Source: a virus
Strand: one strand, 5' to 3'
DNA length: 15,876 bases
UHGV virus genome: UHGV-0274280
The position numbers were made by a program, and so were the translations under genes. Under the pieces are notes generated by a model that saw only the letters and a program-made list of their open reading frames with translations, made no database searches and was not told the origin of the DNA. Positions within the stretch are counted from its first letter, which is position 1. The number at the start of each line of letters is the position of its first letter. Positions 1 through 15,876 of this stretch are shown one piece after another.

Positions 1-143
1 GTATATACAAACCCACAAACCAAATTTTCGTTCATAGCATATATTAAGTTTGTAAGATTGATTCCGTTATTTTCAATCGAACTGACGATTTTATGTTCAT
101 GCAAAGACATTTTATCAGATTTATTTTTAATTAAATTATTCAT
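1..143 (-). CDS. hypothetical protein, 5' part only (gene continues beyond window start)
   Basis: ATG at 143 with AAGGAG 6 nt upstream; frame stays open to the window edge (MNNLIKNKSDKMSLHEHKIVSSIENNGINLTNLIYAMNENLVCGFVY...). The ATG lies 8 nt inside the upstream recombinase gene, suggesting translational coupling. Not in the ORF track because under 60 aa within the window. AT-rich. Confidence 0.35.
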   Translation of the reverse strand, partial: MNNLIKNKSDKMSLHEHKIVSSIENNGINLTNLIYAMNENLVCGFVY

Positions 144-1338
144 CAAATTCTCCTTTGAATAGTTGCTCTTGTTGTTCAAGTGCAGTTTTTTTCGATAGCT
201 CATAAATATGCCTGCGATTATAAATCATTGAAGTTTCTGAACCCGGTCGCCATCCCATGAGATAAGAACGGATTTGTTGCTCTTTTTCATCGGATATGTC
301 CTGATTCTTGTCTATTGCTTTCGAAAACTCATAATTCCATGTATGTCTGAGTTTGTGACCTGTCAATCCCCCTAGAAGTGAGGAGGATTGACGAACAACA
401 CTCACCACTTTGTGATATGAAGAAAATGAAATAGGTTGCCCTTGAGTTTTTCCTTCCTTATAAGTAATAAACAGGAAATCATGTTTGTTAGAATTTTTTA
501 TGTTTCTTCGATCATTCAGAATATAATCTGAAATTTCAAACATGAGCTTTTTATCAGCAATTAATTTCCTCTCACAAGTTTTAACTAAAGGCTGATACAC
601 TCGCGGATCTGTTTTATCATTTGCTCTTCTTCTTATTGCAATTGTCGATTCTGCAAAATCTATATCACCCATTCGCAGATTCAAAAGTTCACCTGCTCTC
701 AGGCCAAAGCAGTGTAATAGCAGGAATATTAGATTGTTTCTTTTTTGCACTTTTTCTGAAAATGGATTTAATTTGCTACCCGGTGCAAGAATGCTAAACA
801 AAGAATCCAATTGTTCATTATTTAAACTTTTTTCTTTATCCATAGTATATTTATCATTATTTCTCGGTTTCTTTCGTTTTATGTTGTTAATGAAATCTAA
901 AATATATTTGAGAGTATCCTTCTGTCCTGTATGAGAAAGATGTATTTTGCACAGCCATTCCAGATAGTTAGCTATGGTTGTTATCCGAAAGTACTTAGTT
1001 GGTTTTTTGACATTTGAACTTCTAAAATTATCATTCTCGCCATCTCGAAAATTGAATGAAGTGAATTCGATCAAATCTTCAATTTCATGAGGAGCCAGAA
1101 ATATCCTTTTCTGAATTCTTTCATCAATATTGATATTTTTTCTCATAAAGAATCGATATAACAATGAAATGCTCCCAGCGATAACCTTCATTGTTGATAT
1201 AGACTCTGACCGATTCCTGACTTGTGTTGTTATATACAAGTTTGGATAATACAATGGCTCACCAGTATCTTTATTTACAACATGACAATATCTCTCACCA
1301 TTTTCGAACATAAAAGAATCCACACAAATACTGCACAT
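136..1338 (-). CDS. tyrosine-type site-specific recombinase / integrase-family protein (400 aa)
   Basis: Catalytic-domain signatures of the tyrosine recombinase family: box I-like LLLHCFGLRAGELLNLRMGDID (Arg), HKLRHTW (H-x-x-R), C-terminal SMIYNRRHIYE (candidate Tyr). ATG at 1338 with AGGAGG 5 nt upstream. Very AT-rich, unlike the other two integrases. Confidence 0.65.
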   Translation of the reverse strand: MCSICVDSFMFENGERYCHVVNKDTGEPLYYPNLYITTQVRNRSESISTMKVIAGSISLLYRFFMRKNINIDERIQKRIFLAPHEIEDLIEFTSFNFRDGENDNFRSSNVKKPTKYFRITTIANYLEWLCKIHLSHTGQKDTLKYILDFINNIKRKKPRNNDKYTMDKEKSLNNEQLDSLFSILAPGSKLNPFSEKVQKRNNLIFLLLHCFGLRAGELLNLRMGDIDFAESTIAIRRRANDKTDPRVYQPLVKTCERKLIADKKLMFEISDYILNDRRNIKNSNKHDFLFITYKEGKTQGQPISFSSYHKVVSVVRQSSSLLGGLTGHKLRHTWNYEFSKAIDKNQDISDEKEQQIRSYLMGWRPGSETSMIYNRRHIYELSKKTALEQQEQLFKGEFDE

Positions 1339-1446
1339 ATTTTCCTCCTAAACTTTACAAAAAGTATAATTCCAATATATTAATAATAAGCATTTCGTAG
1401 ATTTACAAATTTATTTGGATCGATTAAGATATTTATTTAAATTAAA

Positions 1447-1539
1447 ACAGTGAGATAGACGATTATTCTTGTCAAATTATCATCTGGTAGATCTAGTTAT
1501 TATTATGTACACCTAATACTTTGAAAACTATCTCACTGT
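1447..1539. repeat. perfect 12-bp inverted repeat pair (ACAGTGAGATAG at 1447-1458, CTATCTCACTGT at 1528-1539) flanking a 69-bp spacer
   Basis: Read directly from the sequence; lies in the 5' intergenic region of the recombinase gene. Confidence 0.7.
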
Positions 1540-1620
1540 CTTGCTAATAAACGGCAACCAAAATAATGTAAGTTATTTTGTAAGGTTTTAAGCCAAAATA
1601 TGGGGCCAAACTTTACATTT

Positions 1621-1935
1621 TTACAAAAGAGTTTTCAGCCCAATCTGATATCGAATTATCCGTTTCGATAAATTTCTAATTTCATCTGGGCATTTAATTA
1701 GCGAGAACCATGTTTCATACACATAAAACTGTTCGAAAATATTAAGCTCAGAGATCGAATCTAACGGTTCTCTTAGATTCCCCACTAAATACTGGCTTAA
1801 CCAGTAAACAATCTTTCTGTTAAATTCATTATCAGGTAAATCGTAAATCGCTCCGGGTTCGAAGATTTTACAGAAAAGTTCCTGGCCCAGATTACACATA
1901 TGGTTATCTTCACTCACAAATTCTTCGATATTCAT
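1621..1935 (-). CDS. hypothetical protein (104 aa from ATG at 1935; the ORF track starts 5 codons earlier at a TTG)
   Basis: ATG at 1935 with GGGAGG 6 nt upstream; only 20 nt after the alpA stop, so probably co-transcribed. AT-rich, no recognisable motif. Confidence 0.45.
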   Translation of the reverse strand: MNIEEFVSEDNHMCNLGQELFCKIFEPGAIYDLPDNEFNRKIVYWLSQYLVGNLREPLDSISELNIFEQFYVYETWFSLIKCPDEIRNLSKRIIRYQIGLKTLL

Positions 1936-1955
1936 AACATGCCTCCCCAAATTAA

Positions 1956-2171
1956 CTAAGCAACATTATTTCGACTTGTTTCGATAACAGACTGAATCCA
2001 GGCATCAATCTCACTTTCGACGAAAGCTACTGCACGAGTTCCAATTTTGACAGGGGCAGGAAACTTACCATCTTTGATCAGACGATAGACCCAGGCTTTG
2101 CCGAAACCAGTTCGTTTCAAGACTTCGGGTAAACGAATTAAGCTTTGATTGGTTGTATCGGTTGTATTCAT
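1956..2171 (-). CDS. alpA: AlpA-family phage transcriptional regulator / excisionase-like HTH protein (71 aa)
   Basis: LIRLPEVLKRTGFGKAWVYRLIKDGKFPAPVKIGTRAVAFVESEIDAWI follows the AlpA pattern (RLPEV..TG.....Y......FP.P.K.G.R.....E...W). Strong RBS GGAGGAGG 7 nt upstream of the ATG at 2171. Confidence 0.75.
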   Translation of the reverse strand: MNTTDTTNQSLIRLPEVLKRTGFGKAWVYRLIKDGKFPAPVKIGTRAVAFVESEIDAWIQSVIETSRNNVA

Positions 2172-2337
2172 TTGGCTACCTCCTCCGCTTCCGTTACGAA
2201 GATATTAGCCACACAGATTCGTATCTATGAAGGGAATGCTGATAACTGAAAAGTTAGATGAGGGAATAATGAAAGGAAATTCCGGGGAAGAAAAATATTT
2301 ACGCCCTCCCCTTGACAATTAACATGATGATTTACAA

Positions 2338-3147
2338 CTAGAAAGATCCGAGTTCCGAAATCGGTATGTTGCGGAGATGGCTGTTTTTGCTGATAAAATA
2401 TTCCAGACTACGGGTTGTTTCGCCATTCAATGACTTCTCTGCAACAGGCCTATCTGTATCTTTAATGTGATCTTCTCCTCTGATCTCATTTGTAAAGTCG
2501 GGATACAAGACACGAGACAAGACCATATTTGAGATTTTTACTTTTTTAAACTTTGCCCAAATCAATAAATCCATCATTGGGATAATATTGTAATCGACAA
2601 GTTTTCTTATTTTTGCAAGTCCAATTTTTTCTGTTTTCACTGGCTCAATTTCATATTCTTTTCTAAGATCTGGTAGCATCGTTTGTAAGGCTGTTATAAT
2701 TTCTTCATCGCTGGACATTCCTAAATCAAATGAAACATACATCTTGCTGCTATTTTGGTTTAGAAAAAAGTCCCTCATAGTTTTTGTAATTGGTTTCTTT
2801 TTCAACTCTTTTTTGAAATCGCCATTTTCTTCAAAAAAATCCATGCTAAACATTATTAACTTGTTCTCTAATTTTTTTATATCACCAAAGCTAACTTGCG
2901 CAACATGCCTTTGGCCCTTGCCAAAATGACCATGATTATTATCTTGTCTGCTTAAAATAGGATTACCTTCAAGGATAGACCTTAAATTTTGATTATCATC
3001 TTCCCATCCAAAATTTACACTGTCGAAAATCGCTTCTCTAAAGGCAAGCTCAGTATGCAGTTCTTTGATTGTAAGTGATTTTAACTGCTCATAGTTTTCG
3101 AGACTAAACCAGCTTTTTAATTCTTCATAAGGGCTTACTACTTTCAT
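2338..3147 (-). CDS. hypothetical protein, orphan cargo gene (269 aa from first ATG at 3147; 276 aa if the TTG at 3168 is used)
   Basis: Long ORF in AT-rich DNA between the P4-type integrase and alpA; GGAGG about 5 nt upstream of the ATG at 3147. No family recognised by eye. Confidence 0.5.
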   Translation of the reverse strand: MKVVSPYEELKSWFSLENYEQLKSLTIKELHTELAFREAIFDSVNFGWEDDNQNLRSILEGNPILSRQDNNHGHFGKGQRHVAQVSFGDIKKLENKLIMFSMDFFEENGDFKKELKKKPITKTMRDFFLNQNSSKMYVSFDLGMSSDEEIITALQTMLPDLRKEYEIEPVKTEKIGLAKIRKLVDYNIIPMMDLLIWAKFKKVKISNMVLSRVLYPDFTNEIRGEDHIKDTDRPVAEKSLNGETTRSLEYFISKNSHLRNIPISELGSF

Positions 3148-3204
3148 TAATCCCTCCACTGTATTCAAAGCTTGAATGAGTTAACACTGCTTATTTGAAT
3201 TAAT

Positions 3205-3232
3205 TCTCCCTTAACAAGATTGATAAGGGAGA
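3205..3232 (-). terminator. putative hairpin downstream of the P4-type integrase gene (8-bp stem TCTCCCTT / AAGGGAGA, 12-nt loop)
   Basis: Inverted repeat 27 bp past the int stop, followed on the minus strand by A/U-rich but not U-run sequence, so a weak intrinsic terminator at best. Confidence 0.3.
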
Positions 3233-3258
3233 GCGATTGATCATCTACTTATTCATAG

Positions 3259-4509
3259 TTAACTCTTTTTAAAATCAAATGGTGAAACTTGTCGTATTCT
3301 AAGGAGGTCAAGGTAATCGGCCCACCACTGCAACATAAGCTTTCTCTCATCAAGGTGCTCTGCTTTATGTATGTACGCAGCACGAACTGAGTTCCGCTCC
3401 TGATGGCTCATTTGCCGTTCAACAGCATCTTTCGACCACAAACCGGATTCAATTAAAGCACTACAAGCCATAGCTCTGAATCCATGTCCACAGACCTCCA
3501 CGGTTGTGTCATAGCCCATAGACCTCAAAGCCTTGTTTACCGTATTTTCACTCATGGGCTTTCTGAAATCATGGTCGCCAATGAACACGAGTTCATGGTC
3601 ACCGCTGATCTCTTTAATTTCCGTCAACACAGCCAATGCCTGACAACTCAAAGGAACAAGGTGTGGAGTTCGCATTTTCGAACCACGATGCGAATGTTTC
3701 ACTCCGGGTAATGGCTCTCGCTCTGCAGGAATAGTCCACATGGCATTGTCGAAATCTATCTCTGACCAACGAGCAAACCTGAGTTCACTCGAACGAATAA
3801 AAATGAGCAATGTAAGCTTTACGGCTAACTTCGTGAGCTTTCTACCTTTGAATATTTCAATTCGCTCTAGGAGTTCAGAGAAGCGATCAAACGGTAATGC
3901 CGGTCGGTGGGTTCTTTTTGCTACAGCAATAGCCCCAGACATTTCTTGGGCCGGATTATAGTCAATTAAGCCATTCTGGACGGCATATCGCAAAATTGCT
4001 GTGGTTCGTTGTTGTAGACGGGCTGCTACTTCTAACCGTCCAGAAGCTTCAACAACCTTGATCGGAACGAGTAGATCCTTGGTTTTAAGCTCGGCTATTT
4101 TTCTCTTTCCTATGAAAGAGAAAAGGTTATCTTCAAGGCTCTTTAAAACCCTCTCACTATGGGAATCTGACCATTTCCTTTTACAGGCAGTATGCCAGTC
4201 CCTTGCAACAGCTTCGAATGTCAGGGCTTCGCTTTGCTCGATTTTGTCTGCTTTTTTCTTTTCTGAGGGGTCGAGACCAAGCGATACTAATTTTTTGGCT
4301 TCATCCCGTTTCTTGCGGGCTTCACTAAGAGAGACCATTGGATAAACACCCAATGCTAAAACTTTCTGTTTGCCATCGAAACGGTATTGGAGTCGCCAGT
4401 ACTTCGAGCCGTTAGGATTGATCAGCAGGTGCATACCCTGCCCATCGGTGAGTTTGAAGGGTTTGTCGGAGGGCTTGGTAGTCCTAACTTTGATATCGGT
4501 GAGAGCCAT
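3259..4509 (-). CDS. int: P4 / CP4-57-type tyrosine integrase (416 aa)
   Basis: N-terminal arm-binding region (KPSDKPFKLTDGQGMHLLINPNGSKYWRLQYRFDGKQKVLALGVYPMVSLSEARKKRDEAKKLVSLGLDP) typical of P4-like integrases; catalytic region with HGFRAMACSAL and ...RAAYIH. ATG at 4509 with GGAGG 9 nt upstream. Confidence 0.85.
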   Translation of the reverse strand: MALTDIKVRTTKPSDKPFKLTDGQGMHLLINPNGSKYWRLQYRFDGKQKVLALGVYPMVSLSEARKKRDEAKKLVSLGLDPSEKKKADKIEQSEALTFEAVARDWHTACKRKWSDSHSERVLKSLEDNLFSFIGKRKIAELKTKDLLVPIKVVEASGRLEVAARLQQRTTAILRYAVQNGLIDYNPAQEMSGAIAVAKRTHRPALPFDRFSELLERIEIFKGRKLTKLAVKLTLLIFIRSSELRFARWSEIDFDNAMWTIPAEREPLPGVKHSHRGSKMRTPHLVPLSCQALAVLTEIKEISGDHELVFIGDHDFRKPMSENTVNKALRSMGYDTTVEVCGHGFRAMACSALIESGLWSKDAVERQMSHQERNSVRAAYIHKAEHLDERKLMLQWWADYLDLLRIRQVSPFDFKKS

Positions 4510-4601
4510 CAGTTGATACCTCCAGTGTTGGTACCAAAATCAATCGAACCGGGAATACCATCAGTTATACCATCATCAGTTGGTATATGTTCAAGGAATT
4601 G

Positions 4602-4681
4602 AGTAGACGTAGACAGACTAAGAAAAGCCAGAAACCTGCTTAACTTACTGTTTTTATGGACTAAAGTAGACGTTAGTAGAC
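4602..4681 (+). repeat. direct repeats AGTAGACGT (4602-4610, 4665-4673) and AGTAGAC (4675-4681); putative arm-type integrase binding sites
   Basis: Three copies of the 7-mer core, two spaced 10 bp apart, between the integrase start and the tRNA-end fragment, where att arm sites are expected. Confidence 0.4.
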
Positions 4682-4698
4682 TTGAAAAAAGCTTTGTA

Positions 4699-4729
4699 TG
4701 GTGCCGAAGGCCGGACTCGAACCGGCACG
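4699..4729 (-). other. 31-nt tRNA 3'-end fragment (T-arm, acceptor 3' strand, CCA); leuX / tRNA-Leu-like; putative att core or direct repeat
   Basis: Reverse complement reads CGTGCCGGTTCGAGTCCGGCCTTCGGCACCA: T-stem GCCGG/CCGGC, T-loop TTCGAGT, CCA end. It matches my recollection of the last 31 nt of E. coli leuX. The upstream sequence does not supply the complementary acceptor 5' strand (GCCGAAG), so this is not a complete tRNA gene. Confidence 0.6.
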
Positions 4730-4862
4730 GGTTTAGGCGGCTTAGCTTGCTTCAATAATCATCGTTAACTCGTTGAACTAGCTAGAATAAAGCTCATAAC
4801 CCCGGCACATTTCACAGACTGTTTAGCCATGAAAAAGCCCCGACAACATAACCGGGGTTTGT

Positions 4863-6071
4863 ATGAGTTTCAAGAGAGATCGTTATCTAGTTTTAGATCC
4901 CTGCGGGAATTACCTCGTGCGGATAGCTATCCCCAGCTATATGCGTCACCTGTTCCAAGGGAAACGCTACTTTATGAAAAGCACAGGGACACGAGACATA
5001 CGGCAAGCGCGATTGTTTCGCGATGCTATTGCTCTGGAATGGACTCGCTTACGGAATCTGCTAAAGCCACAAGGCGGCTCATCTGTAGACCAAATCATTG
5101 ATGAGCTACGCCGTGTCAGTGTGTACGCCAAGGAAGCCCCCGCATCGTTTGGTGCATCGATTCAGGCTTGCCCTTCCTTGCTAAAAATGCGTGATTTGTA
5201 CCTGCTTCAATACAGCGAGAAGCGAAAGCTAACCACGCTATCCAAGACCAATAAAGCCGTAGAGGTGCTGTTAACCCACCTGAAAAAGAAAGATGTTCAG
5301 TTGCGAGATATTAACCGAACCATAGTTACAGGCTGGTTAGATAAACTCAAAACTGAGCGAGCGCCCCAAACCATCCAGAACTATATCAGTGCACTGGCGC
5401 AGATATGGGATTTGGCACGCAATCGCTATCACGATGCGCCACAGGATAACCCTTGGCGTGGTCATGCACTCGAAGCAAAAAGCAGCAAGGTCAGCTATGA
5501 AGTCTTCGCACCGGGAGAGCTGGCAAAGGTCTATACCTTGCTTGATGACGAGATGAAGGCGGTAACGGCTATTGGTGCTTACAGCGGTATGCGGATCAAT
5601 GAAATATGTACGCTGCGTGAGAGCAGTATTAAAACCATCGAGGGCGTTTTGTGCTTTGAGATCACCGAGGGGAAGACCAAGAGCGCGGCACGAATCGTCC
5701 CAGTACACAGCAAGCTAATCCCCCTCGTGAAATCATTGCTCAAAACCACACATAGCGGTTTTCTGTTCTATCACGCGTCAATTACAGACCGGGCGGATGG
5801 GAAGCGCTCAACGTGGCATACGCAGCAGTTCACACGGGCAAAGCGTAAAGCTCTTGGCGAACTTGCCGCAGAGAGAAAAGTGTTTCACTCACTCCGCCAT
5901 GCGTTTGTGCAACAACTCGACCGTGCTCAAGTGCCAGAAGATAGGATCGCTCTGCTTGTAGGCCACGAACGAGGTAGCACTGAGAGTTTTAAGACATATT
6001 CAAAAAACGCAGCATCCCCTTTAGAGATGCGCCGGTATATTGAATTAATAGATTATGAATTAATTAAATGA
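4863..6071 (+). CDS. int: tyrosine-type phage integrase (402 aa), different family from the P4-type one
   Basis: N-terminal YLVRIAIPSYMRHLFQGKRYFMKSTGTRDIRQARL pattern common to phage/island integrases; C-terminal HSLRHAF (H-x-x-R) and LLVGHERGSTESFKTYSK (candidate Tyr). Transcribed away from the tRNA fragment. Confidence 0.8.
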   Translation: MSFKRDRYLVLDPCGNYLVRIAIPSYMRHLFQGKRYFMKSTGTRDIRQARLFRDAIALEWTRLRNLLKPQGGSSVDQIIDELRRVSVYAKEAPASFGASIQACPSLLKMRDLYLLQYSEKRKLTTLSKTNKAVEVLLTHLKKKDVQLRDINRTIVTGWLDKLKTERAPQTIQNYISALAQIWDLARNRYHDAPQDNPWRGHALEAKSSKVSYEVFAPGELAKVYTLLDDEMKAVTAIGAYSGMRINEICTLRESSIKTIEGVLCFEITEGKTKSAARIVPVHSKLIPLVKSLLKTTHSGFLFYHASITDRADGKRSTWHTQQFTRAKRKALGELAAERKVFHSLRHAFVQQLDRAQVPEDRIALLVGHERGSTESFKTYSKNAASPLEMRRYIELIDYELIK

Positions 6072-6084
6072 AATGCTTAGAGAA

Positions 6085-6106
6085 GAAGCCGAATAATATC
6101 GGCTTC
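6085..6106 (-). terminator. putative intrinsic terminator hairpin (GAAGCCGA-ATAATA-TCGGCTTC) between the convergent integrase and 157-aa genes
   Basis: 8-bp GC-rich stem with 6-nt loop directly after the stop of the minus-strand 157-aa gene and 14 nt after the integrase stop; U-rich stretch follows on the minus-strand transcript. Confidence 0.4.
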
Positions 6107-6580
6107 CTATGCAGCCGCTTCTGTTATACGTTCTCGATATTGTTTAGCTTCATCTATCCACATTTGTATTGCTTCTTGATTGTCCCAATTTGCATGGGCA
6201 TCATGATCAATAAAATCAACAATATAGTAGTGCCTTGTACCTGAGAATACAAAATACGAATATATCAAATAGCTGTTACTTTTACATTTCCATTGTACCA
6301 GTGGATGCCCATTGTCATCCTCCCAGACACTGTCTTCCTGCCTCACATGTAGATGTGTTAAACCTTCTCTTTTCTGATGATACGGCTTATCTTCATCAAC
6401 ATTGTCCCTATCTCTGCCAAAGAGCAGCGAAATAGATGCAAAAAGTTTTTGGATGGAATATCGGGGGCGGGAATGCTCTGCACTTAGTTGCTTATAGCGA
6501 CAGAACTCCTGATAAAAAGGAAGAAACTCGCCATCATTGGCGAGTTTTTCACAGCAATCAAACTCAATTGCAAGCGGCAT
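6107..6580 (-). CDS. hypothetical protein (157 aa), AT-rich moron gene
   Basis: ORF whose ATG at 6580 lies inside the 3' end of the upstream small ORF; AT-rich relative to the flanking operon; no family recognised. Confidence 0.5.
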   Translation of the reverse strand: MPLAIEFDCCEKLANDGEFLPFYQEFCRYKQLSAEHSRPRYSIQKLFASISLLFGRDRDNVDEDKPYHQKREGLTHLHVRQEDSVWEDDNGHPLVQWKCKSNSYLIYSYFVFSGTRHYYIVDFIDHDAHANWDNQEAIQMWIDEAKQYRERITEAAA

Positions 6581-6719
6581 GTACTTTACTGTATTCAGCT
6601 AAACGCTCATCAGTTTCTCTGGAACTTTTACGCGCTACAGTACGCGTTGTCTTGATAAGAGCATTCAGAGCATCCCTACTCATACCAGTCGATACGGGGC
6701 TGATTTTCGCCTTTGTCAT
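6564..6719 (-). CDS. hypothetical small protein (51 aa; start chosen at ATG 6719)
   Basis: ATG at 6719 with AGGAGG 7 nt upstream (aacAGGAGGtacaatATG); its 3' end overlaps the start of the 157-aa gene by 17 nt. The ORF track extends it to 6758 without RBS support. Confidence 0.4.
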   Translation of the reverse strand: MTKAKISPVSTGMSRDALNALIKTTRTVARKSSRETDERLAEYSKVHAACN

Positions 6720-6780
6720 ATTGTACCTCCTGTTTTTCGGTGATTGGCCTGCACACATTGTAGGCAGTTATTTTAAGTGG

Positions 6781-6809
6781 AGATTACGCAATCTACATCA
6801 ATCCGTCAA
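6781..6809 (-). promoter_or_regulatory. candidate sigma70-like promoter for the 51-aa/157-aa pair (-35 TTGACG, 17-bp spacer, -10 TAATCT)
   Basis: Hexamers read on the minus strand about 60 nt upstream of the ATG at 6719; the -10 matches consensus at only 3 of 6 positions. Confidence 0.25.
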
Positions 6810-6896
6810 GAATTGTTTTAAATACGAGCAAGTAAATAGGCAGCCACAGCAACATGTAACCTCATGAAAATAAAATAAATAGAGCCATGACCAATG

Positions 6897-7325
6897 TTAT
6901 GCTGGATAAATAATACCCAGCCCCTTGTAGTGGCGGCGGTAGGCTGGTAGCATGAAATTCATGCTACCGGGTGAGAGTCCACACACCCGCCCTACATAAT
7001 AGCCACCCTCAGCAGCATTAGCAGAGCGATGCACCACAGCACGCACGCGCCCGGTTCGGTGGCAGTGATCCAGCACGGCAGACGCAAGGCGCAGCGGCTT
7101 ACCTGTCACCGCACAGCGTCGGTATTGATAATTCCACAGGAAGACACGGACAGCGGCCACATCAGCGCGGCGCAACTCCAGCCGCCCGGAACCATTCAAC
7201 AGGAAGCGATAAACATCTTCGAATGCAGCAGCGTTTGTAATCCGTTCCGCCAGTGGCATATTGCCAAGGTGTTCCAGATAGCCCCGCATAGCTTTTCTTA
7301 ATAGCTGGTCTGTCCGTGTAACCAT
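6897..7325 (-). CDS. endonuclease VII-like (T4 gp49-type Holliday-junction resolvase family) protein, divergent (142 aa)
   Basis: CAVTGKPL...LDHCHRTGRVRAVVHRSANAAEG resembles the Endo VII core (C..C...LDHDH..G.VRGLLC..CN.AEG) but the second Cys pair is replaced by His/Ala. Confidence 0.55.
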   Translation of the reverse strand: MVTRTDQLLRKAMRGYLEHLGNMPLAERITNAAAFEDVYRFLLNGSGRLELRRADVAAVRVFLWNYQYRRCAVTGKPLRLASAVLDHCHRTGRVRAVVHRSANAAEGGYYVGRVCGLSPGSMNFMLPAYRRHYKGLGIIYPA

Positions 7326-7597
7326 GATTCAAAGTCTCCATTGTCAGATGAAGCCCGCTTGCAGGCTTCATATTCTTCGCACTGGCGCTGGCGTACCAAA
7401 GCATAAAGCTCATCGGCCAACGCATTAACGCGTTCGTCACTGATACCATTGCGGCGCATTAGCCCCAGCAGCTTACGAAACTCAGCTTCAAGCTCAGGCT
7501 CTCCGGTATCTATTACCCACTGTTTCAGGTAAGCAAGTGTGCCAGTCATTGGCGGCGGCTCGATGTACCGCCACCTTAATTTAATTGTGGTTATCAT
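7298..7597 (-). CDS. hypothetical protein (99 aa from ATG at 7597)
   Basis: ATG at 7597 with GAGAGGA about 9 nt upstream; overlaps the neighbouring genes at both ends. The ORF track's longer start at 7645 lacks an RBS. Confidence 0.4.
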   Translation of the reverse strand: MITTIKLRWRYIEPPPMTGTLAYLKQWVIDTGEPELEAEFRKLLGLMRRNGISDERVNALADELYALVRQRQCEEYEACKRASSDNGDFESWLHGQTSY

Positions 7598-8006
7598 CTT
7601 CTTTATCCTCTCTGTAAGCCGGGTGCATTGCCCGGTATTGCTCAATGGTCAAACCCTCGCTGGCCGCTGTAAGCCGTTCCTTTTGCTTACCTGCCAATCG
7701 CAAGGCGCTATCTCTCCAGCAAAGCAGAAAGAAGACGGTCAGCACCTGCTTACTCAAGCCATCCAGAAGATCGCCAAGCCCTTGATCCAGCAGACAGACA
7801 CGCCATGCAGCGGCGTGCTCAGTCATAGCACCGACTATCGGGACAGGTGCGCCAAGCATCGTCGCAAGCTGACTCATAACACTATTAGCATCGCCCGGAT
7901 GCAGCCGGGGAATAGACATGCGGCCAGCCTGCGCCAACAGTTCAGCGTACCGCTGGCGGCGTGGGTCATCATCTGCCAGCGCTCTAATCGGCTTTTCATC
8001 AGCCAT
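7581..8006 (-). CDS. hypothetical protein (141 aa)
   Basis: ATG at 8006 with GGAGG 9 nt upstream, 18 nt after the HNH gene stop; no motif recognised. Confidence 0.5.
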   Translation of the reverse strand: MADEKPIRALADDDPRRQRYAELLAQAGRMSIPRLHPGDANSVMSQLATMLGAPVPIVGAMTEHAAAWRVCLLDQGLGDLLDGLSKQVLTVFFLLCWRDSALRLAGKQKERLTAASEGLTIEQYRAMHPAYREDKEDDNHN

Positions 8007-8024
8007 TAATGGAACCTCCGAGGA

Positions 8025-8534
8025 TTAGGCAGCCTGCAATAAATCGGCTGGCGTTGAGGGATGGCATCTGGCTTTAGCTTTTAGATAGGCAGCACGCGCC
8101 GCCACTTCGGTAGTAAATAAGCCAAGGTGACGGAGTACACCATCAACGCGTATGTAAGCCTCCCATTTTCTACAGCCCTTATTCCAGCTATACCCCCTTG
8201 CCTTGCGTCGGTTCTGGTCGTTTTCCCGCTGCGTAACCAAGCGCAGATTGCATAGGCGATTGTCGTCACGGATACCGTTGATGTGATCGATCTGCTTACC
8301 ATGAGGAATAGCGCCATGCGCAAGAATCCACGCCACGCGATGGGCTTTTAGCTGGTACTGCTTGCCATCAAGTCGCAGGGCAACTTGACGATAGCCATCA
8401 GCTCGCCGGGTGGAGTCAGCATAGGAGCCAGCCTTAACCCGGCGTCGGTTAGCTTTATGGTGCAGGCGGCCTGTCACCGGGTCATACAGGAAAAGGGAAC
8501 ACAGCAGCTCAGGGGCGTAAGCATCATTAACCAT
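8025..8534 (-). CDS. HNH endonuclease with AP2-like DNA-binding domain (169 aa)
   Basis: HRVAWILAHGAIPHGKQIDHINGIRDDNRLCNLRLVTQRENDQN is a typical HNH_3-type motif, followed by GYSWNKGCRKWEAYIRVDGVLRHLGLFTTEVAARAAY (AP2-like). GGAGG 9 nt upstream of the ATG. Confidence 0.75.
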   Translation of the reverse strand: MVNDAYAPELLCSLFLYDPVTGRLHHKANRRRVKAGSYADSTRRADGYRQVALRLDGKQYQLKAHRVAWILAHGAIPHGKQIDHINGIRDDNRLCNLRLVTQRENDQNRRKARGYSWNKGCRKWEAYIRVDGVLRHLGLFTTEVAARAAYLKAKARCHPSTPADLLQAA

Positions 8535-8550
8535 GACTCAGCCCCTCCAG

Positions 8551-9546
8551 TTATGCAGCTTGTCGGAAATTGATAACGCAGTCAGGACGACGCAGCCCAA
8601 CGTTGAACAGGCGATATGAGTCCATCACCATTGTCATTTCGCGTTCATCATCCCACTGGCGATTGATGACGCTCTGCGCTTCGACCGTCAGCAGCACAGA
8701 GGAAGGTTTAAACAGCGTCGCCCTCGTCATCGCTTCCTCTGCGGTAACGTCATAATCAGCGCCCAGTTCATGCCCGGTAATGACTTCCTGCGGGTAACTG
8801 TTCAGCTCAATGACTCGCACCCCAGCGACATAGCCAACGCGACGCCATGCGTAATCGTTGCCACTATCCCGGCTGTAACGGACGTTCATCAGCTTCTTAT
8901 GTTCCATCAGGATGCTGAACCATGCAGGGTCAATGAGAAGCACCAGCTCGGCCACCGGAATATCTTTCTCAGTGAGGAAGCGATTAGCAGCCGCTTTGAC
9001 GGCGTGAACCAATTCGTTTGCGGCGTCCTCTTCGCTCCCCGCTGTCAGGTCGAGCGAGACAACGTTATTCGTAAGCGGGTTAAACGTTGGTTGCAGTGTC
9101 GGCGGCGGTACAAAGTCAGTCGCTTTGATTAACTGGATGGTGTGCGCTTCGTCGTAGAACTTAGCGTGCGCAGTGCCGATATTGCGGCTCAGCTCTGCGC
9201 GAAATGTGGGTGCTGTCCAATCGTCCTGATAGTCAATCGGGACGCGGATATAACTCAGCGTATCCACAGAGATAACCAACTTGTCCGACTTAACGGCGGT
9301 AGGCTCCAGCGATTGCCCTGCGGTTCTGCCCTTCACCTCAAGATCACCACTCAGGCGATCAATGCGGTATTGGTTGCTGCCTTTCAGCGGCCTGTATGTA
9401 GACAGCCCCTCGGCCAGAAATACGGATTTGGACTCTAAACGGGTCTGGACATCCCGGTCATAAGCCTCGATGTGAATATCATTGTCGGATTCCACCCCGC
9501 CATAATGTGGGCGAAACAGATCGGGACTGTACGAAGTATCAGCCAT
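8551..9546 (-). CDS. major capsid protein homolog, T7 gp10-like (331 aa from ATG at 9546)
   Basis: By-eye block alignment to T7 gp10A from memory: KLVISVDTLSYIRVPIDYQDD...RAELSRNIGTAHAKFYDEA vs KVITIDGLLTADVLIYDIED...RSEYTSQLGESLAMAADGA, and FLTEKDIPVAELVLLIDPAWFSIL vs LTKNYVPAADRVFYCDPDSYSAIL. Similar length (T7 gp10A is 345 aa). AGGAG 8 nt upstream of ATG 9546; the ORF track start at 9591 has no RBS. Confidence 0.6.
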   Translation of the reverse strand: MADTSYSPDLFRPHYGGVESDNDIHIEAYDRDVQTRLESKSVFLAEGLSTYRPLKGSNQYRIDRLSGDLEVKGRTAGQSLEPTAVKSDKLVISVDTLSYIRVPIDYQDDWTAPTFRAELSRNIGTAHAKFYDEAHTIQLIKATDFVPPPTLQPTFNPLTNNVVSLDLTAGSEEDAANELVHAVKAAANRFLTEKDIPVAELVLLIDPAWFSILMEHKKLMNVRYSRDSGNDYAWRRVGYVAGVRVIELNSYPQEVITGHELGADYDVTAEEAMTRATLFKPSSVLLTVEAQSVINRQWDDEREMTMVMDSYRLFNVGLRRPDCVINFRQAA

Positions 9547-9744
9547 AAACAAAACTCCTACGTAGGTTGATGAAGCCCGCGCCATCGTCATGGCACAGAC
9601 GTGCGGAATCCTCCCGCCGAGGCAGGATTCAGAACGGTATCGATTAAAGGGATGAGGTGCCCCGAAATGGGCGTTTTGAGGCCAGAGCTGGCGCGGTTCT
9701 CAGGGGTTAGTGCGCGTGAAGTAAGGCGAACGTATTACCTTGCA

Positions 9745-10158
9745 TTAGTGCGCACTCATACGCGCCATGTTCAACACCTTCCGCACAGAGGTTTCAGACA
9801 CGCCAACCTTGCTTGCAATGTAACGATTCTTCTGGCCTTTTGCAGAGCGAACGATAATGTCAGCGCGTATCGCCTCAGTGATTACCTTGCGGGGTCTGGC
9901 TCGATTCTTCTCGTGCCGTTCACGTTCGCGCATCCGCTCGGCCATCTTCGGCGGCAGCACAGGGGAAAGCCCACGGCTAACGCCAGATGTGCGGGTGCCG
10001 GATGTGGCAGACCGTGCAACGATATAAACCGCTTCGTCTGGATTGAAAACGTGCGGCACACGCTCAGGGTAAACATGATCACATCTACCCAGCGGCAAGG
10101 CGAAATCCGGGCGCACGTCAGCGACACGCTCCACAGCATGGAAATTACAGGTACTCAT
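9745..10158 (-). CDS. HTH DNA-binding protein (137 aa); possible small terminase subunit or regulator
   Basis: C-terminal helix-turn-helix-like segment RYIASKVGVSETSVRKVL preceded by a basic stretch; GAGG 6 nt upstream of the ATG. Function not assignable from sequence alone. Confidence 0.45.
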   Translation of the reverse strand: MSTCNFHAVERVADVRPDFALPLGRCDHVYPERVPHVFNPDEAVYIVARSATSGTRTSGVSRGLSPVLPPKMAERMRERERHEKNRARPRKVITEAIRADIIVRSAKGQKNRYIASKVGVSETSVRKVLNMARMSAH

Positions 10159-10297
10159 TACGAACCTCGGTTAATTAAAAACAGGCTTTCAGATGCCGCG
10201 CAGAATGCGGCTTGCGGGGACTCATGCGCATAGATTGGTGTGGTAGTACCGGGTCGGTGCGCACTCGGTCTTGCAGGGCGCATTCCACAGTTGGGCG

Positions 10298-10978
10298 TTA
10301 GCGACCAGCACGTTTGCCAGCGGAGCGCTGCGCAACCAGAGCGCGGTATTGTTCATCGTACTGGCGATGGCCGGGGCCATACCCTGATTGCTGCGCCCAC
10401 TGCGAAAGCTGGTCATACGCTGCTATAAACTCAGCATGTGACATTCCGACAGGTTGCGCGGCAGTCTGGCCGTTCGGGACGTAACCGGTAATGGAACCGC
10501 CAGCCATACGCTCTTGCAGATACTGAACCGCACGCGACATCTGCGCGGGATCGCCAGACATGACCATCCGTTCAAGGGTTGATTGCGTCCCGGCGTCGAG
10601 CGTGCCAGCGTACTGCAACATCGCGTCAACTGTACCCTGACCTAGCTGGCTTTCGACAGACTGGTGAAACTGCCCCATCAGCCCATGAAGTTCAGGAGTC
10701 AACTCAACAGTGGTGCCATCCTGTAATTGCAGTGTGTCGCCCACTTGCGCCCCAGCGCTGTCAGCGTTCTGGTCTTGCTGATTTGCGATATTGCCATTAT
10801 TCCATTGTCCGCCATCATTGCCGTTAACGGGTTGGGTACGGAGGAAATCAGCATCAGCAGGCGCAGAGCTAAAGCGGGATGCTCCATTGTCAACTCCAAC
10901 AGGTGCAGCCATGTATGGCGATTGCTGCGATGCAGCATCAGCACCGGAAAGGTACGGATTAACATTCTGGTCAGACAT
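10298..10978 (-). CDS. acidic Q/N/G-rich low-complexity protein (226 aa); possible scaffolding or other assembly protein
   Basis: AGGAGA 7 nt upstream of the ATG; sits two genes upstream of the capsid gene. Composition is rich in Q, N, G, D and A. Confidence 0.45.
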   Translation of the reverse strand: MSDQNVNPYLSGADAASQQSPYMAAPVGVDNGASRFSSAPADADFLRTQPVNGNDGGQWNNGNIANQQDQNADSAGAQVGDTLQLQDGTTVELTPELHGLMGQFHQSVESQLGQGTVDAMLQYAGTLDAGTQSTLERMVMSGDPAQMSRAVQYLQERMAGGSITGYVPNGQTAAQPVGMSHAEFIAAYDQLSQWAQQSGYGPGHRQYDEQYRALVAQRSAGKRAGR

Positions 10979-10981
10979 AAA

Positions 10982-11221
10982 TTACTCTCCTGATAATGCT
11001 CTAAAGTCGTGTACCTGCGCTAACAACAGCATATGAACAGGCACACAACGTTCCGGCAGTTTGCGCACACCGTGATACGCTTTACCCATATCCCGACGAT
11101 CAACCTGATAGGCGTGGGCGAGGTCTGCCTGACTCACCTCAAGCGATTCAGAAATCAGCTTTAATTGTGCAGCCCAGTCTGTATTCTTGCGGGGCGGCAG
11201 CAATACGATAGTTTTGCTCAT
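10982..11221 (-). CDS. hypothetical protein (79 aa)
   Basis: ATG with GAGGA 6 nt upstream; its stop is 4 nt before the next gene's ATG. Confidence 0.4.
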   Translation of the reverse strand: MSKTIVLLPPRKNTDWAAQLKLISESLEVSQADLAHAYQVDRRDMGKAYHGVRKLPERCVPVHMLLLAQVHDFRALSGE

Positions 11222-11233
11222 GGTAATTCCTCG

Positions 11234-11470
11234 TTAAAGTAATCCACGTTTACGAAGCCAACGACGCTCACCAACGGAGCCGCGCGGGCGTTGTTTCGGA
11301 TTCTGGTTAAGTGTTTGGCTGGGGTCAGTTCGACCTTTCCCGGTCAGGTTCTGCGTCAGCACATCCCAACCCCGTGATTCAATCGGAGCGTATCCTTCGC
11401 GTTGTTCGTCAAGGTTCACGTAGAGATCAGGGTTAACGGCGGGGTGCAGCGGTTCGTTCTCTGCCATCAT
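11234..11470 (-). CDS. hypothetical protein (78 aa)
   Basis: Start ATG overlaps the stop of the upstream gene (ATGA), indicating translational coupling. Confidence 0.4.
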   Translation of the reverse strand: MMAENEPLHPAVNPDLYVNLDEQREGYAPIESRGWDVLTQNLTGKGRTDPSQTLNQNPKQRPRGSVGERRWLRKRGLL

Positions 11471-12030
11471 TCAGCCTCGCTGAATTTGGAGTTAACAGAC
11501 TCCAGAGTATCCGGGTACGACCAACGATTTCTCAGGCAGCGTTGCACATGCGCGACGACCTCAACAGGGACGCCCAGCTTCCCGGCGATCTCCGCAGCAG
11601 GCCAACCGAAGCGCTCTAACTTGTGGATTTCATCTAAATCAGTAGGCACTAACTTGCGCACTACTTTCGGCTTCGCTGGCTTCACCTTCAAGGGTTTCTG
11701 TACCGGGTGCGTGTGGGCGTTGCTAAAGCGGGAATGGGCGATAGCCAGCACCGTCTCAGGGCGAATCAGCATATCGCGGGCAATCATAAACTCTGTATCG
11801 CGGTGCAGCTTGCCGGGCTTATAGCGGCTGCGGATGGCGTTGTACTCCGCCAGATTAATATCAGCATCGTCTTTCCAATGTTCGGCCAAGTCATCGACAT
11901 AGGCGCCACGGATTACTGCATCAATATCGGTCAGGGTATGACCTGTCTCCGCTGCAATCTCTTCATTGTTCTTTAGGTGCTTATGAGCCAGCGCGTTAAT
12001 GCGCTGGATATCGGTAATACTCAAAGTCAT
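11467..12030 (-). CDS. putative DNA-binding protein (187 aa) with C-terminal sigma-70 region-4-like HTH
   Basis: DLDEIHKLERFGWPAAEIAGKLGVPVEVVAHVQRCL resembles a region-4/LuxR-type HTH; GGAG 9 nt upstream; ATGA overlap with the upstream ORF. Confidence 0.5.
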   Translation of the reverse strand: MTLSITDIQRINALAHKHLKNNEEIAAETGHTLTDIDAVIRGAYVDDLAEHWKDDADINLAEYNAIRSRYKPGKLHRDTEFMIARDMLIRPETVLAIAHSRFSNAHTHPVQKPLKVKPAKPKVVRKLVPTDLDEIHKLERFGWPAAEIAGKLGVPVEVVAHVQRCLRNRWSYPDTLESVNSKFSEAE

Positions 12031-12203
12031 AAATTAAACTCCGAATCAAATTTGATCTGGTCAGTAACCAACGTGTGAATCAGCGCAAGGCTTGACGCGG
12101 TGTGTGTGCCCGACTTGCGGGCGTTGTCGTACATGAAGCGGACTACACGTTGATATTTCTCCGGCAGCGTGGCGAACCATTGCCGGAACTGTTCAGGGGT
12201 CAT
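12027..12203 (-). CDS. hypothetical small protein (58 aa), absent from the ORF track
   Basis: MTPEQFRQWFATLPEKYQRVVRFMYDNARKSGTHTASSLALIHTLVTDQIKFDSEFNL; its start overlaps the upstream stop (caATGAcc) and its stop overlaps the downstream start (ttATGAct), closing an apparent 170-bp gap in the operon. Confidence 0.35.
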   Translation of the reverse strand: MTPEQFRQWFATLPEKYQRVVRFMYDNARKSGTHTASSLALIHTLVTDQIKFDSEFNL

Positions 12204-12409
12204 TGGTCGTCATCCTCCGGGAACACGTTGTTAAAGGTTGTATCAGGCGAGTCGGCGGCGTTCTGCTTGAGGAAGTTCACGCAGGATGACAACTCGGCAG
12301 CAGCCATGCGTGACTCTCCCGCCTCGTCCTCCTTAAGCCTGCGCGTCAACGCACCCAGCAGCAGGGTTTTTAGTTCCCATGCTCCGGCTTCAAATTCAGA
12401 TTTCGTCAT
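12200..12409 (-). CDS. hypothetical protein (69 aa)
   Basis: ATGA overlap with the upstream 145-aa gene; acidic C-terminus. Confidence 0.4.
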   Translation of the reverse strand: MTKSEFEAGAWELKTLLLGALTRRLKEDEAGESRMAAAELSSCVNFLKQNAADSPDTTFNNVFPEDDDQ

Positions 12410-12843
12410 TGGTGGTTATCTCCAACTGGTAACAGGCCTAGCGCACGGATGTGCTGAATCACTTCTTGATGCACGGGCTTCGGCAGAAACAAACGGCGGG
12501 CAATGGCGGCGTAAACTTCATCAGGAGTCTTGCGTACCGGATGCACCCGGCCATTGAAAACCCGGTCGGACAACCGGACGGCTTTCCAGCGACGCGAGCC
12601 ATCCGGCCTTTTCATGCGGTTCAGTACAGCGGCCAGACACTCCCACGGCTCGCAATCATTCAGCAGGCAATATCGCTCCAGCGGTGTAAATACCTCGCGA
12701 ATGATGGCCTCACGATTAAGGGTCTTGCGATGAGGTTCGGCCAGTTCATCCCAGTTGTACCCATTCAGGGCGAAAGCTAGTTGTGCGGTGATGAGCGCAT
12801 CCGCACGCGCAGCACGACGCTGCGCATGTTCGGTAACAGGCAT
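12406..12843 (-). CDS. hypothetical protein (145 aa)
   Basis: ATG at 12843 with GGAG 8 nt upstream, 37 nt after the helicase stop; no motif recognised. Confidence 0.5.
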   Translation of the reverse strand: MPVTEHAQRRAARADALITAQLAFALNGYNWDELAEPHRKTLNREAIIREVFTPLERYCLLNDCEPWECLAAVLNRMKRPDGSRRWKAVRLSDRVFNGRVHPVRKTPDEVYAAIARRLFLPKPVHQEVIQHIRALGLLPVGDNHQ

Positions 12844-12880
12844 ATGATTAACTCCAGAGAATCAGGGAGAGCCTTTCGAC

Positions 12881-14725
12881 TCAGAGGTATTTAGCGATGT
12901 ACTGCCAGTTGCAGTTTTCAGGGCGGTAGAAGTAAGCAAGCTCATCAGGCGCAACATCCAGCGCCAGCGATGACCACAGCAGAAAAGCGCGGGCAGGTTC
13001 CCCATCGCGCCCGGCTCGTCCAATCATCTGAACGAGATCAGGCAAATCATCGGGGACGTATGTCACGACAACGTTACGGATATCAGGAACATCAGCACCC
13101 AGCCCGAAGGCTTTAGTAGCAATAAGAATCGCGCCCGGCGTAGAGGCAAACCACTCAGCGTTTGCGTGGCGTTCCTCGTTGCTCAGGTGCATCGTCTTCG
13201 AGTGATATGGCCGCGCCCGGTCGCCCAAGAGTTTCAGGTACGCCCGCAACGTTTTAAGGTCATTGACGAGAATAAGCGTCTTCTCTTCTTTCGGCAGAGC
13301 CTCGACCAGACCAATAGCCGCTCGGAAACGTTCGCGGCACTGTCTGACTGGCGTCAACTGGATATTCTCGCGAGCAACATCAGCGCGGAATGTTACGTAA
13401 TCGCCACGGCAGCCAAGCGACTCCATTAAACTGCGCTCATTTTCGCGTAGCAGCGTAGCCGTAAACACGCAGCGTTGAGCCGAAGGAAAGGCATTCTGTA
13501 GTGTGTGCTGCATTGCGTCGTAAGCTGGGCGGAAATCCCAGTCTTTGACCGTGTGTGCCTCATCGATAATAAAACGATCAACGCCATAAGCCATCAGCGC
13601 CGCGAGAACCTGACTCGACGGAACCAGATGTTCAGGCGAAACGACTGCAACCCGGAACGCCCCGGCAGCCAGCCCCGCCAGTTGTTGCGCATTGCGGTGC
13701 CTCGGCAGCTTGTCACCAAATGCCACAGCGTGAACGCCAGCCTCCCGCAACTGGCGGAGAATCTGACGCTTAAGGGTATTAGTAGGAACAACGATAACAG
13801 ACAGGCCAACGCCAGCGCGGGATTCATAAATCAATGGGTAAGTGAAGGCAGCGCTTTTGCCATACCCAGTAGGCAGAACGGCAAGCACATCACTGCCACG
13901 GGAAAAGATCGCATCAGCAACAGACAATTGCCCCGGCCTCCACTCCAGCCCATCAGGTGGCAGCAGGCTAACGCGTGCGTTTCGGTCACAGCGAGCCAGG
14001 GGGCGGAACTCATACGGCGTAGTATTCAGTGGCGGCACAGACGGCGAAGCAGCCAAGCCGTTCGGGTCACAATGATGATTTGTATTATTAAATCTATCTT
14101 CGGTAGGCTTCGACTCTCCACACCAAAATTGACGAAACTCCCCTGAGTCTCCGTAGCGTTTGAAATCTGCGTTACGCATCGCTTCCAGTTTACCCATGCC
14201 CCTGTTAATTCGGCGCATGGTCTTCTCATCGCAAATGAGAAACTCGCGGCAGGCTTTGAGAAAAGCATTCTGTCCGGTTGTTGATTCCGGCACGGCGTGC
14301 TCGCGCGGTTTCAATGCGGCATCGTCTACGCGAACGCCGGGGAAATCTGGCGGCAGTGGTTCAACATAACGAGCAGGCTTTTTATTTAGCCATTGCTCAA
14401 TCTCAGCGCGTCGGCAGTGAATCGCGTCGCCGGGCTGGATGACTTGCCGCAACCCAGCGTCAGAGCGCTGTTTTTGTTTCTTCGGTTGAACACCGTGCAG
14501 CGTTCGCCACTCCCGCAAGGTCATCGCGGAGCCATCTGCATTGTAATAAAACTCTTCGGTCTTTGTGTTGTATGCCGCCTTAACGGGCTTACGCTTTACG
14601 GGGCATATCTTGGAACGTCGAATAACAACCCCGTCAGCGATCATTTGCTGTACATCTGCGTCCGCAGTATTGAGCGGGTCAGCGTCGGCAGCCTGCGCAA
14701 GCAGGCGGCGTAGGTTTGTTGGCAT
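12881..14725 (-). CDS. RecQ-family DEAH-box superfamily-2 DNA helicase with ~270-aa N-terminal domain of unknown function (614 aa)
   Basis: Walker A LAVLPTGYGKSAAF, motif II FIIDEAHTVKDWDFRPAY (RecQ signature DEAH...W..DFRP.Y), motif III VFTATL, C-terminal ILIATKAFGLGADVPDIRNVVVTYVPDDLPDLVQMIGRAGRDG. GGAG 8 nt upstream of the ATG. First gene of the operon. Confidence 0.8.
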   Translation of the reverse strand: MPTNLRRLLAQAADADPLNTADADVQQMIADGVVIRRSKICPVKRKPVKAAYNTKTEEFYYNADGSAMTLREWRTLHGVQPKKQKQRSDAGLRQVIQPGDAIHCRRAEIEQWLNKKPARYVEPLPPDFPGVRVDDAALKPREHAVPESTTGQNAFLKACREFLICDEKTMRRINRGMGKLEAMRNADFKRYGDSGEFRQFWCGESKPTEDRFNNTNHHCDPNGLAASPSVPPLNTTPYEFRPLARCDRNARVSLLPPDGLEWRPGQLSVADAIFSRGSDVLAVLPTGYGKSAAFTYPLIYESRAGVGLSVIVVPTNTLKRQILRQLREAGVHAVAFGDKLPRHRNAQQLAGLAAGAFRVAVVSPEHLVPSSQVLAALMAYGVDRFIIDEAHTVKDWDFRPAYDAMQHTLQNAFPSAQRCVFTATLLRENERSLMESLGCRGDYVTFRADVARENIQLTPVRQCRERFRAAIGLVEALPKEEKTLILVNDLKTLRAYLKLLGDRARPYHSKTMHLSNEERHANAEWFASTPGAILIATKAFGLGADVPDIRNVVVTYVPDDLPDLVQMIGRAGRDGEPARAFLLWSSLALDVAPDELAYFYRPENCNWQYIAKYL

Positions 14726-15114
14726 GGTGAAATCTCCAGAAAATAGGGGTAGGTATTAGCTCAGGTTGGGGCGGTGGTACAGGTGCGGCAGACTCTCTGC
14801 CCTTATAGAGGTTTTCATGTCGGCAACAGTGTCAGTGTCTTTATCTGCCTTAATAGTCACTTTCAAAATCGGAGAGTTTGTCGCGCTTCGGGAGTTATTC
14901 TTTCTCCTTAGTAGATACCTTCATTAGGTCAATTTTTAACCACAACCTCGCTAAGCCTTACTGAGCCTGGGCTGGCAATACTTAACAGCGCGATTTTTGT
15001 CGGTCAAAAGCGGGAAAGTAATGCTCTATATCTCCTTATTAGTAGCCTTTAAAATTAAAAATATAAGTTACTGATATCAATAGATAATTATGAAAGTGTC
15101 TATAGTGATATAGT

Positions 15115-15600
15115 ATCGCTAGATACGCAGAGCGAGCGCGGCGCAGCCGAAACAAGCGAGCGCCGAACTGATGACGGATGGCAGACCGTAGGACTGACAG
15201 ACGGCAGACAGTGAAGGCAGTAGGACAGGTGACAGACAGTAACCGTGACGGCGTGCCATAGCTGGCAGTAGCACAGCAGGCAGTAAGACCAATGACCGAC
15301 GGCTAAGACCTGAAAGGAAACGAAAAAGAAAGATGATTGAACGATACAGAAATGAATGAAGATGTTTTGAAGAATACCTACCGATAACAGTATATGATTG
15401 ATTAAATTAACAATACCGATAAAGAGTACCGTTCCACTACACATCCCCGCCGCGTTGCCTGCCACGGCAAGCACGGTTGCGTAGAGTCGCCGAGCATCAG
15501 CAGCGGGCGAAGACCGGGAATGAGCCAAAGGCGATGGAGCGGGCTGGAGCATAGCGAGAAGCGCAGCAAGTGAAGAGAGCGAAGCACTCGTAACTACATT
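15115..15600. repeat. T-depleted, purine-rich non-coding region with short degenerate repeats (GGCAG x5, GGCAGTA x3, GACAG x5, AGCGAGCGC x2, GCGAAG x3)
   Basis: About 10% T in sampled 60-nt lines between 15121 and 15300. GGCAG starts at 15180, 15203, 15216, 15264, 15279; GACAG at 15196, 15207, 15224, 15231, 15235. No ORF of 60 aa or more on the plus strand. Confidence 0.5.
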
Positions 15601-15876
15601 TAGGAGAAGGGATGTAAGGGAAGAACCCTTTCCTGTACATGTATTTCAAATGCAACTTTAAAGATACTACTAACGTGTTGACCAGCTTCAAATCTAGCTT
15701 AGTGATTGGACAACGCAGCCTTTGATCCCTTCCCCTGCCCCATCCCTCGAATTGTTCAGTGATAACTCACATTCACAATCTGATCTCGATGTTCATCGTC
15801 TGGCACGGCTAAAGCCCCGCCACCTCTTCACATCGAGAGCCGCAAGTAACACGAAAATACATTATAAATCATATCG

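What the first reader, a model, noticed from the sequence alone, without database searches (positions are those of the whole stretch)
1..1338. AT-rich tyrosine recombinase translationally coupled to a downstream gene
A third, compositionally distinct recombinase carries full catalytic signatures, and its last codons overlap an RBS-preceded start of a downstream ORF that leaves the window. Simple integrases are usually monocistronic at their 3' end, so this points to a multi-gene module such as a phase-variation switch or a recombinase-associated accessory system.
Basis: partly seen in the sequence, partly recalled or inferred. Interest (0 to 1): 0.5.

Follow-up and report, generated by a model that had tools for sequence, protein, structure and literature searches.

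The report
First gene of a GInt recombinase operon
The AT-rich recombinase is ginA, the first gene of the known four-gene ginABCD operon that moves "GInt" genomic islands, and the overlapping downstream gene is ginB, so this is a member of a published class of mobile element, not a new switch.

Summary
Window 136-1338 (-) encodes a 400-aa tyrosine recombinase at 33% G+C. Its six catalytic residues (R214, K253, H328, R331, W363, Y373) are kept in all 74 relatives examined. Its stop overlaps by 8 nt (ATGAATAA) an AGGAG-preceded ATG at 143, and that ORF runs off the window.

Contigs 99.98% identical to window 1-4729 show the downstream gene is a second tyrosine recombinase of 434 aa. A 624-aa recombinase-fold protein follows with a 4-nt overlap, then a 128-aa protein.

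This is the ginABCD operon of GInt islands (Bardaji 2017). E. coli proteins 98.4% identical to the third and fourth are listed as ginC and ginD orthologs by Idola 2023.

The four-gene order holds in all 73 complete operons found across several phyla. ginA/ginB overlap in 57 of them.

Nothing supports phase variation, because the orientation is fixed in every locus.

The element's far end is unresolved. The kind is already known.

Two side observations may be new:
- GinC keeps a full catalytic residue set, contrary to the literature.
- In Enterobacterales the operon sits in a fixed slot of P4-integrase/AlpA/relaxase islands.

The parts
136..1338 (-). ginA: a 400-aa tyrosine recombinase and first gene of the ginABCD operon. 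Its Shine-Dalgarno AGGAGG lies at 1349-1344, 5 nt before the ATG at 1338.
   Evidence: The exact protein occurs on contigs in 61 blocks of the public collection. In all 6 places shown it is followed by the same three genes.
1..143 (-). The first 47 codons of ginB, a 434-aa second tyrosine recombinase. The ATG at 143-141 overlaps the ginA stop (138-136) by 8 nt. AGGAG lies at 154-150.
   Evidence: These residues are identical to the N-terminus of the 434-aa gene in L007. GinB matches PF00589 at E 5e-11. R188, K220, R330, H353 and Y362 are kept in 73-74 of 74 operons.
1339..1496 (-). The 5' untranslated end of the gin module: 158 bp at 23% G+C. It is inferred to hold the ginA promoter and the element-side half of the attachment site.
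   Evidence: Similarity to gin-less islands stops exactly at 1496|1497. The promoter scan found nothing above chance.
1497..1511 (.). The junction core TTATTATTATGTACA, the first bases of the flank shared with islands that lack gin. It is a candidate attL crossover region.
   Evidence: Three different left-hand sequences join at this point: the gin module, a relaxase fragment in Salmonella (L002), and unrelated DNA (L003, L006). A direct copy matching 13 of 14 searched bases (14 of 15 with the adjoining T) lies 9.17 kb away in the window's own lineage, at L007 18999-19012. No such copy is found in L001 or L004.
1444..1542 (.). A 15-nt inverted repeat, with arms at 1444-1458 and 1528-1542, that straddles the junction. 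One arm lies in the gin module and one in the flank.
   Evidence: 93% complementary. In L001 the motif occurs only at this junction. Its function was not tested.
1621..2171 (-). Flank: a small conserved gene (1621-1950) and alpA (1956-2171, Pfam Phage_AlpA). This pair lies directly upstream of gin operons throughout an Enterobacterales clade.
2338..4509 (-). The host island core: a DUF6387 protein (2338-3168) and a P4-type integrase (3259-4509). This island sits at tRNA-Leu (leuX) and carries the gin module.
4699..4729 (-). The last 31 nt of tRNA-Leu, which is the att core shared by the P4-integrase island and the neighbouring capsid-encoding element.
   Evidence: ARAGORN finds no complete tRNA in the window.

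Best explanation
Window 136-1338 (-) is ginA and window 1-143 (-) is the start of ginB. They are the first two genes of a ginABCD operon, which is the defining recombination module of GInt mobile genomic islands.

The full operon, read from contigs 99.98% identical to the window, encodes:
- GinA, 400 aa, a tyrosine recombinase.
- GinB, 434 aa, a tyrosine recombinase, overlapping ginA by 8 nt.
- GinC, 624 aa, with a tyrosine-recombinase fold, overlapping ginB by 4 nt.
- GinD, 128 aa, starting 14 nt after ginC.

The overlaps couple translation, so the proteins would be made together from one mRNA. This suits proteins that act as one recombination complex.

By homology to the Pseudomonas elements, where each of the four genes is required, the complex would cut and rejoin DNA at short imperfect repeats at the element's ends. 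That would excise the element as a circle and integrate it site-specifically.

Here the module sits inside a P4-integrase island at leuX. One end lies at window 1496|1497, 158 bp upstream of ginA.

Shown here: gene content, order, overlaps, catalytic residues, folds, family membership and the sharp junction. Inferred: recombination activity, the need for all four proteins in this lineage, and the position of the other end.
For: - Downstream genes. The exact GinA protein is always followed by the 434-, 624- and 128-aa genes. L007, L008 and L009 match window 1-4729 with a single mismatch. GinB's first 47 residues equal the window ORF.
- Published catalogue. The third and fourth proteins of E. 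coli locus L001 (WP_021518351.1 and WP_001062149.1) are 98.4% identical to those of the window's lineage. Both appear in Additional file 10 of Idola 2023, the list of ginC and ginD orthologs. They are absent from that paper's other files, including the tfp/srap list.
- Operon conservation. All 73 complete loci have the order A-B-C-D. They include Pseudomonas viridiflava and span Gamma-, Beta- and Alphaproteobacteria, Verrucomicrobiota, Myxococcota and Acidobacteria. Start-stop overlaps occur for A/B in 57 loci and for B/C in 64.
- Catalysis and fold. GinA residues are invariant and its model matches tyrosine recombinases. The GinC model's best matches are almost all tyrosine recombinases, led by XerH at probability 0.99 and E 1e-3. 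hhalign gives GinC vs GinB E 6.7e-4 and GinA vs GinB E 3.4e-4.
- Junction. A sharp, recurrent breakpoint lies at 1496|1497 with three different partners.
- Description of GInts. The published layout is the operon at the 5' end, then variable cargo, often restriction-modification systems, with all four genes essential. This fits the variable DNA beyond the relaxase block: an Eco57I-type methylase in L007, a reverse transcriptase and TIR/caspase genes in L001, and hxsABCD in L004.
Against: - Only ginA and 47 codons of ginB lie in the window. The rest is read from near-identical contigs.
- No empty target site and no circular junction were found. Two chimeric empty-site queries found no E. coli genome with the flanks joined.
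- The far end is not defined. The only candidate repeat occurs in one lineage. A search allowing two mismatches found two or more sites in 3 of 100 shuffles.
- Islands without gin still carry the relaxase block (L006). The 'cargo' next to ginD may therefore belong to the host island rather than to a GInt.
- Published text says GinC lacks the catalytic residues, whereas here they are conserved. The description of the family and this operon differ on that point.
- Identity to Pseudomonas GinC is only about 34-35%.
Confidence: 0.88

Rival explanations
1. The gin operon is not the engine of a separate GInt. It is a fixed module of a larger integrative mobilizable island made of a P4-type integrase, DUF6387, AlpA, ginABCD, a 141-aa gene, a MobA/VirD2 relaxase and a MobC-like gene. 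In this reading it acts at an internal site (window 1496|1497) to swap or capture DNA, or to move the MOB block between islands. The P4 integrase handles chromosomal integration at leuX.
For: - The same neighbourhood surrounds gin operons whose GinC identity ranges from 100% down to about 33%. This covers Escherichia, Citrobacter, Kluyvera, Rahnella, Buttiauxella, Pectobacterium, Pantoea, Xenorhabdus and Yersinia, about 30 of 80 loci.
- Islands lacking gin keep both flanks, with 2.5 kb of unrelated DNA in the slot (L003, L006).
- A divergent ginABCD (27-46% aa identity) fills the same slot in E. coli E32. The breakpoint there lies 3 nt after the ginD stop.
- L001 (leuX) and L004 (ypjA region) share the block from the MobC-like gene through alpA at 93% identity.
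Against: - Distantly related GInts are known to share one insertion site, the 3' end of ssb. Conserved neighbours can therefore reflect target specificity.
- No product of an internal recombination was observed.
- Gin operons in other clades lack these neighbours.
- This reading concerns how the operon is used, and it does not dispute that it is a gin operon.
Confidence: 0.2
2. It is a strand-biased circularizing integrative element (SE: intA-tfp-intB-srap), or a Tn554-type transposon (tnpA-tnpB-tnpC).
For: The size pattern is an ordinary recombinase, a ~430-aa protein, a large ~620-aa protein and a small ~130-aa protein. This resembles SE, and with one gene fewer Tn554. GinD is reported to resemble TnpC.
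Against: - The L001 proteins appear only in the ginC/ginD list and not in the tfp/srap list.
- SE and GInt proteins form separate clusters.
- The second protein here keeps R, K, R, H and Y, whereas Tfp lacks them.
- Tn554 has three genes and is described from Staphylococcus and Enterococcus.
Confidence: 0.03
3. It is a phase-variation or DNA-inversion switch, with the recombinases flipping a nearby segment.
For: Several recombinase genes sit close together. A 15-nt inverted repeat straddles the region upstream of ginA.
Against: - The orientation of ginABCD relative to both flanks is identical in every locus examined.
- The inverted-repeat arms are only 69 nt apart and enclose no gene and no better-than-chance promoter.
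- NCBIfam invertase models score 24-25 bits against cut-offs of 221-222.
- Homologs have been shown experimentally to excise and integrate islands.
Confidence: 0.02
4. It is an inactive relic, with gin genes carried passively by the leuX island.
For: No empty site or second insertion site independent of the alpA flank was found. There is no copy on plasmids.
Against: - All four ORFs are intact in all 6 places shown for the exact GinA protein and in 73 complete related operons.
- Catalytic residues are invariant and the gene overlaps are preserved.
- The junction has been used by at least three different joints.
Confidence: 0.1

Closest known systems
GInt (Genomic Island with three Integrases), ginABCD operon; Bardaji et al. 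2017 (PMC5385486); catalogued in Gamma- and Betaproteobacteria, including 7.5% of Escherichia replicons, by Idola et al. 2023 (PMC10214605)
   Same: - Four co-directional, overlapping genes: two ordinary tyrosine recombinases, a large recombinase-related protein and a small fourth protein.
- The operon sits at one end of variable DNA that often carries restriction-modification or other defence genes.
- There is a sharp junction just upstream of ginA.
- Near-identical E. coli GinC and GinD are in the published ortholog list.
   Different: - GinC keeps a complete R-K-H-R-W-Y pattern in 72-74 of 74 operons. Idola 2023 calls GinC catalytically dead, and Bardaji 2017 says its first Arg is missing.
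- The operon is nested in a P4-integrase/AlpA island and lies next to a MobA/VirD2 relaxase, whereas GInts are described as non-mobilizable.
- The second end and the flanking repeats are not established here.
Strand-biased circularizing integrative elements (SE: intA-tfp-intB-srap), Vibrio alfacsensis SE-6283 and SE-6945
   Same: A four-gene tyrosine-recombinase operon at one end of a small island in Gammaproteobacteria. The third protein is large and the fourth small.
   Different: The protein families are separate by BLAST and MCL clustering. The second protein here has catalytic residues. The proteins are absent from the tfp/srap list.
Tn554 (tnpA, tnpB, tnpC) of Staphylococcus
   Same: One ordinary plus one ~630-aa tyrosine recombinase and a ~125-aa third protein. 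Insertion is site-specific.
   Different: Tn554 has three genes, not four, and is found in Firmicutes hosts. Similarity of GinD to TnpC was not tested here.
RIT (recombinase in trio) elements
   Same: Three adjacent, often overlapping tyrosine recombinase genes.
   Different: RITs have no fourth small gene. The third protein here is much larger, with a conserved C-terminal Cys/His motif. No long terminal inverted repeats were seen.

Membership tests
GInt (ginABCD) | Four co-directional, tightly packed genes in the order ginA-ginB-ginC-ginD | tested here: met
   Only ginA and 47 codons of ginB are in the window. Contigs with 1 mismatch over window 1-4729 show genes of 400, 434, 624 and 128 aa, with 8-nt and 4-nt overlaps and a 14-nt gap. 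The same order holds in 73 of 73 complete related loci.
GInt (ginABCD) | GinA and GinB are tyrosine recombinases with the catalytic motif | tested here: met
   PF00589 hits: GinA E 3.6e-13, GinB E 5e-11. GinA R214, K253, H328, R331, W363 and Y373, and GinB R188, K220, R330, H353 and Y362, are kept in 73-74 of 74 operons. GinA fold match to XerA: E 1.6e-7.
GInt (ginABCD) | GinC is a large protein related to tyrosine recombinases, often annotated as hypothetical | tested here: met
   GinC has no Pfam or PDB sequence hit. The model (pLDDT 77) has tyrosine recombinases as nearly all of its best matches, led by XerH at probability 0.99 and E 1e-3. hhalign to GinB gives E 6.7e-4. Unlike the published description, its catalytic-type residues are conserved.
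GInt (ginABCD) | GinD is a small protein with a C-terminal helix-loop-helix and weak similarity to Tn554 TnpC | tested here: inconclusive
   A 128-aa ORF is present, and homologs were detected after ginC in 73 loci. A 98.4%-identical protein is listed as a GinD ortholog. It has no Pfam or NCBIfam hit. The helix-loop-helix and the TnpC similarity were not tested.
GInt (ginABCD) | Orthology to the experimentally studied Pseudomonas operons | tested here: met
   WP_021518351.1 and WP_001062149.1 are in Additional file 10 of PMC10214605. That list came from PSI-BLAST starting from P. stutzeri DSM 4166 GinC and GinD, with a synteny filter. In my own scan, Pseudomonas viridiflava and two other Pseudomonas genomes carry the same four-gene operon at 34-35% GinC identity.
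GInt (ginABCD) | The operon lies at the 5' end of an island bordered by imperfect direct repeats of 10-17 nt, with site-specific insertion | tested here: inconclusive
   A sharp junction lies 158 bp upstream of ginA and recurs in dozens of E. coli genomes. A candidate direct repeat matching 14 of 15 bases lies 9.17 kb away, but only in the window's lineage. No empty site was found.
GInt (ginABCD) | Excision as a circle and integration, each requiring all four genes | not testable with these tools
   This is experimental. It has been shown only for Pseudomonas elements.
SE (intA-tfp-intB-srap) | Second protein (Tfp) lacks the catalytic residues, and the proteins cluster with Tfp and Srap | tested here: not met
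   The second protein keeps R188, K220, R330, H353 and Y362. The L001 proteins are absent from the tfp/srap list and present in the ginC/ginD list.
Tn554 family | A three-gene tnpA-tnpB-tnpC module | tested here: not met
   Four genes are present. No sequence comparison with TnpA, TnpB or TnpC was run.
RIT elements | Exactly three recombinases of similar size, with no fourth gene | tested here: not met
   The third protein is 624 aa, and a conserved fourth gene follows it in 73 of 73 loci.
Gamma-mobile-trio recombinase GmtY (NCBIfam NF040693) | Score at or above the curated cut-off of 340 bits | tested here: not met
   GinA scores 37 bits. GinB scores 315 bits against NF041502 'integrase_1', whose cut-off is 350, so it also falls below threshold.
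Tyrosine-type DNA invertase / phase-variation switch | An invertible segment bounded by inverted repeats, found in both orientations | tested here: not met
   One orientation is seen in all loci. Invertase models score 24-25 bits against cut-offs of 221-222.

The most novel reading that the evidence does not exclude
In Enterobacterales the gin operon may not be a free-standing GInt. It may instead be a permanent fourth-to-sixth recombinase set of P4-integrase/AlpA/relaxase islands, working at one internal site (window 1496|1497) to exchange DNA modules. All three Gin recombinases, including GinC, would be catalytically competent. That would make it a mobilizable island with two separate recombination systems, and it would overturn the view of GinC as a dead scaffold.
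Probability: 0.2. Interest if true: 0.5.

Novelty: already known. Interest (0 to 1): 0.25.

Why it matters
For genome annotation, these genes are currently labelled 'tyrosine-type recombinase/integrase', 'DNA-binding protein' and 'hypothetical protein'. They can instead be named ginA to ginD, and the surrounding DNA can be recognised as a GInt-type element nested in the leuX island. The variable DNA beside the conserved relaxase block carries defence-type genes: an Eco57I-type methylase in the window's lineage, and a reverse transcriptase with TIR and caspase genes in a relative.

The finding itself adds no new kind of system. Two side results could interest people who work on these elements:
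- GinC retains a conserved catalytic residue set in 72-74 of 74 operons.
- An Enterobacterales clade of gin operons always lies between alpA and a MOB relaxase block. This questions the published view that GInts are non-mobilizable.

Tried and rejected
- Direct sequence searches of GinC found no real relative. I tried Pfam, NCBIfam, PDB by phmmer, and a 27-sequence profile. Only structure prediction with Foldseek and hhalign against GinB linked it to recombinases. A first hhalign with small alignments was not significant (E 0.16).
- Two chimeric 'empty site' queries found no E. coli genome with the flanks joined. One joined the DNA just past ginD to the alpA-side flank. The other joined the alpA-side flank to the DNA beyond the candidate repeat.
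- I searched for the junction core, or for the inverted-repeat motif, at a second end. Only the window's own lineage has a second core copy. L001 and L004 have none, and the inverted-repeat motif occurs only at the junction.
- Comparing the ends of shared similarity among islands gave no sharp far boundary. Similarity fades between L007 18032 and 18399, near the MobC-like gene.
- The plasmid collection has no match to window 1-1620.
- The promoter and terminator scan of 1-2400 gave nothing above chance.
- Rfam found no family in the window.
- PDB phmmer with GinA gave spurious WD40 hits alongside weak XerA and XerC hits.
- A literature hit for 'GInt' in a 2026 preprint turned out to be an author name, Gintz.

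Full report
**1. The observation**

The window holds a 400-aa ORF at 136..1338 on the minus strand. It matches the Pfam phage-integrase domain at E 3.6e-13. Its AlphaFold model (pLDDT 82) aligns over about 360 columns with XerA, XerH, Tn1549 integrase and Cre, with best E 1.6e-7.

The Pfam match stops at residue 340, before the catalytic Tyr. I therefore checked the active site on alignments. R214, K253, H328, R331, W363 and Y373 are invariant in 18 relatives at 43-88% identity. They are kept in 73-74 of 74 distinct relatives from many phyla.

The gene is 33.4% G+C. The other two integrases in the window are 45-49%, and 6897-15876 is 54%.

From the sequence itself:
- The stop TAA is at 138-136.
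- An ATG at 143-141 in another frame gives the overlap ATGAATAA.
- AGGAG lies 6 nt upstream of that ATG.
- The new ORF stays open for 47 codons to the window edge.

**2. What lies beyond the window**

The exact GinA protein is on record on contigs in 61 blocks of the public collection. Three of them (L007, L008, L009) match window 1-4729 with one mismatch. In all six places shown, the downstream genes are the same:
- A 434-aa gene whose first 47 residues equal the window ORF. It matches PF00589 at E 5e-11.
- A 624-aa gene overlapping it by 4 nt.
- A 128-aa gene.
- Then a 141-aa gene, small genes, a MobA/VirD2 relaxase and a MobC-like gene.

E. coli complete genomes show the same layout at 91-96% DNA identity, next to alpA, a DUF6387 gene, a P4-type integrase and tRNA-Leu.

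**3. Identification**

This four-gene layout is the ginABCD operon that defines GInts. In GInts the operon sits at the 5' end, followed by variable cargo and a short 3' end. Each of the four genes is needed for excision and integration in Pseudomonas.

The third and fourth proteins of E. coli locus L001 (WP_021518351.1 and WP_001062149.1) appear in Additional file 10 of Idola et al. 2023. [quoted passage not shown] The two proteins are absent from the paper's other files, including the tfp/srap list. They are 98.4% identical to the proteins of the window's lineage.

I also scanned one genome per species with a GinC alignment. This returned 80 loci from Gamma-, Beta- and Alphaproteobacteria, Verrucomicrobiota, Myxococcota and Acidobacteria, including three Pseudomonas genomes. 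All 73 complete loci carry the same four genes in the same order.

With a nearest-start heuristic:
- ginA/ginB overlap in 57 of 73 loci and lie within 20 nt in 15 more.
- ginB/ginC overlap in 64 of 73.

**4. The three recombinases**

GinB keeps R188, K220, R330, H353 and Y362 in 73-74 of 74 operons. The position of the second His is variable.

GinC has no sequence hit in Pfam, NCBIfam or the PDB. Its model (pLDDT 77) has tyrosine recombinases as nearly all of its best matches, led by XerH at probability 0.99, although E is only 1e-3 and the TM-scores are low.

hhalign on the 74-sequence alignments gives GinC vs GinB E 6.7e-4. It aligns:
- R229 with R188.
- H458/R461 with R327/R330.
- Y493 with the GinB Tyr.
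- A shared C-terminal Cys-rich motif.

R229, K261, H458, R461, W481 and Y493 are kept in 72-74 of 74 GinC sequences, Pseudomonas included. This disagrees with Idola 2023, which says GinC lacks the RHRY motif and the catalytic tyrosine. It goes beyond Bardaji 2017, which says only the first Arg is missing.

The GinC segment 469-527, which holds W481 and Y493, is poorly modelled. The residue assignment therefore rests on alignment and not on geometry.

**5. Where the module ends**

Similarity between gin-bearing islands and gin-less islands breaks exactly at window 1496|1497. The shared flank begins TTATTATTATGTACACC.

Three different sequences are joined to that flank:
- The gin module.
- A relaxase gene fragment in Salmonella houtenae (L002).
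- Unrelated DNA in E. coli NT1F10 and Z1323CEC0010.

That pattern is what a recombination site would leave. A 15-nt inverted repeat straddles the junction.

The other end is unresolved.
- E. coli E32 carries a divergent ginABCD (27-46% aa identity) in the same slot. Its breakpoint lies 3 nt after the ginD stop. Published work also places the start of the cargo at that point.
- In the window's lineage, a direct copy of the junction core matching 14 of 15 bases lies 9.17 kb away, beyond the MobC-like gene.
- No such copy exists in L001 or L004.
- Two synthetic empty-site queries found nothing.

**6. Context**

In about 30 of the 80 loci the operon lies between alpA (or a similar HTH gene) and the 141-aa/relaxase/MobC block. 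These are all Enterobacterales, with GinC identity from 100% to about 33%. A P4-type integrase and a DUF6387 gene often lie upstream. Other clades lack these neighbours.

Two readings fit:
- Conserved target specificity, with a conserved mobilisation cargo.
- A gin module that is a fixed part of these islands.

Gin-less islands that keep the relaxase block favour the second reading. The known shared target of distant GInts favours the first. I could not separate them.

**7. Rivals**

- SE elements are excluded by the published lists and clustering, and by the catalytic residues in the second protein.
- Tn554 and RIT are excluded by gene number.
- A phase-variation switch has no support. The orientation is constant in every locus, and invertase models score far below threshold.
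- A passive relic is unlikely, given the intact ORFs and invariant residues.

**8. Verdict**

The finding is real and correctly described, but it has a published explanation. It is ginA with the start of ginB, from a GInt-type ginABCD operon that is already catalogued in E. coli.

Interest is low for the finding as stated. The GinC residue pattern and the fixed alpA/relaxase context are modest leads for specialists.

Noticed in passing
L007 12497-14371 (GinC, just outside the window); alignment of 74 operons: GinC keeps R229, K261, H458, R461, W481 and Y493 in 72-74 of 74 operons, Pseudomonas included. These residues align with the catalytic residues of GinB, together with an invariant C-terminal Cys/His motif (C546, H548, C555). 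Published text calls GinC a recombinase-fold protein without the catalytic motif or tyrosine.
   Followed up: partly
Window 1621-4509, and L013-L091 flanks: In an Enterobacterales clade the gin operon always lies between alpA (plus a small gene) and a block made of a 141-aa gene, small genes, a MobA/VirD2 relaxase and a MobC-like gene. A DUF6387 gene and a P4-type integrase often lie upstream. GinC identity in this clade runs from 100% down to about 33%. GInts are described as non-mobilizable, yet these sit next to a relaxase.
   Followed up: partly
Window 4699-4729: These are the last 31 nt of tRNA-Leu (leuX), with no complete tRNA in the window. It is the shared att core between the P4-integrase island on the left and a second element on the right, so two islands are integrated in tandem at leuX.
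   Followed up: partly
Window 4730-15876: The second element is 100% identical to E. coli EC09. Its genes are: a DUF6538-type integrase (4863-6071, +), a YafO-like toxin (6107-6580, -), an endonuclease VII-like gene (6897-7325, -), an HNH endonuclease (8025-8534, -), a major head protein of phrog_267 (8551-9591, -) and a DEAD/DEAH helicase (12881-14725, -). It looks like a small capsid-encoding phage satellite.
   Followed up: partly
Window 15062-15268: About 200 bp here is 88-96% identical to mostly unannotated stretches of ~42-kb Escherichia, Enterobacter, Kosakonia and Pantoea phages. It may be a packaging site that the satellite-like element shares with helper phages.
   Followed up: no
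L002 11252-12001 (Salmonella enterica subsp. houtenae): A fragment homologous to the MobC-like and relaxase region is joined exactly at the equivalent of window 1496|1497. The gin operon and the rest of the relaxase block are missing. This is consistent with a deletion ending at the recombination site.
   Followed up: partly
L005 10256-15409 (E. coli E32): A second, divergent ginABCD (399, 513, 668 and 132 aa; 27-46% identity to the window's lineage) occupies the same slot in an 84%-identical backbone. An extra small gene lies upstream of its ginA.
   Followed up: partly
Window 1499-1527 (-): A weak promoter-like site pointing toward ginA spans the junction. Its -35 element (TTTTCA) lies in the flank and its -10 element (AATAAT) in the core. 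The number of such sites in the region is no higher than chance.
   Followed up: no

What the first reader, a model, noticed from the sequence alone, without database searches (positions are those of the whole stretch)
1447..1539. Perfect 12-bp inverted repeats bracketing 69 bp in the recombinase upstream region
ACAGTGAGATAG and its exact reverse complement flank a 69-bp AT-rich spacer about 110-200 bp upstream of the recombinase start. This could be a paired operator for autoregulation, a recombination site pair, or a small invertible segment; 69 bp is short for an invertase substrate, so the operator reading is more conservative.
Basis: seen in the sequence. Interest (0 to 1): 0.5.

Follow-up and report, generated by a model that had tools for sequence, protein, structure and literature searches.

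The report
Joined ends of a GInt element
The two 12-base inverted repeats are real, but the important feature is between them: the recombination site of a known kind of mobile island (a GInt), with its two ends joined, so this is an ordinary part of a known system seen in a little-described state.

Summary
The repeat is confirmed: ACAGTGAGATAG at 1447-1458 and its exact reverse complement at 1528-1539, 69 bp apart. It is only weakly improbable alone (7% of window shuffles).

The downstream "recombinase" is GinA, the first gene of a ginABCD operon. This operon defines GInt mobile islands, and close E. coli homologues are listed in a published GInt survey.

The 69-bp "spacer" holds the conserved element:
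- a 19-bp right-end site (1503-1521);
- a 6-bp crossover hexamer (1497-1502);
- a 20-bp left-end site (1477-1496).

Across 66 natural copies the flanks are almost invariant, but the hexamer takes 22 forms.

Two plasmid GInts inserted at ssb gave the end motifs; one has boundaries checked against 87 empty sites. By these motifs the window carries a right end fused to a left end. This is the circular-junction form (attI). It lies inside an island that a P4-type integrase inserted at tRNA-Leu.

- They are better conserved than the adjoining DNA, so they are probably protein-binding sites.
- They show no compensatory changes.
- They are absent from a sister clade with the same core.
- They never flank an inverted spacer.

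Verdict: known kind, new member, modest interest.

The parts
1447..1458 (.). Inverted-repeat arm in the left-end (ginA-proximal, P') arm of the element, 18 bp from the left-end core site
   Evidence: Only 0.3% non-majority bases per column in 55 distinct copies, against 4% for the adjoining linker and 10% beyond it. Absent from L008/L009/L097.
1528..1539 (.). Inverted-repeat arm in the right-end (P) arm of the element, 6 bp from the right-end core site
   Evidence: 1.0% non-majority bases per column. Also present as CAGTGAGATGG in the gin-less remnant L058.
1477..1496 (-). Left-end core site (C): gene strand CTAGATCTACCAGATGATAA; contains the 8-bp palindrome TAGATCTA (1488-1495)
   Evidence: Invariant across clades with 77-99% GinA identity. 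Aligns with the validated left ends TAGAGTTAACTTGTGAG (L123) and TGAGATTGACCTTAGAAC (L124), and with the ssb-type left ends TAGGATATACCTTAGAC.
1497..1502 (-). 6-bp crossover (overlap) hexamer: gene strand TAATAA, plus strand TTATTA
   Evidence: 22 different hexamers in 66 copies; 18% non-majority bases against 0-1.3% in the flanking core sites. Homology to the gin-less locus L058 starts at 1497. GInts are reported to cut with a 6-nt stagger (PMC5385486).
1503..1521 (-). Right-end core site (C'): gene strand AAGTATTAGGTGTACATAA
   Evidence: Invariant in the alignments. Aligns with the right ends of integrated plasmid GInts: AAGTATCAGGTTATGTGAA (L123, boundary validated by 87 empty sites) and CACTATCAGGTAATTAGAA (L124).
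1567..1584 (+). Two TGTAAG motifs (1567-1572, 1579-1584) in the right-end arm, inverted relative to ginA
   Evidence: Invariant TTACA columns in alignments A2 and A4. An equivalent TTTACA lies about 70 nt inside the L123 right end. The motifs are mutated in the gin-less remnant L058.
1608..1617 (-). TGTAAAGTTT motif just after the hyp109 stop codon (direct orientation)
   Evidence: The identical 10-mer occurs again at 1350-1359 (on L001, offset 12000). Invariant in A2 and A4.
1350..1359 (-). TGTAAAGTTT motif immediately upstream of the ginA ribosome-binding site
1380..1408 (-). Promoter-like site for ginA read by eye (TTGTAA at 1408-1403, 17 nt, TATTAA at 1385-1380); the -35 overlaps a TTTGTAAAT motif
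   Evidence: Read from the sequence and invariant in A2. It was not reported by the consensus scan, because the last base of the -10 is A. Inference only.
136..1338 (-). ginA: 400-aa tyrosine recombinase
   Evidence: Pfam Phage_integrase, E = 3.6e-13. R214, H328, R331 and Y373 are invariant in 21 homologues. It is the first gene of a conserved four-gene operon in all 56 related loci.
1..143 (-). Start of ginB (second tyrosine recombinase); runs off the left end of the window
   Evidence: Sequence. The translation matches the N-terminus of the 434-aa L001 protein. It overlaps the end of ginA by 8 bp.
1621..1950 (-). 109-aa hypothetical protein, last gene before the right end
1956..2171 (-). AlpA-family helix-turn-helix protein (excisionase/regulator family)
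   Evidence: Pfam Phage_AlpA, E = 2.2e-19. It precedes the gin operon in most enterobacterial loci.
2338..3168 (-). DUF6387 protein
   Evidence: Pfam E = 2.3e-78.
3259..4509 (-). P4-type integrase (Arm-DNA-bind_3, Phage_int_M, Phage_integrase domains)
   Evidence: It lies next to tRNA-Leu in E. coli.
4699..4729 (+). 31-nt copy of the 3' end of tRNA-Leu: the att repeat that bounds the P4-integrase island

Best explanation
The region upstream of the recombinase is the attachment site of a GInt (genomic island with three integrases) in its joined-end form, called attI.

Reading along the gene strand, the order is:
- the right-end arm of the element, carrying TTACA motifs and the repeat arm at 1528-1539;
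- the 19-bp right-end core site C' (1503-1521);
- a 6-bp crossover hexamer (1497-1502);
- the 20-bp left-end core site C (1477-1496);
- the left-end arm, carrying the repeat arm at 1447-1458, TTGTAAA motifs and the ginA promoter;
- ginA.

The GinABCD proteins cut and rejoin DNA at the hexamer. The whole element lies inside a roughly 21-kb island that a separate P4-type integrase inserted at tRNA-Leu, so the gin site is left unrecombined.

They most likely bind a Gin protein (or another element-encoded protein) that helps to assemble or orient the recombination complex. The ginA-proximal arm may also influence the ginA promoter.

Shown here: the anatomy, the conservation pattern, the hexamer hypervariability, the homology to validated GInt ends, and the location inside the tRNA-Leu island. 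Inferred: protein binding to the arms and what that binding does.
For: (1) GInt identity.
- The four-gene operon (400, 434, 624 and 128 aa) is syntenic in all 56 related loci.
- The 624-aa and 128-aa proteins of the E. coli homologue (GinA 98% identical) are listed as a ginC-ginD block in Additional file 10 of PMC10214605.
- Non-enterobacterial relatives sit exactly at the end of ssb, the published GInt target (PMC5385486).

(2) Core site.
- A block of about 45 bp inside the 'spacer' is invariant even in L008/L009, where GinA is 77% identical and the repeat arms are absent.
- The 6 nt in its centre take 22 forms in 66 copies: 18% non-majority bases against 0-1.3% in the flanking sites.
- This matches the 6-nt staggered cuts and the att sequence variants reported for GInts.

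(3) Homology breakpoints fall at the hexamer.
- L058 matches the window only from 1497 rightwards.
- L061 matches L058 only on the other side.
- L009 and L014 share the right-end side but carry different gin subfamilies.

(4) Joined ends.
- The plasmid GInt L123 has the left end CCATTT-TAGAGTTAACTTGTGAG and the right end AAGTATCAGGTTATGTGAA-CCGTTC. A reconstructed empty site matches 87 plasmids over 100% of its length, the best at 99.5% identity.
- L124 has the right end CACTATCAGGTAATTAGAA-CCATTC.
- In the window, AAGTATTAGGTGTACATAA (right-end type) directly abuts hexamer + CTAGATCTACC (left-end type).
- All 66 copies of the left-end site found in genomes and metagenomes are joined to the same kind of right-end arm.

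(5) Location.
- The site lies inside an island bounded by tRNA-Leu att repeats next to the P4-type integrase.

(6) The arms.
- They vary at 0.3-1.0% of bases per column, against 4-5% in the adjoining linkers and 7-10% in the outer flanks.
- The two arms of the element share further patches of inverted similarity (CCAAAATAA-TGTAAG and CCAAATAAATTTGTAAA; read).
- L123 likewise has the 10-nt inverted repeat TGTAAAGAAT in both ends.
Against: - No experiment here shows that any protein binds the arms.
- The arms are clade-specific: L008, L009 and L097 have identical core sites but no such repeat. The arms therefore cannot be essential to the shared recombination chemistry.
- The sequences are related by descent, so the lower variation in the arms is not a formal test of selection.
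- The left-end core site was the search pattern for 60 of the copies, so its invariance is partly built in.
- No Gin-integrated copy (separate attL and attR) of this clade was found, so activity of this particular clade rests on hexamer diversity alone.
- The gin-less loci L058 and L061 could also be read as empty target sites, which would make the window site an attL.
Confidence: 0.7

Rival explanations
1. The site is an attL, not a joined-end site. On this reading a GInt inserted into a conserved target downstream of alpA-hyp109 in a P4-type island. The arm at 1528-1539 would then be target DNA and the arm at 1447-1458 would be GInt DNA, so the repeat would be a by-product of insertion.
For: Homology breakpoints fall at the hexamer in comparisons with the gin-less islands L058 and L061. 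The 1528-1539 arm is present in L058, which has no gin operon. The flank and the gin operon assort independently in L009 versus L014.
Against: The DNA to the left of the hexamer carries the right-end motif found at two integrated plasmid GInts, one boundary-validated and one located by motif. It also carries the TTACA motifs seen inside those right ends. True attL sites at ssb have no such motif. No second core copy was found in about 62 kb beyond the operon in E. coli 300444. The whole gin module lies inside tRNA-Leu att repeats. L058 looks like a decayed right end: its C' is degenerate and its TGTAA motifs are mutated.
Confidence: 0.13
2. The two arms form a paired operator. A regulator such as AlpA, GinD or another protein would bind both half-sites and loop 81 bp of DNA to control the ginA promoter, independently of recombination.
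For: Both arms are conserved as sequence. The 1447-1458 arm ends about 38 bp upstream of the -35 of a promoter-like site. An AlpA-family gene lies directly upstream. The GInt literature reports a promoter inside the element upstream of ginA.
Against: Neither arm has internal dyad symmetry. The centre-to-centre distance of 81 bp is 7.7 helical turns, so the arms are not in phase. A sister clade with the same promoter region and core lacks the arms. The arms belong to opposite ends of a mobile element, so they would be far apart in any Gin-integrated state.
Confidence: 0.1
3. The arms pair in the transcript, or as a cruciform, to form a long-range stem. The stem would be followed by UUUUAAUUU and would act as a terminator or insulator against read-through from alpA-hyp109 into ginA. 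Other subfamilies have hairpin-plus-T-run elements in the same place.
For: The stem is in the predicted minimum-energy fold (RNA z = -2.6, DNA z = -2.95). Other GInt subfamilies carry palindromes followed by T runs next to the left-end site, and ssb-type elements carry GC-rich terminators there.
Against: There are no compensatory changes in 12 pairs across 55 distinct sequences, and every variant breaks a pair. A 69-nt loop is far outside the range of intrinsic terminators. The terminator scan found none. There is no Rfam match.
Confidence: 0.04
4. The 69-bp segment is an invertible switch flipped by the adjacent recombinase.
For: Inverted repeats lie next to a tyrosine recombinase gene.
Against: All 66 copies have the same orientation. 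An inverted-spacer query finds at best 81.6% identity in 58 E. coli genomes. The spacer is the attachment core of a GInt. The segment is very short for an inversion substrate.
Confidence: 0.01
5. The repeat is a chance match in AT-rich intergenic DNA.
For: 7% of window shuffles contain such a repeat, and there is no covariation.
Against: About 1% of shuffles of the intergenic region contain one. Both arms are kept in over 50 distinct copies with less variation than their surroundings.
Confidence: 0.02

Closest known systems
GInt (genomic island with three integrases; Bardaji et al. 2017, PMC5385486), specifically its attI site
   Same: It has a ginABCD-type operon at one end of the element and a promoter region upstream of ginA. 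The crossover is 6 nt, with sequence variants generated at the attachment site. The DNA at the other end is AT-rich. Relatives insert at the end of ssb. Close homologues of its GinC and GinD are listed in the published GInt survey.
   Different: Published GInts are described as integrated through gin, with separate attL and attR sites. Here the ends are joined, and the element is inserted in the chromosome through a second, P4-type integrase at tRNA-Leu. Bardaji et al. state that they found no common feature in the 3' end. Here a 19-bp right-end motif, TGTAA-type motifs and a clade-specific 11-12-bp subterminal inverted repeat are seen.
[quoted passage not shown] 2023, PMC10214605)
   Same: Both have imperfect terminal inverted repeats (motifs C and C', 13-19 bp) separated by a 6-bp spacer in the joined form. 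In SEs the spacer records earlier target sites ('fingerprint/footprint'). Both carry a four-gene recombination operon next to the left end.
   Different: The gene order and protein clusters differ: SE is intA-tfp-intB-srap, GInt is ginA-ginB-ginC-ginD. The paper reports that the two groups are separable by protein clustering, and it lists this operon's E. coli homologues among the GInt blocks. Strand bias was not testable here.
Phage lambda-type attP (core flanked by arm-type sites)
   Same: A short core with an overlap region is flanked on both sides by repeated motifs within about 150 bp that probably bind proteins. An excisionase-family gene (alpA) lies nearby.
   Different: The recombinases are a hetero-multimeric Gin set, not a single Int. 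The binding of the arm motifs is not established. The site is not currently used for the integration seen in this genome.
Tn554 (tnpA, tnpB, tnpC)
   Same: It uses two tyrosine recombinases plus a small protein, inserts site-specifically with a 6-bp footprint, and has imperfect terminal inverted repeats.
   Different: It has no third recombinase-fold protein and occurs in Firmicutes. No sequence similarity was tested here.
Invertible DNA switches such as fimS
   Same: Short inverted repeats lie next to a tyrosine recombinase gene.
   Different: There are no orientation variants. The repeats here lie in the two ends of a mobile element, and the crossover is between them, not within them.

Membership tests
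GInt | ginABCD operon: two catalytic tyrosine recombinases, a third recombinase-fold protein and a small fourth protein, co-directional and overlapping | tested here: met
   ginA is complete and ginB starts in the window. The full operon is present in the near-identical locus L002 (GinA 99%) and in all 56 related loci. The 624-aa protein contains a recombinase-like HQPRHLLNT...Y segment (read). ginC and ginD themselves lie outside the window.
GInt | Homology of GinC/GinD to the reference GInt proteins | tested here: met
   WP_021518351.1 and WP_001062149.1 (L001, GinA 98% identical to the window's) appear in the ginC-ginD synteny list of PMC10214605, Additional file 10. This rests on that paper's PSI-BLAST and was not recomputed here.
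GInt | Integrated site-specifically and flanked by short imperfect direct repeats (attL and attR) | tested here: not met
   In this copy the two ends are joined, and no second core copy was found nearby in E. coli. Plasmid relatives do meet this feature: L123 was validated against 87 empty sites, and L124 by motif. This copy is thus a GInt in the attI configuration rather than a Gin-integrated GInt.
GInt | 6-nt staggered crossover that generates sequence variants at the att site | tested here: met
   22 hexamers in 66 copies, between invariant flanks. This is comparative evidence only, not a biochemical test.
GInt | Excision or circularisation and integration dependent on all four gin genes | not testable with these tools
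   Requires PCR or genetic assays.
SE (strand-biased circularizing integrative element) | An intA-tfp-intB-srap operon whose Tfp and Srap fall in the SE protein clusters | not tested
   No direct comparison with SE proteins was run. The published survey places the E. coli homologues in the GInt list, and reports 0 SE blocks and 1 GInt block for NC_017633 and NC_017656.
Invertible promoter/segment switch | Both orientations of the segment between the inverted repeats occur in natural populations | tested here: not met
   0 of 66 copies are inverted. The best match to an inverted query is 81.6% in 58 E. coli genomes. Within-strain deep sequencing was not available.
Structured RNA or intrinsic terminator | A stem supported by compensatory changes; a short loop; a T run | tested here: not met
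   0 compensatory changes in 12 pairs across 55 sequences. The loop is 69 nt. There was no terminator hit and no Rfam hit.
gamma-mobile-trio (GmtX/GmtY/GmtZ, NCBIfam) | GmtY equivalog score of at least 340 bits | tested here: not met
   GinA scores 37 bits against NF040693.

The most novel reading that the evidence does not exclude
Enterobacterial GInts of this type may be dual-integrase mobilizable islands. On this reading, a GInt circle that also carries a P4-type integrase, alpA and a relaxase normally sits at a tRNA gene through the P4-type integrase. Its own gin attachment site stays closed and poised. The diverse 6-bp hexamers would then record past rounds of Gin-mediated insertion and excision elsewhere. 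The clade-specific 11-12-bp subterminal repeats would be specificity sites that let one Gin set (GinB is the most diverged protein between the two clades that share a core, at 56% against 69-78% for the others) recognise only its own element's ends.
Probability: 0.4. Interest if true: 0.6.

Novelty: new member of a known kind. Interest (0 to 1): 0.4.

Why it matters
GInts and the related SEs are recently described and little-studied mobile elements. They carry virulence, resistance and anti-phage genes. The original GInt paper reported that it could find no common feature in the right end.

This locus and its relatives contribute four things:
- a concrete map of the attachment site (right-end site, 6-bp crossover, left-end site, repeated TGTAA-type motifs and subterminal inverted repeats);
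- a natural series of more than 60 copies in which only the crossover hexamer varies;
- evidence that in Enterobacterales the element usually sits with its ends joined, inside tRNA-linked islands that have a second integrase;
- a short DNA substrate (about 1420-1560) for binding and recombination assays, and a way to annotate these islands correctly.

The repeat is part of a mobile-element end structure, not a new switch.

Tried and rejected
(1) First working model: the site is an attL and L058/L061 are empty target sites.
- I looked for the matching right end in E. coli 300444. About 62 kb beyond the operon held no second copy of either core half or of the repeat arm.
- I abandoned this model once two plasmid GInts, one with validated ends, showed that the DNA left of the hexamer is itself a right end. 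It is kept as a rival.

(2) Resemblance of GGTGTACATAA to the XerC arm of dif (recalled from memory).
- Not pursued. The GInt end motifs explain the sequence better.

(3) Long-range RNA or cruciform stem.
- It folds but has no covariation.

(4) Inversion.
- Tested with an inverted query and by inspecting 66 copies. None was found.

(5) Scan of viral contigs for the left-end site.
- 0 hits.

(6) Rfam.
- Nothing.

(7) Pfam and NCBIfam on the 109-aa, 624-aa and 128-aa proteins.
- No significant family.

(8) The promoter scan did not report the promoter I read by eye upstream of ginA, so that promoter remains an inference.

(9) I did not run structure prediction, the large representative-protein search, or a covariance model. 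None would bear on a protein-binding DNA repeat.

Full report
**Observation**

The window has ACAGTGAGATAG at 1447-1458 and its exact reverse complement at 1528-1539, separated by 69 bases. The repeat lies 109-201 bp upstream of the start (1338, minus strand) of a 400-aa tyrosine recombinase. It is the only perfect 12-bp inverted repeat with a spacer of 200 bp or less in the window.

A repeat of this kind with a spacer of 100 bp or less turns up in 7% of dinucleotide shuffles of the window and about 1% of shuffles of the 282-bp intergenic region.

**Context**

On the minus strand the gene order is:
- a P4-type integrase (4509-3259);
- a DUF6387 protein (3168-2338);
- an AlpA-family protein (2171-1956);
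- a 109-aa hypothetical protein (1950-1621);
- the intergenic region with the repeat;
- the 400-aa recombinase (1338-136);
- the start of a second recombinase (from 143), which runs off the window.

In E. coli 300444 (95.7% identical over bases 1-3300) the recombinase heads an overlapping operon of 400, 434, 624 and 128 aa, and the integrase sits next to tRNA-Leu. The same four-gene operon is present in all 56 related loci recovered from species-representative genomes.

This is the ginABCD organisation that defines GInt islands (PMC5385486). The E. coli 624-aa and 128-aa proteins are listed as a ginC-ginD block in the survey of Idola et al. (PMC10214605, Additional file 10). Relatives outside the Enterobacterales sit exactly at the end of ssb (...GATGATATTCCGTTCTAG), which is the published GInt target.

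**What the "spacer" contains**

I aligned the upstream regions of relatives. The arms are kept only in the close clade (GinA at least 88% identical). L008 and L009 (77-78%) lack them.

A block of about 45 bp inside the spacer is invariant in all of them. On the gene strand it reads AAGTATTAGGTGTACATAA-nnnnnn-CTAGATCTACCAGATGATAA.

A metagenome scan for the last 20 bases gave 60 more copies. Over 66 copies, 55 of them distinct, the 6 nt in the middle (window 1497-1502) take 22 different forms. The share of non-majority bases per column is:
- hexamer: 18%;
- core sites on either side: 0-1.3%;
- the two repeat arms: 0.3-1.0%;
- linkers between arms and core: 4-5%;
- outer flanks: 7-10%.

A hypervariable hexamer between invariant sites is what the GInt and SE literature describes for the crossover. 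That literature reports 6-nt staggered cuts, attachment-site variants produced by excision and integration, and a 6-bp spacer between motifs C and C' that carries footprints of former targets.

Homology breakpoints fall at the same place:
- The gin-less E. coli locus L058 matches the window only from 1497 rightwards.
- L061 matches L058 only on the other side.
- L009 and L014 share everything up to the hexamer but carry different gin subfamilies beyond it.

**Joined ends rather than an insertion junction**

I first read the site as an attL, but no matching right end could be found in E. coli 300444. Two plasmid GInts then settled the orientation of the motifs.

- In the IncN plasmid NZ_CP027137.1 a GInt (GinA 42.6% identical) carrying Avs4 and AbiGi is inserted at the end of ssb. 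Its left junction is GATGATATT-CCATTT-TAGAGTTAACTTGTGAG. Its right junction is AAGTATCAGGTTATGTGAA-CCGTTC-TGAAGATC.
- A reconstructed empty site matches 87 plasmids over its full length in one piece, the best at 99.5% identity. The boundaries are therefore sound.
- An IncC plasmid GInt has the right end CACTATCAGGTAATTAGAA-CCATTC. This end was located by motif and was not checked against empty sites.

The window's AAGTATTAGGTGTACATAA is thus a right-end site of the same length and position relative to the hexamer. CTAGATCTACC... is a left-end site. The TTACA motifs 45-65 bp from the right-end site mirror the TTTACA found about 70 bp inside the IncN right end. True ssb attL sites lack all of these features on their outer side.

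The window therefore carries a right end fused to a left end, which is the circular-junction (attI) configuration. All 66 copies of the left-end site are in this state.

The element is nevertheless chromosomal. It lies inside an island bounded by tRNA-Leu att repeats:
- A 31-nt tRNA-Leu 3' fragment sits at window 4699-4729.
- In E. coli 300444 a 20-nt repeat recurs about 21.5 kb from the tRNA, with the gin module and a relaxase gene between them.

The simplest reading is an element with two recombination modules, integrated here by the P4-type integrase.

One arm (1528-1539) lies 6 bp outside the right-end site. The other (1447-1458) lies 18 bp inside the left-end site. They are subterminal inverted repeats of the element, and they are close together only because the ends are joined.

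- Both are conserved about as well as the core sites and better than their surroundings.
- The two ends share further patches of inverted similarity (read).
- The IncN GInt also has a 10-nt inverted repeat, TGTAAAGAAT, in both ends.
- Protein binding is the most likely function, but that is an inference.

Points that limit the claim:
- There are no compensatory changes in the 12 pairs across 55 distinct sequences, so nothing supports a selected hairpin or cruciform.
- The stem does fold in silico, with a z-score of about -2.6 to -3.
- The arms are absent from a sister clade with identical core sites, so they are not needed for the shared chemistry. Between those clades GinB is the most diverged protein (56-57% identity, against 69-78% for the other three). 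That makes GinB a candidate binder, which is speculative.
- An operator role at the ginA promoter is not excluded.

**Rejected readings**

- Inversion of the 69-bp segment is not seen in any of the 66 copies. An inverted-spacer query finds at best 81.6% identity in 58 E. coli genomes.
- There is no Rfam family and no terminator-like site.

**Comparison and novelty**

The element is a GInt by operon content and by published listing. Its attachment-site logic matches GInt attI and SE attS.

I could not find the following described in the literature searched:
- the joined-end state inside a tRNA-linked island with a second integrase;
- the consistent position directly downstream of alpA in Enterobacterales;
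- the right-end motif;
- the clade-specific subterminal repeat.

I rate it a new member of a known kind, of modest interest. The more novel reading, a dual-integrase mobilizable island with a poised gin site, is still open.

Noticed in passing
window 4510-4729 and 4863-6071: A 31-nt copy of the tRNA-Leu 3' end (4699-4729) ends the P4-integrase island. Immediately beyond it is a second integrase (DUF6538 + Phage_integrase), followed by 55% GC phage-like genes: endonuclease VII at 6897-7325, HNH at 8025-8534 and a DEAD-box helicase at 12881-14725. Two elements appear to sit in tandem at one tRNA-Leu att site, and the tRNA gene itself is not in the window.
   Followed up: partly
window 1350-1359, 1401-1410, 1567-1572, 1579-1584, 1608-1617: TGTAAA-type motifs (TGTAAAGTTT occurs twice) recur on both sides of the core and are invariant across subfamilies. 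The same motif lies 5-15 nt inside the left end of ssb-type and plasmid GInts, and it is mutated in the gin-less remnant L058. They are probably arm-type binding sites common to the whole family.
   Followed up: partly
L060 5830-5870 (E. coli O55:H7 RM12579): A different gin family occupies the same place after alpA-hyp109 at tRNA-Leu. Homology to the window type stops at the hyp109 stop codon. At the position equivalent to the core it has a perfect 30-bp palindrome, TTATAATATCCCTCTAGAGGGATATTATAA, possibly a fully symmetrical joined-end site.
   Followed up: partly
L058 6990-7040 and L061 5790-5830 (E. coli strains 54 and E24377A): These are gin-less islands. A degenerate right-end site (GGTGGGTTGGGTGTGCATAA + TATTAA) abuts three small unrelated genes where ginABCD would be. 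They look like decayed remnants or recombinants formed at the hexamer.
   Followed up: partly
L123 19293-25416 (IncN plasmid NZ_CP027137.1); L124 (IncC plasmid CP008790.1): GInts inserted at the end of plasmid ssb genes on conjugative resistance-type plasmids. The IncN copy carries anti-phage cargo (Avs4 and an AbiGi-family protein).
   Followed up: partly
L001 1-7000 and L059 1-5700 (E. coli 300444 island): The roughly 21.5-kb island that holds the gin module also carries a relaxase and a run of defence-type genes: reverse transcriptase, phosphoribosyltransferase-like, caspase-family, TIR, nucleotide cyclase and RES-domain proteins.
   Followed up: no
window 1499-1527 (minus strand) and 1456-1506 (plus strand): Promoter-like sites overlap the core. 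TTTTCA-17-AATAAT on the gene strand spans the right-end site and the hexamer. Two plus-strand sites point outward toward hyp109. Their number is no higher than in shuffles, so their significance is unknown.
   Followed up: no
L013-L015, L030-type and L039-type loci, about -150 to -110 from ginA: Other subfamilies have perfect palindromes directly next to the left-end site: CACCTTATATAAGGTG; TTTCTTTCACGTGAAAGAAA followed by a T run; and TTTATTTGACGTCAAATAAA followed by a T run. ssb-type elements have GC-rich terminator hairpins there.
   Followed up: no

What the first reader, a model, noticed from the sequence alone, without database searches (positions are those of the whole stretch)
4510..4862. 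Two unrelated integrases diverge from a 31-nt tRNA 3'-end remnant
Only the 3' 31 nt of a leuX-like tRNA is present, with no intact tRNA in the window. A P4-type integrase reads leftward from it and a second integrase reads rightward, each with its 5' end nearest the fragment. This looks like the junction of two elements that used the same tRNA 3' end as attachment site, or a rearranged att region.
Basis: partly seen in the sequence, partly recalled or inferred. Interest (0 to 1): 0.55.

Follow-up and report, generated by a model that had tools for sequence, protein, structure and literature searches.

The report
Two islands stacked at tRNA-Leu leuX
The 31-base tRNA scrap is the shared border between two separate mobile elements inserted one after the other into the same leucine tRNA gene (leuX), a well-known arrangement; the more interesting part is that the right-hand element looks like an undescribed parasite of T7-like phages.

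Summary
Window 4699-4729 is an exact copy, on the minus strand, of the last 31 nt of E. coli tRNA-Leu(CAA) leuX. It is the only copy in the window, and no tRNA gene is present. A P4-type integrase (3259-4509, 59% identical to P4 Int) reads leftward from it. An integrase with no detectable sequence similarity beyond the shared catalytic domain (DUF6538 type, 4863-6071) reads rightward.

Left of base 4729 the window matches about 27 E. coli genomes in which the same island abuts an intact leuX. Right of 4730 it is 100% identical to E. coli EC09. There a 14.6-kb element runs on to an intact leuX whose 3' end is the second copy of the 31-nt core. By that homology the intact tRNA lies about 3.4 kb beyond the window's end. 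The fragment therefore serves as attR of the right element and attL of the P4-type island. This is ordinary island accretion at a known hotspot.

Side lead: the right element carries a capsid gene closest to Bonnellvirus (T7-like) phages. It also carries 165 nt of non-coding DNA that is 99% identical to those phages, and it is one third their genome size. It may be a new phage satellite.

The parts
4699..4729 (-). 31-nt 3'-terminal fragment of tRNA-Leu(CAA) leuX. It is the shared core: attR of the right-hand element and attL of the left-hand P4-type island.
   Evidence: Exact and unique match, with 0 expected by chance. Identical to the 3' end of intact leuX in 12 loci. Its first 19-20 nt equal the annotated P4 attP core.
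3259..4509 (-). P4-type tyrosine integrase of the left-hand island.
   Evidence: Pfam Arm-DNA-bind_3, Phage_int_M and Phage_integrase domains. 58.9% aa identity to P4 Int over 98% of its length. The same protein lies directly next to intact leuX in E. coli-, Salmonella- and Klebsiella-like contexts.
4510..4698 (.). Integrase-proximal att arm of the left island. It holds three copies of CCATCAGTT (4506-4514, 4558-4566, 4573-4581), which are candidate arm-type integrase sites.
   Evidence: 95-99% identical to the same interval next to intact leuX in many E. coli genomes. Repeats found. Their position parallels the arm repeats annotated in P4 attP. Their function is inferred.
4730..4862 (.). Integrase-proximal att arm of the right-hand element. 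It contains a hairpin plus T-run on the minus strand at 4838-4857.
   Evidence: Identical sequence follows the core in EC09, LD26-1 and L006-L011, whatever lies to the left of the core. Terminator-like site found; its function was not tested.
4863..6071 (+). Integrase of the right-hand element: a tyrosine recombinase with a DUF6538 N-terminal domain.
   Evidence: Pfam PF20172 and PF00589. PHROG 1 integrase, E = 3e-35. Always at the tRNA-distal end of the element.
6107..14725 (-). Body of the right-hand element: YafO toxin, EndoVII-like and HNH nucleases, a major head protein (8551-9546), an HTH protein (9745-10158), small unknown ORFs, and a RecQ-like DEAD/DEAH helicase (12881-14725).
   Evidence: 100% DNA identity to EC09.
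8551..9546 (-). Major capsid protein homologue, closest to Bonnellvirus (T7-like) phages.
   Evidence: phrog_267 major head protein, E = 6e-70. 56% identity to the capsid protein of phage forsur; other podophages reach 43% or less.
15062..15291 (+). Non-coding block shared with Bonnellvirus phages. It includes an SP6-like phage-promoter-like motif at 15090-15109.
   Evidence: 88-96% identity to 15 phage records. 164/165 identical to LF82-23 over 15062-15226. In the phages it lies between the endolysin gene and the first early gene. The motif recurs in forsur intergenic regions.
1956..3168 (-). Left-island genes next to the integrase: DUF6387 (2338-3168) and an AlpA-type regulator/excisionase candidate (1956-2171).
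   Evidence: Pfam. The same gene order occurs in all related islands.
136..1338 (-). Third tyrosine recombinase, inside the left island.
   Evidence: Pfam Phage_integrase. Weak GmtY-like hit, far below the cut-off. In related loci it is followed by a 434-aa recombinase and a 624-aa protein.

Best explanation
Two independent integrative elements sit in tandem at the leuX tRNA-Leu(CAA) gene, and the 31-nt fragment is the att site between them. Each element carries a copy of the tRNA's 3' end in its attP. Integration by its tyrosine integrase rebuilds an intact tRNA at one end (attL) and leaves a 3'-end copy at the other end (attR). On the tRNA strand (the window's minus strand) the order is: intact leuX (outside the window, about 3.4 kb past its right end), then the 14.6-kb right-hand element with its DUF6538 integrase at the tRNA-distal end, then the 31-nt core at 4699-4729, then the P4-type integrase and its island (an integrative mobilizable/defence island about 20 kb long in relatives). 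The fragment is therefore attR of the right element and at the same time attL of the P4-type island. The P4-type island needs only the 3'-most 20-24 nt of the core. The divergent look of the two integrases follows from the elements' layouts: P4-type elements keep int at the tRNA-proximal end reading away from the tRNA, whereas the right element keeps int at its distal end reading inward. What is shown: the exact core, the homology breakpoints, the intact tRNA at the far end in identical elements, and the distal repeat of a related P4-type island. What is inferred: that this genome also has the intact leuX, that either element can still excise, and the order of arrival. Insertion of the right element into the intact tRNA and insertion of the P4-type island into the leftover fragment would give the same structure.
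For: The core is exact and unique. Window 1-4729 aligns at 92-94% to 27 E. coli genomes, always ending at 4729, where an intact tRNA-Leu continues. Window 4400-4729 is up to 99% identical to such loci. Window 4731-15876 is 100% identical to EC09, and 51 of 5426 complete E. coli genomes hold at least 80% of it. In EC09 the element ends at an intact tRNA-Leu next to ahr/yjgR, with core copies 14,625 nt apart. The same holds in ET82, LD26-1 and eight collection contigs, including Salmonella-like contexts, with variable DNA left of the fragment but always the same element sequence to its right. The P4 attP core equals the first 19-20 nt of the fragment, and the left integrase is 59% identical to P4 Int. 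A related P4-type island in CAVP776 has a distal repeat TGGTGC-GAAGGCCGGACTCGAAC about 19.5 kb from leuX. In LD26-1, L009 and L010 the fragments are hybrid: degenerate at the acceptor end and perfect in the T-arm. This fits later recombination between such a fragment and a downstream island's distal repeat. Another tandem case has a different DUF6538-integrase element and a 25-nt fragment next to the same P4-type integrase (L026).
Against: The window's own genome was not found in the collections, so its intact leuX and the distal end of its left island were not seen directly. An exact 45-nt attP junction for the right element was not found in viral, metagenome or genome contig collections, so there is no direct evidence of an excised form. 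That search required an exact match and is a weak test.
Confidence: 0.9

Rival explanations
1. The two elements now behave as one composite island. The internal fragment is a fossil, and mobility, if any, uses only the outer sites: the intact leuX and the distal repeat of the P4-type island.
For: Tandem arrays can co-excise through their outer att sites (general knowledge of tandem islands; not tested here). No excised form of the right element alone was found.
Against: Each element is found alone at leuX in many genomes, and this exact combination is absent from 5426 complete E. coli genomes. The internal core is a perfect 31/31 copy. Both integrase ORFs are intact. Hybrid fragments in other genomes suggest that the internal site does recombine.
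Confidence: 0.07
2. The att region was rearranged. For example, an inversion or deletion between att copies brought two integrase genes head to head and destroyed the tRNA.
For: Only the divergent orientation of the two integrases and the absence of a full tRNA in the window.
Against: The fragment has the same orientation relative to the P4-type integrase as the intact tRNA does in unoccupied loci. The right element has the same orientation, with int distal to the tRNA, in all 11 loci that contain it. The breakpoints fall exactly at the core edges, as site-specific integration predicts.
Confidence: 0.02
3. The fragment is a chance or decayed tRNA-like sequence with no role as an att site.
For: None beyond its short length.
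Against: 31/31 identity, with 0 matches in 200 shuffles even with 3 mismatches allowed. Its edges coincide with the two homology breakpoints. It contains the P4 core.
Confidence: 0.01

Closest known systems
Satellite phage P4 integration at leuX, and P4-like integrase islands such as the leuX-associated islands of E. coli and Salmonella
   Same: The left integrase has the P4 domain architecture and 59% identity to P4 Int. It sits directly downstream of the leuX 3' end in the same orientation. The fragment contains the P4 attP core, and short repeats lie between int and the core where P4 has arm sites.
   Different: The cargo is not P4. It comprises DUF6387, AlpA, a pair of extra tyrosine recombinases, and, in relatives, a relaxase and defence genes. 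The candidate arm repeat (CCATCAGTT) differs from P4's (ATGCCCCCAA). Here the island abuts only a tRNA fragment, not the gene.
Tandem arrays (accretion) of genomic islands at tRNA or tmRNA genes; leuX is a recognised hypervariable hotspot in E. coli and Salmonella (PMC4042001 and its reference to Bishop et al. 2005; PMC7545054)
   Same: An intact tRNA at one end, with 3'-end direct repeats between and after the successive islands, each of which has its own integrase.
   Different: Nothing essential. The particular pair of elements is not present in the 5426 complete E. coli genomes searched.
Phage satellites that carry a capsid-protein homologue and a helper packaging signal and are about one third of helper size (P4/P2; SaPIs; SaPIbov5 with its capsid homologue Ccm; cfPICIs). 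This comparison rests on my own knowledge of these systems.
   Same: The right element is 14.6-15.4 kb against 42.4 kb for Bonnellvirus. It has an integrase, its own helicase, a capsid homologue 56% identical to the candidate helper's, and a 165-nt non-coding block 99% identical to the phage.
   Different: The candidate helper is a virulent T7-like podophage. No portal, protease, terminase, AlpA or pri-rep genes were detected, so it does not fit the PICI, cfPICI, P4-like or PLE definitions. No induction or packaging has been shown.

Membership tests
tRNA-gene integrative element att site (attL/attR direct repeats) | A direct-repeat copy identical to the 3' end of the target tRNA lies at the element boundary. 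| tested here: met
   31/31 identity at 4699-4729, coinciding with both homology breakpoints.
tRNA-gene integrative element att site (attL/attR direct repeats) | An intact tRNA is regenerated at the other end of the element. | tested here: met
   Intact tRNA-Leu(CAA) lies at the far end in EC09 (100% identical element) and 10 other loci. It could not be checked in the window's own genome, which ends 3.4 kb short.
tRNA-gene integrative element att site (attL/attR direct repeats) | A tyrosine integrase gene lies adjacent to an att site. | tested here: met
   Both integrases start within 190 nt of the core.
tRNA-gene integrative element att site (attL/attR direct repeats) | An excised circular form (attP junction) exists. 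| tested here: inconclusive
   The exact 45-nt attP junction of the right element was absent from the viral, metagenome and genome contig collections. Only exact matches were searched, and no experiment was possible.
P4-type integrase | Arm-DNA-binding N-terminal domain, central domain and catalytic domain, with clear similarity to P4 Int. | tested here: met
   PF13356, PF22022 and PF00589. 58.9% identity over 98% of P4 Int. NCBIfam PRK09692 domain hit at 243 bits, below its 434-bit cut-off.
P4-type integrase | Uses the leuX 3'-end core of P4. | tested here: met
   The P4 attP core ATGGTGCCGAAGGCCGGACT overlaps the fragment. A related island has a 23-nt distal repeat of the same segment.
Phage satellite (right-hand element) | An integrative element lacking a full virion gene set but carrying helper-matched cis or trans packaging functions. 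| tested here: inconclusive
   The only virion gene found is a capsid homologue. A 165-nt block is 99% identical to Bonnellvirus non-coding DNA. The role of that block is unknown.
Phage satellite (right-hand element) | Helper-dependent induction, replication and packaging. | not testable with these tools
   Requires infection experiments.
PICI / cfPICI | int, alpA and pri-rep; for cfPICI also portal, protease, head-tail connectors and terS. | tested here: not met
   No AlpA, primase-replicase, portal, protease or terminase hits among the right element's proteins in Pfam or PHROGs. The replication protein is a RecQ-like helicase.
Gamma-mobile-trio (GMT) recombinase GmtY (third recombinase, 136-1338) | Reaches the NCBIfam GmtY equivalog score. 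| tested here: not met
   37 bits against a cut-off of 340. Only the trio-like gene order resembles GMT.

The most novel reading that the evidence does not exclude
The right-hand 14.6-kb element, one of the two elements that meet at the fragment, may be a previously undescribed kind of phage satellite that parasitises virulent T7-like (Bonnellvirus) coliphages. On this reading it lies dormant at leuX and is triggered on infection. The phage RNA polymerase may act on the SP6-like promoter motif inside the 165-nt block copied from the phage's genome-end region, which would also serve as a replication or packaging signal. The element would use its own capsid-protein homologue (56% identical to the helper's) to build or resize capsids for a genome one third of helper length. 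It would also carry a variable defence cargo next to leuX.
Probability: 0.4. Interest if true: 0.75.

Novelty: new member of a known kind. Interest (0 to 1): 0.3.

Why it matters
The junction itself matters little. It is a clean textbook example of islands accreting at a tRNA hotspot, and it shows that a 31-nt tRNA remnant can serve as attR of one element and attL of the next. It is mainly useful for correct annotation: the tRNA is not lost, and the two integrases belong to different elements. The right-hand element matters more. It is widespread: 51 of 5426 complete E. coli genomes carry it, and an identical helicase appears in 659 collection blocks, including Salmonella-like genomes. It is tightly size-constrained and carries a capsid gene and a cis-element matched to virulent T7-like phages. 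If it is a satellite, it would extend satellite biology to Autographiviridae-type lytic phages of enterobacteria. That is relevant to phage therapy and to how defence genes travel.

Tried and rejected
1. I looked for an intact or partial tRNA in the window with ARAGORN and with Rfam at E<=1, and found none.

2. I looked for further core copies in the window with up to 3 mismatches, and found none.

3. I tried to find the window's own genome.
- No complete E. coli genome holds this junction; the best is ET82 at 86%.
- The left and right halves match different genomes.
- Exact-protein look-ups for the helicase and the left integrase returned related contexts but not the source.

4. I searched for the reconstructed attP junction of the right element in viral, metagenome and genome contigs, with 0 hits.

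5. The single IMG/VR relative (L028) is an integrated copy with leuX, not a particle genome.

6. I first took the matching phages for Dhillonvirus siphophages. The records show they are Bonnellvirus, which is T7-like.

7. The ET82 variant of the element shares the integrase and att site, but its capsid gene has no close phage relative, and its only phage DNA matches are IS5. It gives no second helper pairing.

8. Partial similarity of the element arm beyond the core to the tRNA variable and anticodon arms (15 of 26 nt) is suggestive of an ancestral tRNA-like attP. I did not pursue it.

9. Literature searches for a satellite linked to Bonnellvirus or Autographiviridae found nothing relevant.

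10. I considered an inversion or rearrangement model and a chance match, and rejected both; see the rival explanations.

Full report
**1. The observation**

The intergenic region 4510-4862 contains, at 4699-4729, the sequence TGGTGCCGAAGGCCGGACTCGAACCGGCACG. This is the reverse complement of the last 31 nt of tRNA-Leu(CAA) leuX: 3 nt of the variable arm, the T arm, the 3' acceptor strand, the discriminator base and the encoded CCA. It is identical to the 3' end of the intact gene in twelve comparison loci. It occurs once in the window even with three mismatches allowed, and no match occurred in 200 dinucleotide-preserving shuffles. ARAGORN finds no tRNA in the window, and Rfam finds nothing at E<=1.

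The ORF 3259-4509 (-) has the Arm-DNA-bind_3, Phage_int_M and Phage_integrase architecture and is 58.9% identical to the integrase of satellite phage P4 over 98% of its length. The ORF 4863-6071 (+) has a DUF6538 N-terminal domain plus the Phage_integrase catalytic domain. BLASTP between the two gives no significant alignment (E = 4.6). Both 5' ends face the fragment.

**2. What the junction is**

Megablast of window 1-4730 against 5426 complete E. coli genomes finds 27 genomes that align over the whole stretch at 92-94%. The alignment always ends at base 4729, and in those genomes an intact tRNA-Leu continues from there. The integrase-proximal 330 nt are up to 99% identical to such loci.

Megablast of window 4731-15876 finds a 100% match in E. 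coli EC09, and at least 80% coverage in 51 genomes. In EC09 the same element sequence follows the same 31-nt core and runs on to an intact tRNA-Leu(CAA) that lies next to ahr and yjgR. The two core copies are 14,625 nt apart. In window-equivalent coordinates the intact tRNA would be at about 19324-19408, which is 3.4 kb beyond the window's end.

The same anatomy holds in LD26-1, in ET82 (a diverged variant) and in the collection contigs that encode the identical helicase. Some of those contigs have Salmonella-like flanks (miaE, rraB, argF). In each case an intact leuX, the element and a core copy follow in order, and the DUF6538 integrase is always at the tRNA-distal end. What lies beyond the distal core varies: P4-type integrases of several kinds, a true P4-like att arm in L008, a type I restriction system, a T6SS Hcp gene, or ScoMcrA/SymE. 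What lies on the element side is constant. So the two homologies overlap exactly in the 31-nt core, which is the signature of site-specific integration.

**3. How the two elements share the site**

The attP core annotated in the P4 record (X51522) is ATGGTGCCGAAGGCCGGACT, which covers the first 19-20 nt of the window fragment. In CAVP776, whose island is 94% identical to window 1-4729, a degenerate copy TGGTGC-GAAGGCCGGACTCGAAC lies about 19.5 kb from leuX. It is followed by an arm resembling P4's. P4-type islands therefore use the 3'-most 20-24 nt of the tRNA, while the right element shares 31 nt with it.

In the window the fragment is thus attR of the right element and attL of the P4-type island. 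Between the P4-type int start and the core there are three copies of CCATCAGTT (4506-4514, 4558-4566, 4573-4581). Their positions parallel the arm repeats annotated in P4. I infer that they are arm-type sites.

In LD26-1, L009 and L010 the fragment next to the DUF6538 integrase is degenerate at the acceptor end but perfect in the T-arm part. LD26-1 carries the same single-C deletion and the same flank as the CAVP776 distal repeat. This is what one would expect if a downstream P4-type island had been lost by recombination between the internal fragment and its own distal repeat. That is indirect evidence that such internal fragments are recombinationally active.

The order of arrival in the window cannot be deduced. 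Insertion of the right element into the intact tRNA would give this structure, and so would insertion of the P4-type island into the fragment left by the right element.

**4. Rival explanations**

- A rearranged att region is not supported. Orientations are the same in all loci, and the breakpoints coincide with the core edges.
- A chance match is excluded.
- A composite unit that moves only as a whole is possible but not favoured. Each element occurs alone in many genomes, and this combination is absent from the complete-genome set.
- No excised form was detected by exact-match scans for the reconstructed attP junction. This is a weak negative.

**5. Comparison with what is known**

leuX is a documented hypervariable integration hotspot in E. 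coli and Salmonella (PMC4042001 and the Bishop et al. 2005 paper it cites; PMC7545054). P4 itself integrates there. Tandem accretion of islands at tRNA genes, with 3'-end direct repeats between the islands, is a standard pattern. The junction is therefore an ordinary instance of a known kind.

**6. The right-hand element (a side lead)**

Between its att sites the element is 14.6-15.4 kb in nine loci, despite variable cargo next to leuX: an Eco29kI-type restriction-modification pair, DUF3800, or other genes. In the window it encodes:

- the integrase;
- a YafO toxin;
- EndoVII-like and HNH nucleases;
- a major head protein (phrog_267, E = 6e-70);
- an HTH protein;
- several unknown ORFs;
- a RecQ-like helicase.

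No portal, protease, terminase, tail, AlpA or primase-replicase gene was detected.

The capsid protein's best phage relative is the capsid of the Bonnellvirus phage forsur, at 56% identity. Other podophages reach 43% or less.

The 1.26-kb non-coding stretch after the helicase contains a block (15062-15291) that is 88-96% identical to 15 Bonnellvirus-like phage genomes. Over 15062-15226 it is 164/165 identical to phage LF82-23. In the phages this block lies in the 1.5-kb non-coding interval between the last late gene (endolysin) and the first early gene (SAMase). That is the genome-end region of these permuted records.

The block contains ATGAAAGTGTCTATAGTGAT. This is one mismatch from a motif that recurs in forsur just after the RNA polymerase gene, before the replication genes, and in the end region. 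It resembles SP6-type phage promoters; that resemblance is my own knowledge. Nothing else in the element matches forsur.

The element is about one third of the 42.4-kb phage genome, the same ratio as P4/P2 and SaPI/80-alpha (my own knowledge). These features fit a satellite of virulent T7-like phages. They do not fit the gene sets that define P4-like, PICI, cfPICI or PLE elements. Literature searches for a satellite linked to Bonnellvirus or Autographiviridae found nothing. No induction, replication or packaging has been shown, and the role of the shared block is unknown. I therefore rate this reading at about 0.4.

**7. Verdict**

As posed, the finding is ordinary: tandem islands at leuX. Interest is 0.3, the excess over a routine score being due to the right-hand element, which deserves its own follow-up.

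Noticed in passing
window 15062-15291 (non-coding; core 15062-15226): A block 88-96% identical to Bonnellvirus (T7-like) phage genomes, and 164/165 identical to phage LF82-23. In the phages it lies between the endolysin gene and the first early gene. It contains an SP6-like promoter motif (15090-15109) that recurs in forsur intergenic regions. It is a possible helper-derived replication or packaging signal.
   Followed up: partly
window 8551-9546 (-): A major capsid protein homologue, the only virion gene in a 14.6-kb integrative element. Its closest phage relative is the Bonnellvirus forsur capsid at 56% identity. Element size is constrained to 14.6-15.4 kb, about one third of the phage genome.
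   Followed up: partly
window 136-1338 (-), continuing left of the window (L005 6839-9338; L019 13172-17542): A third tyrosine recombinase inside the P4-type island. In related loci it overlaps a 434-aa recombinase gene and is followed by a 624-aa 'DNA-binding protein'. This trio resembles gamma-mobile-trio modules, but the GmtY score is far below the cut-off (37 vs 340 bits). It may be a nested mobile module.
   Followed up: partly
L003 25989-29323 and the equivalent stretch in L004 and L006-L013 (outside the window, between the serine recombinase and leuX): A variable cargo slot of the right-hand element next to attL: an Eco29kI-type restriction enzyme plus methylase in some copies, DUF3800 or unknown genes in others. 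A resolvase-family gene borders the slot. It looks like a defence-gene hotspot.
   Followed up: no
L004 8969, L009 20026, L010 20027; L017 35158: In some genomes the tRNA fragments next to the DUF6538 integrase are degenerate in the first 7-8 nt (acceptor/CCA end) but perfect in the T-arm part. LD26-1 shares its single-C deletion and its flank with the distal repeat of a P4-type island in CAVP776. This suggests that downstream islands were lost by recombination at the internal fragment.
   Followed up: partly
window 4838-4857 (-): A G+C-rich hairpin followed by CTTTTTC on the minus strand, immediately upstream of the DUF6538 integrase start codon. It is flanked by an 8-nt perfect inverted repeat, AACCCCGG/CCGGGGTT (4798-4805 / 4852-4859). 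Its function is unknown; it may insulate the integrase promoter region from read-through across the att site.
   Followed up: no
window 6107-6580 (-) and the small upstream ORF: A YafO-family toxin with a 51-aa upstream partner, called in related loci (e.g. L006 18007-18162). This is a likely toxin-antitoxin pair next to the right element's integrase.
   Followed up: no
window 4730-4755 compared with leuX: The element arm just beyond the 31-nt core matches the tRNA's variable and anticodon-arm sequence at 15 of 26 positions. This hints that the element's attP descends from a longer tRNA-Leu-like sequence.
   Followed up: no

What the first reader, a model, noticed from the sequence alone, without database searches (positions are those of the whole stretch)
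4602..4681. AGTAGAC(GT) direct repeats between integrase and att core
Three copies, two of them 10 bp apart (one helical turn), lie 18-97 bp from the tRNA fragment and upstream of the P4-type integrase start. This is the position and architecture expected of arm-type integrase binding sites, which may also autoregulate int.
Basis: seen in the sequence. Interest (0 to 1): 0.4.

Follow-up and report, generated by a model that had tools for sequence, protein, structure and literature searches.

The report
Excisionase sites, not integrase arm sites
The AGTAGAC repeats are real and conserved, but they are most likely docking sites for the island's small excision helper protein (AlpA/Vis type); the integrase's own arm sites are a different repeat, ATACCATCA, right beside them, so this is an ordinary P4-type attachment site.

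Summary
AGTAGAC occurs exactly three times in the 15.9-kb window (4602, 4665, 4675), all between the P4-type int start (4509) and a 31-nt leuX tRNA-Leu 3' fragment (4699-4729).

With weaker conserved half-sites, the copies form two blocks of direct repeats spaced 10 bp apart:
- Box I, 4602-4618, two sites next to the int -35.
- Box II, 4655-4681, three sites next to the core.

The arm-site interpretation fails three tests.
1. The repeats that align with P4's annotated "attP arm sequence repeats" are the tandem ATACCATCA copies at 4555-4575, not AGTAGAC.
2. In two complete E. coli copies of the island, ATACCATCA pairs lie on both arms.
3. Viral-contig relatives with a P4-like Int N-domain and P4-like arm repeats still carry GTCTACT boxes. 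Their AlpA is 61-63% identical to the window's.

So the arm repeats track Int and the boxes track the excision factor. The layout matches KplE1 (five TorI sites in two blocks) and P4 Vis. No binding experiment was possible. This is a new member of a known kind and of low interest.

The parts
4699..4729 (-). 3' fragment (31 nt) of a leuX-type tRNA-Leu. It is the att core shared by island A (to the left) and a second element B (to the right).
   Evidence: Identical to the 3' end of the intact tRNA-Leu next to the same int in E. coli 602354; identity ends after 4729. ARAGORN finds no complete tRNA in the window.
4655..4681 (.). Box II: three direct repeats spaced 10 bp apart (TATGGAC 4655-4661, AGTAGAC 4665-4671, AGTAGAC 4675-4681). 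In the int direction they read GTCTACT-N3-GTCTACT-N3-GTCCATA. Inferred binding sites for the excision factor (RDF).
   Evidence: The only GAC-N7-GAC-N7-GAC in the window. Conserved across the group-1 loci. Aligns with P4's core-proximal phased TCC block at 4047-4069.
4641..4653 (-). Weak IHF-like match (AAACAGTAAGTTA, 2 mismatches to WATCAANNNNTTR) between the two boxes.
   Evidence: It aligns with P4 AATCAATGCTTGC. P4's int regulatory region is reported to hold a high-affinity IHF site (PMC7286903). Inference only.
4602..4618 (.). Box I: two direct repeats spaced 10 bp apart (AGTAGAC 4602-4608 and ACAGAC 4613-4618), plus a CGTAGAC at 4608-4614 found only in the window and L010. It lies 8 bp upstream of the predicted int -35. 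Inferred RDF binding sites.
   Evidence: Aligns with P4's phased TCC run at 3974-4006.
4589..4594 (-). Predicted -35 (TTGAAC) of the int promoter.
   Evidence: Aligns with the -35 annotated in P4 record X05947. Prediction only; the consensus scanner did not call it.
4564..4569 (-). Predicted -10 (TATAAC, preceded by TGg, so extended -10). It is formed at the junction of the two tandem arm repeats.
   Evidence: Same placement as the -10 annotated in P4. Prediction only.
4555..4575 (.). Tandem ATACCATCA repeats (4555-4563 and 4567-4575, 12-bp period). These are the likely Int arm-type sites.
   Evidence: They align column for column with P4's annotated 'attP arm sequence repeat' pair. The same tandem lies on the far arm of two complete island copies. 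The motif changes together with the Int N-domain across groups.
4578..4586 (.). Inverted arm-like copy (AGTTGGTAT; ATACCAACT on the - strand).
   Evidence: Conserved in group 1.
4526..4534 (.). Inverted arm-like copy (TGTTGGTAC; GTACCAACA on the - strand) just upstream of the ribosome-binding site. It corresponds to the inverted arm repeat at the P4 int start.
   Evidence: This inverted copy changes together with the tandem copies in every group: TACCAACA, TACCCACA, GTGCCCCCA.
3259..4509 (-). P4-type tyrosine integrase (416 aa) of island A. Ribosome-binding site GGAGG at 4519-4523.
   Evidence: Pfam Arm-DNA-bind_3, Phage_int_M and Phage_integrase. 59% identical to P4 Int.
1956..2171 (-). AlpA/Vis-family small winged-helix protein (71 aa). 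It is the inferred excision factor (RDF) that binds Boxes I and II.
   Evidence: Pfam Phage_AlpA 2e-19 and HTH_17. 37% identical to P4 ORF88/Vis, E 3e-17. Weak matches to solved structures TorI 1Z4H and an AlpA-family protein 8C3T. A homologue is present in every group-1 locus whose held DNA reaches far enough; only L021, whose contig ends about 0.6 kb past int, lacks one.

Best explanation
The AGTAGAC repeats (GTCTACT when read in the int direction) are most likely the binding sites of the island's own recombination directionality factor (RDF), the 71-aa AlpA/Vis-family protein encoded at 1956-2171.

Proposed mechanism (inferred):
- AlpA monomers bind head-to-tail, one per helical turn, to Box II (three sites, 4655-4681, next to the core) and Box I (two sites, 4602-4618, just upstream of the int -35).
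- A host IHF bend probably lies between the two boxes.
- Together these bends fold the int-proximal arm so that Int can bridge its arm-type sites and the tRNA-Leu core. The arm-type sites are the ATACCATCA tandem at 4555-4575 plus the inverted copies at 4578-4586 and 4526-4534. This favours excision.
- Because Box I abuts the int promoter, AlpA binding should also change int transcription. The direction is not known.
- Int bound to its arm sites over the -10 would repress its own gene.

Shown: the motif, its phasing, its conservation, its restriction to one arm, its positional homology to P4, and its covariation with the RDF rather than with Int.

Inferred: actual binding, DNA bending, and the regulatory outcome.
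For: 1. Architecture. There are two blocks of direct repeats spaced 10 bp apart, found only here in the window. Spacing of one helical turn is the general signature of RDF sites (PMC7498355). KplE1 attL has five TorI sites in two blocks. The three-site block (I3-I5) includes the site nearest the intS -35, and the Int arm sites overlap the -10 (PMC2951348).

2. One arm only. In two complete copies, AGTAGAC is absent (one mismatch allowed) from 400 bp inside the far core, whereas ATACCATCA tandems are present on both arms.

3. P4 homology. P4 attP aligns colinearly with this region. P4's annotated arm repeats fall on ATACCATCA. P4's only TCC-N7-TCC-N7-TCC runs in 11.6 kb (3974-4006 and 4047-4069) fall on Box I and Box II. 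P4 Vis binds attP by EMSA and DNase I footprinting and represses Pint (PMC2603039; PMC7286903).

4. Double dissociation. Loci L092, L106 and L098 have an Int N-domain 70-81% identical to P4 (52-56% to the window) and GGGGCAT-type arm repeats. Their AlpA is 61-63% identical to the window's (38-40% to Vis), and their boxes read GTCTACT/GTCTATT/TCTACY.

5. The partner gene is always present. Every group-1 locus with these boxes whose held DNA reaches far enough encodes an AlpA homologue with a conserved helix-turn-helix. The one exception is L021, whose contig ends just past int. The neighbouring DUF6387 protein varies from 27% to 98% identity with unchanged boxes, and it is absent from L092, L093, L106 and L098.

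6. Not an RNA element. The transcript of the region folds no better than shuffles (z = 0.47), and no terminator is found.
Against: - No binding data exist for this AlpA or this DNA.
- The covariation rests on two lineages only (L092/L093/L106, and L098).
- No AlpA homologue could be found within 8 kb of int in the related group-2 and group-3 islands (GTCAAC-type boxes), so the test could not be repeated there.
- No GTCTACT box was found anywhere else in the island, for example at a second promoter, although P4 Vis also acts at other promoters.
- The exact coordinates of the P4 Vis footprints (Cali et al. 2004) could not be read. Their placement between int and the core is recalled from the abstract.
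- The int promoter is predicted by alignment to P4, not mapped.
Confidence: 0.75

Rival explanations
1. One reading: AGTAGAC repeats are arm-type sites bound by the N-terminal domain of the P4-type integrase, and they autoregulate int.
For: They lie in an att arm next to int, as direct repeats with helical spacing. Int has an arm-binding domain.
Against: - A different motif (ATACCATCA) occupies the positions of P4's annotated arm repeats, lies on both arms, and changes with the Int N-domain.
- AGTAGAC is missing from the far arm in 2 of 2 complete copies.
- GTCTACT boxes persist next to P4-like integrases that use GGGGCAT arms.
Confidence: 0.06
2. The repeats are sites for some other protein, either a host nucleoid or regulatory protein or another island protein (DUF6387, ORF109), rather than AlpA.
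For: Binding has not been tested. DUF6387 and the 109-aa ORF accompany int and alpA in most group-1 loci.
Against: - DUF6387 drops to 27-31% identity with unchanged boxes, and both it and ORF109 are absent from L092, L093, L106 and L098, which keep the boxes.
- A host factor would not explain why the motif differs between islands at the same leuX site in the same species: GTCTAC, GTCAAC and TCC types.
- AGTAGAC does not fit the IHF consensus.
Confidence: 0.13
3. The repeats have no protein-binding role. They are chance repeats, local duplications, or a remnant or substitute of the tRNA terminator that related islands carry at this position.
For: The count of AGTAGAC alone is not significant. 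Related islands have a hairpin plus T-run exactly where Box II lies. One extra GTAGAC copy (4609-4614) is found only in the window and L010.
Against: - The clustering and phasing statistics argue against chance.
- The sites are conserved while the spacer varies, across 22 distinct sequences from many genera.
- No hairpin or terminator is found.
- The same motif recurs beside unrelated arm repeats and a different tRNA target.
Confidence: 0.05

Closest known systems
Satellite phage P4 attP/int region (Int arm repeats; Vis excisionase)
   Same: - Same target, the leuX 3' end, and the same gene order.
- The 190-bp region aligns colinearly with P4 attP.
- In both, a tandem 12-bp-period arm pair forms the int -10, an inverted arm copy lies near the int start, and a second tandem pair lies about 53 bp beyond the core on the far arm.
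- In both, two blocks of repeats spaced 10 bp apart lie between the arm sites and the core.
- Int is 59% and the RDF 37% identical to the P4 proteins.
   Different: - The motifs differ: arms ATACCATCA versus ATGCCCCCA, and boxes GTCTAC versus TCC(G/A).
- The element here is a roughly 20-kb mobilisable island carrying defence cargo, not a phage satellite.
- No box-like copies were found at other promoters.
- The Vis footprint coordinates could not be checked directly.
KplE1 (CPS-53) prophage attL: IntS arm sites and TorI sites (Panis et al. 2010, PMC2951348)
   Same: - attL overlaps the int promoter next to a tRNA 3' end.
- There are five RDF sites in two blocks of 2 and 3, and the three-site block includes the site nearest the -35.
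- Arm-type sites overlap the -10.
- TorI core motifs (GTTCG, GATCG, GTCCG) resemble GTCTA and GTCCA.
- int is repressed by both Int and the RDF.
- TorI is the best solved-structure match to the window's AlpA.
   Different: - Different integrase lineage and a different target (argW).
- The two blocks are reversed. In KplE1 the three-site block includes the site nearest the int -35. Here the three-site Box II lies next to the core, and the two-site Box I abuts the -35.
- Regulation here is untested.
Lambda attP: Xis sites X1/X1.5/X2 versus Int arm sites P1, P2, P'1-3
   Same: Same logic (established knowledge): Int is bivalent and binds one arm motif on both arms, while the RDF binds closely spaced direct repeats on one arm only and bends the DNA.
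   Different: In lambda the Xis sites are on the arm away from int, and int is not transcribed from within attL. The proteins are only distantly related.
CP4-57 AlpA/IntA (the namesake of Pfam PF05930)
   Same: An AlpA-family protein paired with a P4-like integrase at a tRNA-like gene. AlpA controls excision (cited in PMC2603039).
   Different: From my own knowledge, CP4-57 AlpA is described as increasing intA expression, whereas Vis and TorI repress. The direction here is unknown. I did not examine the CP4-57 att region.

Membership tests
Arm-type binding sites of a heterobivalent (P4/lambda-type) tyrosine integrase | The same motif is present on both att arms (attL and attR, or P and P') | tested here: not met
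   AGTAGAC, even with one mismatch, is absent from 400 bp inside the far core in E. coli 602354 and 204446. ATACCATCA tandems are present there, 52-73 bp from the core.
Arm-type binding sites of a heterobivalent (P4/lambda-type) tyrosine integrase | Positional homology to the arm repeats of a characterised relative (P4) | tested here: not met
   P4's annotated 'attP arm sequence repeat' pair aligns with ATACCATCA at 4555-4575, not with AGTAGAC.
Arm-type binding sites of a heterobivalent (P4/lambda-type) tyrosine integrase | The motif covaries with the Int N-terminal arm-binding domain | tested here: not met
   L092, L106 and L098 have an Int N-domain 70-81% identical to P4 and GGGGCAT arm repeats, yet carry GTCTACT-type boxes.
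Arm-type binding sites of a heterobivalent (P4/lambda-type) tyrosine integrase | Bound by the Int N-terminal domain | not testable with these tools
   Needs EMSA or footprinting.
RDF (excisionase; AlpA/Vis/TorI winged-helix) binding sites | Two or more direct repeats spaced about one helical turn apart | tested here: met
   GAC at 4659-61, 4669-71 and 4679-81, and at 4606-08 and 4616-18. General rule from PMC7498355.
RDF (excisionase; AlpA/Vis/TorI winged-helix) binding sites | Confined to one att arm, between the core and the arm-type sites | tested here: met
RDF (excisionase; AlpA/Vis/TorI winged-helix) binding sites | A cognate RDF gene is present in the element | tested here: met
   AlpA-family ORF at 1956-2171. 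A homologue is present in every group-1 locus whose held DNA reaches far enough; L021, whose contig ends just past int, is the only one without.
RDF (excisionase; AlpA/Vis/TorI winged-helix) binding sites | The motif covaries with the RDF sequence independently of Int | tested here: met
   The window, L092, L106 and L098 share an AlpA type (51-82% mutual identity) and the (G)TCTAY box core (GTCTACT/GTCTATT; TCTACY in L098). P4 Vis (32-40% identical) goes with TCC boxes. Only two independent lineages.
RDF (excisionase; AlpA/Vis/TorI winged-helix) binding sites | The RDF binds and bends the DNA and is needed for excision | not testable with these tools
   Needs EMSA or footprinting and excision assays.
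Intrinsic terminator of the tRNA gene | G+C-rich hairpin followed by a T-run | tested here: not met
   No terminator is called downstream of the tRNA end, and the fold is no better than shuffles at z = 0.47. Related islands do have one at this position.
IHF site | Match to WATCAANNNNTTR | tested here: not met
   AGTAGAC copies do not match. A weak match lies between the boxes at 4641-4653.

The most novel reading that the evidence does not exclude
Within this roughly 190-bp attL, the two site families appear to be inherited as separate modules. The RDF gene and its boxes have apparently been swapped between distinct P4-family integrase/arm-site lineages and tRNA targets (window versus L092 and L098), with breakpoints inside the att arm, even though the RDF gene lies kilobases away. 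In addition, this island subgroup has phased RDF boxes where its relatives carry the hairpin terminator for leuX. Read-through from the strong tRNA promoter into int, gated by RDF or Int bound as roadblocks, is therefore not excluded.
Probability: 0.2. Interest if true: 0.45.

Novelty: new member of a known kind. Interest (0 to 1): 0.25.

Why it matters
The finding mainly corrects an annotation. In P4-family islands, the repeats nearest the core are probably excisionase sites. The integrase arm sites are the 12-bp-period tandem that forms the int -10.

This gives a usable rule for marking Int and RDF sites in leuX-type islands, which here carry anti-phage defence cargo. It also gives concrete mutations for testing how excision of such islands is switched on.

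It does not reveal a new mechanism. The layout is the one already established for KplE1 and P4.

Tried and rejected
- **RDF covariation in related groups.** I looked for an AlpA/Vis homologue in the group-2 (K-12 intB type) and group-3 islands, to repeat the test with their GTCAAC boxes. None lies within 8 kb of int, apart from tandem P4-like elements upstream.
- **Covariation inside group 1.** The AlpA helix-turn-helix and the box core are both nearly invariant, so this was uninformative.
- **P4 Vis targets.** I asked whether P4's box motif also marks the Vis-regulated PLL and Psid promoters. GTTGTCCG-like words are there, but GTCCG occurs 29 times in P4, so this is not evidence.
- **Primary papers.** Cali 2004 and Piazzolla 2006 are not held. 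The Shewanella CP4So, EcCIMP1 and ICEKp1 papers give no AlpA or Xis site sequences.
- **Other viral loci.** L109-L115 have AlpA plus DUF6387 but no P4-type int in the held DNA, so they were not usable. L096 has int and alpA divergent, with unclear boxes.
- **Other roles.** A second copy of the boxes elsewhere in the island (none), an RNA structure or terminator, IHF identity for AGTAGAC, and DUF6387 or ORF109 as the binder were all rejected.

Full report
**1. What is in the sequence**

The finding lies in the 189-bp gap between a P4-type integrase gene and a tRNA fragment.
- The integrase gene runs 3259-4509 on the minus strand. It has Pfam Arm-DNA-bind_3, Phage_int_M and Phage_integrase domains and is 59% identical to P4 Int.
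- The tRNA piece is the last 31 nt of a leuX-type tRNA-Leu (4699-4729, minus strand). ARAGORN finds no whole tRNA in the window.
- In E. coli 602354 the same int (98.8% DNA identity) sits beside an intact leuX next to ahr and yjgR. Identity to the window stops inside the tRNA.
- To the right of 4729 the window carries a second element, B. It has a different integrase, a YafO-like toxin, endonuclease VII, an HNH nuclease, a major head protein and a helicase.
- The fragment is therefore the junction of two elements inserted in tandem at leuX. The repeats belong to the left-hand island, A.

**2. Check of the observation**

- AGTAGAC occurs three times, at 4602, 4665 and 4675, all on the + strand, and nowhere else in the 15.9 kb.
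- The count alone is not significant. The clustering and phasing are:
  - A 7-mer present three times within 82 bp is expected 0.17 times per window.
  - AGAC-N6-AGAC occurs only twice, both here (P = 0.017).
  - GAC-N7-GAC-N7-GAC occurs once, here (0.09 expected).
- Read in the int direction the motif is GTCTACT. With weaker but conserved half-sites, it forms two blocks of direct repeats spaced 10 bp apart:
  - Box II: GTCTACT-N3-GTCTACT-N3-GTCCATA (4681-4655), next to the core.
  - Box I: GTCTGT-N4-GTCTACT (4618-4602), 8 bp upstream of a TTGAAC that aligns with the P4 int -35.
- Across 22 distinct homologous regions from Citrobacter, Erwinia, Xenorhabdus, Pantoea, Kosakonia and others, the box positions are nearly invariant while the spacer between them varies freely.

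**3.

- Immediately int-side of Box I lie two tandem ATACCATCA copies (4555-4563 and 4567-4575, 12-bp period).
- Inverted copies lie at 4578-4586 and 4526-4534.
- The P4 GenBank records annotate six 'attP arm sequence repeats'. Four of them form two tandem pairs with 12-bp period, one pair on each side of the core.
- P4 attP aligns colinearly with the window. The P4 int-side pair falls exactly on the ATACCATCA pair. The junction of the pair forms the annotated P4 -10, and TATAAC with an upstream TGg in the window.

**4. Test at the other end of the element**

I examined two complete copies of island A in E. coli, which carry different cargo.

| Copy | Far-arm core | ATACCATCA tandem | AGTAGAC (1 mismatch allowed) or phased GAC within 400 bp |
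|---|---|---|---|
| 602354 (about 19 kb; Kiwa, an HsdM-family methyltransferase, a relaxase) | degenerate leuX core | 53-73 bp from the core | none |
| 204446 | degenerate leuX core | 52-73 bp from the core | none |

- This spacing matches P4's far-arm pair at 54-77 bp from the core.
- The phased GTCT-N6-GTCT pattern occurs nowhere else in the island.
ATACCATCA passes.

**5. Which protein goes with which motif**

Among 80 related loci the arm motif changes together with the Int group. Its inverted copy near the int start changes with it.

| Group | Tandem arm motif | Inverted copy |
|---|---|---|
| Group 1 | TGATGGTAT | TACCAACA |
| Group 3 | TGCGGGTAC | TACCCACA |
| P4 | TGGGGGCAT | GTGCCCCCA |

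The decisive cases came from viral contigs found with the window's AlpA protein.

| Element | Int N-domain identity to P4 / to window | Arm motif | RDF identity to window AlpA / to P4 Vis | Box motif |
|---|---|---|---|---|
| L092, L106, L098 | 70-81% / 52-56% | GGGGCAT, 12-bp tandem plus inverted copy at the ATG | 61-63% / 38-40% | GTCTACT-N3-GTCTATT, GTCTACT-N3-GTAAACT, or four phased TCTAC(C/T) |
| P4 | 100% / 51% | TGGGGGCAT | 32% / 100% | phased TCC |

- L093 carries the same arm repeats and boxes as L092 but was not in the identity matrix.
- These elements use another tRNA target.
- P4's phased TCC boxes are distinctive. TCC-N7-TCC-N7-TCC occurs only three times in its 11.6-kb genome, all between int and the core, at positions that align with Boxes I and II.
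- The arm repeats therefore follow the Int N-domain, and the boxes follow the RDF.

Other candidate binders fit less well.
- DUF6387, encoded between int and alpA, falls to 27-31% identity with unchanged boxes.
- Both DUF6387 and the 109-aa ORF are absent from L092, L093, L106 and L098.
- The region has no RNA structure or terminator.

**6. Mechanism**

The window's 71-aa ORF (1956-2171) is Pfam Phage_AlpA/HTH_17. It is 37% identical to P4 ORF88/Vis, which RefSeq names 'excisionase and transcriptional regulator'. Its best solved-structure matches are TorI and an AlpA-family protein.

Published work sets the frame:
- RDF sites are direct repeats one helical turn apart, bound cooperatively, with DNA bending (PMC7498355).
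- P4 Vis binds attP by EMSA and footprinting (PMC2603039).
- Both Int and Vis repress Pint, and an IHF site is present (PMC7286903).
- KplE1 attL has five TorI sites in two blocks. The three-site block includes the site nearest the -35, and the arm sites overlap the -10 (PMC2951348).
- From my memory of the abstract of Cali et al. 2004, which the library does not hold, Vis protects two boxes between int and the attP core.

The best explanation is therefore this.
- AlpA binds Boxes I and II and, probably together with IHF at about 4641-4653, bends the int-proximal arm.
- That lets Int bridge the ATACCATCA arm sites and the core, which favours excision.
- AlpA binding also modulates the int promoter.
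- Int bound over the -10 would repress its own gene.
- Binding, bending and the direction of regulation are inferred, not shown.

**7. Comparison with known systems and novelty**

- This is the P4/KplE1 type of attL in which the int promoter is embedded in the recombination site.
- It is a new member of that kind, with its own motifs: arm ATACCATCA and box GTCTAC.
The protein assignment was wrong.
- The only mildly unusual points are the apparent modular exchange of RDF plus boxes between Int lineages, and the absence in this subgroup of the leuX terminator hairpin that related islands carry at the Box II position.

**8. Limits**

- There are no binding data.
- The covariation rests on two lineages.
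- The RDFs of the GTCAAC-box islands were not found.
- The promoter is predicted from P4 alignment only.

Noticed in passing
window 4730-15876: A second mobile element (B) is inserted in the same leuX site, in tandem with island A. It encodes a DUF6538-type tyrosine integrase (4863-6071, +), a YafO-like toxin, endonuclease VII, an HNH nuclease, a major head protein (8551-9591) and a helicase (12881-14725). The gene set looks like a capsid-encoding phage satellite. The same element lies next to a different leuX island in E. coli LR-33 (93% identity). Its far end and the intact tRNA lie outside the window.
   Followed up: partly
window 15216-15285: GGCAGTA occurs three times in the same orientation within about 70 bp (15216-15279) inside element B. 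This was one of only three such 7-mer clusters in the window.
   Followed up: no
L004 29409-29455; L090 26001-26040: The far-arm core of island A carries a tandem expansion of an 8-bp piece of the tRNA core: GGTGCGAA x4 in E. coli 602354 and x3 in 204446. It also lacks one C relative to leuX. The copy number differs between strains.
   Followed up: no
L006 (K-12), L002, and many of L031-L088, 10-45 bp after the tRNA-Leu end: Most related leuX islands, including K-12 KpLE2, carry a clean hairpin plus T-run (for example AGACCTCAACTGAGGTCTTTTTTT) immediately after the tRNA. The island therefore supplies the tRNA's terminator. The window's subgroup has no hairpin there and has the phased GTCTACT boxes instead.
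   Followed up: partly
window 2338-3168 (-): The DUF6387 gene between int and alpA is hypervariable among otherwise conserved islands (27-98% identity, with int at 88-97%). In some copies extra cargo, such as a cytosine methyltransferase, is inserted beside it. This suggests a diversifying slot, possibly defence-related.
   Followed up: partly
window 136-1338 (-) and leftward; L001 1-4149: Island A carries a tyrosine recombinase (400 aa), followed in the complete copies by a second recombinase and a large 'DNA-binding protein'. This is a multi-recombinase module separate from the P4-type int.
   Followed up: no
L004 29300-29408; L090 26041-26120: Outside the far core of island A lies the remnant of another island's int-side arm, with its own 10-bp-phased repeats (GTAAGTTGAT GTAGGTTGAC TTAGGTTGAG; CGTTGATGTCTATTGATGT). 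This indicates repeated, stacked insertions at leuX.
   Followed up: no
window 4838-4857: A terminator-like hairpin (CCCCGGTTATGTTGTCGGGG plus a T-run on the minus strand) lies between the tRNA fragment and the element-B integrase start.
   Followed up: no

What the first reader, a model, noticed from the sequence alone, without database searches (positions are those of the whole stretch)
4863..15876. Candidate capsid-encoding phage satellite or stripped-down phage island
About 10 kb carries an integrase, a RecQ-like helicase, small coupled ORFs, an HTH protein, a T7 gp10-like capsid homolog, an HNH endonuclease and an Endo VII-like resolvase in one leftward operon. No portal, large terminase, tail or lysis gene is recognisable. 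Encoding a capsid (and perhaps scaffold and small terminase) while lacking the rest of the virion is the layout of capsid-forming satellites that borrow helper-phage parts. A T7-like capsid in such an element would be unusual.
Basis: partly seen in the sequence, partly recalled or inferred. Interest (0 to 1): 0.75.

Follow-up and report, generated by a model that had tools for sequence, protein, structure and literature searches.

The report
Capsid-encoding satellite of T7-like coliphages
This stretch is most of a 14.6-kb mobile island in the E. coli leuX tRNA gene that carries its own capsid gene plus copied promoters and a copied genome-end signal of a group of virulent T7-like phages, so it is very probably an undescribed kind of phage parasite (satellite) that rides those phages from cell to cell.

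Summary
Window 4699-15876 is about three quarters of a 14,625-bp island bounded by leuX repeats. In the identical EC09 genome only a serine recombinase and three cargo genes lie beyond the window. There is no portal, TerL, tail or lysis gene.

The island encodes a full-length HK97-fold capsid protein, 55-57% identical to Bonnellvirus podophages and under purifying selection (dN/dS about 0.1). It also encodes a truncated scaffold homolog, a truncated TerS homolog, Endo VII, an HNH endonuclease, a DpdF-like helicase and an integrase.

New here is the cis evidence:
- A 163-nt non-coding block is 162/163 identical to the left-end region of phage LF82-23.
- Two strong phage-promoter motifs lie upstream of the operon.
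- A 46-nt copy of the sequence ending at the J8-65 terminal-repeat boundary lies just beyond the window, in every main-clade island.

Ten islands measure 14.5-15.2 kb, about 0.35 of the helper genome. EC09 and Enterobacter chuandaensis copies are 97.7% identical over 9 kb.

Best reading: a new satellite family of virulent Autographiviridae, switched on by helper RNA polymerase, packaged at a mimicked terminus, probably in small self-encoded capsids. No experiment exists, and I found no prior description.

The parts
4699..4729 (.). Distal att repeat: a 31-nt copy of the 3' end of tRNA-Leu (leuX). It marks the left end of the capsid island. Window 1-4698 belongs to a different leuX island.
   Evidence: Exact repeat with the real leuX in EC09, spacing 14,625 nt. 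The match of window 1-4729 to other E. coli genomes ends in tRNA-Leu. Sequence read.
4863..6071 (+). Tyrosine integrase (DUF6538 plus Phage_integrase), 402 aa.
   Evidence: Pfam E 7e-17 and phrog_1 E 3e-35. 95-97% identical in 10 of the 12 syntenic loci compared; about 37% in the remaining two, L004 and L025.
6107..6580 (-). YafO-like toxin, in a variable cargo slot.
   Evidence: PF13957 E 2e-10. In other islands the slot holds Eco47II R-M, NmeDI-like R-M or AbiTii.
6897..7325 (-). Endonuclease VII-type junction resolvase, last gene of the operon.
   Evidence: PF02945 E 4e-6 and phrog_423 E 1e-15. A family HMM hits the Endo VII genes of six podophages.
7298..7597 (-). Conserved 99-aa protein of unknown function.
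   Evidence: Annotated in EC09. Conserved in all islands at 43-98%. No family hit.
7581..8006 (-). Conserved 141-aa protein of unknown function.
   Evidence: no hit. Conserved at 83-96% in the main clade.
8025..8534 (-). HNH_3 homing-type endonuclease next to the capsid gene.
   Evidence: PF13392 E 9e-19 and phrog_99 E 8e-53. Closest in the phage set is the phiKDA1 HNH that sits between the scaffold and capsid genes, E 3e-34.
8551..9546 (-). Major capsid protein, 331 aa, HK97 fold, phiKMV/Bonnellvirus type.
   Evidence: phrog_267 E 7e-71. PDB 23sf, 8eld and 8vb0 at E 1e-79 to 1e-61. 54-56% identical to Bonnellvirus capsid proteins. Model pLDDT 78.8; Foldseek top hits HRP29, PhiM1 and T7. dN/dS 0.07-0.16.
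9745..10158 (-). 137-aa HTH protein in a variable slot. Other islands carry an unrelated 115-160-aa gene here.
   Evidence: HTH_23 E 4e-4. Present in only 4 of 12 loci.
10298..10978 (-). Short scaffolding-protein homolog, 226 aa. The N-terminal half is disordered. The C-terminal helical domain is homologous to the C-terminus of the 408-aa phage scaffold.
   Evidence: BLASTP E 2e-4 to the LF82-23 scaffold, residues 309-407 of 408. hhalign probability 90.9%, E 1e-6. The AF2 model is low in confidence apart from the C-terminal helices 181-223. The family occurs only in Enterobacteriaceae chromosomes.
10982..11221 (-). Conserved 79-aa protein of unknown function.
   Evidence: no hit. Conserved at 35-99% across all 12 syntenic loci.
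11234..11467 (-). Conserved 77-aa protein of unknown function.
11467..12030 (-). Conserved 187-aa protein with a weak HTH signal.
   Evidence: phrog_3855 E 6e-4. Conserved.
12027..12203 (-). Conserved 58-aa protein of unknown function.
12200..12409 (-). Truncated small-terminase homolog, 69 aa. It matches the N-terminal half of the 101-aa phage TerS (T7 gp18 family).
   Evidence: PF11123 E 0.003. 47% over 45 aa to Lidtsur TerS. BLASTP E 2e-5 to LF82-23 TerS. hhalign probability 89.5%, E 2e-6. A family HMM hits TerS of five phages.
12406..12843 (-). Conserved 145-aa protein of unknown function.
12881..14725 (-). SF2 helicase, 614 aa (DEAD plus Helicase_C, DpdF-like), first gene of the operon.
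   Evidence: Pfam E 1e-21 and 5e-14. PADLOC DpdF model PDLC02858 E 1e-276. No other dpd gene is present.
14847..14866 (-). Phage-promoter-like motif TTGAAAGTGACTATTAAGGC, in sense, 141 nt upstream of the helicase ATG.
   Evidence: PWM score 20.1 bits. Conserved position in L023, L024 and L032. Sequence read.
14905..14924 (-). Phage-promoter-like motif ATGAAGGTATCTACTAAGGA, in sense, 199 nt upstream of the helicase ATG.
   Evidence: PWM score 25.7 bits, within the range of the phage sites (22.7-28.3). The best site in 34 kb of flanking chromosome scores 17.3. Expected sites of at least 20 bits per island: 0.003.
15063..15225 (.). Copy of a non-coding block from the left-end region of Bonnellvirus genomes. 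It lies just inside the terminal repeat in the phages. Weaker similarity extends to 15062-15291.
   Evidence: 162/163 identical to LF82-23 and 159/163 to mellemsur. 16 phage records match, all Bonnellvirus-type but one marginal hit. In phages it lies between endolysin and the first early gene, about 350-550 nt from the left end.
15090..15109 (+). Phage-promoter motif ATGAAAGTGTCTATAGTGAT inside the copied block. It points away from the operon, as its counterpart does in the phages.
   Evidence: PWM 23.4 bits. Identical to the LF82-23 sites after the RNAP gene (25618) and at the left end (4934, minus strand).
15721..15876 (.). Start of a roughly 265-nt non-coding block conserved among islands, adjoining the serine-recombinase gene that begins just beyond the window.
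   Evidence: 89-93% identity among EC09, L006 and L008 over the first 262-268 nt after the recombinase gene.

Best explanation
The window holds most of an integrative phage satellite. Its helpers are virulent T7-like podophages of the genus Bonnellvirus (Autographiviridae, about 42 kb).

**Shown by computation**
- The island is a leuX-integrated, att-flanked unit of 14.5-15.2 kb. It moves between enterobacterial genera.
- It lacks portal, large terminase, tail, lysis, DNA polymerase and RNA polymerase genes.
- It keeps a full-length, selectively constrained capsid gene. It also keeps a half-length scaffold homolog, a half-length TerS homolog, Endo VII, an HNH endonuclease and a helicase.
- Its non-coding DNA carries helper promoter motifs in front of the operon.
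- It carries a near-identical copy of a helper left-end block. Just beyond the window it carries the sequence that ends at the helper's terminal-repeat boundary.

**Inferred**
1. On infection, the helper's single-subunit RNA polymerase transcribes the helicase-to-EndoVII operon from the mimicked promoters. Expression therefore needs no repressor and is helper-specific.
2. The integrase, perhaps with the serine recombinase, excises the island.
3. The helicase and the helper's replication proteins replicate the circle from the copied promoter-containing block. This yields concatemers with one terminus site per unit.
4. Endo VII trims branches.
5. The short TerS homolog steers or blocks the helper terminase, which cuts at the mimicked terminus.
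6. The satellite capsid protein and its short scaffold assemble around helper portal and core proteins. The resulting small, probably T=4, heads hold about 15 kb but not 42 kb. Helper tails complete them.
7. The helper's yield drops, and the island spreads together with its defence cargo.
For: **Boundaries, size and mobility**
- The att repeats are 14,625 nt apart in EC09.
- Ten islands measure 14,471-15,158 nt despite different cargo.
- The same core sits in Escherichia, Enterobacter, Kluyvera, Kosakonia and Trabulsiella. The scaffold-like gene also occurs in Klebsiella, Citrobacter, Cronobacter and Phytobacter.
- EC09 and Enterobacter chuandaensis copies are 97.65% identical over 9 kb.

**Gene content**
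- for the window. One search shows no virion module beyond it.
- Capsid. dN/dS is 0.07-0.16.
- Island capsids are closer to each other (58-61%) than to any phage capsid (48-57%).
- Scaffold homology. TerS homology. Endo VII and HNH links to podophages.

**Cis elements**
- The 163-nt block is 162/163 identical to LF82-23. Proteins of the same pair are only about 55% identical.
- In the phages the block lies between the last late gene and the first early gene.
- A promoter PWM gives exactly five strong sites per phage genome. It gives three in the island, two of them in sense upstream of the helicase. The flanks have none, and the chance expectation is 0.003.
- The motif is homologous to the phage-specific promoters annotated in LIMEzero.
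- No sigma-70 consensus lies upstream of the operon.
- The 46-nt terminus motif occurs once in every main-clade island and once per phage. It ends at the annotated J8-65 terminal-repeat start.

**Size ratio**
- Island to helper is about 0.35. From my own knowledge, P4/P2 and SaPI1/80alpha have the same ratio (T=4 versus T=7).
Against: - There is no experimental evidence of induction, excision, packaging or transfer.
- The promoter assignment rests on motif position in phage genomes and on a 'putative' GenBank annotation for LIMEzero. No transcription start has been mapped.
- The physical genome end is known only from the J8-65 record's repeat_region annotation.
- The copied promoter inside the 163-nt block points away from the operon. 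Its role is unknown even in the phages.
- Many islands (L006, L008, L025-L030) lack the LF82-23-type block, and their non-coding DNA matches no phage in the collection.
- The distant L004 lineage lacks the terminus motif. It has no strong promoter site within 500 nt upstream of its helicase gene.
- Scaffold and TerS homologies are moderate (hhalign about 90%).
- Truncated scaffold and TerS could act purely as poisons.
- Nothing shows that the island capsid protein can use the helper portal, or that it makes a smaller shell.
- The one IMG/VR contig carrying the island (L032) includes chromosomal flanks, so it is not evidence of encapsidation.
Confidence: 0.7

Rival explanations
1. Defence island only. 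The capsid protein, half-scaffold and half-TerS are decoy or dominant-negative subunits. They are expressed from helper promoters to poison assembly and packaging of infecting Bonnellvirus phages. The island is not itself packaged and spreads by other means.
For: - The scaffold and TerS homologs are truncated.
- Phage-promoter motifs would give infection-triggered expression.
- The cargo slots hold defence genes: R-M, AbiTii and a toxin.
- The helicase belongs to a family that PADLOC classifies as defence.
- Assembly-blocking defences exist (PMC10884400, seen).
Against: - A pure decoy does not need a copy of the helper genome terminus, nor a near-identical copy of the left-end block.
- It would not be expected to hold a total size of 14.5-15.2 kb while cargo changes.
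- Near-identity between genera, with no conjugation genes found, calls for a transfer vehicle.
- The capsid protein is full length and conserved over its whole length.
Confidence: 0.13
2. A satellite that does not make small heads. It is packaged as a head-full-sized multimer, or under-filled, in normal T=7 helper-type capsids. The island capsid gene serves another purpose, such as replacing helper capsid protein to escape capsid-sensing defences or to exclude helper DNA.
For: - Three island units total about 44 kb, near the 41-42.5 kb helper genome.
- Marine satellites are packaged as concatemers in full-size heads (PMC9618062).
- No size-determining factor has been identified here.
Against: - T7-type packaging cuts at specific terminus sites, and each island unit carries one. 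Monomers are therefore expected.
- Three units would exceed the helper genome by about 4-8%.
- A dedicated capsid protein together with a half-length scaffold is hard to explain without altered head assembly.
Confidence: 0.1
3. Decayed remnant of a temperate T7-like prophage that kept a few genes by chance.
For: - An integrase next to a tRNA gene, together with phage-derived capsid, Endo VII, HNH and TerS-like genes.
Against: - The same gene set, order and size recur in at least 12 loci from several genera.
- Purifying selection acts on the capsid gene.
- No pseudogenes of portal, tail or polymerase were found.
- From the LF82-23 announcement (PMC12509680): the authors found no integrase or repressor gene in any of the phages they isolated, and judged them all virulent.
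- The island capsid lineage is old and separate from phage capsids.
Confidence: 0.03

Closest known systems
P4-like satellites with helper P2
   Same: - An integrative island about one third the size of its helper (own knowledge: P4 11.6 kb, P2 33.6 kb).
- It carries a copy of the helper's DNA-end or packaging site.
- It depends on helper portal, terminase and tail.
- It has cargo hotspots with defence genes.
   Different: - P4 has no capsid gene. It reshapes P2 capsid protein with the external scaffold Sid.
- P4 has the alpha primase-helicase, Psu, Delta and Epsilon, none of which is found here.
- Its helper is a temperate myophage with cos ends. It is not a virulent podophage with terminal repeats and its own RNA polymerase.
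Capsid-forming PICIs (cf-PICIs)
   Same: - The satellite encodes its own HK97-fold capsid protein and an HNH endonuclease.
- Size is about 15 kb.
- Found in Enterobacteriaceae.
   Different: - cf-PICIs encode all the proteins needed to produce small capsids and package their DNA, and take only tails from the helper (abstract of 10.1101/2022.09.08.507074, listed). From my own knowledge these include portal, protease and head-tail connectors.
- This island has capsid protein, a short scaffold and a TerS fragment only. It has no portal, protease or connector.
- Its capsid protein is of podophage type.
Classical PICIs and SaPIs
   Same: - Integrase, att sites and a size near 15 kb.
- A TerS-related gene.
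- Interference with helper packaging is presumed here.
- The island-to-helper size ratio is about 0.35 (own knowledge for SaPI1/80alpha).
   Different: - PICIs are de-repressed by helper proteins acting on a repressor (Stl or AlpA circuits), and they replicate with Pri-Rep. Here no repressor or AlpA module and no primase was found. Expression appears to rest on helper RNA-polymerase promoters.
- Their helpers are temperate siphophages.
PLE of Vibrio cholerae with helper ICP1
   Same: - A satellite of a strictly virulent phage.
- It encodes nucleases and a scaffold-type protein.
- It makes or would make small heads.
- It acts as a defence for the population.
   Different: - PLE uses ICP1 capsid protein with its own external scaffold TcaP (title of PDB entry 8g1r, listed, and own knowledge).
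- PLE has no capsid gene.
- There is no sequence relation to the proteins here.
- The host and helper families differ.
Laboratory T7 transducing plasmids (own knowledge: Chung and Hinkle 1990)
   Same: - DNA that carries a T7 promoter-type origin plus the concatemer junction is replicated and packaged by an infecting T7.
- That is the same pair of cis requirements mimicked here.
   Different: - Those plasmids are artificial.
- They encode no morphogenetic proteins.
- They are packaged as head-full-sized multimers.

Membership tests
Phage satellite (generic) | A discrete mobile element that lacks a complete virion gene set. | tested here: met
   An att-flanked unit of 14.6 kb with no portal, TerL, tail or lysis gene in the window or beyond it.
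Phage satellite (generic) | Carries the packaging or DNA-end signal of its helper. | tested here: met
   The 46-nt motif that ends at the J8-65 terminal-repeat boundary occurs once per island and once per phage. This is sequence evidence only, and the motif lies about 960 nt beyond the window end.
Phage satellite (generic) | Helper-dependent induction, packaging and transfer. | not testable with these tools
   Only indirect support: phage-promoter motifs, a constrained size and near-identity between genera.
P4-like satellite | Core genes sid, psu, delta, epsilon, alpA and the alpha primase-helicase. | tested here: not met
   No Pfam or PHROG hit to any of these in any island ORF.
cf-PICI | A complete head module: capsid protein, portal, protease, head-tail adaptor or connectors, TerS and HNH. 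| tested here: not met
   Capsid protein, HNH and a TerS fragment are present. Portal, protease and connectors are absent.
Classical PICI/SaPI | Integrase, a master repressor or AlpA regulatory module, and a Pri-Rep replication module. | tested here: not met
   The integrase is present. No AlpA, Stl-like or primase/Rep hit was found. The replication candidate is a DpdF-like SF2 helicase.
PICMI | [quoted passage not shown] | tested here: not met
   The island is 14.6 kb and has capsid and scaffold-like genes.
PLE | The PLE gene set (RepA, TcaP, NixI, LidI) in Vibrio cholerae. | not tested
   No PLE-specific models are available here. No island protein gave a PHROG or Pfam hit suggesting these families.
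Autographiviridae prophage or defective phage | Single-subunit RNA polymerase, DNA polymerase, portal, tail tubular proteins and TerL. | tested here: not met
   tblastn and family HMMs of island proteins against six podophage genomes hit only capsid protein, TerS, Endo VII and HNH.
Dpd (7-deazaguanine DNA modification/restriction) system | DpdF helicase together with DpdA/B/C and DpdD-K. | tested here: not met
   Only the helicase hits, on DpdF model PDLC02858 at 916 bits. No other island protein matches a PADLOC model apart from a homing-endonuclease hit for the HNH.
HK97-fold major capsid protein of Autographiviridae | Full-length sequence and fold match to solved T=7 podophage capsid proteins. 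| tested here: met
   phmmer E 1.5e-79 over residues 1-324. Foldseek E 1e-31 to HRP29 and 5e-14 to T7 gp10.

The most novel reading that the evidence does not exclude
This is a previously undescribed family of phage satellites that parasitise strictly virulent T7-like podophages of enterobacteria.
- It is switched on directly by the helper's own RNA polymerase through promoter mimicry.
- It is replicated and cut for packaging through mimicry of the helper's genome end.
- It builds its own small heads from a satellite-encoded capsid protein and mini-scaffold on the helper's portal, core and tail.
- That is an intermediate between satellites that only remodel helper capsids and cf-PICIs that encode a whole head.
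Probability: 0.55. Interest if true: 0.9.

Novelty: new variant of a known kind. Interest (0 to 1): 0.85.

Why it matters
- Known satellites of Gram-negative bacteria exploit temperate phages, or in Vibrio the virulent phage ICP1. No satellite of the large T7/phiKMV group has been described in the papers I could search. That group is much used for phage therapy.
- If real, this family would show a new way of sensing a helper: promoters read only by the phage RNA polymerase.
- It would also show a new division of labour in head assembly: satellite capsid and scaffold on a helper portal.
- It would give a route by which defence genes move between Escherichia, Enterobacter, Klebsiella, Citrobacter and Cronobacter.
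- It could reduce the efficacy of Bonnellvirus-type therapeutic phages in the roughly 1% of E. coli genomes that carry it (60 of 5,426).
- It is present in the EPEC reference strain E2348/69, and helpers grow on E. coli K-12. The hypothesis is therefore directly testable.

Tried and rejected
- **Repeated k-mers in Lidtsur.** A search for exact repeats gave nothing at 12 nt or longer. The promoter motif emerged only from comparison with the LIMEzero annotation and fuzzy matching.
- **First reading of the promoter.** I first read the CACTATAG core on the operon strand as a T7-like promoter. I rejected this once the conserved ATGAAAGT... motif showed that the site lies on the other strand.
- **First alignment of the copied block.** I ran it on the wrong strand, so it was meaningless. 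It was redone.
- **Non-coding DNA of other islands.** The Enterobacter islands L006 and L004 gave no informative phage match. Their helpers remain unknown.
- **JGI contigs L033 and L034.** These carry distant scaffold-like genes, but their genes are fragmented, probably by assembly errors. I did not use them.
- **Contigs of island length.** Several assemblies contain contigs about as long as the island. These can arise from the att repeat in the assembly graph, so I do not count them as evidence of circular forms.
- **AF2 model of the 226-aa protein.** Confidence was too low (pLDDT 47.7) for a fold search.
- **Negative scans.** Rfam found nothing in the window. ARAGORN found no tRNA in the window. 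The sigma-70 and terminator scans were no better than shuffles.
- **Literature.** Six searches found no description of such an element. PMC12458937 discusses leuX satellite-like defence islands in general and does not mention capsids.
- **Dpd membership.** Considered because of the PADLOC hit. Rejected because no other dpd gene is present.

Full report
**1. What is there**

The window comes from the leuX (tRNA-Leu) region of an E. coli chromosome. Window 6800-15876 is 100% identical to strain EC09 (NZ_CM169492.1). Related copies occur in 60 of 5,426 complete E. coli genomes, once each.

Window 1-4729 is a different, low-GC leuX island. It has a P4-type integrase at 3259-4509, a DUF6387 gene and a further tyrosine recombinase. 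In other strains this island abuts tRNA-Leu directly.

It ends in a 31-nt copy of the leuX 3' end at 4699-4729. The second copy of that repeat is the real leuX, 14,625 nt away in EC09. The window holds about 11.2 kb of its 14.6 kb.

In EC09 the remaining 3.4 kb encodes a serine recombinase and three unrelated low-GC genes, and then comes tRNA-Leu. There is no portal, terminase, tail or lysis module.

**2. Genes**

- Integrase, 4863-6071, on the + strand and so not in the operon.
- A YafO-like toxin, 6107-6580.
- One minus-strand operon running from a 614-aa SF2 helicase (12881-14725), through seven small overlapping ORFs, a 226-aa protein, an HTH protein, the capsid protein (8551-9546), an HNH_3 endonuclease, two small proteins and endonuclease VII (6897-7325).

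The capsid protein matches phrog_267 (E 7e-71). It matches solved podophage capsids at E 1e-79 to 1e-57 over its full length. Its nearest phage relatives are Bonnellvirus coliphages (forsur, glasur, Lidtsur, LF82-23, J8-65) at 54-56% identity. An AlphaFold model (pLDDT 78.8) matches the HRP29, PhiM1 and T7 gp10 capsids. The HK97 fold and the T7-like label are therefore confirmed.

Three further links to the same phage group appeared:
- **Scaffold.** The C-terminal 100 residues of the 226-aa protein align end to end with the C-terminus of the 408-aa phage scaffolding protein. BLASTP gives E 2e-4 and hhalign gives 90.9% probability, E 1e-6. The model shows a disordered N-terminal half and C-terminal helices.
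- **TerS.** The 69-aa protein at 12200-12409 matches the N-terminal half of the 101-aa small terminase. Pfam DNA_Packaging_2 gives E 0.003, BLASTP gives E 2e-5, and hhalign gives 89.5% probability, E 2e-6.
- **Endo VII and HNH.** Both family HMMs hit podophage genes. The HNH is closest to a phiKDA1 homing endonuclease that sits between the scaffold and capsid genes.

The helicase scores 916 bits on one PADLOC DpdF model, but no other dpd gene is present.

**3. It is a conserved, mobile unit**

The same gene order occurs in:
- Enterobacter cloacae, E. hormaechei, E. chuandaensis, E. bugandensis and E. intestinihominis;
- Kluyvera ascorbata, Kosakonia and Trabulsiella;
- one IMG/VR contig.

The scaffold-like gene is also found in Klebsiella, Citrobacter, Cronobacter and Phytobacter chromosomes.

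Only two slots vary, one next to the integrase and one next to the tRNA. The slot next to the integrase holds a YafO toxin, an Eco47II or NmeDI-like restriction-modification system, or AbiTii.

Despite this, the att-to-att length in ten islands is 14,471-15,158 nt.

The EC09 and Enterobacter chuandaensis copies are 97.65% identical over 9 kb. That is far closer than I would expect for chromosomal genes of two different genera (own knowledge), so transfer between them was recent.

The capsid gene evolves under purifying selection, with dN/dS 0.07-0.16. Three deep island capsid lineages are 58-61% identical to each other and 48-57% identical to phage capsids. This argues for an old, separately evolving satellite capsid rather than a recent phage fragment.

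**4.

The 1.26-kb non-coding stretch upstream of the helicase was compared with the phage collection.

*A copied left-end block.*
- Sixteen records matched, and all but one marginal hit are Bonnellvirus-type phages. They match over 165-230 nt at 87-98%.
- The core, window 15063-15225, is 162/163 identical to LF82-23 and 159/163 identical to mellemsur. The proteins of the same pairs are only about 55% identical.
- In the phages this block lies in the non-coding junction between the last late gene (endolysin) and the first early gene (SAMase).
- Using J8-65, whose record annotates 259-bp terminal repeats, the block maps about 350-550 nt from the left genome end. That is just inside the repeat, in a stretch that differs among Bonnellvirus phages.
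- The E2348/69 island carries a different version that matches glasur best, at 96%. Islands and phages therefore appear to have exchanged this block more than once.

*Phage-promoter motifs.*
- Bonnellvirus genomes contain a motif, ATGAARGTRWCTRYWWDGG. It sits after the RNA-polymerase gene, before the replication genes, inside an internal-virion gene and, pointing leftward, near the left end.
- It is homologous to the 'putative phage specific promoters' annotated in LIMEzero.
- A PWM built from 12 phage sites finds exactly five sites of at least 22 bits in each of four phage genomes, and nothing between 15.1 and 22 bits.
- In the island it finds three sites of at least 20 bits:
  - one inside the copied block (15090-15109, + strand);
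  - two on the operon strand, 199 and 141 nt upstream of the helicase ATG (14905-14924 at 25.7 bits; 14847-14866 at 20.1 bits).
- The best site in 34 kb of flanking chromosome scores 17.3. Simulated sequences give 0.003 sites per island.
- Two weaker copies lie at about 15031-15053 and 14795-14818.
- Most other main-clade islands have arrays of similar, variably scoring motifs at the same place, but L025 and the distant L004 have none above 10 bits.
- The consensus scan found no sigma-70 promoter upstream of the operon.

*A copy of the helper genome terminus.*
- Every main-clade island carries, once, a 46-nt sequence: CCCGGCTTGAAAAATTGCACGYTTATGGTTGCNCCTCCC|TCRAC.
- In each Bonnellvirus genome this sequence lies 41-88 nt after the endolysin stop. 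It ends exactly where the J8-65 terminal repeat, and hence the physical left end, begins. DTR-like GC-rich sequence follows.
- In EC09 it lies at L001 30037-30080. That is about 960 nt beyond the window end and 272 nt upstream of the recombinase gene.

*Order in the island.* Read in the operon direction, the island runs: terminus site, DTR-like sequence, recombinase gene, left-end block with the leftward promoter, rightward promoters, operon. This is the layout of the phage's left end with a recombinase gene inserted.

**5. How it most likely works**

The shown facts are the gene set, the boundaries, the size constraint, the selection, the distribution and the sequence mimicry. The rest is inference.

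- **Helper.** Bonnellvirus phages are about 42-kb podophages. From the announcement of LF82-23 (PMC12509680): the authors found no integrase or repressor gene in any of their isolates, and concluded that all are virulent.
- **Induction.** When such a phage infects, its RNA polymerase would read the island's promoters. That gives helper-specific induction without a repressor.
- **Excision and replication.** Integrase would excise the island. The helicase and helper replication proteins would replicate the circle. In T7, a phage promoter next to an AT-rich stretch acts as an origin (own knowledge). The result would be concatemers with one terminus per unit.
- **Packaging.** Endo VII, the counterpart of T7 gp3, would clear branches. 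The half-TerS would redirect or block the helper terminase, which would cut at the mimicked end.
- **Head assembly.** The island capsid protein and its half-length scaffold would form heads on helper portal and core proteins. Helper tails would complete them.
- **Head size.** The island-to-helper length ratio is 0.35. From my own knowledge, P4/P2 and SaPI1/80alpha have the same ratio, and there T=4 heads replace T=7 heads. Small heads are therefore the most economical reading of a private capsid protein, a short scaffold and a tightly held 15-kb size.
- **Confidence.** About 0.7 that it is a satellite of these phages, and about 0.5 for the small self-made head.

**6. Rivals**

- **Defence-only decoy island.** This fits the truncated scaffold and TerS and the defence cargo. 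It does not explain the terminus copy, the size constraint or recent spread between genera without conjugation genes.
- **Packaging as trimers in full-size heads.** This fits 3 x 14.7 kb being about 44 kb. It conflicts with one cut site per unit and leaves the capsid and scaffold genes unexplained.
- **Decayed prophage.** This is excluded by conservation, selection and the absence of any remnants of other virion genes.

**7. Comparison and novelty**

The element works like a satellite but fails the membership tests for the described families:
- P4-like: no sid, psu, delta or alpha.
- Classical PICI: no repressor/AlpA module and no Pri-Rep.
- cf-PICI: no portal, protease or connectors.
- PICMI: too large, and it has a capsid gene.

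It is an intermediate between satellites that remodel helper capsids and those that encode a whole head. Its helpers would be virulent T7-like phages, for which I found no satellite described in six full-text searches. One preprint notes satellite-like defence islands at leuX in general terms only.

I rate it a new variant, in effect a new family, of a known kind.

It is present in EPEC E2348/69, and candidate helpers grow on K-12, so the model can be tested directly.

**8. Caveats**

- Promoter identity and the physical genome end rest on GenBank annotations and positional conservation, not on mapped transcripts or ends.
- The leftward promoter's function is unknown.
- Many islands have non-coding regions that match no phage in the collection.
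- The terminus motif lies outside the window.
- Nothing here demonstrates packaging.

Noticed in passing
window 1-4729: A second, unrelated leuX island lies in tandem. It has a P4-type integrase (3259-4509, -), a DUF6387 protein (2338-3168, -) and another tyrosine recombinase (136-1338, -). GC is 31-37%. It ends in the partial leuX copy that serves as the capsid island's distal att site.
   Followed up: partly
window 6107-6758; L006 12693-14725; L008 11528-13679; L035 2873-3775: The slot between Endo VII and the integrase is a cargo hotspot. It holds a YafO-like toxin here, with a possible 51-64-aa upstream partner ORF at 6564-6758. It holds an Eco47II R-M system in E. cloacae, an NmeDI-like R-M system in a Logan contig, and AbiTii in E2348/69.
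   Followed up: partly
window 12881-14725: The helicase scores 916 bits (E 1e-276) on PADLOC DpdF model PDLC02858, although no other dpd gene is nearby. That model appears to have been built from this island family and could produce false partial 'dpd' calls.
   Followed up: partly
L001 29190-29765 (about 110 nt beyond the window end) and the same position in L004-L032: A serine recombinase sits between the terminus-like site and the promoter region in every island. It occurs as two alleles only 26-36% identical to each other. Its role is unknown; it could act in multimer resolution, excision or inversion.
   Followed up: no
L020 (J8-65), L003 (Lidtsur), L021 (LF82-23), L022 (mellemsur): Bonnellvirus phages fall into two promoter-sequence groups. 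J8-65 and Lidtsur use ...GTAACTGT..., while LF82-23 and mellemsur use ...GTGTCTAT.... All have one promoter copy pointing leftward about 520 nt from the left genome end. The DNA between that promoter and the terminal repeat is hypervariable among them.
   Followed up: partly
L035 (E. coli E2348/69, NZ_CP059840.2 4266025-4281006): The EPEC reference strain E2348/69 carries a complete copy of the island at leuX. Its copy of the helper left-end block matches phage glasur best (96%), whereas the window's copy matches LF82-23 (162/163).
   Followed up: partly
window 15100-15552 (-): The 150-aa ORF listed here is almost certainly spurious. It lies on the repeat-rich non-coding block shared with phages and is not annotated in RefSeq.
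   Followed up: yes
L004 (Enterobacter hormaechei, Logan SRR35738729): A distant lineage of the same island type. Its capsid is 58% and its helicase 42% identical to the window's. It has an extra Rha-family gene, and its HNH lies upstream of the helicase. It lacks the 46-nt terminus motif and has no strong Bonnellvirus promoter site upstream of its helicase gene, so its helper is probably a different podophage.
   Followed up: partly
L023-L032 compared with the window: Identity to the window varies gene by gene. In L027 the TerS-like protein is 100% identical while the helicase is 93%. In L006 the values are 69% and 74%. This indicates frequent recombination among islands.
   Followed up: no
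window 8025-8534 and L019 24242-24718: The island HNH is closest to a homing endonuclease inserted between the scaffold and capsid genes of phage phiKDA1. An island-encoded nuclease next to the capsid gene might cut helper DNA near its capsid locus. This was not tested.
   Followed up: no

Follow-up and report, generated by a model that had tools for sequence, protein, structure and literature searches.

T7-like phages, used as models and in therapy, are strictly lytic, and the locus examined here raises the question of what a capsid gene of this group is doing in a bacterial chromosome. Working from two blocks that could be aligned by eye, the first-pass annotation had proposed that the open reading frame at positions 8551 to 9546 of the window (the whole stretch of DNA that was analysed, 15,876 nucleotides) encodes a homolog of the T7 gp10 major capsid protein within a chromosomally integrated element, next to an HNH endonuclease and an HTH protein rather than a portal gene.

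The capsid protein and its relatives

8551-9546, minus strand: major capsid protein (331 aa), HK97 fold, Autographiviridae type

The reading frame ends at position 8551 on the minus strand, and its longest form is 346 aa with a start at 9591; the start at 9546 (331 aa), which has AGGAG 8 nt upstream, is the one chosen by RefSeq and in the first-pass annotation. A PHROG profile scan matched the protein to PHROG 267 'major head protein' (E=6.6e-71), and phmmer matched it to the solved podophage capsids 23sf (E=1.5e-79, residues 1-324) and 8eld (E=7e-76, residues 1-330), which places it by full-length sequence and profile matches in the Autographiviridae-type capsid family (T7 gp10/PHROG 267). 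Identity was 54-57% to Bonnellvirus capsids and 50% to that of LIMEzero, whereas BLASTP against T7 gp10A returned a single 166-aa block with 22% identity (E=0.021; 19% identity overall), and gp10A (2xvr) became significant only when the capsid family profile was used (E=7.7e-5). By sequence comparison, the protein is Bonnellvirus/LIMEzero-like, that is, related to phages of phiKMV-type genome organisation, and not near T7 gp10 itself.

The AlphaFold model of the capsid protein was of moderate confidence (pLDDT 71, pTM 0.71), with the N-terminal 38 residues unmodelled. Its best PDB matches were all HK97-fold capsids, including those of HRP29 (8eld; E=5e-25, TM 0.67) and PhiM1, and it also matched T7 (3j7w; E=2e-8, TM 0.57) and HK97 (2fte; E=2e-6). 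The top 50 Foldseek matches were capsid proteins nearly throughout, and two were encapsulin shells, which have the same fold. The profile comparison (PHROG 267, 23sf, 8eld) and the fold comparison (8eld, 3j7w) agreed in placing the protein among the HK97-fold major capsid proteins of the Autographiviridae, confirming a capsid homolog of the T7 group; the particular likeness to gp10A held up at the level of profile and fold and did not extend to direct alignment. The gene at 8551-9546 encodes a genuine HK97-fold major capsid protein of the T7 family (Autographiviridae).

The gene is also intact and kept by purifying selection. Among nine variants, the median dN/dS was 0.09 (range 0.05-0.16) and no indels were found. 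The capsid proteins of related islands form a separate monophyletic clade found in islands only, the nearest non-island capsid proteins among 5.8 billion proteins being 56% identical, and no phage capsid in a collection of 50,697 phage records was more than 57% identical. The capsids of the two island lineages described below are 58% identical to each other and at most 57% and 51% identical, respectively, to those of any phage. When the island core was compared with the same 50,697 records by blastn, the capsid gene was the sole match, and tblastn of all 20 island proteins against the Lidtsur genome found only the capsid, plus weak fragments of endonuclease VII and of the small terminase (TerS).

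The island and its gene content

Comparison of the window with reference strain EC09 showed that divergence starts directly left of a copy of the tRNA-Leu 3' end at 4699-4729. From 4699 onward, the window is identical, bar one base, to a genome (L002) in which the direct repeats lie at 17899-17930 and 32524-32555, 14,625 bp apart, and the same repeat (31-32 nt) bounds the island in eight further genomes. The island of roughly 14.6 kb sits in tRNA-Leu (leuX) and carries its own integrase, so the proposal that the capsid gene resides in a chromosomally integrated element was borne out by the integrase and the tRNA-Leu direct repeat. At 3259-4509, beyond the att boundary, there is a P4-type integrase that belongs to an adjacent element, and an AlpA gene at 1956-2171 is part of this neighbouring P4-integrase island. 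The following features were assigned within the island, in addition to the capsid gene.

4699-4729, no strand: distal att repeat, a 31-nt copy of the tRNA-Leu(CAA) leuX 3' end
4863-6071, plus strand: tyrosine integrase (402 aa; PF00589, E=7e-17, and DUF6538; PHROG 1 integrase, E=3e-35)
6107-6580, minus strand: YafO-like toxin in a variable cargo slot (PF13957, E=2e-10)
6897-7325, minus strand: endonuclease VII-like nuclease, last gene of the core operon (PF02945, E=4e-6; PHROG 423, E=1e-15)
7298-7597, minus strand: conserved 99-aa core protein (88-98% in lineage 1, 43% in lineage 2)
7581-8006, minus strand: lineage-specific 141-aa protein (83-96% conserved in lineage 1)
8025-8534, minus strand: HNH homing-type endonuclease (PF13392, E=9e-19; PHROG 99, E=7.5e-53)
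9745-10158, minus strand: 137-aa protein with a weak HTH match, in a variable slot (PF13384, E=4e-4, below the Pfam cut-off)
10298-10978, minus strand: scaffolding-protein homologue (226 aa), from hhalign against phage scaffolds
10982-11221 and 11234-11467, minus strand: two small conserved core ORFs (79 aa and 77 aa), kept in both lineages
11467-12030, minus strand: 187-aa core protein with a weak C-terminal HTH (PHROG 3855, E=6e-4; 40% in lineage 2)
12027-12203, minus strand: conserved 58-aa core ORF, found in both lineages
12200-12409, minus strand: 69-aa TerS-like protein, resembling the N-terminal half of a T7 gp18-type small terminase
12406-12843, minus strand: conserved 145-aa core protein, kept in both lineages
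12881-14725, minus strand: RecQ-family SF2 helicase (614 aa), first gene of the operon (PF00270 and PF00271)

The main operon is a single unit of 8 kb, and the G+C content of the core operon (54.7%) is close to that of Lidtsur (54.6%) and LIMEzero (55.4%), the flanking chromosome being about 50%. The island core was found in Escherichia, Enterobacter, Kluyvera, Kosakonia, Trabulsiella, Cronobacter, Citrobacter, Klebsiella, Phytobacter and Salmonella, genera that overlap the host genera of Bonnellvirus-like phages, and about 1% of complete E. coli genomes carry the island. Near-identical islands occur across many genera, and there are at least two deep lineages with shared synteny and core proteins 35-58% identical. 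More than 10 independent genomes show the same reduced gene set, gene order and size of 14-15 kb, and the length of 10 islands stays between 14,273 and 15,158 bp (sd 0.25 kb) despite swaps of cargo, which corresponds to 0.33-0.37 (about 0.35) of phage genomes of 40.8-43.0 kb. The metagenomic variants L015 and L016, which are diverged and apparently frameshifted, were left out.

As had been described, the capsid gene is flanked by the HNH gene and the weak-HTH gene, and no portal or tail gene was found near it by Pfam, PHROG and tblastn searches. What the first-pass annotation had overlooked is a scaffolding-protein homologue at 10298-10978, just upstream, so that the capsid gene does not stand alone. 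An alignment of the island family with seven phage scaffolds using hhalign gave a probability of 96.1% (E=3e-9), C-terminus to C-terminus, the likeness being limited to the C-terminal ~100 residues of a protein of 226 aa compared with 387-411 aa in phages (411 aa in Bonnellvirus). The scaffold is 45% identical in lineage 2, and one homologue is already named 'Scaffolding protein' in UniRef. Taken together, the purifying selection on the capsid gene (dN/dS 0.09) and the retained scaffold partner argue that the protein is functional.

The 69-aa protein showed 48% identity over 44 aa to the TerS of Lidtsur. PHROG 891, the helper-type TerS family, was the best match in four of four variants and the sole match in three of these (E=0.004-0.03), and PF11123 was the only Pfam match in six of seven variants, all below the cut-off (best E=3e-4). 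As the island alignment was broadened, the hhalign probability went from 81% to 80% and 59%, and for this reason the small-terminase identity is suggestive only. Searching the phage collection by tblastn with the scaffold-like and TerS-like proteins gave nothing usable, and the phage homology of both was seen by pairwise or profile comparison only.

The HNH gene lies directly downstream of the capsid gene with a 17-nt gap and shares 41-46% identity with HNH genes found in Xp10-like and KP34-like phages. Since it is placed elsewhere in lineage 2 (upstream of the helicase in L036), sequence comparison marks it as an accessory gene. The 137-aa weak-HTH protein, between the scaffold and capsid genes, is absent in four variants (L009-L012), and its slot is elsewhere filled by unrelated ORFs of 87, 115 or 160 aa. 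Likewise, the YafO-like toxin, in the slot between endonuclease VII and the integrase, is missing from other variants, in which the slot holds AbiTii, ThsB-TIR and further genes. Endonuclease VII, with a weak match to that of Lidtsur, is kept in both lineages, and the integrase is 95-97% conserved across related islands. The 99-aa, 141-aa, 79-aa, 77-aa and 145-aa proteins had no match in family scans, and the 141-aa protein has no counterpart in L036; the 187-aa core protein is a candidate regulator or excision factor.

The helicase, a candidate replication protein, matched TIGR00614 under the cut-off (E=9e-42), the PADLOC sub-model 'DpdF' PDLC02858 with E=1e-276, and the NCBIfam DpdF model with 127 bits against a cut-off of 550; its uncharacterised N-terminal region (~260 aa) had no PDB match. 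A Dpd (7-deazaguanine) defence system was rejected as an identification, because only the helicase sub-model matches and the other Dpd components are absent from the island. Current automated pipelines call the island a prophage, hypothetical proteins or 'DpdF'. Genes for portal, large terminase, tail, lysis, RNA polymerase and DNA polymerase were absent from the island in Pfam, PHROG and tblastn searches, and no phage counterpart was found for the helicase, the resolvase and most of the small genes. Neither Rfam families nor tRNAs were found within the window.

Promoter motif, genome-end segment and candidate origin

Upstream of the helicase gene, a weight-matrix search identified matches to a phage-type promoter motif, and a repeat cluster lies beyond them.

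14844-15052, minus strand: three tandem matches to a phage-RNA-polymerase promoter motif
14866 to 14844, minus strand: promoter match 1, TTGAAAGTGACTATTAAGGCAGA
14924 to 14902, minus strand: promoter match 2, ATGAAGGTATCTACTAAGGAGAA
15052 to 15030, minus strand: promoter match 3, TTAAAGGCTACTAATAAGGAGAT
15173-15300, no strand: iteron-like short direct repeats of the GACAGACGGCAGAC and GGCAGTAGGACAG types (repeat families D1 and D2)

Measured from the helicase start, the three matches lie 141, 199 and 327 nt upstream, all oriented with the operon. The matrix was built from 10 Lidtsur and LIMEzero sites, chosen partly through similarity searches, and gave scores of 28.0, 17.6 and 17.4; 200 shuffles reached a maximum of 19.4 (95th percentile 15.5), so that two of the three score under the shuffle maximum. 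The strongest match differs from the Lidtsur site at 33128 at one of 20 positions. The motif is a predicted phage promoter on the basis of record annotation ('putative phage specific promoter' in the LIMEzero record) and its recurrence in phage genomes. Matches were present in nine of nine related islands, always upstream of the helicase and on the operon strand, and no comparable match was found in 34 kb of flanking chromosome. In one island (L014), the site ATGAAAGTGACTGCTAAGGATAA is 1 nt apart from the Lidtsur site at 20015; by sequence, the island promoter variants track the phage variants. The possibility that the motif is a ribosome-binding site was rejected, as no start codon follows in range and the copies in phage genomes are located within genes or well away from gene starts. 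Scans of the window for sigma-70 promoters and terminators showed no enrichment, and there were no meaningful tandem repeats.

A sensitive pairwise DNA search added a single match beyond the capsid gene, namely a segment of about 90 nt of non-coding island DNA just outside the window. Its counterpart in phages J8-65 and Lidtsur is the junction where the unique right end meets the 259-bp terminal repeat (73% identity over 87 nt, E=4e-8), and the segment also matches the initial 57 nt of the LIMEzero record. At the junction itself, the phages read CCTCCC|TCGAC and the island reads CCTCCC|TCAAC. The segment is present in every island variant, including the 58%-diverged lineage. The iteron-like cluster, which lies in a non-coding region of 1.26 kb, is a candidate replication origin.

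The satellite reading, its alternatives and known systems

We consider that the island is probably an integrative satellite parasitising virulent Bonnellvirus/LIMEzero-like Autographiviridae. Because of the scaffold, the phage-type promoters, the genome-end mimic and the conserved 14-15-kb element, it is better read as a phage satellite than as an odd prophage, and it has what satellites have in general, its own integration and replication functions (the latter from the candidate helicase and origin) together with an incomplete set of virion genes. In the cycle that we propose, the island would remain silent in the tRNA-Leu 3' end until infection by a helper, whose single-subunit RNA polymerase would start at the three promoter copies heading the 8-kb operon and so transcribe the helicase, the small proteins, the TerS-like protein, scaffold, capsid, HNH and endonuclease VII. 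Excision would proceed via the island integrase and replication via the RecQ-like helicase with the iteron-like origin beside it. The island capsid and scaffold would form a shell upon the helper portal, probably a small T=4 shell, since the island/helper size ratio of about 0.35 equals that of P4/P2 and SaPI1/80alpha. The helper terminase would then take the island copy of the genome-end junction and package the island DNA, with the TerS-like protein possibly steering it, and helper tails would finish the particle; the host would gain from the defence cargo and from interference with the helper. The genome-end mimic, the length constraint and the spread across genera lend indirect support to packaging and transfer. 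Several points count against the satellite reading. The integrase gene runs convergently with the operon and lacks a promoter of the phage type, which leaves excision without an evident trigger; two of the three promoter matches score under the shuffle maximum; the small-terminase match is weak; and the island capsid would have to assemble on a helper portal although no phage capsid in the collection exceeds 57% identity to it.

Free or packaged forms were also sought. Logan contigs of 14-15 kb were rejected as excised forms (L014 is chromosomal, and L029 and L032 break within the att repeat), as were L028 and L033 as free circles, each being of island length with the att repeat or tRNA 3' end at one end only. 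'Viral' contigs from IMG/VR proved to be chromosomal fragments with a tRNA-Leu flank, and a 'plasmid' match was a 4.9-Mb record merely labelled as plasmid. An exact-pattern search of metagenome and viral contigs, which has low power, gave 0 matches to a circular attP junction, and no particle-derived island sequence was found among such contigs.

These outcomes would fit an anti-phage defence island that is immobile or otherwise mobilised and itself unpackaged, in which the promoters act as an infection sensor and the capsid, scaffold, HNH, endonuclease VII and helicase serve as decoys or poisons of helper capsid assembly and DNA maturation. The promoter motif at the operon head, the two nucleases, the helicase matching a PADLOC defence model and the defence cargo in two hot spots speak for it as well, as does the insertion site, tRNA-Leu being a known hot spot of defence islands (bioRxiv 10.1101/2025.09.15.676423). 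We nevertheless regard it as unlikely, because pure defence leaves the conserved phage genome-end mimic and the TerS-like gene unexplained, and does not account for the narrow length of 14.3-15.2 kb despite cargo turnover or for near-identical islands in many genera. Interference and transfer are in any case compatible, since known satellites do both.

Far less probable still are two readings in which the capsid gene has no present role. If the island were an integrated T7-like (Bonnellvirus-like) prophage in decay, with the capsid gene as a leftover, the Bonnellvirus/LIMEzero parallels in capsid, scaffold, endonuclease VII, promoter motif and genome-end segment, and the integrase adjoining a tRNA, would follow; the recurrence of one gene set, order and size in two lineages would not, and neither would the intact state of all ORFs, the capsid dN/dS of about 0.09, or the distance to the nearest non-island capsids. 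Nor were structural or polymerase genes of a T7-like phage or prophage, complete or defective, or remnants or fragments of them (RNA polymerase, DNA polymerase, portal, tail, lysis) recognised, and the helicase, the resolvase and most small genes are without a phage counterpart. Hardly more can be said for the capsid gene as a roleless passenger, captured with the neighbouring HNH by collateral phage co-conversion: the HNH gene does lie 17 nt downstream, and HNH genes of the same family are frequent and multi-copy in Autographiviridae, yet lineage 2 carries its HNH gene at another position, with capsid and scaffold still in place, the island capsids are monophyletic and under strong purifying selection, and the scaffold partner is kept alongside.

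Among known systems, the satellite that we propose is closest in sequence to its putative helpers. Bonnellvirus and Waewaevirus (LIMEzero), Autographiviridae of phiKMV-type genome organisation, share with it a capsid 50-57% identical over the full length, the scaffold C-terminal domain, the scaffold-then-capsid order, the promoter motif, the genome-end junction and a similar core G+C. Unlike them, the island lacks genes for portal, tail tube, internal virion proteins, large terminase, polymerases and lysis, is integrated in a tRNA with an integrase, has a scaffold of 226 rather than 387-411 aa, and has an island-only capsid clade.

The helpers of cf-PICIs are temperate siphophages. Like the island as we read it, cf-PICIs (e.g., EcCI2) are integrated Enterobacteriaceae satellites of many genera with their own HK97-fold capsid, one that is only distantly related (9gyi; 11% identity, E=5e-6). 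They encode a full head and packaging module of portal, protease, head-tail connectors, TerS and TerL (PMC13612085), and of these genes Pfam, PHROG and NCBIfam searches of the island found only the doubtful TerS fragment, the weak TerS-like 69-aa protein. The island is likewise no classical PICI or SaPI, having no matches to Stl/AlpA regulation, pri-rep or Cpm/Ppi/Rpp and a helicase that is RecQ-like, and no P4-like satellite, as there were no matches to Sid, Psu, Delta, the alpha primase-helicase or the P4 integrase; Pfam and PHROG scans found no homologues of Sid, Psu, delta, alpha or Cpm in the island. P4 and SaPIs parasitise temperate phages, whose capsid protein they use with size-determining scaffolds (Sid; CpmA/B). 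P4 (helper P2) and SaPI1 (helper 80alpha) resemble the island in being about one third of the helper genome (0.35, the expectation for T=4 versus T=7 heads), in site-specific integration with an integrase and in the use, proposed for the island, of helper packaging machinery, whereas the island itself encodes a capsid and an internal scaffold and would exploit a virulent helper.

PLE (helper ICP1) and PICMI are chromosomal and apparently dependent on lytic helpers, as the island would be, and PLE, with nucleases and replication genes, and the very compact PICMI each recall it, although their hosts are unrelated (Vibrio) and their gene sets differ. In PLE, the coat protein hijacked from ICP1 is remodelled by TcaP (PMC10945586), PICMI lacks capsid genes and is packaged as concatemers (PMC10803314), and use of promoters of a helper single-subunit RNA polymerase is unreported for both. 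The Streptomyces satellites Mulch and MiniFlayer resemble the island in encoding their own encapsidation genes and lacking other essential functions (PMC10690885); they differ in their actinobacterial hosts, siphophage helpers, absence of sequence relationship and lack of replication genes, the island having a helicase and an origin-like region. A literature search covering sources outside subscription journals found no description of such an element and no satellite paper naming a T7-like phage as helper. With slightly less assurance than for the satellite reading as such, we lean towards the view that this is the first recognised satellite family of virulent T7-family (Autographiviridae) phages, combining a helper-promoter switch, its own probably T=4 capsid and scaffold shell on a stolen portal, a mimic of the terminal-repeat junction for packaging, and defence cargo ferried between Enterobacteriaceae genera.

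If the island is such a satellite, virulent podophages would also spread defence genes horizontally across the Enterobacteriaceae, and orthogonal phage-polymerase promoters would constitute a very simple helper sensor. It would further provide a natural capsid and scaffold pair working on a portal of foreign origin, an example of interest for the control of capsid size and for the engineering of delivery particles, and phage therapy with Bonnellvirus-like phages would have to weigh interference and transduction by resident islands, given their presence in about 1% of complete E. coli genomes.

The capsid gene and its phage relatives

The capsid gene of the island, an integrated element of about 14.6 kb in tRNA-Leu (leuX), occupies positions 8551-9546, as the first-pass annotation had placed it, and is encoded on the minus strand: the frame stops at 8551, and the start at 9546, which is also the RefSeq choice and lies 8 nt downstream of an AGGAG, gives a protein of 331 aa. 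No Pfam or NCBIfam model matched this protein, and PHROG 267 ("major head protein") matched it with E=6.6e-71. A phmmer comparison with PDB sequences returned full-length podophage capsids (23sf, E=1.5e-79; 8eld, E=7e-76; also 8vb0 and 9s9b). By tblastn against 50,697 phage genomes, 790 records were matched, all from Autographiviridae-like podophages; the closest were three coliphages of the genus Bonnellvirus, Lidtsur, glasur and J8-65, with 54-56% identity across 94-96% of the protein length, and LIMEzero came next (50%). T7 gp10A aligned by BLASTP only in a single 166-aa block (22% identity, E=0.021), was 19% identical in a multiple alignment and was reached by a profile of seven sequences (2xvr/3j7v, E=7.7e-5). 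An AlphaFold model (alignment of 31 sequences, pLDDT 71, pTM 0.71) matched essentially HK97-fold shell proteins only, including HRP29 (E=5e-25, TM 0.67), PhiM1, Kp7 and T7 3j7w (E=2e-8, TM 0.57). The profile and fold comparisons, which the first-pass annotation had proposed as checks, both returned capsids, and the assignment to a T7-family capsid stands. T7 gp10A itself is remote, and the earlier label "T7 gp10-like" should be replaced by "Bonnellvirus/LIMEzero-like, T7 family".

When 5.8 billion proteins were searched, island-type capsids grouped at 86% identity or more; below a gap followed two further island lineages at 58-59% (L036, from Enterobacter hormaechei, and L038), with phage proteins coming after them at no more than 56%. 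In the phylogeny against podovirus capsids (neighbour-joining), a long branch leads to the island proteins, which are sister to Bonnellvirus plus LIMEzero. In nine island copies from different genera the gene is 996 nt long with zero indels, and pairwise dN/dS is 0.05-0.16 (median 0.09), showing that it is under maintenance.

Boundaries and gene content of the island

From 4699 to its end, the window is the sequence of E. coli EC09 with one base different. In EC09 (49-kb reference locus L002) 14,625 bp lie between the two copies of a 32-nt direct repeat, which corresponds to the 3' end of tRNA-Leu(CAA); the tRNA-proximal 3.5 kb extends past the window end. These repeats, together with a tyrosine integrase, bear out the claim of an integrated element.

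Features at the leuX site (window coordinates unless L002 is named)
1-4698, neighbouring element, which includes a 109-aa ORF
136-1338, second tyrosine recombinase of the neighbouring element
1956-2171, AlpA
2338-3168, DUF6387
3259-4509, P4-type integrase
4699-4729, distal copy of the att repeat
6107-6580, cargo slot between endonuclease VII and integrase: YafO-like toxin here, AbiTii or ThsB-TIR elsewhere
14725 to 6897, minus strand, core operon (single operon): RecQ-like helicase; 145-, 69-, 58-, 187-, 77- and 79-aa proteins; 226-aa protein; variable slot; capsid protein; HNH; 141- and 99-aa proteins; endonuclease VII. Downstream lie the cargo slot and a convergent tyrosine integrase
9745-10158, slot between scaffold and capsid: 137-aa weak-HTH protein here, 87-, 115- or 160-aa ORFs elsewhere
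12881-14725, minus strand, RecQ-like helicase
L002 29990-30085 (about 16789-16884 in window numbering, past the window end), genome-end mimic, non-coding, between serine resolvase and cargo
Beside the tRNA-side att, third slot: TIR, DUF1643 or AbiJ

The element at 1-4698 (31-38% G+C) is a separate mobile element abutting the island, so that the leuX site holds a tandem array of islands, an arrangement that fits those described at tRNA-Leu/ahr (bioRxiv 10.1101/2025.09.15.676423). In EC09 a BREX fragment interrupted by IS1 takes its place.

Both neighbours reported for the capsid gene, the HNH protein and the (weak) HTH protein, are present. When all island proteins were compared with the whole Lidtsur genome by tblastn, only the capsid protein matched, apart from weak matches for endonuclease VII and the small terminase; neither this search nor family scans found portal, tail, large terminase, polymerase or lysis genes in the island. 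The lack of a portal and of the usual T7 morphogenesis neighbours was thus confirmed, although a scaffold homologue is retained. This 226-aa protein had no match in database searches, but was collinear with the Lidtsur scaffold at both C-termini, and profile-profile comparison of ten island homologues with seven phage scaffolds joined the last ~100 residues of both (probability 96.1%, E=3e-9); the scaffold-to-capsid gene order is the same in island and phages. Its shorter length (226 aa against 387-411 aa in Bonnellvirus and LIMEzero) is given no weight, because scaffolds of some other Autographiviridae, at 261-322 aa, are not much longer. The 69-aa protein is suggestive of a small terminase (TerS): over 44 aa it is 48% identical to Lidtsur TerS, in the N-terminal half of the latter, and PHROG 891, the family of Bonnellvirus and LIMEzero TerS, was the best match of all four variants (E=0.004-0.03) and the sole PHROGs match of three. 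PF11123 (T7 gp18 family) was the sole Pfam match in six of seven variants, always under its cut-off, and the hhalign probability fell from 81% to 80% to 59% as the island alignment was broadened.

The helicase is matched over its whole length by the PADLOC sub-model PDLC02858 "DpdF" (E=1e-276); no other Dpd genes are present in the island, and the NCBIfam DpdF model stays far under its cut-off. Apparently PDLC02858 was itself derived from this island family, and it would wrongly label the helicase as a Dpd defence gene.

The diverged island L036 keeps the first-lineage order (genome-end mimic, resolvase, helicase, TerS-like, scaffold, capsid, endonuclease VII, integrase) at 35-58% protein identity; its capsid is 58% identical to the first lineage and 51% to the nearest phage. 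A pRha-domain gene is added, and its HNH lies upstream of the helicase and not at the capsid, marking the HNH as accessory. L038, a short contig with the capsid-to-integrase part, is possibly a third diverged lineage. Islands occur in 60 of 5,426 complete E. coli genomes and also in Enterobacter, Kluyvera, Kosakonia, Trabulsiella, Cronobacter, Citrobacter, Klebsiella, Phytobacter and Salmonella.

Phage-type signals and island length

A 1.26-kb non-coding region separates helicase from resolvase and contains, upstream of the helicase, two sites that resemble motifs found between genes in Lidtsur and also the features annotated as "putative phage specific promoter" in the LIMEzero record. Both phages carry five copies at equivalent positions, and the pair inside the same internal-virion-protein gene differs exactly in the phage-specific core (GTATCTG vs GCAAGCA). 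Using a weight matrix of these ten sites (scoring 16.6-29.9; maximum of 200 shuffles, 19.4), window site 14924->14902 scored 28.0; it agrees with the Lidtsur 33128 site in all but 1 of 20 positions. Two further sites, at 14866 and 15052, scored 17.6 and 17.4, under the shuffle maximum. All three share the strand of the operon and precede its first gene by 141-327 nt. In nine related loci (14-21 kb) all matches of at least 14.5 preceded the helicase and were on the strand of the operon, and outside the island no score in the 49-kb EC09 locus exceeded 12.1. The experimentally defined KP34 promoter is TAATGTTACAGGAGTA (PMC6834552), and four to five promoter copies per genome are typical of this phage group (PMC11880802). 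As experimentally defined promoters of the group are few, we infer promoter function for the motif. A fourth match of marginal significance (L002 30969, minus strand, past the window; score 17.8) lies ~880 nt upstream of the genome-end mimic and points at it, reminiscent of how late transcription enters the concatemer junction of T7-like phages.

When whole phage genomes were compared with the island by sensitive blastn, a single match was obtained in addition to the capsid gene, with Lidtsur 40868-40953 (73.6% over 87 nt, E=6e-7). Its J8-65 counterpart is the junction where the unique right end meets the direct terminal repeat, annotated as 259 bp; the two repeat copies were compared and are identical. 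The LIMEzero counterpart is nucleotides 4-57, at the left end of the record. The island copy, of about 90 nt, crosses this junction (CCTCCC/TCAAC vs CCTCCC/TCGAC in the phage, the slash marking the junction), runs in operon orientation and is present in every island variant; a core of 47 nt is conserved at 90-98%, and in the second lineage the identity is 78% over 76 nt. The mimic is a candidate site for packaging.

Short iteron-like direct repeats (GACAGACGGCAGAC and GGCAGTAGGACAG) cluster at 15173-15300 beside an AT-rich stretch, within the 1.26-kb non-coding region; the cluster is a candidate origin of replication. A 150-aa minus-strand ORF (15100-15552) overlaps this region and is most likely spurious, given its low-complexity composition and absence from RefSeq annotation. 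A serine resolvase/invertase (L002 29190-29765, past the window) lies between the mimic and the promoter/origin region in all variants; multimer resolution is one possibility for it.

Ten islands measure 14,273-15,158 bp from att to att (mean 14.72 kb, sd 0.25 kb), and one carrying an IS3 insertion measures 15.7 kb. Total length is held at 14.3-15.2 kb despite the three variable slots, whose variants were drawn from the window and loci L028, L029, L032 and L033. The ratio to the phage genomes (40.8-43.0 kb) is 0.33-0.37. The same ratio holds for P4/P2 and SaPI1/80alpha, where it reflects T=4 vs T=7 heads. Three island copies would equal 1.03-1.08 helper genomes, so trimer packaging into helper-size heads is also possible.

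A proposed phage satellite and its alternatives

We consider the island somewhat likely to be a satellite of virulent Bonnellvirus-like Autographiviridae, because it combines an integrase and att sites with virion genes reduced to a co-retained capsid-plus-scaffold pair, helper-type promoter motifs heading the operon, a helper genome-end mimic, a helicase beside an origin-like region, a length fixed at roughly a third of the helper genome, cargo of defence genes and spread across genera. A decoy or abortive defence island that is not transferred would be compatible with the promoters and nucleases as well, but leaves the genome-end mimic and the fixed length unexplained, and we hold it to be improbable. 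Decay of a prophage is hard to reconcile with the reduced but conserved architecture and with the purifying selection on the capsid gene, and the second lineage speaks against a homing-endonuclease passenger; we give either reading very little credence.

Candidate free forms were rejected: island-length Logan contigs were att-bounded assembly breaks or chromosomal, IMG/VR entries included the tRNA flank, and the single "plasmid" match was a 4.9-Mb record carrying that label. An attP junction pattern search of metagenome and viral contigs, a test of low power, gave no match, and none of the data covered by the analysis held particle-level evidence.

On induction, helper-type promoters would drive the whole operon, and the island would be excised and then replicated; a small capsid may be assembled from island proteins on the helper portal, and island DNA packaged. 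The island is not a T7-like prophage, and it falls outside the cf-PICI, PICI, P4-like and PLE groups by the membership tests of each. Searches of the open full-text literature found neither a capsid-bearing island of this kind nor any Autographiviridae satellite, and the island would therefore be a new family of phage satellite. By analogy, its mode of action would be most like a hybrid of cf-PICIs, which it resembles in having its own capsid protein, and P4/SaPI, which it resembles in its one-third genome and putative helper packaging.

Follow-up and report, generated by a model that had tools for sequence, protein, structure and literature searches.

A RecQ-like helicase with an orphan modular N-terminus in an island that looks like a satellite of virulent Bonnellvirus phages

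The island and its genes

The window analysed here, that is the entire stretch of 15,876 nucleotides of the virus genome UHGV-0274280, contains part of an E. coli island of about 14.7 kb that is integrated at a tRNA-Leu gene and of which the helicase gene (positions 12881-14725, minus strand) is a syntenic core gene. One boundary lies at 4700-4723 (minus strand), where a copy of the tRNA-Leu 3' end forms the att repeat (an exact match of 24 nt, with none expected by chance), and the second is at a leuX tRNA about 3.4 kb past the window end; the same repeat, of 25 nt, bounds contig L046, and a tRNA-Leu is present in L001. Annotation and locus comparison place the tyrosine integrase of the element at 4863-6071 (plus strand). 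On the minus strand, profile scans of the segment 6897-8534 revealed an EndoVII-like nuclease (6897-7325), two orphan ORFs and an HNH endonuclease (8025-8534). A Bonnellvirus-like major capsid protein gene stands at 8551-9591 (minus strand; phrog_267, E 7e-71), and an ORF of 69 aa at 12200-12409 (minus strand) resembles the N-terminus of the Bonnellvirus small terminase (48% identity over 44 aa, pairwise E 4e-6). The capsid is the sole recognised structural gene, as profile scans and locus comparison found no portal, large terminase or tail genes in the island.

Scanned with PHROG and Pfam, the proteins of the operon gave only capsid, HNH, EndoVII and HTH matches. None of the ten proteins scanned besides the helicase matched a replication protein; by these searches, the helicase stands alone in the conserved core as a replication-type enzyme. 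It is fixed, with the same core genes in constant order, in all 13 loci compared (from Escherichia, Enterobacter, Kosakonia, Kluyvera and Trabulsiella), and the cargo at the element ends is variable, consisting of YafO, an acetyltransferase or an Eco29kI restriction-modification system. Few parts of the element diverge as much as the helicase and the DNA upstream of it, whereas the capsid is 91-100% identical within the E. coli group. The preliminary description had the helicase leading an operon, which holds for the window, where it comes first in a tightly packed co-directional array extending down to 6897, but not for the family, as in sister elements it is preceded by a paralogue of part of its N-terminus (100 or 83 aa) or by pRha and HNH genes.

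Bonnellvirus phages are virulent phiKMV-like Autographiviridae and relatives of T7. The capsid protein of the element shares 54-56% aa identity with those of Lidtsur, glasur and J8-65, its EndoVII resembles the one encoded by Bonnellvirus, and the island is about one third the size of a Bonnellvirus genome (41-42.5 kb). It presents the generic traits of a satellite, namely an integrase and an att-bounded island far below helper size, without a full virion or lysis set, together with features that derive from a helper or mimic it, the capsid, the TerS-like fragment and a non-coding block all being Bonnellvirus-like. PHROG and Pfam scans found no P4 alpha, sid, psu or delta, no PICI alpA, pri-rep, terS or ppi, no cfPICI portal-protease-head and no PLE repA markers. 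Judged from its sequence, the island looks like a previously undescribed satellite of virulent Bonnellvirus phages, and its virus-prediction call as a provirus looks wrong; our literature search retrieved neither a satellite of Bonnellvirus or T7-like coliphages nor a RecQ-type satellite helicase. The IMG/VR match to the element is an integrated copy with flanking tRNA rather than a packaged genome, and the element is found in well-studied strains such as EPEC E2348/69.

A RecQ-type motor with an orphan N-terminus

The ORF encoding 614 aa is a real gene, as confirmed by its translation from an ATG start in the ORF list, by the RefSeq entry WP_023277342 (DEAD/DEAH box helicase) and by domain matches. 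Residues 261-590 (12956-13945, minus strand) form a RecQ-type SF2 helicase core according to Pfam, NCBIfam, alignment and structural matches. Pfam places DEAD over residues 264-428 (E 1e-21) and Helicase_C over residues 478-575 (E 5e-14), and the top NCBIfam matches are recQ (TIGR01389, 154.3 bits) and recQ_fam (TIGR00614, 143.4 bits), both under the respective cut-offs of 640.2 and 219.8 bits. The series of motifs comprises motif 0 (WRPGQ at 262), I (LPTGYGKS at 284), Ia (VVPTNTL at 312), II (DEAH at 388), the RecQ aromatic-rich loop (WDFRPAY at 396), III (TATL at 422), V (at 536) and VI (QMIGRAGRDG at 566). Their degeneration on proper alignment, named beforehand as a possible refutation, was not observed: all motifs are intact, and the key residues are invariant in an alignment of 88 sequences including 26 canonical RecQs. 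The AF2 model of the core reaches a pLDDT of 80-93, and its closest PDB structures are the catalytic cores of RecQ, BLM, RECQ1 and WRN (E about 1e-21), so that the proposed RecQ-type core is borne out.

The protein thus shares with the bacterial RecQ core (E. coli and Cronobacter; PDB 1OYW, 4TMU, 6CRM) an SF2 DEAH motor with motifs 0 and I-VI and the aromatic-rich loop, at about 28-36% identity. Canonical RecQ relatives in our searches carry RQC and HRDC domains, whereas in the element helicase Pfam detects neither the RQC region (zinc-binding subdomain PF16124 and winged helix PF09382) nor HRDC (PF00570); the tail past motif VI, of 25-30 aa, has a single Cys, and 260 aa of orphan sequence precede the core. 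As predicted from these profiles, the protein is a RecQ-like SF2 DNA helicase in which a family-restricted N-terminal region replaces the zinc, winged-helix and HRDC domains.

A defence or anti-defence helicase had been named as an alternative role. Carriage as cargo of a stand-alone anti-phage helicase, similar to DpdF or to PsyrT/RqlH, would agree with the PADLOC model PDLC02858 ('DpdF', 916 bits), with other DpdF models (150-180 bits), with PsyrT (136 bits) and with the NCBIfam DpdF model NF041063, whose 127 bits compare with a cut-off of 550 bits. PDLC02858 spans residues 112-614 end to end and was therefore apparently built from this helicase family, so that it does not constitute independent evidence. 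DpdF, from the Dpd 7-deazaguanine DNA-modification and restriction island, is likewise a RecQ-like helicase on a mobile island, and PADLOC files the family there; the element helicase has no dpdA-K neighbours and sits in a capsid-bearing satellite. Neither a further Dpd gene nor a PsyrA-like partner is present in the window, and the ORF of 145 aa downstream of the helicase has no PADLOC, Pfam or NCBIfam match, the adjacent PsyrA/RqlI antitoxin partner being absent. Moreover, the helicase is a fixed core gene in every locus compared, whereas the cargo at the element ends varies. We consider a defence function highly improbable, and the 'DpdF' label given to the family by PADLOC looks wrong.

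The N-terminus had been said to match nothing recognisable, which proved correct: residues 1-260 have no family in Pfam, PHROG, NCBIfam, PDB sequences or a structural search, and exhaustive HMMER searches matched only the helicase family itself, which is restricted to Enterobacteriaceae. Domain search and structure prediction, suggested beforehand as a check, assigned no well-known family and no structural match. The region is coding and constrained (dN/dS 0.07-0.33); its model is poor (pTM 0.28) and of low confidence except at residues 30-80 and 150-200. It is modular, with at least two autonomous modules. Module A (aa 1-90; 14456-14725, minus strand) is predicted to be a basic unit of beta-hairpin and helix, with a pLDDT of 80-86 over residues 30-80 and a pI of 10.2 over the strongly basic residues 31-95; its residues 1-87 recur in P0139, a free-standing paralogue of 100 aa that L004-type elements encode immediately in front of the helicase (43% identity, E 2e-18). 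Module B (aa 120-200; 14126-14368, minus strand) is characterised by the conserved motif PPDFPGVRVDD..LKPREH..GQNAFLKACREFLIC and a helical hairpin, with helices predicted by AF2 at residues 152-201; its residues 120-198 recur as a free-standing ORF of 83 aa upstream of the helicase in the Enterobacter element L002 (39% identity, E 2e-16).

The linker of aa 206-260 (13946-14110, minus strand) is variable, with no more than 55-58% identity between helicase alleles, and is predicted to pack on the helicase core; in the full-length model, its residues 220-260 have a pLDDT of 83-87. It carries the C/H-rich stretch to which attention had been drawn and which is not conserved in the helicase family: C203, H218 and H219 are variable, C219 is replaced in the two distant members P0079 and P0082, and of the Cys and His residues compared only C165 and C246 were invariant. 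A zinc-finger or metal-binding reading of the stretch is therefore ruled out. As for an origin-binding domain fused to the helicase, the basic character of module A agrees with the proposal, but profile and structural searches recognised no DNA-binding or initiator fold in residues 1-260.

Instead of DNA, the N-terminal modules may bind proteins of the helper (its RNA polymerase, DNA polymerase, primase or helicase), with the free-standing paralogues competing and thereby tuning this interaction. Among E. coli-group comparisons, residues 91-150 are under the tightest constraint (dN/dS 0.065-0.08) and are 90-93% identical where the helicase core is 73%, and they are predicted to be unstructured, as is typical of a protein-docking motif. 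Such an adaptor would also account for the occurrence of modules A and B in sister elements as small ORFs of their own, shortly upstream of the helicase, and for the behaviour of module A alleles, which, in a test of origin specificity, did not co-vary with the type of upstream DNA. Indeed, L047 and L067 combine a window-type module A with an L004-type upstream region and core, and L062 has a window-type helicase throughout, yet a different upstream region. On the other hand, the very basic module A suits nucleic-acid binding, and the searches found no similarity of the N-terminus to helper proteins or known interaction domains. We hold the adaptor explanation to be unlikely.

Non-coding DNA upstream of the helicase

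The preliminary description pointed to a repeat-rich non-coding neighbour with repeats at 15115-15600. The upstream DNA is special, as supposed, but the family-wide repeats lie at 14794-15054, and part of 15115-15600 is a near-copy of the non-coding Bonnellvirus left end rather than a set of element-specific iterons. Motif scans identified at 14794-15054 (minus strand) an array of four co-oriented copies of AATGAARG-N3-CTA-N-TAAGG-N-AGA (14794-14820, 14842-14868, 14900-14926 and 15028-15054), pointing toward the helicase. The motif occurs in all family loci examined, in 3-9 copies that are always on the same strand, and resembles the Bonnellvirus motif AATGAAAGTAACTGT. The top matches of a PWM built from phage sites alone fall upstream of the helicase, with a score of 19.5 at -201 that exceeds all 100 shuffles. 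In the phages, the motif occupies syntenic sites typical of promoters, one at the left end, one close to 5.6 kb and one immediately past the RNAP gene, and matching positions are held by the own repeat of phiKDA1 and by predicted promoters of JG068 (PMC3765740). Scans of 14500-15876 found no sigma-70-like promoter, and neither Rfam families nor terminators were found in the upstream region. Exact-pattern scans of IMG/VR for a phage with multiple copies of the satellite motif returned single chance-level matches only. As to phiKDA1, considered as helper of the Enterobacter-type element, it was rejected, having no motif copies and a 54-nt match that looks like coding similarity.

The positions 15062-15291 (plus strand) form a block with homology to non-coding DNA at the Bonnellvirus left end, as seen by blastn against phages and by alignments (87-97.6% identity over 166-230 bp, E down to 7e-80, in 16 records of which 15 are of Bonnellvirus type). 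Its phage counterpart lies 150-310 bp inside the left terminal repeat, and the satellite non-coding region has no similarity to the terminal repeat itself. The block holds a motif copy, TTATGAAAGTGTCTATAGTGAT (15088-15109, plus strand), and GACAG/GGCAG short repeats. An AT-rich tract (15030-15115, GC 0.22, no strand assigned) separates the motif array from the GC-rich part of the block. The block is shrunk to 35-44 nt in L004, L062 and L065 and was undetected in L002 and L066-L069 when compared with three phages. Because 15062-15291 is a near-copy of the phage left end, its recognition by helper factors is no less probable than by the helicase.

Two other candidate features of this region were rejected. 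The sequence ATCACTATAGACAC at 15096-15109, considered as a T7-type promoter facing the helicase, is a single match at chance level; it is the reverse complement of the Bonnellvirus-type motif, which is directed away from the helicase. Similarly, the ORF at 15100-15552 (150 aa) is unannotated in all 59 matching genome records, its product is of low complexity and hydrophobic, and it overlaps the block homologous to non-coding phage DNA.

Possible role of the helicase and comparison with known systems

The helicase had been proposed as a replication initiator. A replication-linked role is still the best reading, although no origin-binding activity was shown for the N-terminus: the protein could serve the satellite as a replication helicase of its own, acting on an origin-like region that derives from the helper, which we regard as quite possible while giving it less than an even chance. 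This reading is favoured by the intact RecQ-type motor, the constrained modular N-terminus with its strongly basic module A, the fixed synteny and the lack of any other replication-protein match in the operon. It also draws on the helper-like block and AT-rich tract directly upstream, on the directional motif array in every member examined, and on the promoter-typical placement of the phage motif, the phage-only PWM peaking upstream of the helicase where no sigma-70-like promoter was seen. The divergence of the helicase and its upstream DNA beside a stable capsid fits as well, because replicon-specificity modules behave in this way.

Several observations argue against it. The block derives from the helper, whose own proteins could therefore recognise it unaided by the helicase; the N-terminus has no initiator fold, module A and upstream DNA do not co-vary, and the block is reduced or undetected in several loci. 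Array copies inside one element differ mutually more than is usual for the T7-type promoters of one phage, and the IMG/VR scans gave no phage with multiple satellite-type motif copies. To our knowledge, the initiator-helicases of satellites and phages are of SF3, SF4 or RepA_N type, and not of SF2 RecQ type.

RecQ-family enzymes are branch-migration and D-loop/R-loop helicases, and the protein could accordingly process DNA or interfere with the helper instead of initiating replication, acting with the EndoVII-like and HNH nucleases on branched intermediates, either preparing satellite concatemers for packaging or disrupting the recombination-dependent replication of the helper in favour of the satellite. 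The helicase is weakly matched by phrog_6819, a family of Holliday-junction branch-migration helicases, and is always co-inherited with the EndoVII-like and HNH genes, the former resembling the helper's own. In addition, the cis block taken from the helper could bring in the helper replisome with no need of a satellite initiator. However, the nucleases stand about 5 kb downstream with no specific link to the helicase, and the position next to an origin-like region and the shared allelic divergence better suit a replicon module. We regard a processing role as somewhat unlikely.

Under the preferred replication reading, infection by a helper phage would come first, after which the single-subunit RNA polymerase of the helper would transcribe the helicase-to-capsid operon from the promoter-like motifs at 14794-15054. 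The N-terminal modules would then tether the helicase to the adjacent origin-like region (the AT-rich tract together with the cis element copied from the helper's left end, 15062-15291), or to replication proteins of the helper assembled there. The RecQ motor would unwind the excised element, helper polymerase would copy it, and the copies would be packaged in capsids made with the satellite's own capsid protein.

More tentatively, and with some doubt as to the whole, the element may belong to a satellite family that would be the first recognised for virulent coliphages of the T7 supergroup (Bonnellvirus). It would be switched on by helper RNAP through a copied promoter-like motif array and would replicate from a copied helper left-end origin. 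Its orphan N-terminal modules would dock a RecQ-type helicase to the origin or to the helper replisome, with the free-standing copies as regulators, and it would build capsids of about one third size from its own capsid-protein variant. The E. coli satellites known to us (P4-like, PICI, cfPICI) parasitise temperate phages; one that preys on strictly lytic T7 relatives relevant to therapy would, if true, be a new kind of phage-host-parasite interaction in a model organism, and its candidate helpers have already been isolated on K-12. As a minimal RecQ motor whose DNA-recognition domains are swapped for orphan modules, the helicase would offer a natural experiment in SF2 helicase targeting, and the helper-derived block and motif array lead to testable predictions on induction by helper RNAP and on origin or packaging mimicry.

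Like P4 alpha, SaPI/PICI Pri-Rep and PLE RepA, the putative replication gene of the element lies beside a repeat-bearing AT-rich region in an island of roughly 10-18 kb with known or presumed helper dependence, and, as in rep-ori modules, the helicase and its flanking DNA diverge allelically. Those proteins are of SF3/AAA+ or RepA_N type with demonstrated iteron binding, whereas that of the element is of SF2 RecQ type and its binding is putative; PLE depends on the helicase of its helper. A further difference from P4, PICI and PLE is that the neighbouring region is in part a copy of helper DNA. The T7 secondary origin phiOL and the SRL short-repeat arrays beside the terminal repeat are what we take to be the positional counterpart of the helper-homology block. 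In Bonnellvirus, the block inside the left terminal repeat carries a motif resembling a promoter and short repeats with a strand bias, and its motif points toward that terminal repeat, another arrangement than at phiOL. PLE (Vibrio cholerae and ICP1) and PICMI (Vibrionaceae) are chromosomal islands of strictly lytic helpers devoid of most structural genes (PMC10803314, PMC9410903), as the present element appears to be. It differs from both in host clade, helper family and gene content, encoding a helper-like capsid and a RecQ-like helicase.

The element around the helicase

The helicase gene (12881-14725, minus strand) starts with ATG, encodes 614 aa and carries the annotation 'DEAD/DEAH box helicase'. 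It is a fixed part of a syntenic gene set that all 13 related loci share. The window belongs to the chromosome of E. coli EC09, and of 5426 complete E. coli genomes, 60 contain this region, EPEC E2348/69 among them. In order, the set has a resolvase, a long non-coding region, the helicase and seven small ORFs, one of them with an HTH, and continues with a capsid gene, an HNH gene, two orphans, an EndoVII-like gene, variable cargo and, on the opposite strand, a tyrosine integrase; an additional HTH gene is present in some loci only. About 14.7 kb separate a 24-nt att copy of the tRNA-Leu 3' end (4700-4723) from the other boundary, the leuX tRNA past the window end, and one assembly contig consists exactly of the element alone, flanked by the tRNA-Leu repeat.

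The capsid protein (phrog_267) shares 54-56% identity with capsids of Bonnellvirus, virulent phiKMV-like Autographiviridae of 41-42.5 kb, and the element's EndoVII resembles that of Bonnellvirus. Along a stretch of 44 aa, a 69-aa ORF of the helicase operon (12200-12409, minus strand) shares 48% identity with the small terminase of Bonnellvirus at its N-terminus (E 4e-6 in pairwise comparison); this ORF may redirect packaging. Domain and PHROG scans of the element proteins recovered no portal, large terminase, tail or lysis genes, and the helicase is the sole recognised replication-type enzyme among them. One somewhat unlikely role would be that of a branch-processing or helper-interference enzyme that works alongside the two nucleases, EndoVII and HNH. 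In the literature searched, neither an element like this one nor any satellite that exploits Bonnellvirus or T7-like coliphages was found described; the main interest of the helicase lies in this apparently undescribed satellite around it and in links to isolated helper phages that lend themselves to direct tests.

The cargo slot between EndoVII and integrase holds a YafO-family toxin in the window (6107-6580, minus strand), and an acetyltransferase (L004, L047) or a 201-aa ORF (L046) in sister elements; L046 also has an Eco29kI restriction-modification system in its tRNA-proximal slot. The Enterobacter-type element L002 has an extra HNH gene ahead of the helicase. Beyond the att copy follows a second, tandem island (1-4699), with its own tyrosine integrase (3259-4509, minus strand) and low-GC ORFs (136-1338 and 2338-3168); in L001, a locus holding the window region and its flank, this island also has DUF1819/DUF1788 BREX-type genes truncated by IS1. 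One element copy with flanking host tRNA-Leu is filed as a 'viral' contig (L061, IMG/VR UViG 3300011142_000025), and the 0.8% 'Autographiviridae prophages' reported in a study of the E. cloacae mobilome (PMC13612085) may represent such satellites, with the capsid gene as the cause of the misclassification. In phage phiKDA1 (L144), the HNH gene (24242-24718) sits between the scaffold and capsid genes and is annotated as similar to the HNH endonuclease of E. coli O127:H6 (E2348/69), probably that of the satellite, a hint that Autographiviridae and these satellites exchange genes.

Promoter-like motifs and helper-derived DNA

Scans of the non-coding region upstream of the helicase detected no sigma-70-like promoter, terminator or Rfam match. 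Four co-oriented copies of the motif AATGAARG-N3-CTA-N-TAAGG-N-AGA (14794-15054) point at the helicase. In all family members examined, three to nine copies precede the helicase operon, invariably on this strand and with none elsewhere within 15-30 kb; the nine copies of L002 (7938-9237) are spaced by 33-91 bp, some within the 3' end of an annotated Phage_pRha gene.

A related motif, AATGAAAGTAACTGT, occurs in the Bonnellvirus phages J8-65 (L142; 548, 5664, 19630, 19870) and Lidtsur (L007; 41432, 5999, 19775, 20015) at four syntenic positions: one at the left end, one at about 5.6 kb and two past the RNAP gene, the first of them directly behind it and the second about 240 bp farther along. Such positions are typical for phage-RNAP promoters of phiKMV-like phages; the description of JG068 agrees with this placement (PMC3765740), and phiKDA1 has its own exact repeat at 410, at 3520 and just past the RNAP gene. 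At two of the four sites, AATGAAAGTAACTGT includes an ATG annotated as start codon (MKVT...), and the left-end copy lies on the opposite strand, aimed at the terminal repeat. We regard AATGAAAGTAACTGT as a candidate promoter, with or without a role in translation start. When a weight matrix derived from the phage sites alone was run on the satellites, its top matches fell upstream of the helicase, scoring 19.5 in the window (at -201, exceeding all 100 shuffles), 23.6 in L046 and 27.2 in L047.

A block at 15062-15291 shares 87-97.6% identity (E down to 7e-80) with non-coding DNA of 15 Bonnellvirus-type phage records, in which it is located 150-310 bp inside the left terminal repeat. The block of a sister element matches the phages at 90-94%, and in comparisons with three phages it was shortened or undetected in some family members. 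It contains a motif copy aimed at the terminal repeat and strand-biased GACAG/GGCAG short repeats, and adjoins an AT-rich tract (GC 0.22). Since the block is far closer to the phages than the capsid gene (65% nucleotide identity), its similarity argues for a cis-acting site that the helper machinery must recognise. The preliminary description had proposed repeats at 15115-15600 as a target of the helicase; this non-coding DNA is special, but the repeats overlap the block and are largely helper-derived. The ~280 nt that directly follow the resolvase gene (15709-15876 in the window and onward in L001:20910-21189) are about 90% conserved even between element types whose other non-coding DNA is unalignable. 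They hold GATGACCTACAGC as a pair of direct repeats set 57 bp apart, together with an imperfect inverted repeat of 22 nt, and may serve as a res site or packaging site or encode a small RNA.

The N-terminal region

Residues 1-260, part of the N-terminal stretch left unassigned at first, found no match in Pfam, PHROG and NCBIfam (window protein and 12 homologues) or in a PDB sequence search, and exhaustive HMMER against 1.84 billion representative proteins returned only their own family and its fragments. This family comprises about 70 clusters (614-635 aa), restricted to Enterobacteriaceae, and a full-length relative is present in only 8 of 185,579 species-representative genomes (Kosakonia, Kluyvera, Trabulsiella and five Enterobacter). 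Because dN/dS is 0.07-0.33 in every segment, we consider the region genuinely coding; segment 91-150 is under the strongest constraint of the entire helicase in E. coli-group comparisons. A metal-binding motif in the supposedly C/H-rich, zinc-like stretch was rejected, since C203, H218 and H219 vary across the family and C219 is substituted in two distant members.

Directly upstream of the helicase, L004-type elements encode a 100-aa paralogue of residues 1-87 (P0139; 43% identity, E 2e-18), and L002 an 83-aa paralogue of residues 120-198 (39% identity, E 2e-16). The helicase, first described as the leading gene of the operon, is thus not first in every element, and these free-standing paralogues indicate that its N-terminus is assembled from at least two autonomous modules, a modularity that is a new observation. 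The first, module A (residues 1-90), has a strongly basic character (pI 10.2). Compared segment by segment over 14 loci, the identities form a mosaic of module A, residues 206-260 with the core, and upstream DNA, three parts that by this comparison recombine independently; module A and the upstream DNA type show no co-variation. No DNA-binding fold is recognisable in the N-terminus, and the helicase might be an adaptor binding helper proteins rather than DNA, which we hold to be unlikely.

Proposed role and likeness to RecQ

The most economical reading, possible although short of an even chance, is that the element is a Bonnellvirus satellite and the helicase its own replication helicase. The helicase and capsid operon would be expressed from the helper-RNAP promoter-like motifs, the helicase would act at the adjacent origin-like region formed by the AT-rich tract and the helper left-end copy, and the N-terminal modules would target the RecQ-like motor to DNA or helper proteins. 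The origins of T7 itself, in which AT-rich DNA follows a phage promoter, provide an analogy for this region. Of the initiator role advanced in the preliminary description, a replication-linked function beside special non-coding DNA is plausible, but an origin-binding domain is hypothetical. We stay tentative because of the missing DNA-binding fold and the behavior of module A, because no known satellite initiator is an SF2 enzyme, and because recognition of the copied site could be left entirely to helper factors.

Defence, the other role proposed at first, is very improbable. The PADLOC 'DpdF' model PDLC02858 (504 positions) does align over its full length, at 916 bits, with residues 112-614, but for that reason it appears to have been built from the satellite helicase family, in which case it would yield misleading DpdF calls in Enterobacteriaceae. 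The curated DpdF model gives 127 bits for a cut-off of 550 bits, no Dpd or PsyrA partner is present among the neighbouring proteins scanned, and the helicase gene is core, not cargo.

The RecQ-type motifs first noticed in this ORF are intact. Pfam DEAD and Helicase_C match residues about 261-590, for which RecQ models are the top curated matches; the SF2 motifs are complete (0 WRPGQ, I LPTGYGKS, Ia, II DEAH, III TATL, V and VI QMIGRAGRDG), the RecQ-specific aromatic-rich loop is present (WDFRPAY), and key motif residues are invariant in alignments with canonical RecQs. The AlphaFold2 model is of high confidence over the core, with the catalytic cores of RecQ, BLM, RECQ1 and WRN as top PDB matches (E about 1e-21). 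The protein scores below the RecQ family cut-offs of curated models and ends ~30 residues past motif VI, whereas its canonical relatives possess Zn-binding, winged-helix and HRDC domains, all three absent here. On account of this score and these missing domains, we classify the helicase from its sequence as RecQ-like rather than as a RecQ proper, and regard it as a new form of RecQ-like helicase.

What the first reader, a model, noticed from the sequence alone, without database searches (positions are those of the whole stretch)
15115..15600. Strongly purine-skewed, repeat-rich non-coding region upstream of the operon
Nearly 500 bp with about 10% T on the plus strand and recurring GGCAG(TA)/GACAG/AGCGAGCGC/GCGAAG units. 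The only minus-strand ORF here translates to low-complexity Cys/Ser-rich sequence and is probably not a gene. Candidates are an iteron-type origin for the adjacent helicase, a long C/U-rich leader (Rho utilisation-like if transcribed leftward), or a structured ncRNA.
Basis: seen in the sequence. Interest (0 to 1): 0.6.

Follow-up and report, generated by a model that had tools for sequence, protein, structure and literature searches.

The report
Helper-phage promoter copy in satellite island
The odd T-poor stretch is non-coding DNA that a 14.6-kb E. coli island, probably a phage satellite, has copied almost letter for letter from the left end of T7-like Bonnellvirus phages, including what looks like the phage's own RNA-polymerase promoter, so the island is probably switched on by infection with those phages.

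Summary
The skew and repeats are real but narrower than described. T is 10% and GGCAG/GACAG units are enriched only in 15115-15300; T is 14% over 15115-15600.

The window is E. coli EC09 chromosome. The region lies in a 1263-bp unannotated gap inside a 14.65-kb island at tRNA-Leu. The island encodes a capsid protein 55% identical to that of Bonnellvirus phages.

Window 15063-15291 is 87-98% identical to non-coding DNA just inside the left terminal repeat of those lytic T7-like phages. It begins with an exact copy (15090-15108, + strand) of a 19-nt motif. That motif recurs in the phage downstream of its RNA-polymerase gene, and it co-varies between the two sites across phage clades. A mapped antisense left-end promoter in phiKMV-like phage LUZ19 is a direct precedent.

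The finding region is therefore the T-poor stretch downstream of a putative helper-phage promoter. Weaker promoter-like motifs face the helicase operon, where no sigma-70 promoter was found. Island variants carry versions matching different phage clades.

The best reading is a helper-sensing cis module of a satellite of virulent T7-like phages. It most likely acts as a transcription-activated origin; this step is inferred. It has no regular iterons, no support as a Rho leader, no Rfam match and no real ORF.

The parts
15063..15291 (+). Block homologous to the non-coding left end of Bonnellvirus phages. The island + strand corresponds to the phage non-coding strand.
   Evidence: blastn against 50,697 phage records finds 15 Bonnellvirus records at 87-98% identity. 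The match to phage mellemsur is 162/166 over 15063-15228. Alignment A1 places the block 60-340 columns inside the 259-bp terminal repeat annotated in J8-65.
15088..15109 (+). Putative promoter for the helper phage's single-subunit RNA polymerase, pointing rightward into the finding region. The core is ATGAAAGTGTCTATAGTGA at 15090-15108. A start near G15105 is inferred only by analogy with T7 TATAG.
   Evidence: The motif occurs 3 times in mellemsur against 0.01 expected, including between the RNA-polymerase gene and the structural genes. There is one exact copy in 37 kb of host locus. It is the best position-weight-matrix hit in the window, at 33.9 bits. The motif co-varies between the two phage sites in J8-65 versus the mellemsur group. 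Precedent: LUZ19 P001 (PMC10914365).
15115..15300 (+). T-poor (10%), purine-rich, GGCAG/GACAG-rich stretch just downstream of the promoter motif.
   Evidence: Composition and repeat statistics are. The homologous phage stretch is T-poor from the promoter motif to the genome end: mellemsur 6.9% T over 463 nt, J8-65 8.9%. Every island variant with the + promoter motif has 9-12% T in the next 200 nt.
15300..15420 (.). A-rich spacer of low G+C (45% A, 32% G+C), specific to the island.
   Evidence: It is conserved among type-A island variants but has no phage match.
15420..15575 (.). Block B, which is conserved in every island variant examined, including those that lack the phage-like block. It contains a covarying 4-5-bp stem at 15461-15465 / 15486-15490 and the invariant CCGAGCATC.
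   Evidence: Alignments. The stem has six different fully Watson-Crick versions plus a paired 1-nt indel. RNAalifold support for a larger structure is weak on both strands.
15031..15054 (-). Promoter-like motif TTTTAAAGGCTACTAATAAGGAGA, back to back with the + promoter motif and facing the helicase operon. It is conserved in all variants.
   Evidence: The columns are invariant in A2. In variants L027 and L050 it reads TTTAAA(G/A)GTGTCTATATTG at 17-20 bits, and its 12-nt core GTGTCTATATTG is identical to that of the third mellemsur site, ATGAAGGTGTCTATATTGG.
14799..14926 (-). Three further degenerate promoter-like motifs in the operon leader (14926->14905, 14868->14847, 14820->14799).
   Evidence: These are the 2nd, 3rd and 5th best matrix hits in the whole window on both strands. 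There are 3 hits of at least 8.7 bits against 0.035 in 5000 shuffles. In variant L042 both the + and - motifs are of the J8-65 type, GTAACTGT. No sigma-70-like site occurs in 14600-15876.
12881..14725 (-). SF2 helicase (DEAD + Helicase_C), the first gene of the leftward operon.
   Evidence: Pfam, PHROGs, RefSeq annotation.
12200..12409 (-). A 69-aa ORF with weak similarity to the N-terminal half of the phage small terminase.
   Evidence: tblastn and BLASTP against mellemsur TerS give 19/45 identical, pairwise E 2e-5. There is no PHROG hit. Treat as a lead only.
8551..9591 (-). Major capsid protein homologue encoded by the island.
   Evidence: phrog_267 major head protein, E 6.6e-71. It is 55% identical to the mellemsur capsid protein over 326 aa and about 65% identical at the nucleotide level.
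15700..15876 (.). Block C, which runs on to about 15988, beyond the window. It is nearly invariant non-coding DNA downstream of the serine recombinase gene, with a covarying hairpin at 15785-15792 / 15830-15837.
   Evidence: CTCGATGT/ACATCGAG changes to CTTGATGC/GCATCAAG, and to GAAGGTG/CACCTTC in Rosenbergiella. Two intermediates are G.U on the minus strand and C.A on the plus strand.
4699..4729 (.). Distal attachment-site repeat: a 31-bp copy of the 3' end of tRNA-Leu. It marks one end of the 14.65-kb island, next to the integrase at 4863-6071.
   Evidence: Exact 31-bp repeat at L001 7800 and 22425.

Best explanation
**What it is**

The region is the stretch downstream of a putative helper-phage promoter, inside the control region of a phage-satellite-like island.

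- Window 15063-15291 is a recently exchanged copy of the non-coding DNA that lies just inside the left terminal repeat of Bonnellvirus phages. These are T7-like phages with phiKMV-type gene order.
- In those phages this DNA holds an 'antisense' promoter motif for the phage's own single-subunit RNA polymerase. It fires leftward through a strongly T-poor stretch into the terminal repeat.
- The island keeps an exact copy of that motif at 15090-15108 on the + strand.

**How it most likely works (inferred)**

- When a matching Bonnellvirus infects, its RNA polymerase transcribes 15105 onward. The product is a U-poor, purine-rich RNA that runs across the A-rich spacer into conserved block B.
- Weaker motifs of the same kind on the opposite strand switch on the helicase-to-capsid operon. 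That operon has no recognisable host promoter.
- I take the rightward unit to act in cis, most likely as a transcription-activated origin. A purine-rich RNA on a pyrimidine-rich template, followed by an easily melted A-rich stretch, could form an R-loop. The helper's replication proteins could then copy the excised island.

**Shown and inferred**

- Shown: the homology, the motif and its distribution, the orientation, the conserved composition, and the mosaic matching to phage clades.
- Inferred: promoter activity in this phage genus, induction by infection, and the origin role.
For: 1. **Homology.** 15 Bonnellvirus genomes match at 87-98%, with 162/166 identity to mellemsur. The match lies in the junction between the last gene (endolysin) and the first gene (SAMase). 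It sits 60-340 alignment columns inside the 259-bp terminal repeat annotated in J8-65.
2. **Promoter motif in the phage.** The 19-mer occurs 3 times in mellemsur against 0.01 expected. One copy lies between the RNA-polymerase gene and the structural genes, one in the early/middle region, and one antisense at the left end.
3. **Co-variation in phages.** J8-65 has GTA(A/T)CTGTAGTG at both the left-end and the structural-module site. The mellemsur group has GTGTCTATAGTG at both.
4. **Experimental precedent.** In the phiKMV-like phage LUZ19, cappable-seq mapped four phage-specific promoters. Two lie just downstream of the RNA-polymerase gene. One antisense promoter, P001, lies at the left end and is conserved in 15 Phikmvvirus species (PMC10914365).
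5. **Island side.** The only exact copy in 37 kb faces the finding region. It scores 33.9 bits against a next best of 14.4.
6. **Tuning to the helper.** Variant L042 has J8-65-type motifs on both strands. Different variants best match mellemsur, glasur, RZ4 or Kc261 at 89-98%.
7. **Recent exchange.** The only other island-to-phage match is the capsid gene, at about 65% nucleotide and 55% protein identity. The non-coding block is therefore far younger than the rest of the island, or is held to the helper's sequence.
8. **Composition tied to the putative transcription unit.** Phages are 7-9% T from the promoter motif to the genome end. Every island variant with the + motif is 9-12% T over the next 200 nt. 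Rosenbergiella keeps a weak motif (11 bits) and a purine-rich stretch (71% purine, 16% T) with no detectable sequence similarity to phages.
9. **Operon promoters.** No sigma-70-like promoter occurs in 14600-15876. There are 3 promoter-like hits on the operon strand against 0.035 in shuffles.
10. **Satellite context.** A 14.65-kb island is bounded by 31-bp tRNA-Leu repeats and carries an integrase. It has a capsid homologue and a possible small-terminase-like ORF. It has no RNA polymerase, DNA polymerase, portal or tail genes.
11. **Phagemid precedent.** T7 phagemids need a T7 origin, a pac site and a terminal repeat to be replicated and transduced (PMC13236587, citing Chung & Hinkle 1990).
Against: - No transcript or 5'-end data exist for this locus or for any Bonnellvirus. 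The promoter assignment rests on motif statistics, position and the LUZ19 analogy. The LUZ19 motif has a different sequence.
- The function of the antisense unit is unknown even in phages. The LUZ19 authors suggest only that it blocks read-through into the early genes.
- An origin role is an argument from architecture. In the phage the same promoter motif is not followed by an A-rich stretch.
- Types B and C of the island lack the + motif yet keep blocks B and C. The module is therefore dispensable or replaceable.
- No excised, circular or virion-derived copy of the island was found in the viral or metagenome collections. Satellite behaviour is unproven.
- T7-like phages recombine very actively (my own knowledge). 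High identity to current phages could therefore reflect gene conversion during infection rather than selection on the sequence.
Confidence: 0.6

Rival explanations
1. Packaging-signal mimic. The copied phage segment is the site that the helper's small terminase recognises (pacB-like). Island concatemers would then be packaged into helper-derived capsids, as P4 and cos-type PICIs do with the cos sites of their helpers.
For: The segment lies next to the phage terminal repeat. It is kept at 87-98% identity for 110-250 bp beyond the promoter motif, more than a promoter alone needs. It holds short repeated units. In T7 the small terminase binds PacB in the concatemer (PMC9860248). The island encodes capsid, HNH and endonuclease VII homologues.
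Against: Homology always stops 40 or more alignment columns before the pause-like motif and 60 or more before the terminal-repeat edge. The island therefore has neither the repeat nor the mapped J8-65 cut sites. The island may carry its own small-terminase-like protein, which would make mimicry of the helper site unnecessary. Types B and C lack the block. Where pacB lies in this phage group is unknown.
Confidence: 0.15
2. Leader of an infection-induced non-coding RNA. The functional product would be the conserved downstream elements (block B, and perhaps block C). The phage-derived part would only supply an exchangeable promoter and 5' leader.
For: Blocks B and C are conserved in all variants and genera, whereas the upstream module is swapped. 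Type B has a perfect TATAAT hexamer, read by eye, and a purine-rich stretch in the same place. Block B has a stem with six compensatory versions. Block C has a covarying 8-bp hairpin.
Against: Rfam gives no hit at E<=1. RNAalifold on block B gives only -14 to -17 kcal/mol with no covariation bonus on either strand. Fold z-scores are ordinary. The two informative intermediates in block C favour the minus strand, opposite to the promoter motif. The block B stem has no wobble pairs, so it fits a DNA hairpin as well as an RNA one.
Confidence: 0.12
3. Recombination relic with a transcriptional insulator role at most. The block entered by homologous or illegitimate recombination with infecting phages and is continually re-converted. 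Its only activity would be the one proposed for LUZ19 P001: blocking read-through into the downstream promoter region.
For: The mosaic pattern has a fixed left end and variable right ends. The LUZ19 authors propose an anti-read-through role. The motif faces transcription coming from the recombinase gene.
Against: An intact, high-scoring motif (25-34 bits) is retained in all type-A variants across E. coli, Kluyvera, Enterobacter and many metagenome contigs. Rosenbergiella keeps a purine-rich, T-poor stretch without sequence similarity to phages. The motif type co-varies on both strands in L042.
Confidence: 0.08
4. Iteron-type replication origin bound by an island-encoded initiator or by the adjacent helicase.
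For: GGCAG and GACAG units are enriched. An A-rich, low-G+C stretch follows them. The region lies next to a helicase gene.
Against: The units are 5-7 nt long, irregularly spaced and not tandem. They are inherited from phage DNA, and the island's own helicase has no detectable homologue in the phage genome. The helicase is an SF2 RecQ/DEAD-type protein with no recognised origin-binding domain. The units are absent from type B and C islands, which keep the same helicase.
Confidence: 0.04
5. Rho-utilisation-like C/U-rich leader of the leftward operon, or a real Cys/Ser-rich gene on the minus strand.
For: The minus strand of 15115-15300 is C-rich (34% C, 25% G). A 150-codon ORF is present.
Against: The conserved operon-facing promoter motif (15054->15031) lies downstream of the region, so the operon leader would not include it. 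Stop-free stretches change frame and length between variants, and 1-nt indels are common. RefSeq annotates no gene here in any of the 59 genomes.
Confidence: 0.01

Closest known systems
Antisense phage-specific promoter P001 of Pseudomonas phage LUZ19 and 15 other Phikmvvirus species (Putzeys et al. 2024, PMC10914365)
   Same: Both are single-subunit RNA-polymerase promoters or promoter motifs at the left end of a phiKMV-type genome, on the strand opposite to all the genes, firing toward the genome end. Sister copies lie directly downstream of the RNA-polymerase gene.
   Different: It belongs to a different genus and has a different motif sequence (GgtTATGTCACacACAnnGG against ATGAAAGTGTCTATAGTGA). 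The Bonnellvirus motif has not been mapped experimentally. Here the copy sits in a bacterial island, not in a phage.
T7 primary origin and T7 phagemids (Chung & Hinkle 1990, as cited in PMC13236587)
   Same: A phage RNA-polymerase promoter followed by easily melted A/T-rich DNA lets foreign DNA be replicated by the phage machinery. The T7 promoter-plus-AT-rich origin architecture is from my own knowledge.
   Different: The island's A-rich stretch lies about 190 nt downstream of the motif, not directly after it. No replication data exist. The island has no terminal repeat homologous to the phage's.
Cis-site mimicry by phage satellites: P4 carrying the P2 cos site, and cos-type PICIs such as SaPIbov5 and EcCICFT073 (own knowledge)
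   Same: An integrated island with few structural genes carries a near-identical copy of a helper's non-coding cis element. The copy reveals who the helper is.
   Different: The copied element is a promoter motif plus the stretch downstream of it, not the cleavage or packaging site. The presumed helpers are virulent T7-like podoviruses. The island has its own capsid gene but no portal, tail or large terminase genes.
R-loop origins: ColE1 RNA II, phage T4 ori(uvsY)/ori(34), mitochondrial LSP/CSB (own knowledge)
   Same: Each has a promoter, then a stretch that gives purine-rich RNA on a pyrimidine-rich template, then an unwinding element.
   Different: The resemblance is architectural only. G-clustering is modest, with a GC skew of about +0.15. 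Nothing has been tested.
Short repeat arrays SRL/SRR flanking the T7 terminal repeat (Dunn & Studier 1983; own knowledge)
   Same: Both are strand-asymmetric arrays of short imperfect repeats just inside the terminal repeat of a T7-like genome.
   Different: The sequences are unrelated. The function of the T7 arrays is itself unclear. No alignment with T7 was made here.

Membership tests
Phage single-subunit RNA-polymerase promoter (Bonnellvirus type) | The sequence motif is shared with other promoter positions in the cognate phage and is far more frequent than chance. | tested here: met
   Three copies in mellemsur against 0.01 expected. The island copy is identical to two of them.
Phage single-subunit RNA-polymerase promoter (Bonnellvirus type) | Copies sit where phiKMV-type phages have mapped promoters: downstream of the RNA-polymerase gene and antisense at the left end. 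| tested here: met
   Mellemsur sites at 25714-25732(-) and 3819-3837(+). LUZ19 mapping is in PMC10914365.
Phage single-subunit RNA-polymerase promoter (Bonnellvirus type) | Specificity bases co-vary with the phage clade. | tested here: met
   J8-65 has GTAACTGTAG / GTATCTGTAG. The mellemsur group has GTGTCTATAG at both sites. Island variant L042 has the J8-65 type on both strands.
Phage single-subunit RNA-polymerase promoter (Bonnellvirus type) | Transcription starts at the motif and depends on the phage polymerase. | not testable with these tools
   No transcriptome or in vitro data are available for Bonnellvirus or for this island.
Phage satellite (P4-like, PICI, cfPICI, PLE, PICMI) | An integrated element with an integrase and attachment repeats, much smaller than the helper. 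| tested here: met
   14.65 kb between 31-bp tRNA-Leu repeats, with an integrase at 4863-6071. The phages are 41-42.5 kb.
Phage satellite (P4-like, PICI, cfPICI, PLE, PICMI) | It lacks a full virion and replication gene set but carries elements that interface with a specific helper. | tested here: met
   Only a capsid homologue and a possible small-terminase-like ORF match the phage. No RNA polymerase, DNA polymerase, portal or tail genes were found.
Phage satellite (P4-like, PICI, cfPICI, PLE, PICMI) | Gene content matches one of the described families (for example AlpA with Pri-Rep, P4 Sid/Psu/delta, or the cfPICI capsid module). | tested here: not met
   Pfam, PHROGs and PADLOC show an SF2 helicase, HNH, endonuclease VII, a T7-type capsid protein and a serine recombinase. 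None of the hallmark sets is present. If this is a satellite, it is of an undescribed family.
Phage satellite (P4-like, PICI, cfPICI, PLE, PICMI) | Helper-dependent excision, replication and packaging. | tested here: inconclusive
   All 26 metagenome contigs with block C are in chromosomal context. No viral-collection contig carries it, and no contig has terminal repeats. Absence from these collections is weak evidence.
Iteron-type replication origin | Several direct repeats of about 17-22 bp at regular, helically phased spacing next to an AT-rich region and an initiator gene. | tested here: not met
   The units are 5-7 nt at irregular spacing. Tandem Repeats Finder finds nothing. The 18-23-nt families have 3 copies at 70-83% identity. 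No initiator domain was found.
T7-type transcription-activated origin | A phage promoter followed by an A/T-rich, easily melted segment. | tested here: inconclusive
   The motif at 15090-15108 and an A-rich segment with 32% G+C at 15300-15420 are both present. They are about 190 nt apart, and the function is untested.
Terminal repeat / pac-site copy of the helper | Contains the helper's terminal repeat or its mapped ends. | tested here: not met
   Island-to-phage homology ends at A1 columns 1134-1241. The J8-65 repeat spans columns 1302-1596.
Curated RNA family (Rfam 15) | A covariance-model match. | tested here: not met
   No match at gathering score in the window. No match at E<=1 in L001 17700-19200.
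Rho-utilisation leader | A C-rich, G-poor segment that is transcribed and untranslated ahead of the regulated genes. | tested here: not met
   The minus strand has 34% C but 25% G. The region lies upstream of the conserved operon-facing promoter motif, so it would not be in the operon transcript.

The most novel reading that the evidence does not exclude
The island is the first recognised family of satellites of virulent T7-like (Autographivirales) phages in Enterobacteriaceae. It would detect its helper directly through copied promoters for the helper's own RNA polymerase. One promoter would drive the helicase-capsid operon. The other, with its U-poor leader, would fire an R-loop-type origin or a packaging-linked element. 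The copies would be repeatedly re-matched to whichever Bonnellvirus clade is circulating.
Probability: 0.35. Interest if true: 0.85.

Novelty: new variant of a known kind. Interest (0 to 1): 0.7.

Why it matters
- **A different kind of helper.** Most well-studied satellites (P4, the SaPIs and other PICIs, and cfPICIs) parasitise temperate phages, although PLEs and PICMIs exploit virulent ones. They sense their helpers through helper proteins (my own knowledge). Here the presumed helpers are strictly lytic T7-like podoviruses.
- **A different kind of sensing.** Copying the helper's private promoter would give helper-specific induction without a dedicated sensor protein. It would also explain why the copy tracks phage clades.
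- **A route to an open phage question.** The role of the antisense left-end promoter and the T-poor terminal region of phiKMV-type phages is unknown. The island offers a natural minimal test bed for it.
- **Practical relevance.** The island is present in about 1% of complete E. coli genomes (59 of 5426). One carrier is the model EPEC strain E2348/69. Bonnellviruses that plate on K-12 are available (PMC7552041), so the experiment is feasible. Such islands may affect phage-therapy outcomes.

Tried and rejected
- **Cos or terminal-repeat copy.** This was my first idea after the phage hits. I rejected it because alignment with the annotated J8-65 repeats shows that the homology never reaches the repeat.
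- **TCACTATAG as the promoter core.** Read on the phage coding strand, it is not enriched (6 against 5.8). The real motif is its complement in a longer context. I found it by aligning phage intergenic regions.
- **CTACTAAGGAGA as a phage promoter.** It is not enriched in the phage. It is the island-specific 3' half of the degenerate minus-strand motifs.
- **Kc261 record length as a clue to the terminal repeat.** The record is 42,432 bp and the paper gives 42,203 bp. The record simply starts at the SAMase ATG, so this gives no information on the ends.
- **The glasur record break.** It falls inside the promoter motif. I treated it as an assembly artefact.
- **Phage source for type B and Rosenbergiella modules.** No match in 50,697 phage records.
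- **Free satellite genomes.** There was no exact match to block C in IMG/VR. The 26 metagenome contigs with block C are all chromosomal in context and lack terminal repeats.
- **Structured RNA.** Rfam was searched twice. RNAalifold was run on block B on both strands. Single-sequence folds were ordinary. Only one short stem survives.
- **Literature.** Five searches for satellites of T7-like, Autographiviridae or phiKMV phages found nothing relevant in the held library. The library misses most subscription journals.
- **Plasmid collection.** The single hit is a chromosome misfiled as a plasmid.
Full report
**1. Where the window comes from**

The last 977 bases of the window are 100% identical to the E. 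coli EC09 chromosome, NZ_CM169492.1. Window coordinate equals locus L001 coordinate minus 3101.

The finding lies in a 1263-bp stretch with no annotated feature. On one side is a 614-aa DEAD/Helicase_C helicase (window 12881-14725, minus strand). On the other is a 191-aa serine recombinase just beyond the window end.

Both genes belong to a 14.65-kb island. It is bounded by an exact 31-bp repeat of the 3' end of tRNA-Leu (window 4699-4729 and L001 22425-22455) and has an integrase at 4863-6071. The intergenic stretch occurs once each in 59 of 5426 complete E. coli genomes, always on the chromosome and never annotated.

**2. Checking the observation**

- Over 15115-15600 the + strand has 14.2% T and 63% purine. 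The quoted ~10% T holds only for 15115-15300.
- That sub-segment is the T-poorest 186-nt stretch of the window on either strand.
- The region has three parts: a G+C-rich, T-poor, repeat-rich part (15115-15300); an A-rich part (15300-15420); and a second G+C-rich, T-poor part (15420-15600).
- In the first part, GGCAG (5 against 0.6), GACAG (5 against 1.2), GGCAGTA (3 against 0.04) and GCGAGCGC (2 against 0.04) exceed dinucleotide-preserving shuffles. GCGAAG does not.
- The units are irregularly spaced and not tandem.
- The 150-codon minus-strand ORF is what an A-poor strand produces by chance. It is not conserved in frame or length.

**3. The decisive lead**

A sensitive search of 50,697 phage records matched window 15062-15291 at 87-98% identity to 15 lytic phages of about 42 kb from Escherichia, Enterobacter, Kosakonia, Pantoea and Cronobacter. 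All those inspected are Bonnellvirus: Autographivirales with phiKMV/LIMEzero gene order and every gene on one strand. Identity to phage mellemsur is 162/166.

- In the phages the match lies in the non-coding junction between the last gene (endolysin) and the first gene (SAMase).
- The island + strand equals the phage non-coding strand. The island operon therefore points the same way as the phage genes.
- The type phage J8-65 has annotated 259-bp direct terminal repeats.
- In a joint alignment (A1), island-to-phage homology covers columns 961 to 1134-1241. The repeat spans columns 1302-1596.
- The island therefore copies DNA from just inside the left repeat. It does not copy the repeat, its ends, or the T7-CJ-like pause motif at column 1283.

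**4. What that DNA is in the phage**

Aligning phage intergenic regions showed that the left-end segment shares a motif with the gap between the RNA-polymerase gene and the structural genes.

- ATGAAAGTGTCTATAGTGA occurs three times in mellemsur against 0.01 expected. Two copies are sense, and the left-end copy is antisense, pointing at the terminal repeat.
- In J8-65 both the left-end and the structural-module copies read GTA(A/T)CTGTAGTG instead of GTGTCTATAGTG. This is co-variation expected of sites read by the same polymerase.
- The arrangement has an experimental precedent. In the phiKMV-like phage LUZ19, ONT-cappable-seq mapped four phage-specific promoters. Two lie directly downstream of the RNA-polymerase gene, and one antisense promoter, P001, lies at the left end. 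P001 transcripts run across the genome end, and the antisense promoter is conserved in 15 Phikmvvirus species (PMC10914365).
- From the motif to the genome end the phage strand is 6.9% T in mellemsur (463 nt) and 8.9% T in J8-65.

**5. The island side**

- The island has one exact copy of the motif (15090-15108, + strand) in 37 kb. It scores 33.9 bits on a matrix built from seven phage sites.
- It faces the finding region. That region would be transcribed rightward as a U-poor RNA.
- On the other strand, 15054->15031 holds a motif that is invariant in all island variants. In some variants its 12-nt core GTGTCTATATTG is identical to that of the third mellemsur site.
- Three more degenerate copies lie in the operon leader. 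They are the 2nd, 3rd and 5th best hits of the whole window, and 3 hits compare with 0.035 in shuffles.
- No sigma-70-like promoter or intrinsic terminator is found in 14600-15876.

**6. Comparative evidence**

I collected 44 copies of the region: from E. coli; from Kosakonia, Kluyvera, Enterobacter, Trabulsiella and Rosenbergiella; and from metagenomes.

- Type-A variants all keep a 25-34-bit + motif followed by 9-12% T over the next 200 nt.
- Their phage-like blocks best match different phage clades: mellemsur, glasur, RZ4 or Kc261, at 89-98%.
- One variant, L042, has J8-65-type motifs on both strands.
- Elsewhere the island matches phages only in its capsid gene, at about 65% nucleotide and 55% protein identity. 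The non-coding block is therefore young or is continually re-matched.
- Rosenbergiella has no detectable similarity to any phage record, yet keeps a weak motif (11 bits) and a purine-rich stretch (71% purine, 16% T).
- Types B and C lack the + motif.

**7. The right third of the finding**

15420-15575 (block B) is conserved in every variant, even where the phage-like block is replaced.

- It contains the invariant CCGAGCATC.
- It contains a short stem, 15461-15465 / 15486-15490, with six different fully complementary versions plus a paired indel. EC09 itself has one mismatch in this stem.
- Larger consensus folds are weak on both strands. Single-sequence folds are ordinary. Rfam finds nothing.

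Its role is unknown. It could be an RNA hairpin or a DNA hairpin.

**8. What the island is**

PHROGs identifies window 8551-9591 as a major head protein (E 6.6e-71). HNH and endonuclease VII homologues follow it. A 69-aa ORF resembles the N-terminus of the phage small terminase, but weakly.

There is no RNA polymerase, DNA polymerase, portal or tail gene. The architecture is conserved across genera, with 71-96% helicase identity. This fits a satellite better than a decaying prophage, although its gene content matches none of the described satellite families. I found no paper describing satellites of T7-like phages. The held library is incomplete.

**9. Mechanism**

- *Shown:* the homology, the motif statistics, the orientation, the composition, and the mosaic tracking of phage clades.
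- *Inferred:* the helper's RNA polymerase fires both ways from this region after infection.
- For the rightward unit I favour a cis role as a transcription-activated origin. Purine-rich RNA on a pyrimidine-rich template favours persistent hybrids, and an A-rich stretch follows. T7 phagemids show that a phage origin lets foreign DNA be copied by the phage machinery.
- A packaging-recognition role, an induced non-coding RNA and a mere insulator or relic remain possible.

**10. Verdict**

This is a real and interesting feature. It is a new variant of a known theme: a satellite copying a helper's cis element. The unusual twists are the helper type and the element copied.

Noticed in passing
window 15700-15876, continuing to about 15988 (L001 18800-19089): About 280 bp downstream of the serine recombinase stop codon is nearly invariant across genera. 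It contains a hairpin (15785-15792 / 15830-15837) with compensatory changes. Two intermediates are G.U on the minus strand only. There is no Rfam match.
   Followed up: partly
L001 19000-19095 (just beyond the window end): The last ~20 nt of the recombinase gene (TTGTAGGTCATCA) are repeated about 60 nt downstream as CTGTAGGTCATCCATCACCCACAG. This may be a recombinase site or a remnant of cassette exchange.
   Followed up: no
window 12881-14725: The helicase matches one PADLOC 'DpdF' sub-model almost end to end (PDLC02858, E 1e-276). That defence-system model may therefore have been built partly from this island's helicase, and may mislabel such islands as Dpd systems.
   Followed up: no
window 12200-12409 (minus): A 69-aa ORF shares 19/45 residues with the N-terminal half of the Bonnellvirus small terminase (MAAAELS...FLK.N). 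This could be a satellite-encoded terminase subunit.
   Followed up: partly
window 136-4509: Left of the island lie an IS1 element that cuts into DUF1788 and DUF1819 genes (probably BREX brxB/brxA-like, from my own knowledge) and a second tyrosine recombinase. This is a second, degraded element in tandem at the same tRNA-Leu site.
   Followed up: no
window 6107-6580: A YafO-family toxin gene sits between the integrase and the endonuclease VII-like gene of the island. RefSeq annotates no partner antitoxin here.
   Followed up: no
L008 (mellemsur) 25445-25463: The first 16 nt of a phage gene (ATGAAAGTGTCTACTATGG) repeat the promoter motif, 270 nt downstream of the real intergenic copy.
   Followed up: no
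L049 (metagenome contig UOJP01004101): In this island variant, window 15554 is joined directly to 7825. The helicase-to-capsid operon is deleted, but blocks B and C and the recombinase are kept.
   Followed up: no
L019, L025-L027, L050, L053 (type-B islands): The phage-like block is replaced by an unrelated AT-rich module that contains a perfect TATAAT hexamer and then a purine-rich stretch. No phage in the database matches it. It may come from an unsampled helper.
   Followed up: partly
window 15461-15490: EC09 itself has a C.C mismatch in the otherwise always-complementary block B stem (GCCAC/GTCGC, against GTGGC in close relatives).
   Followed up: no
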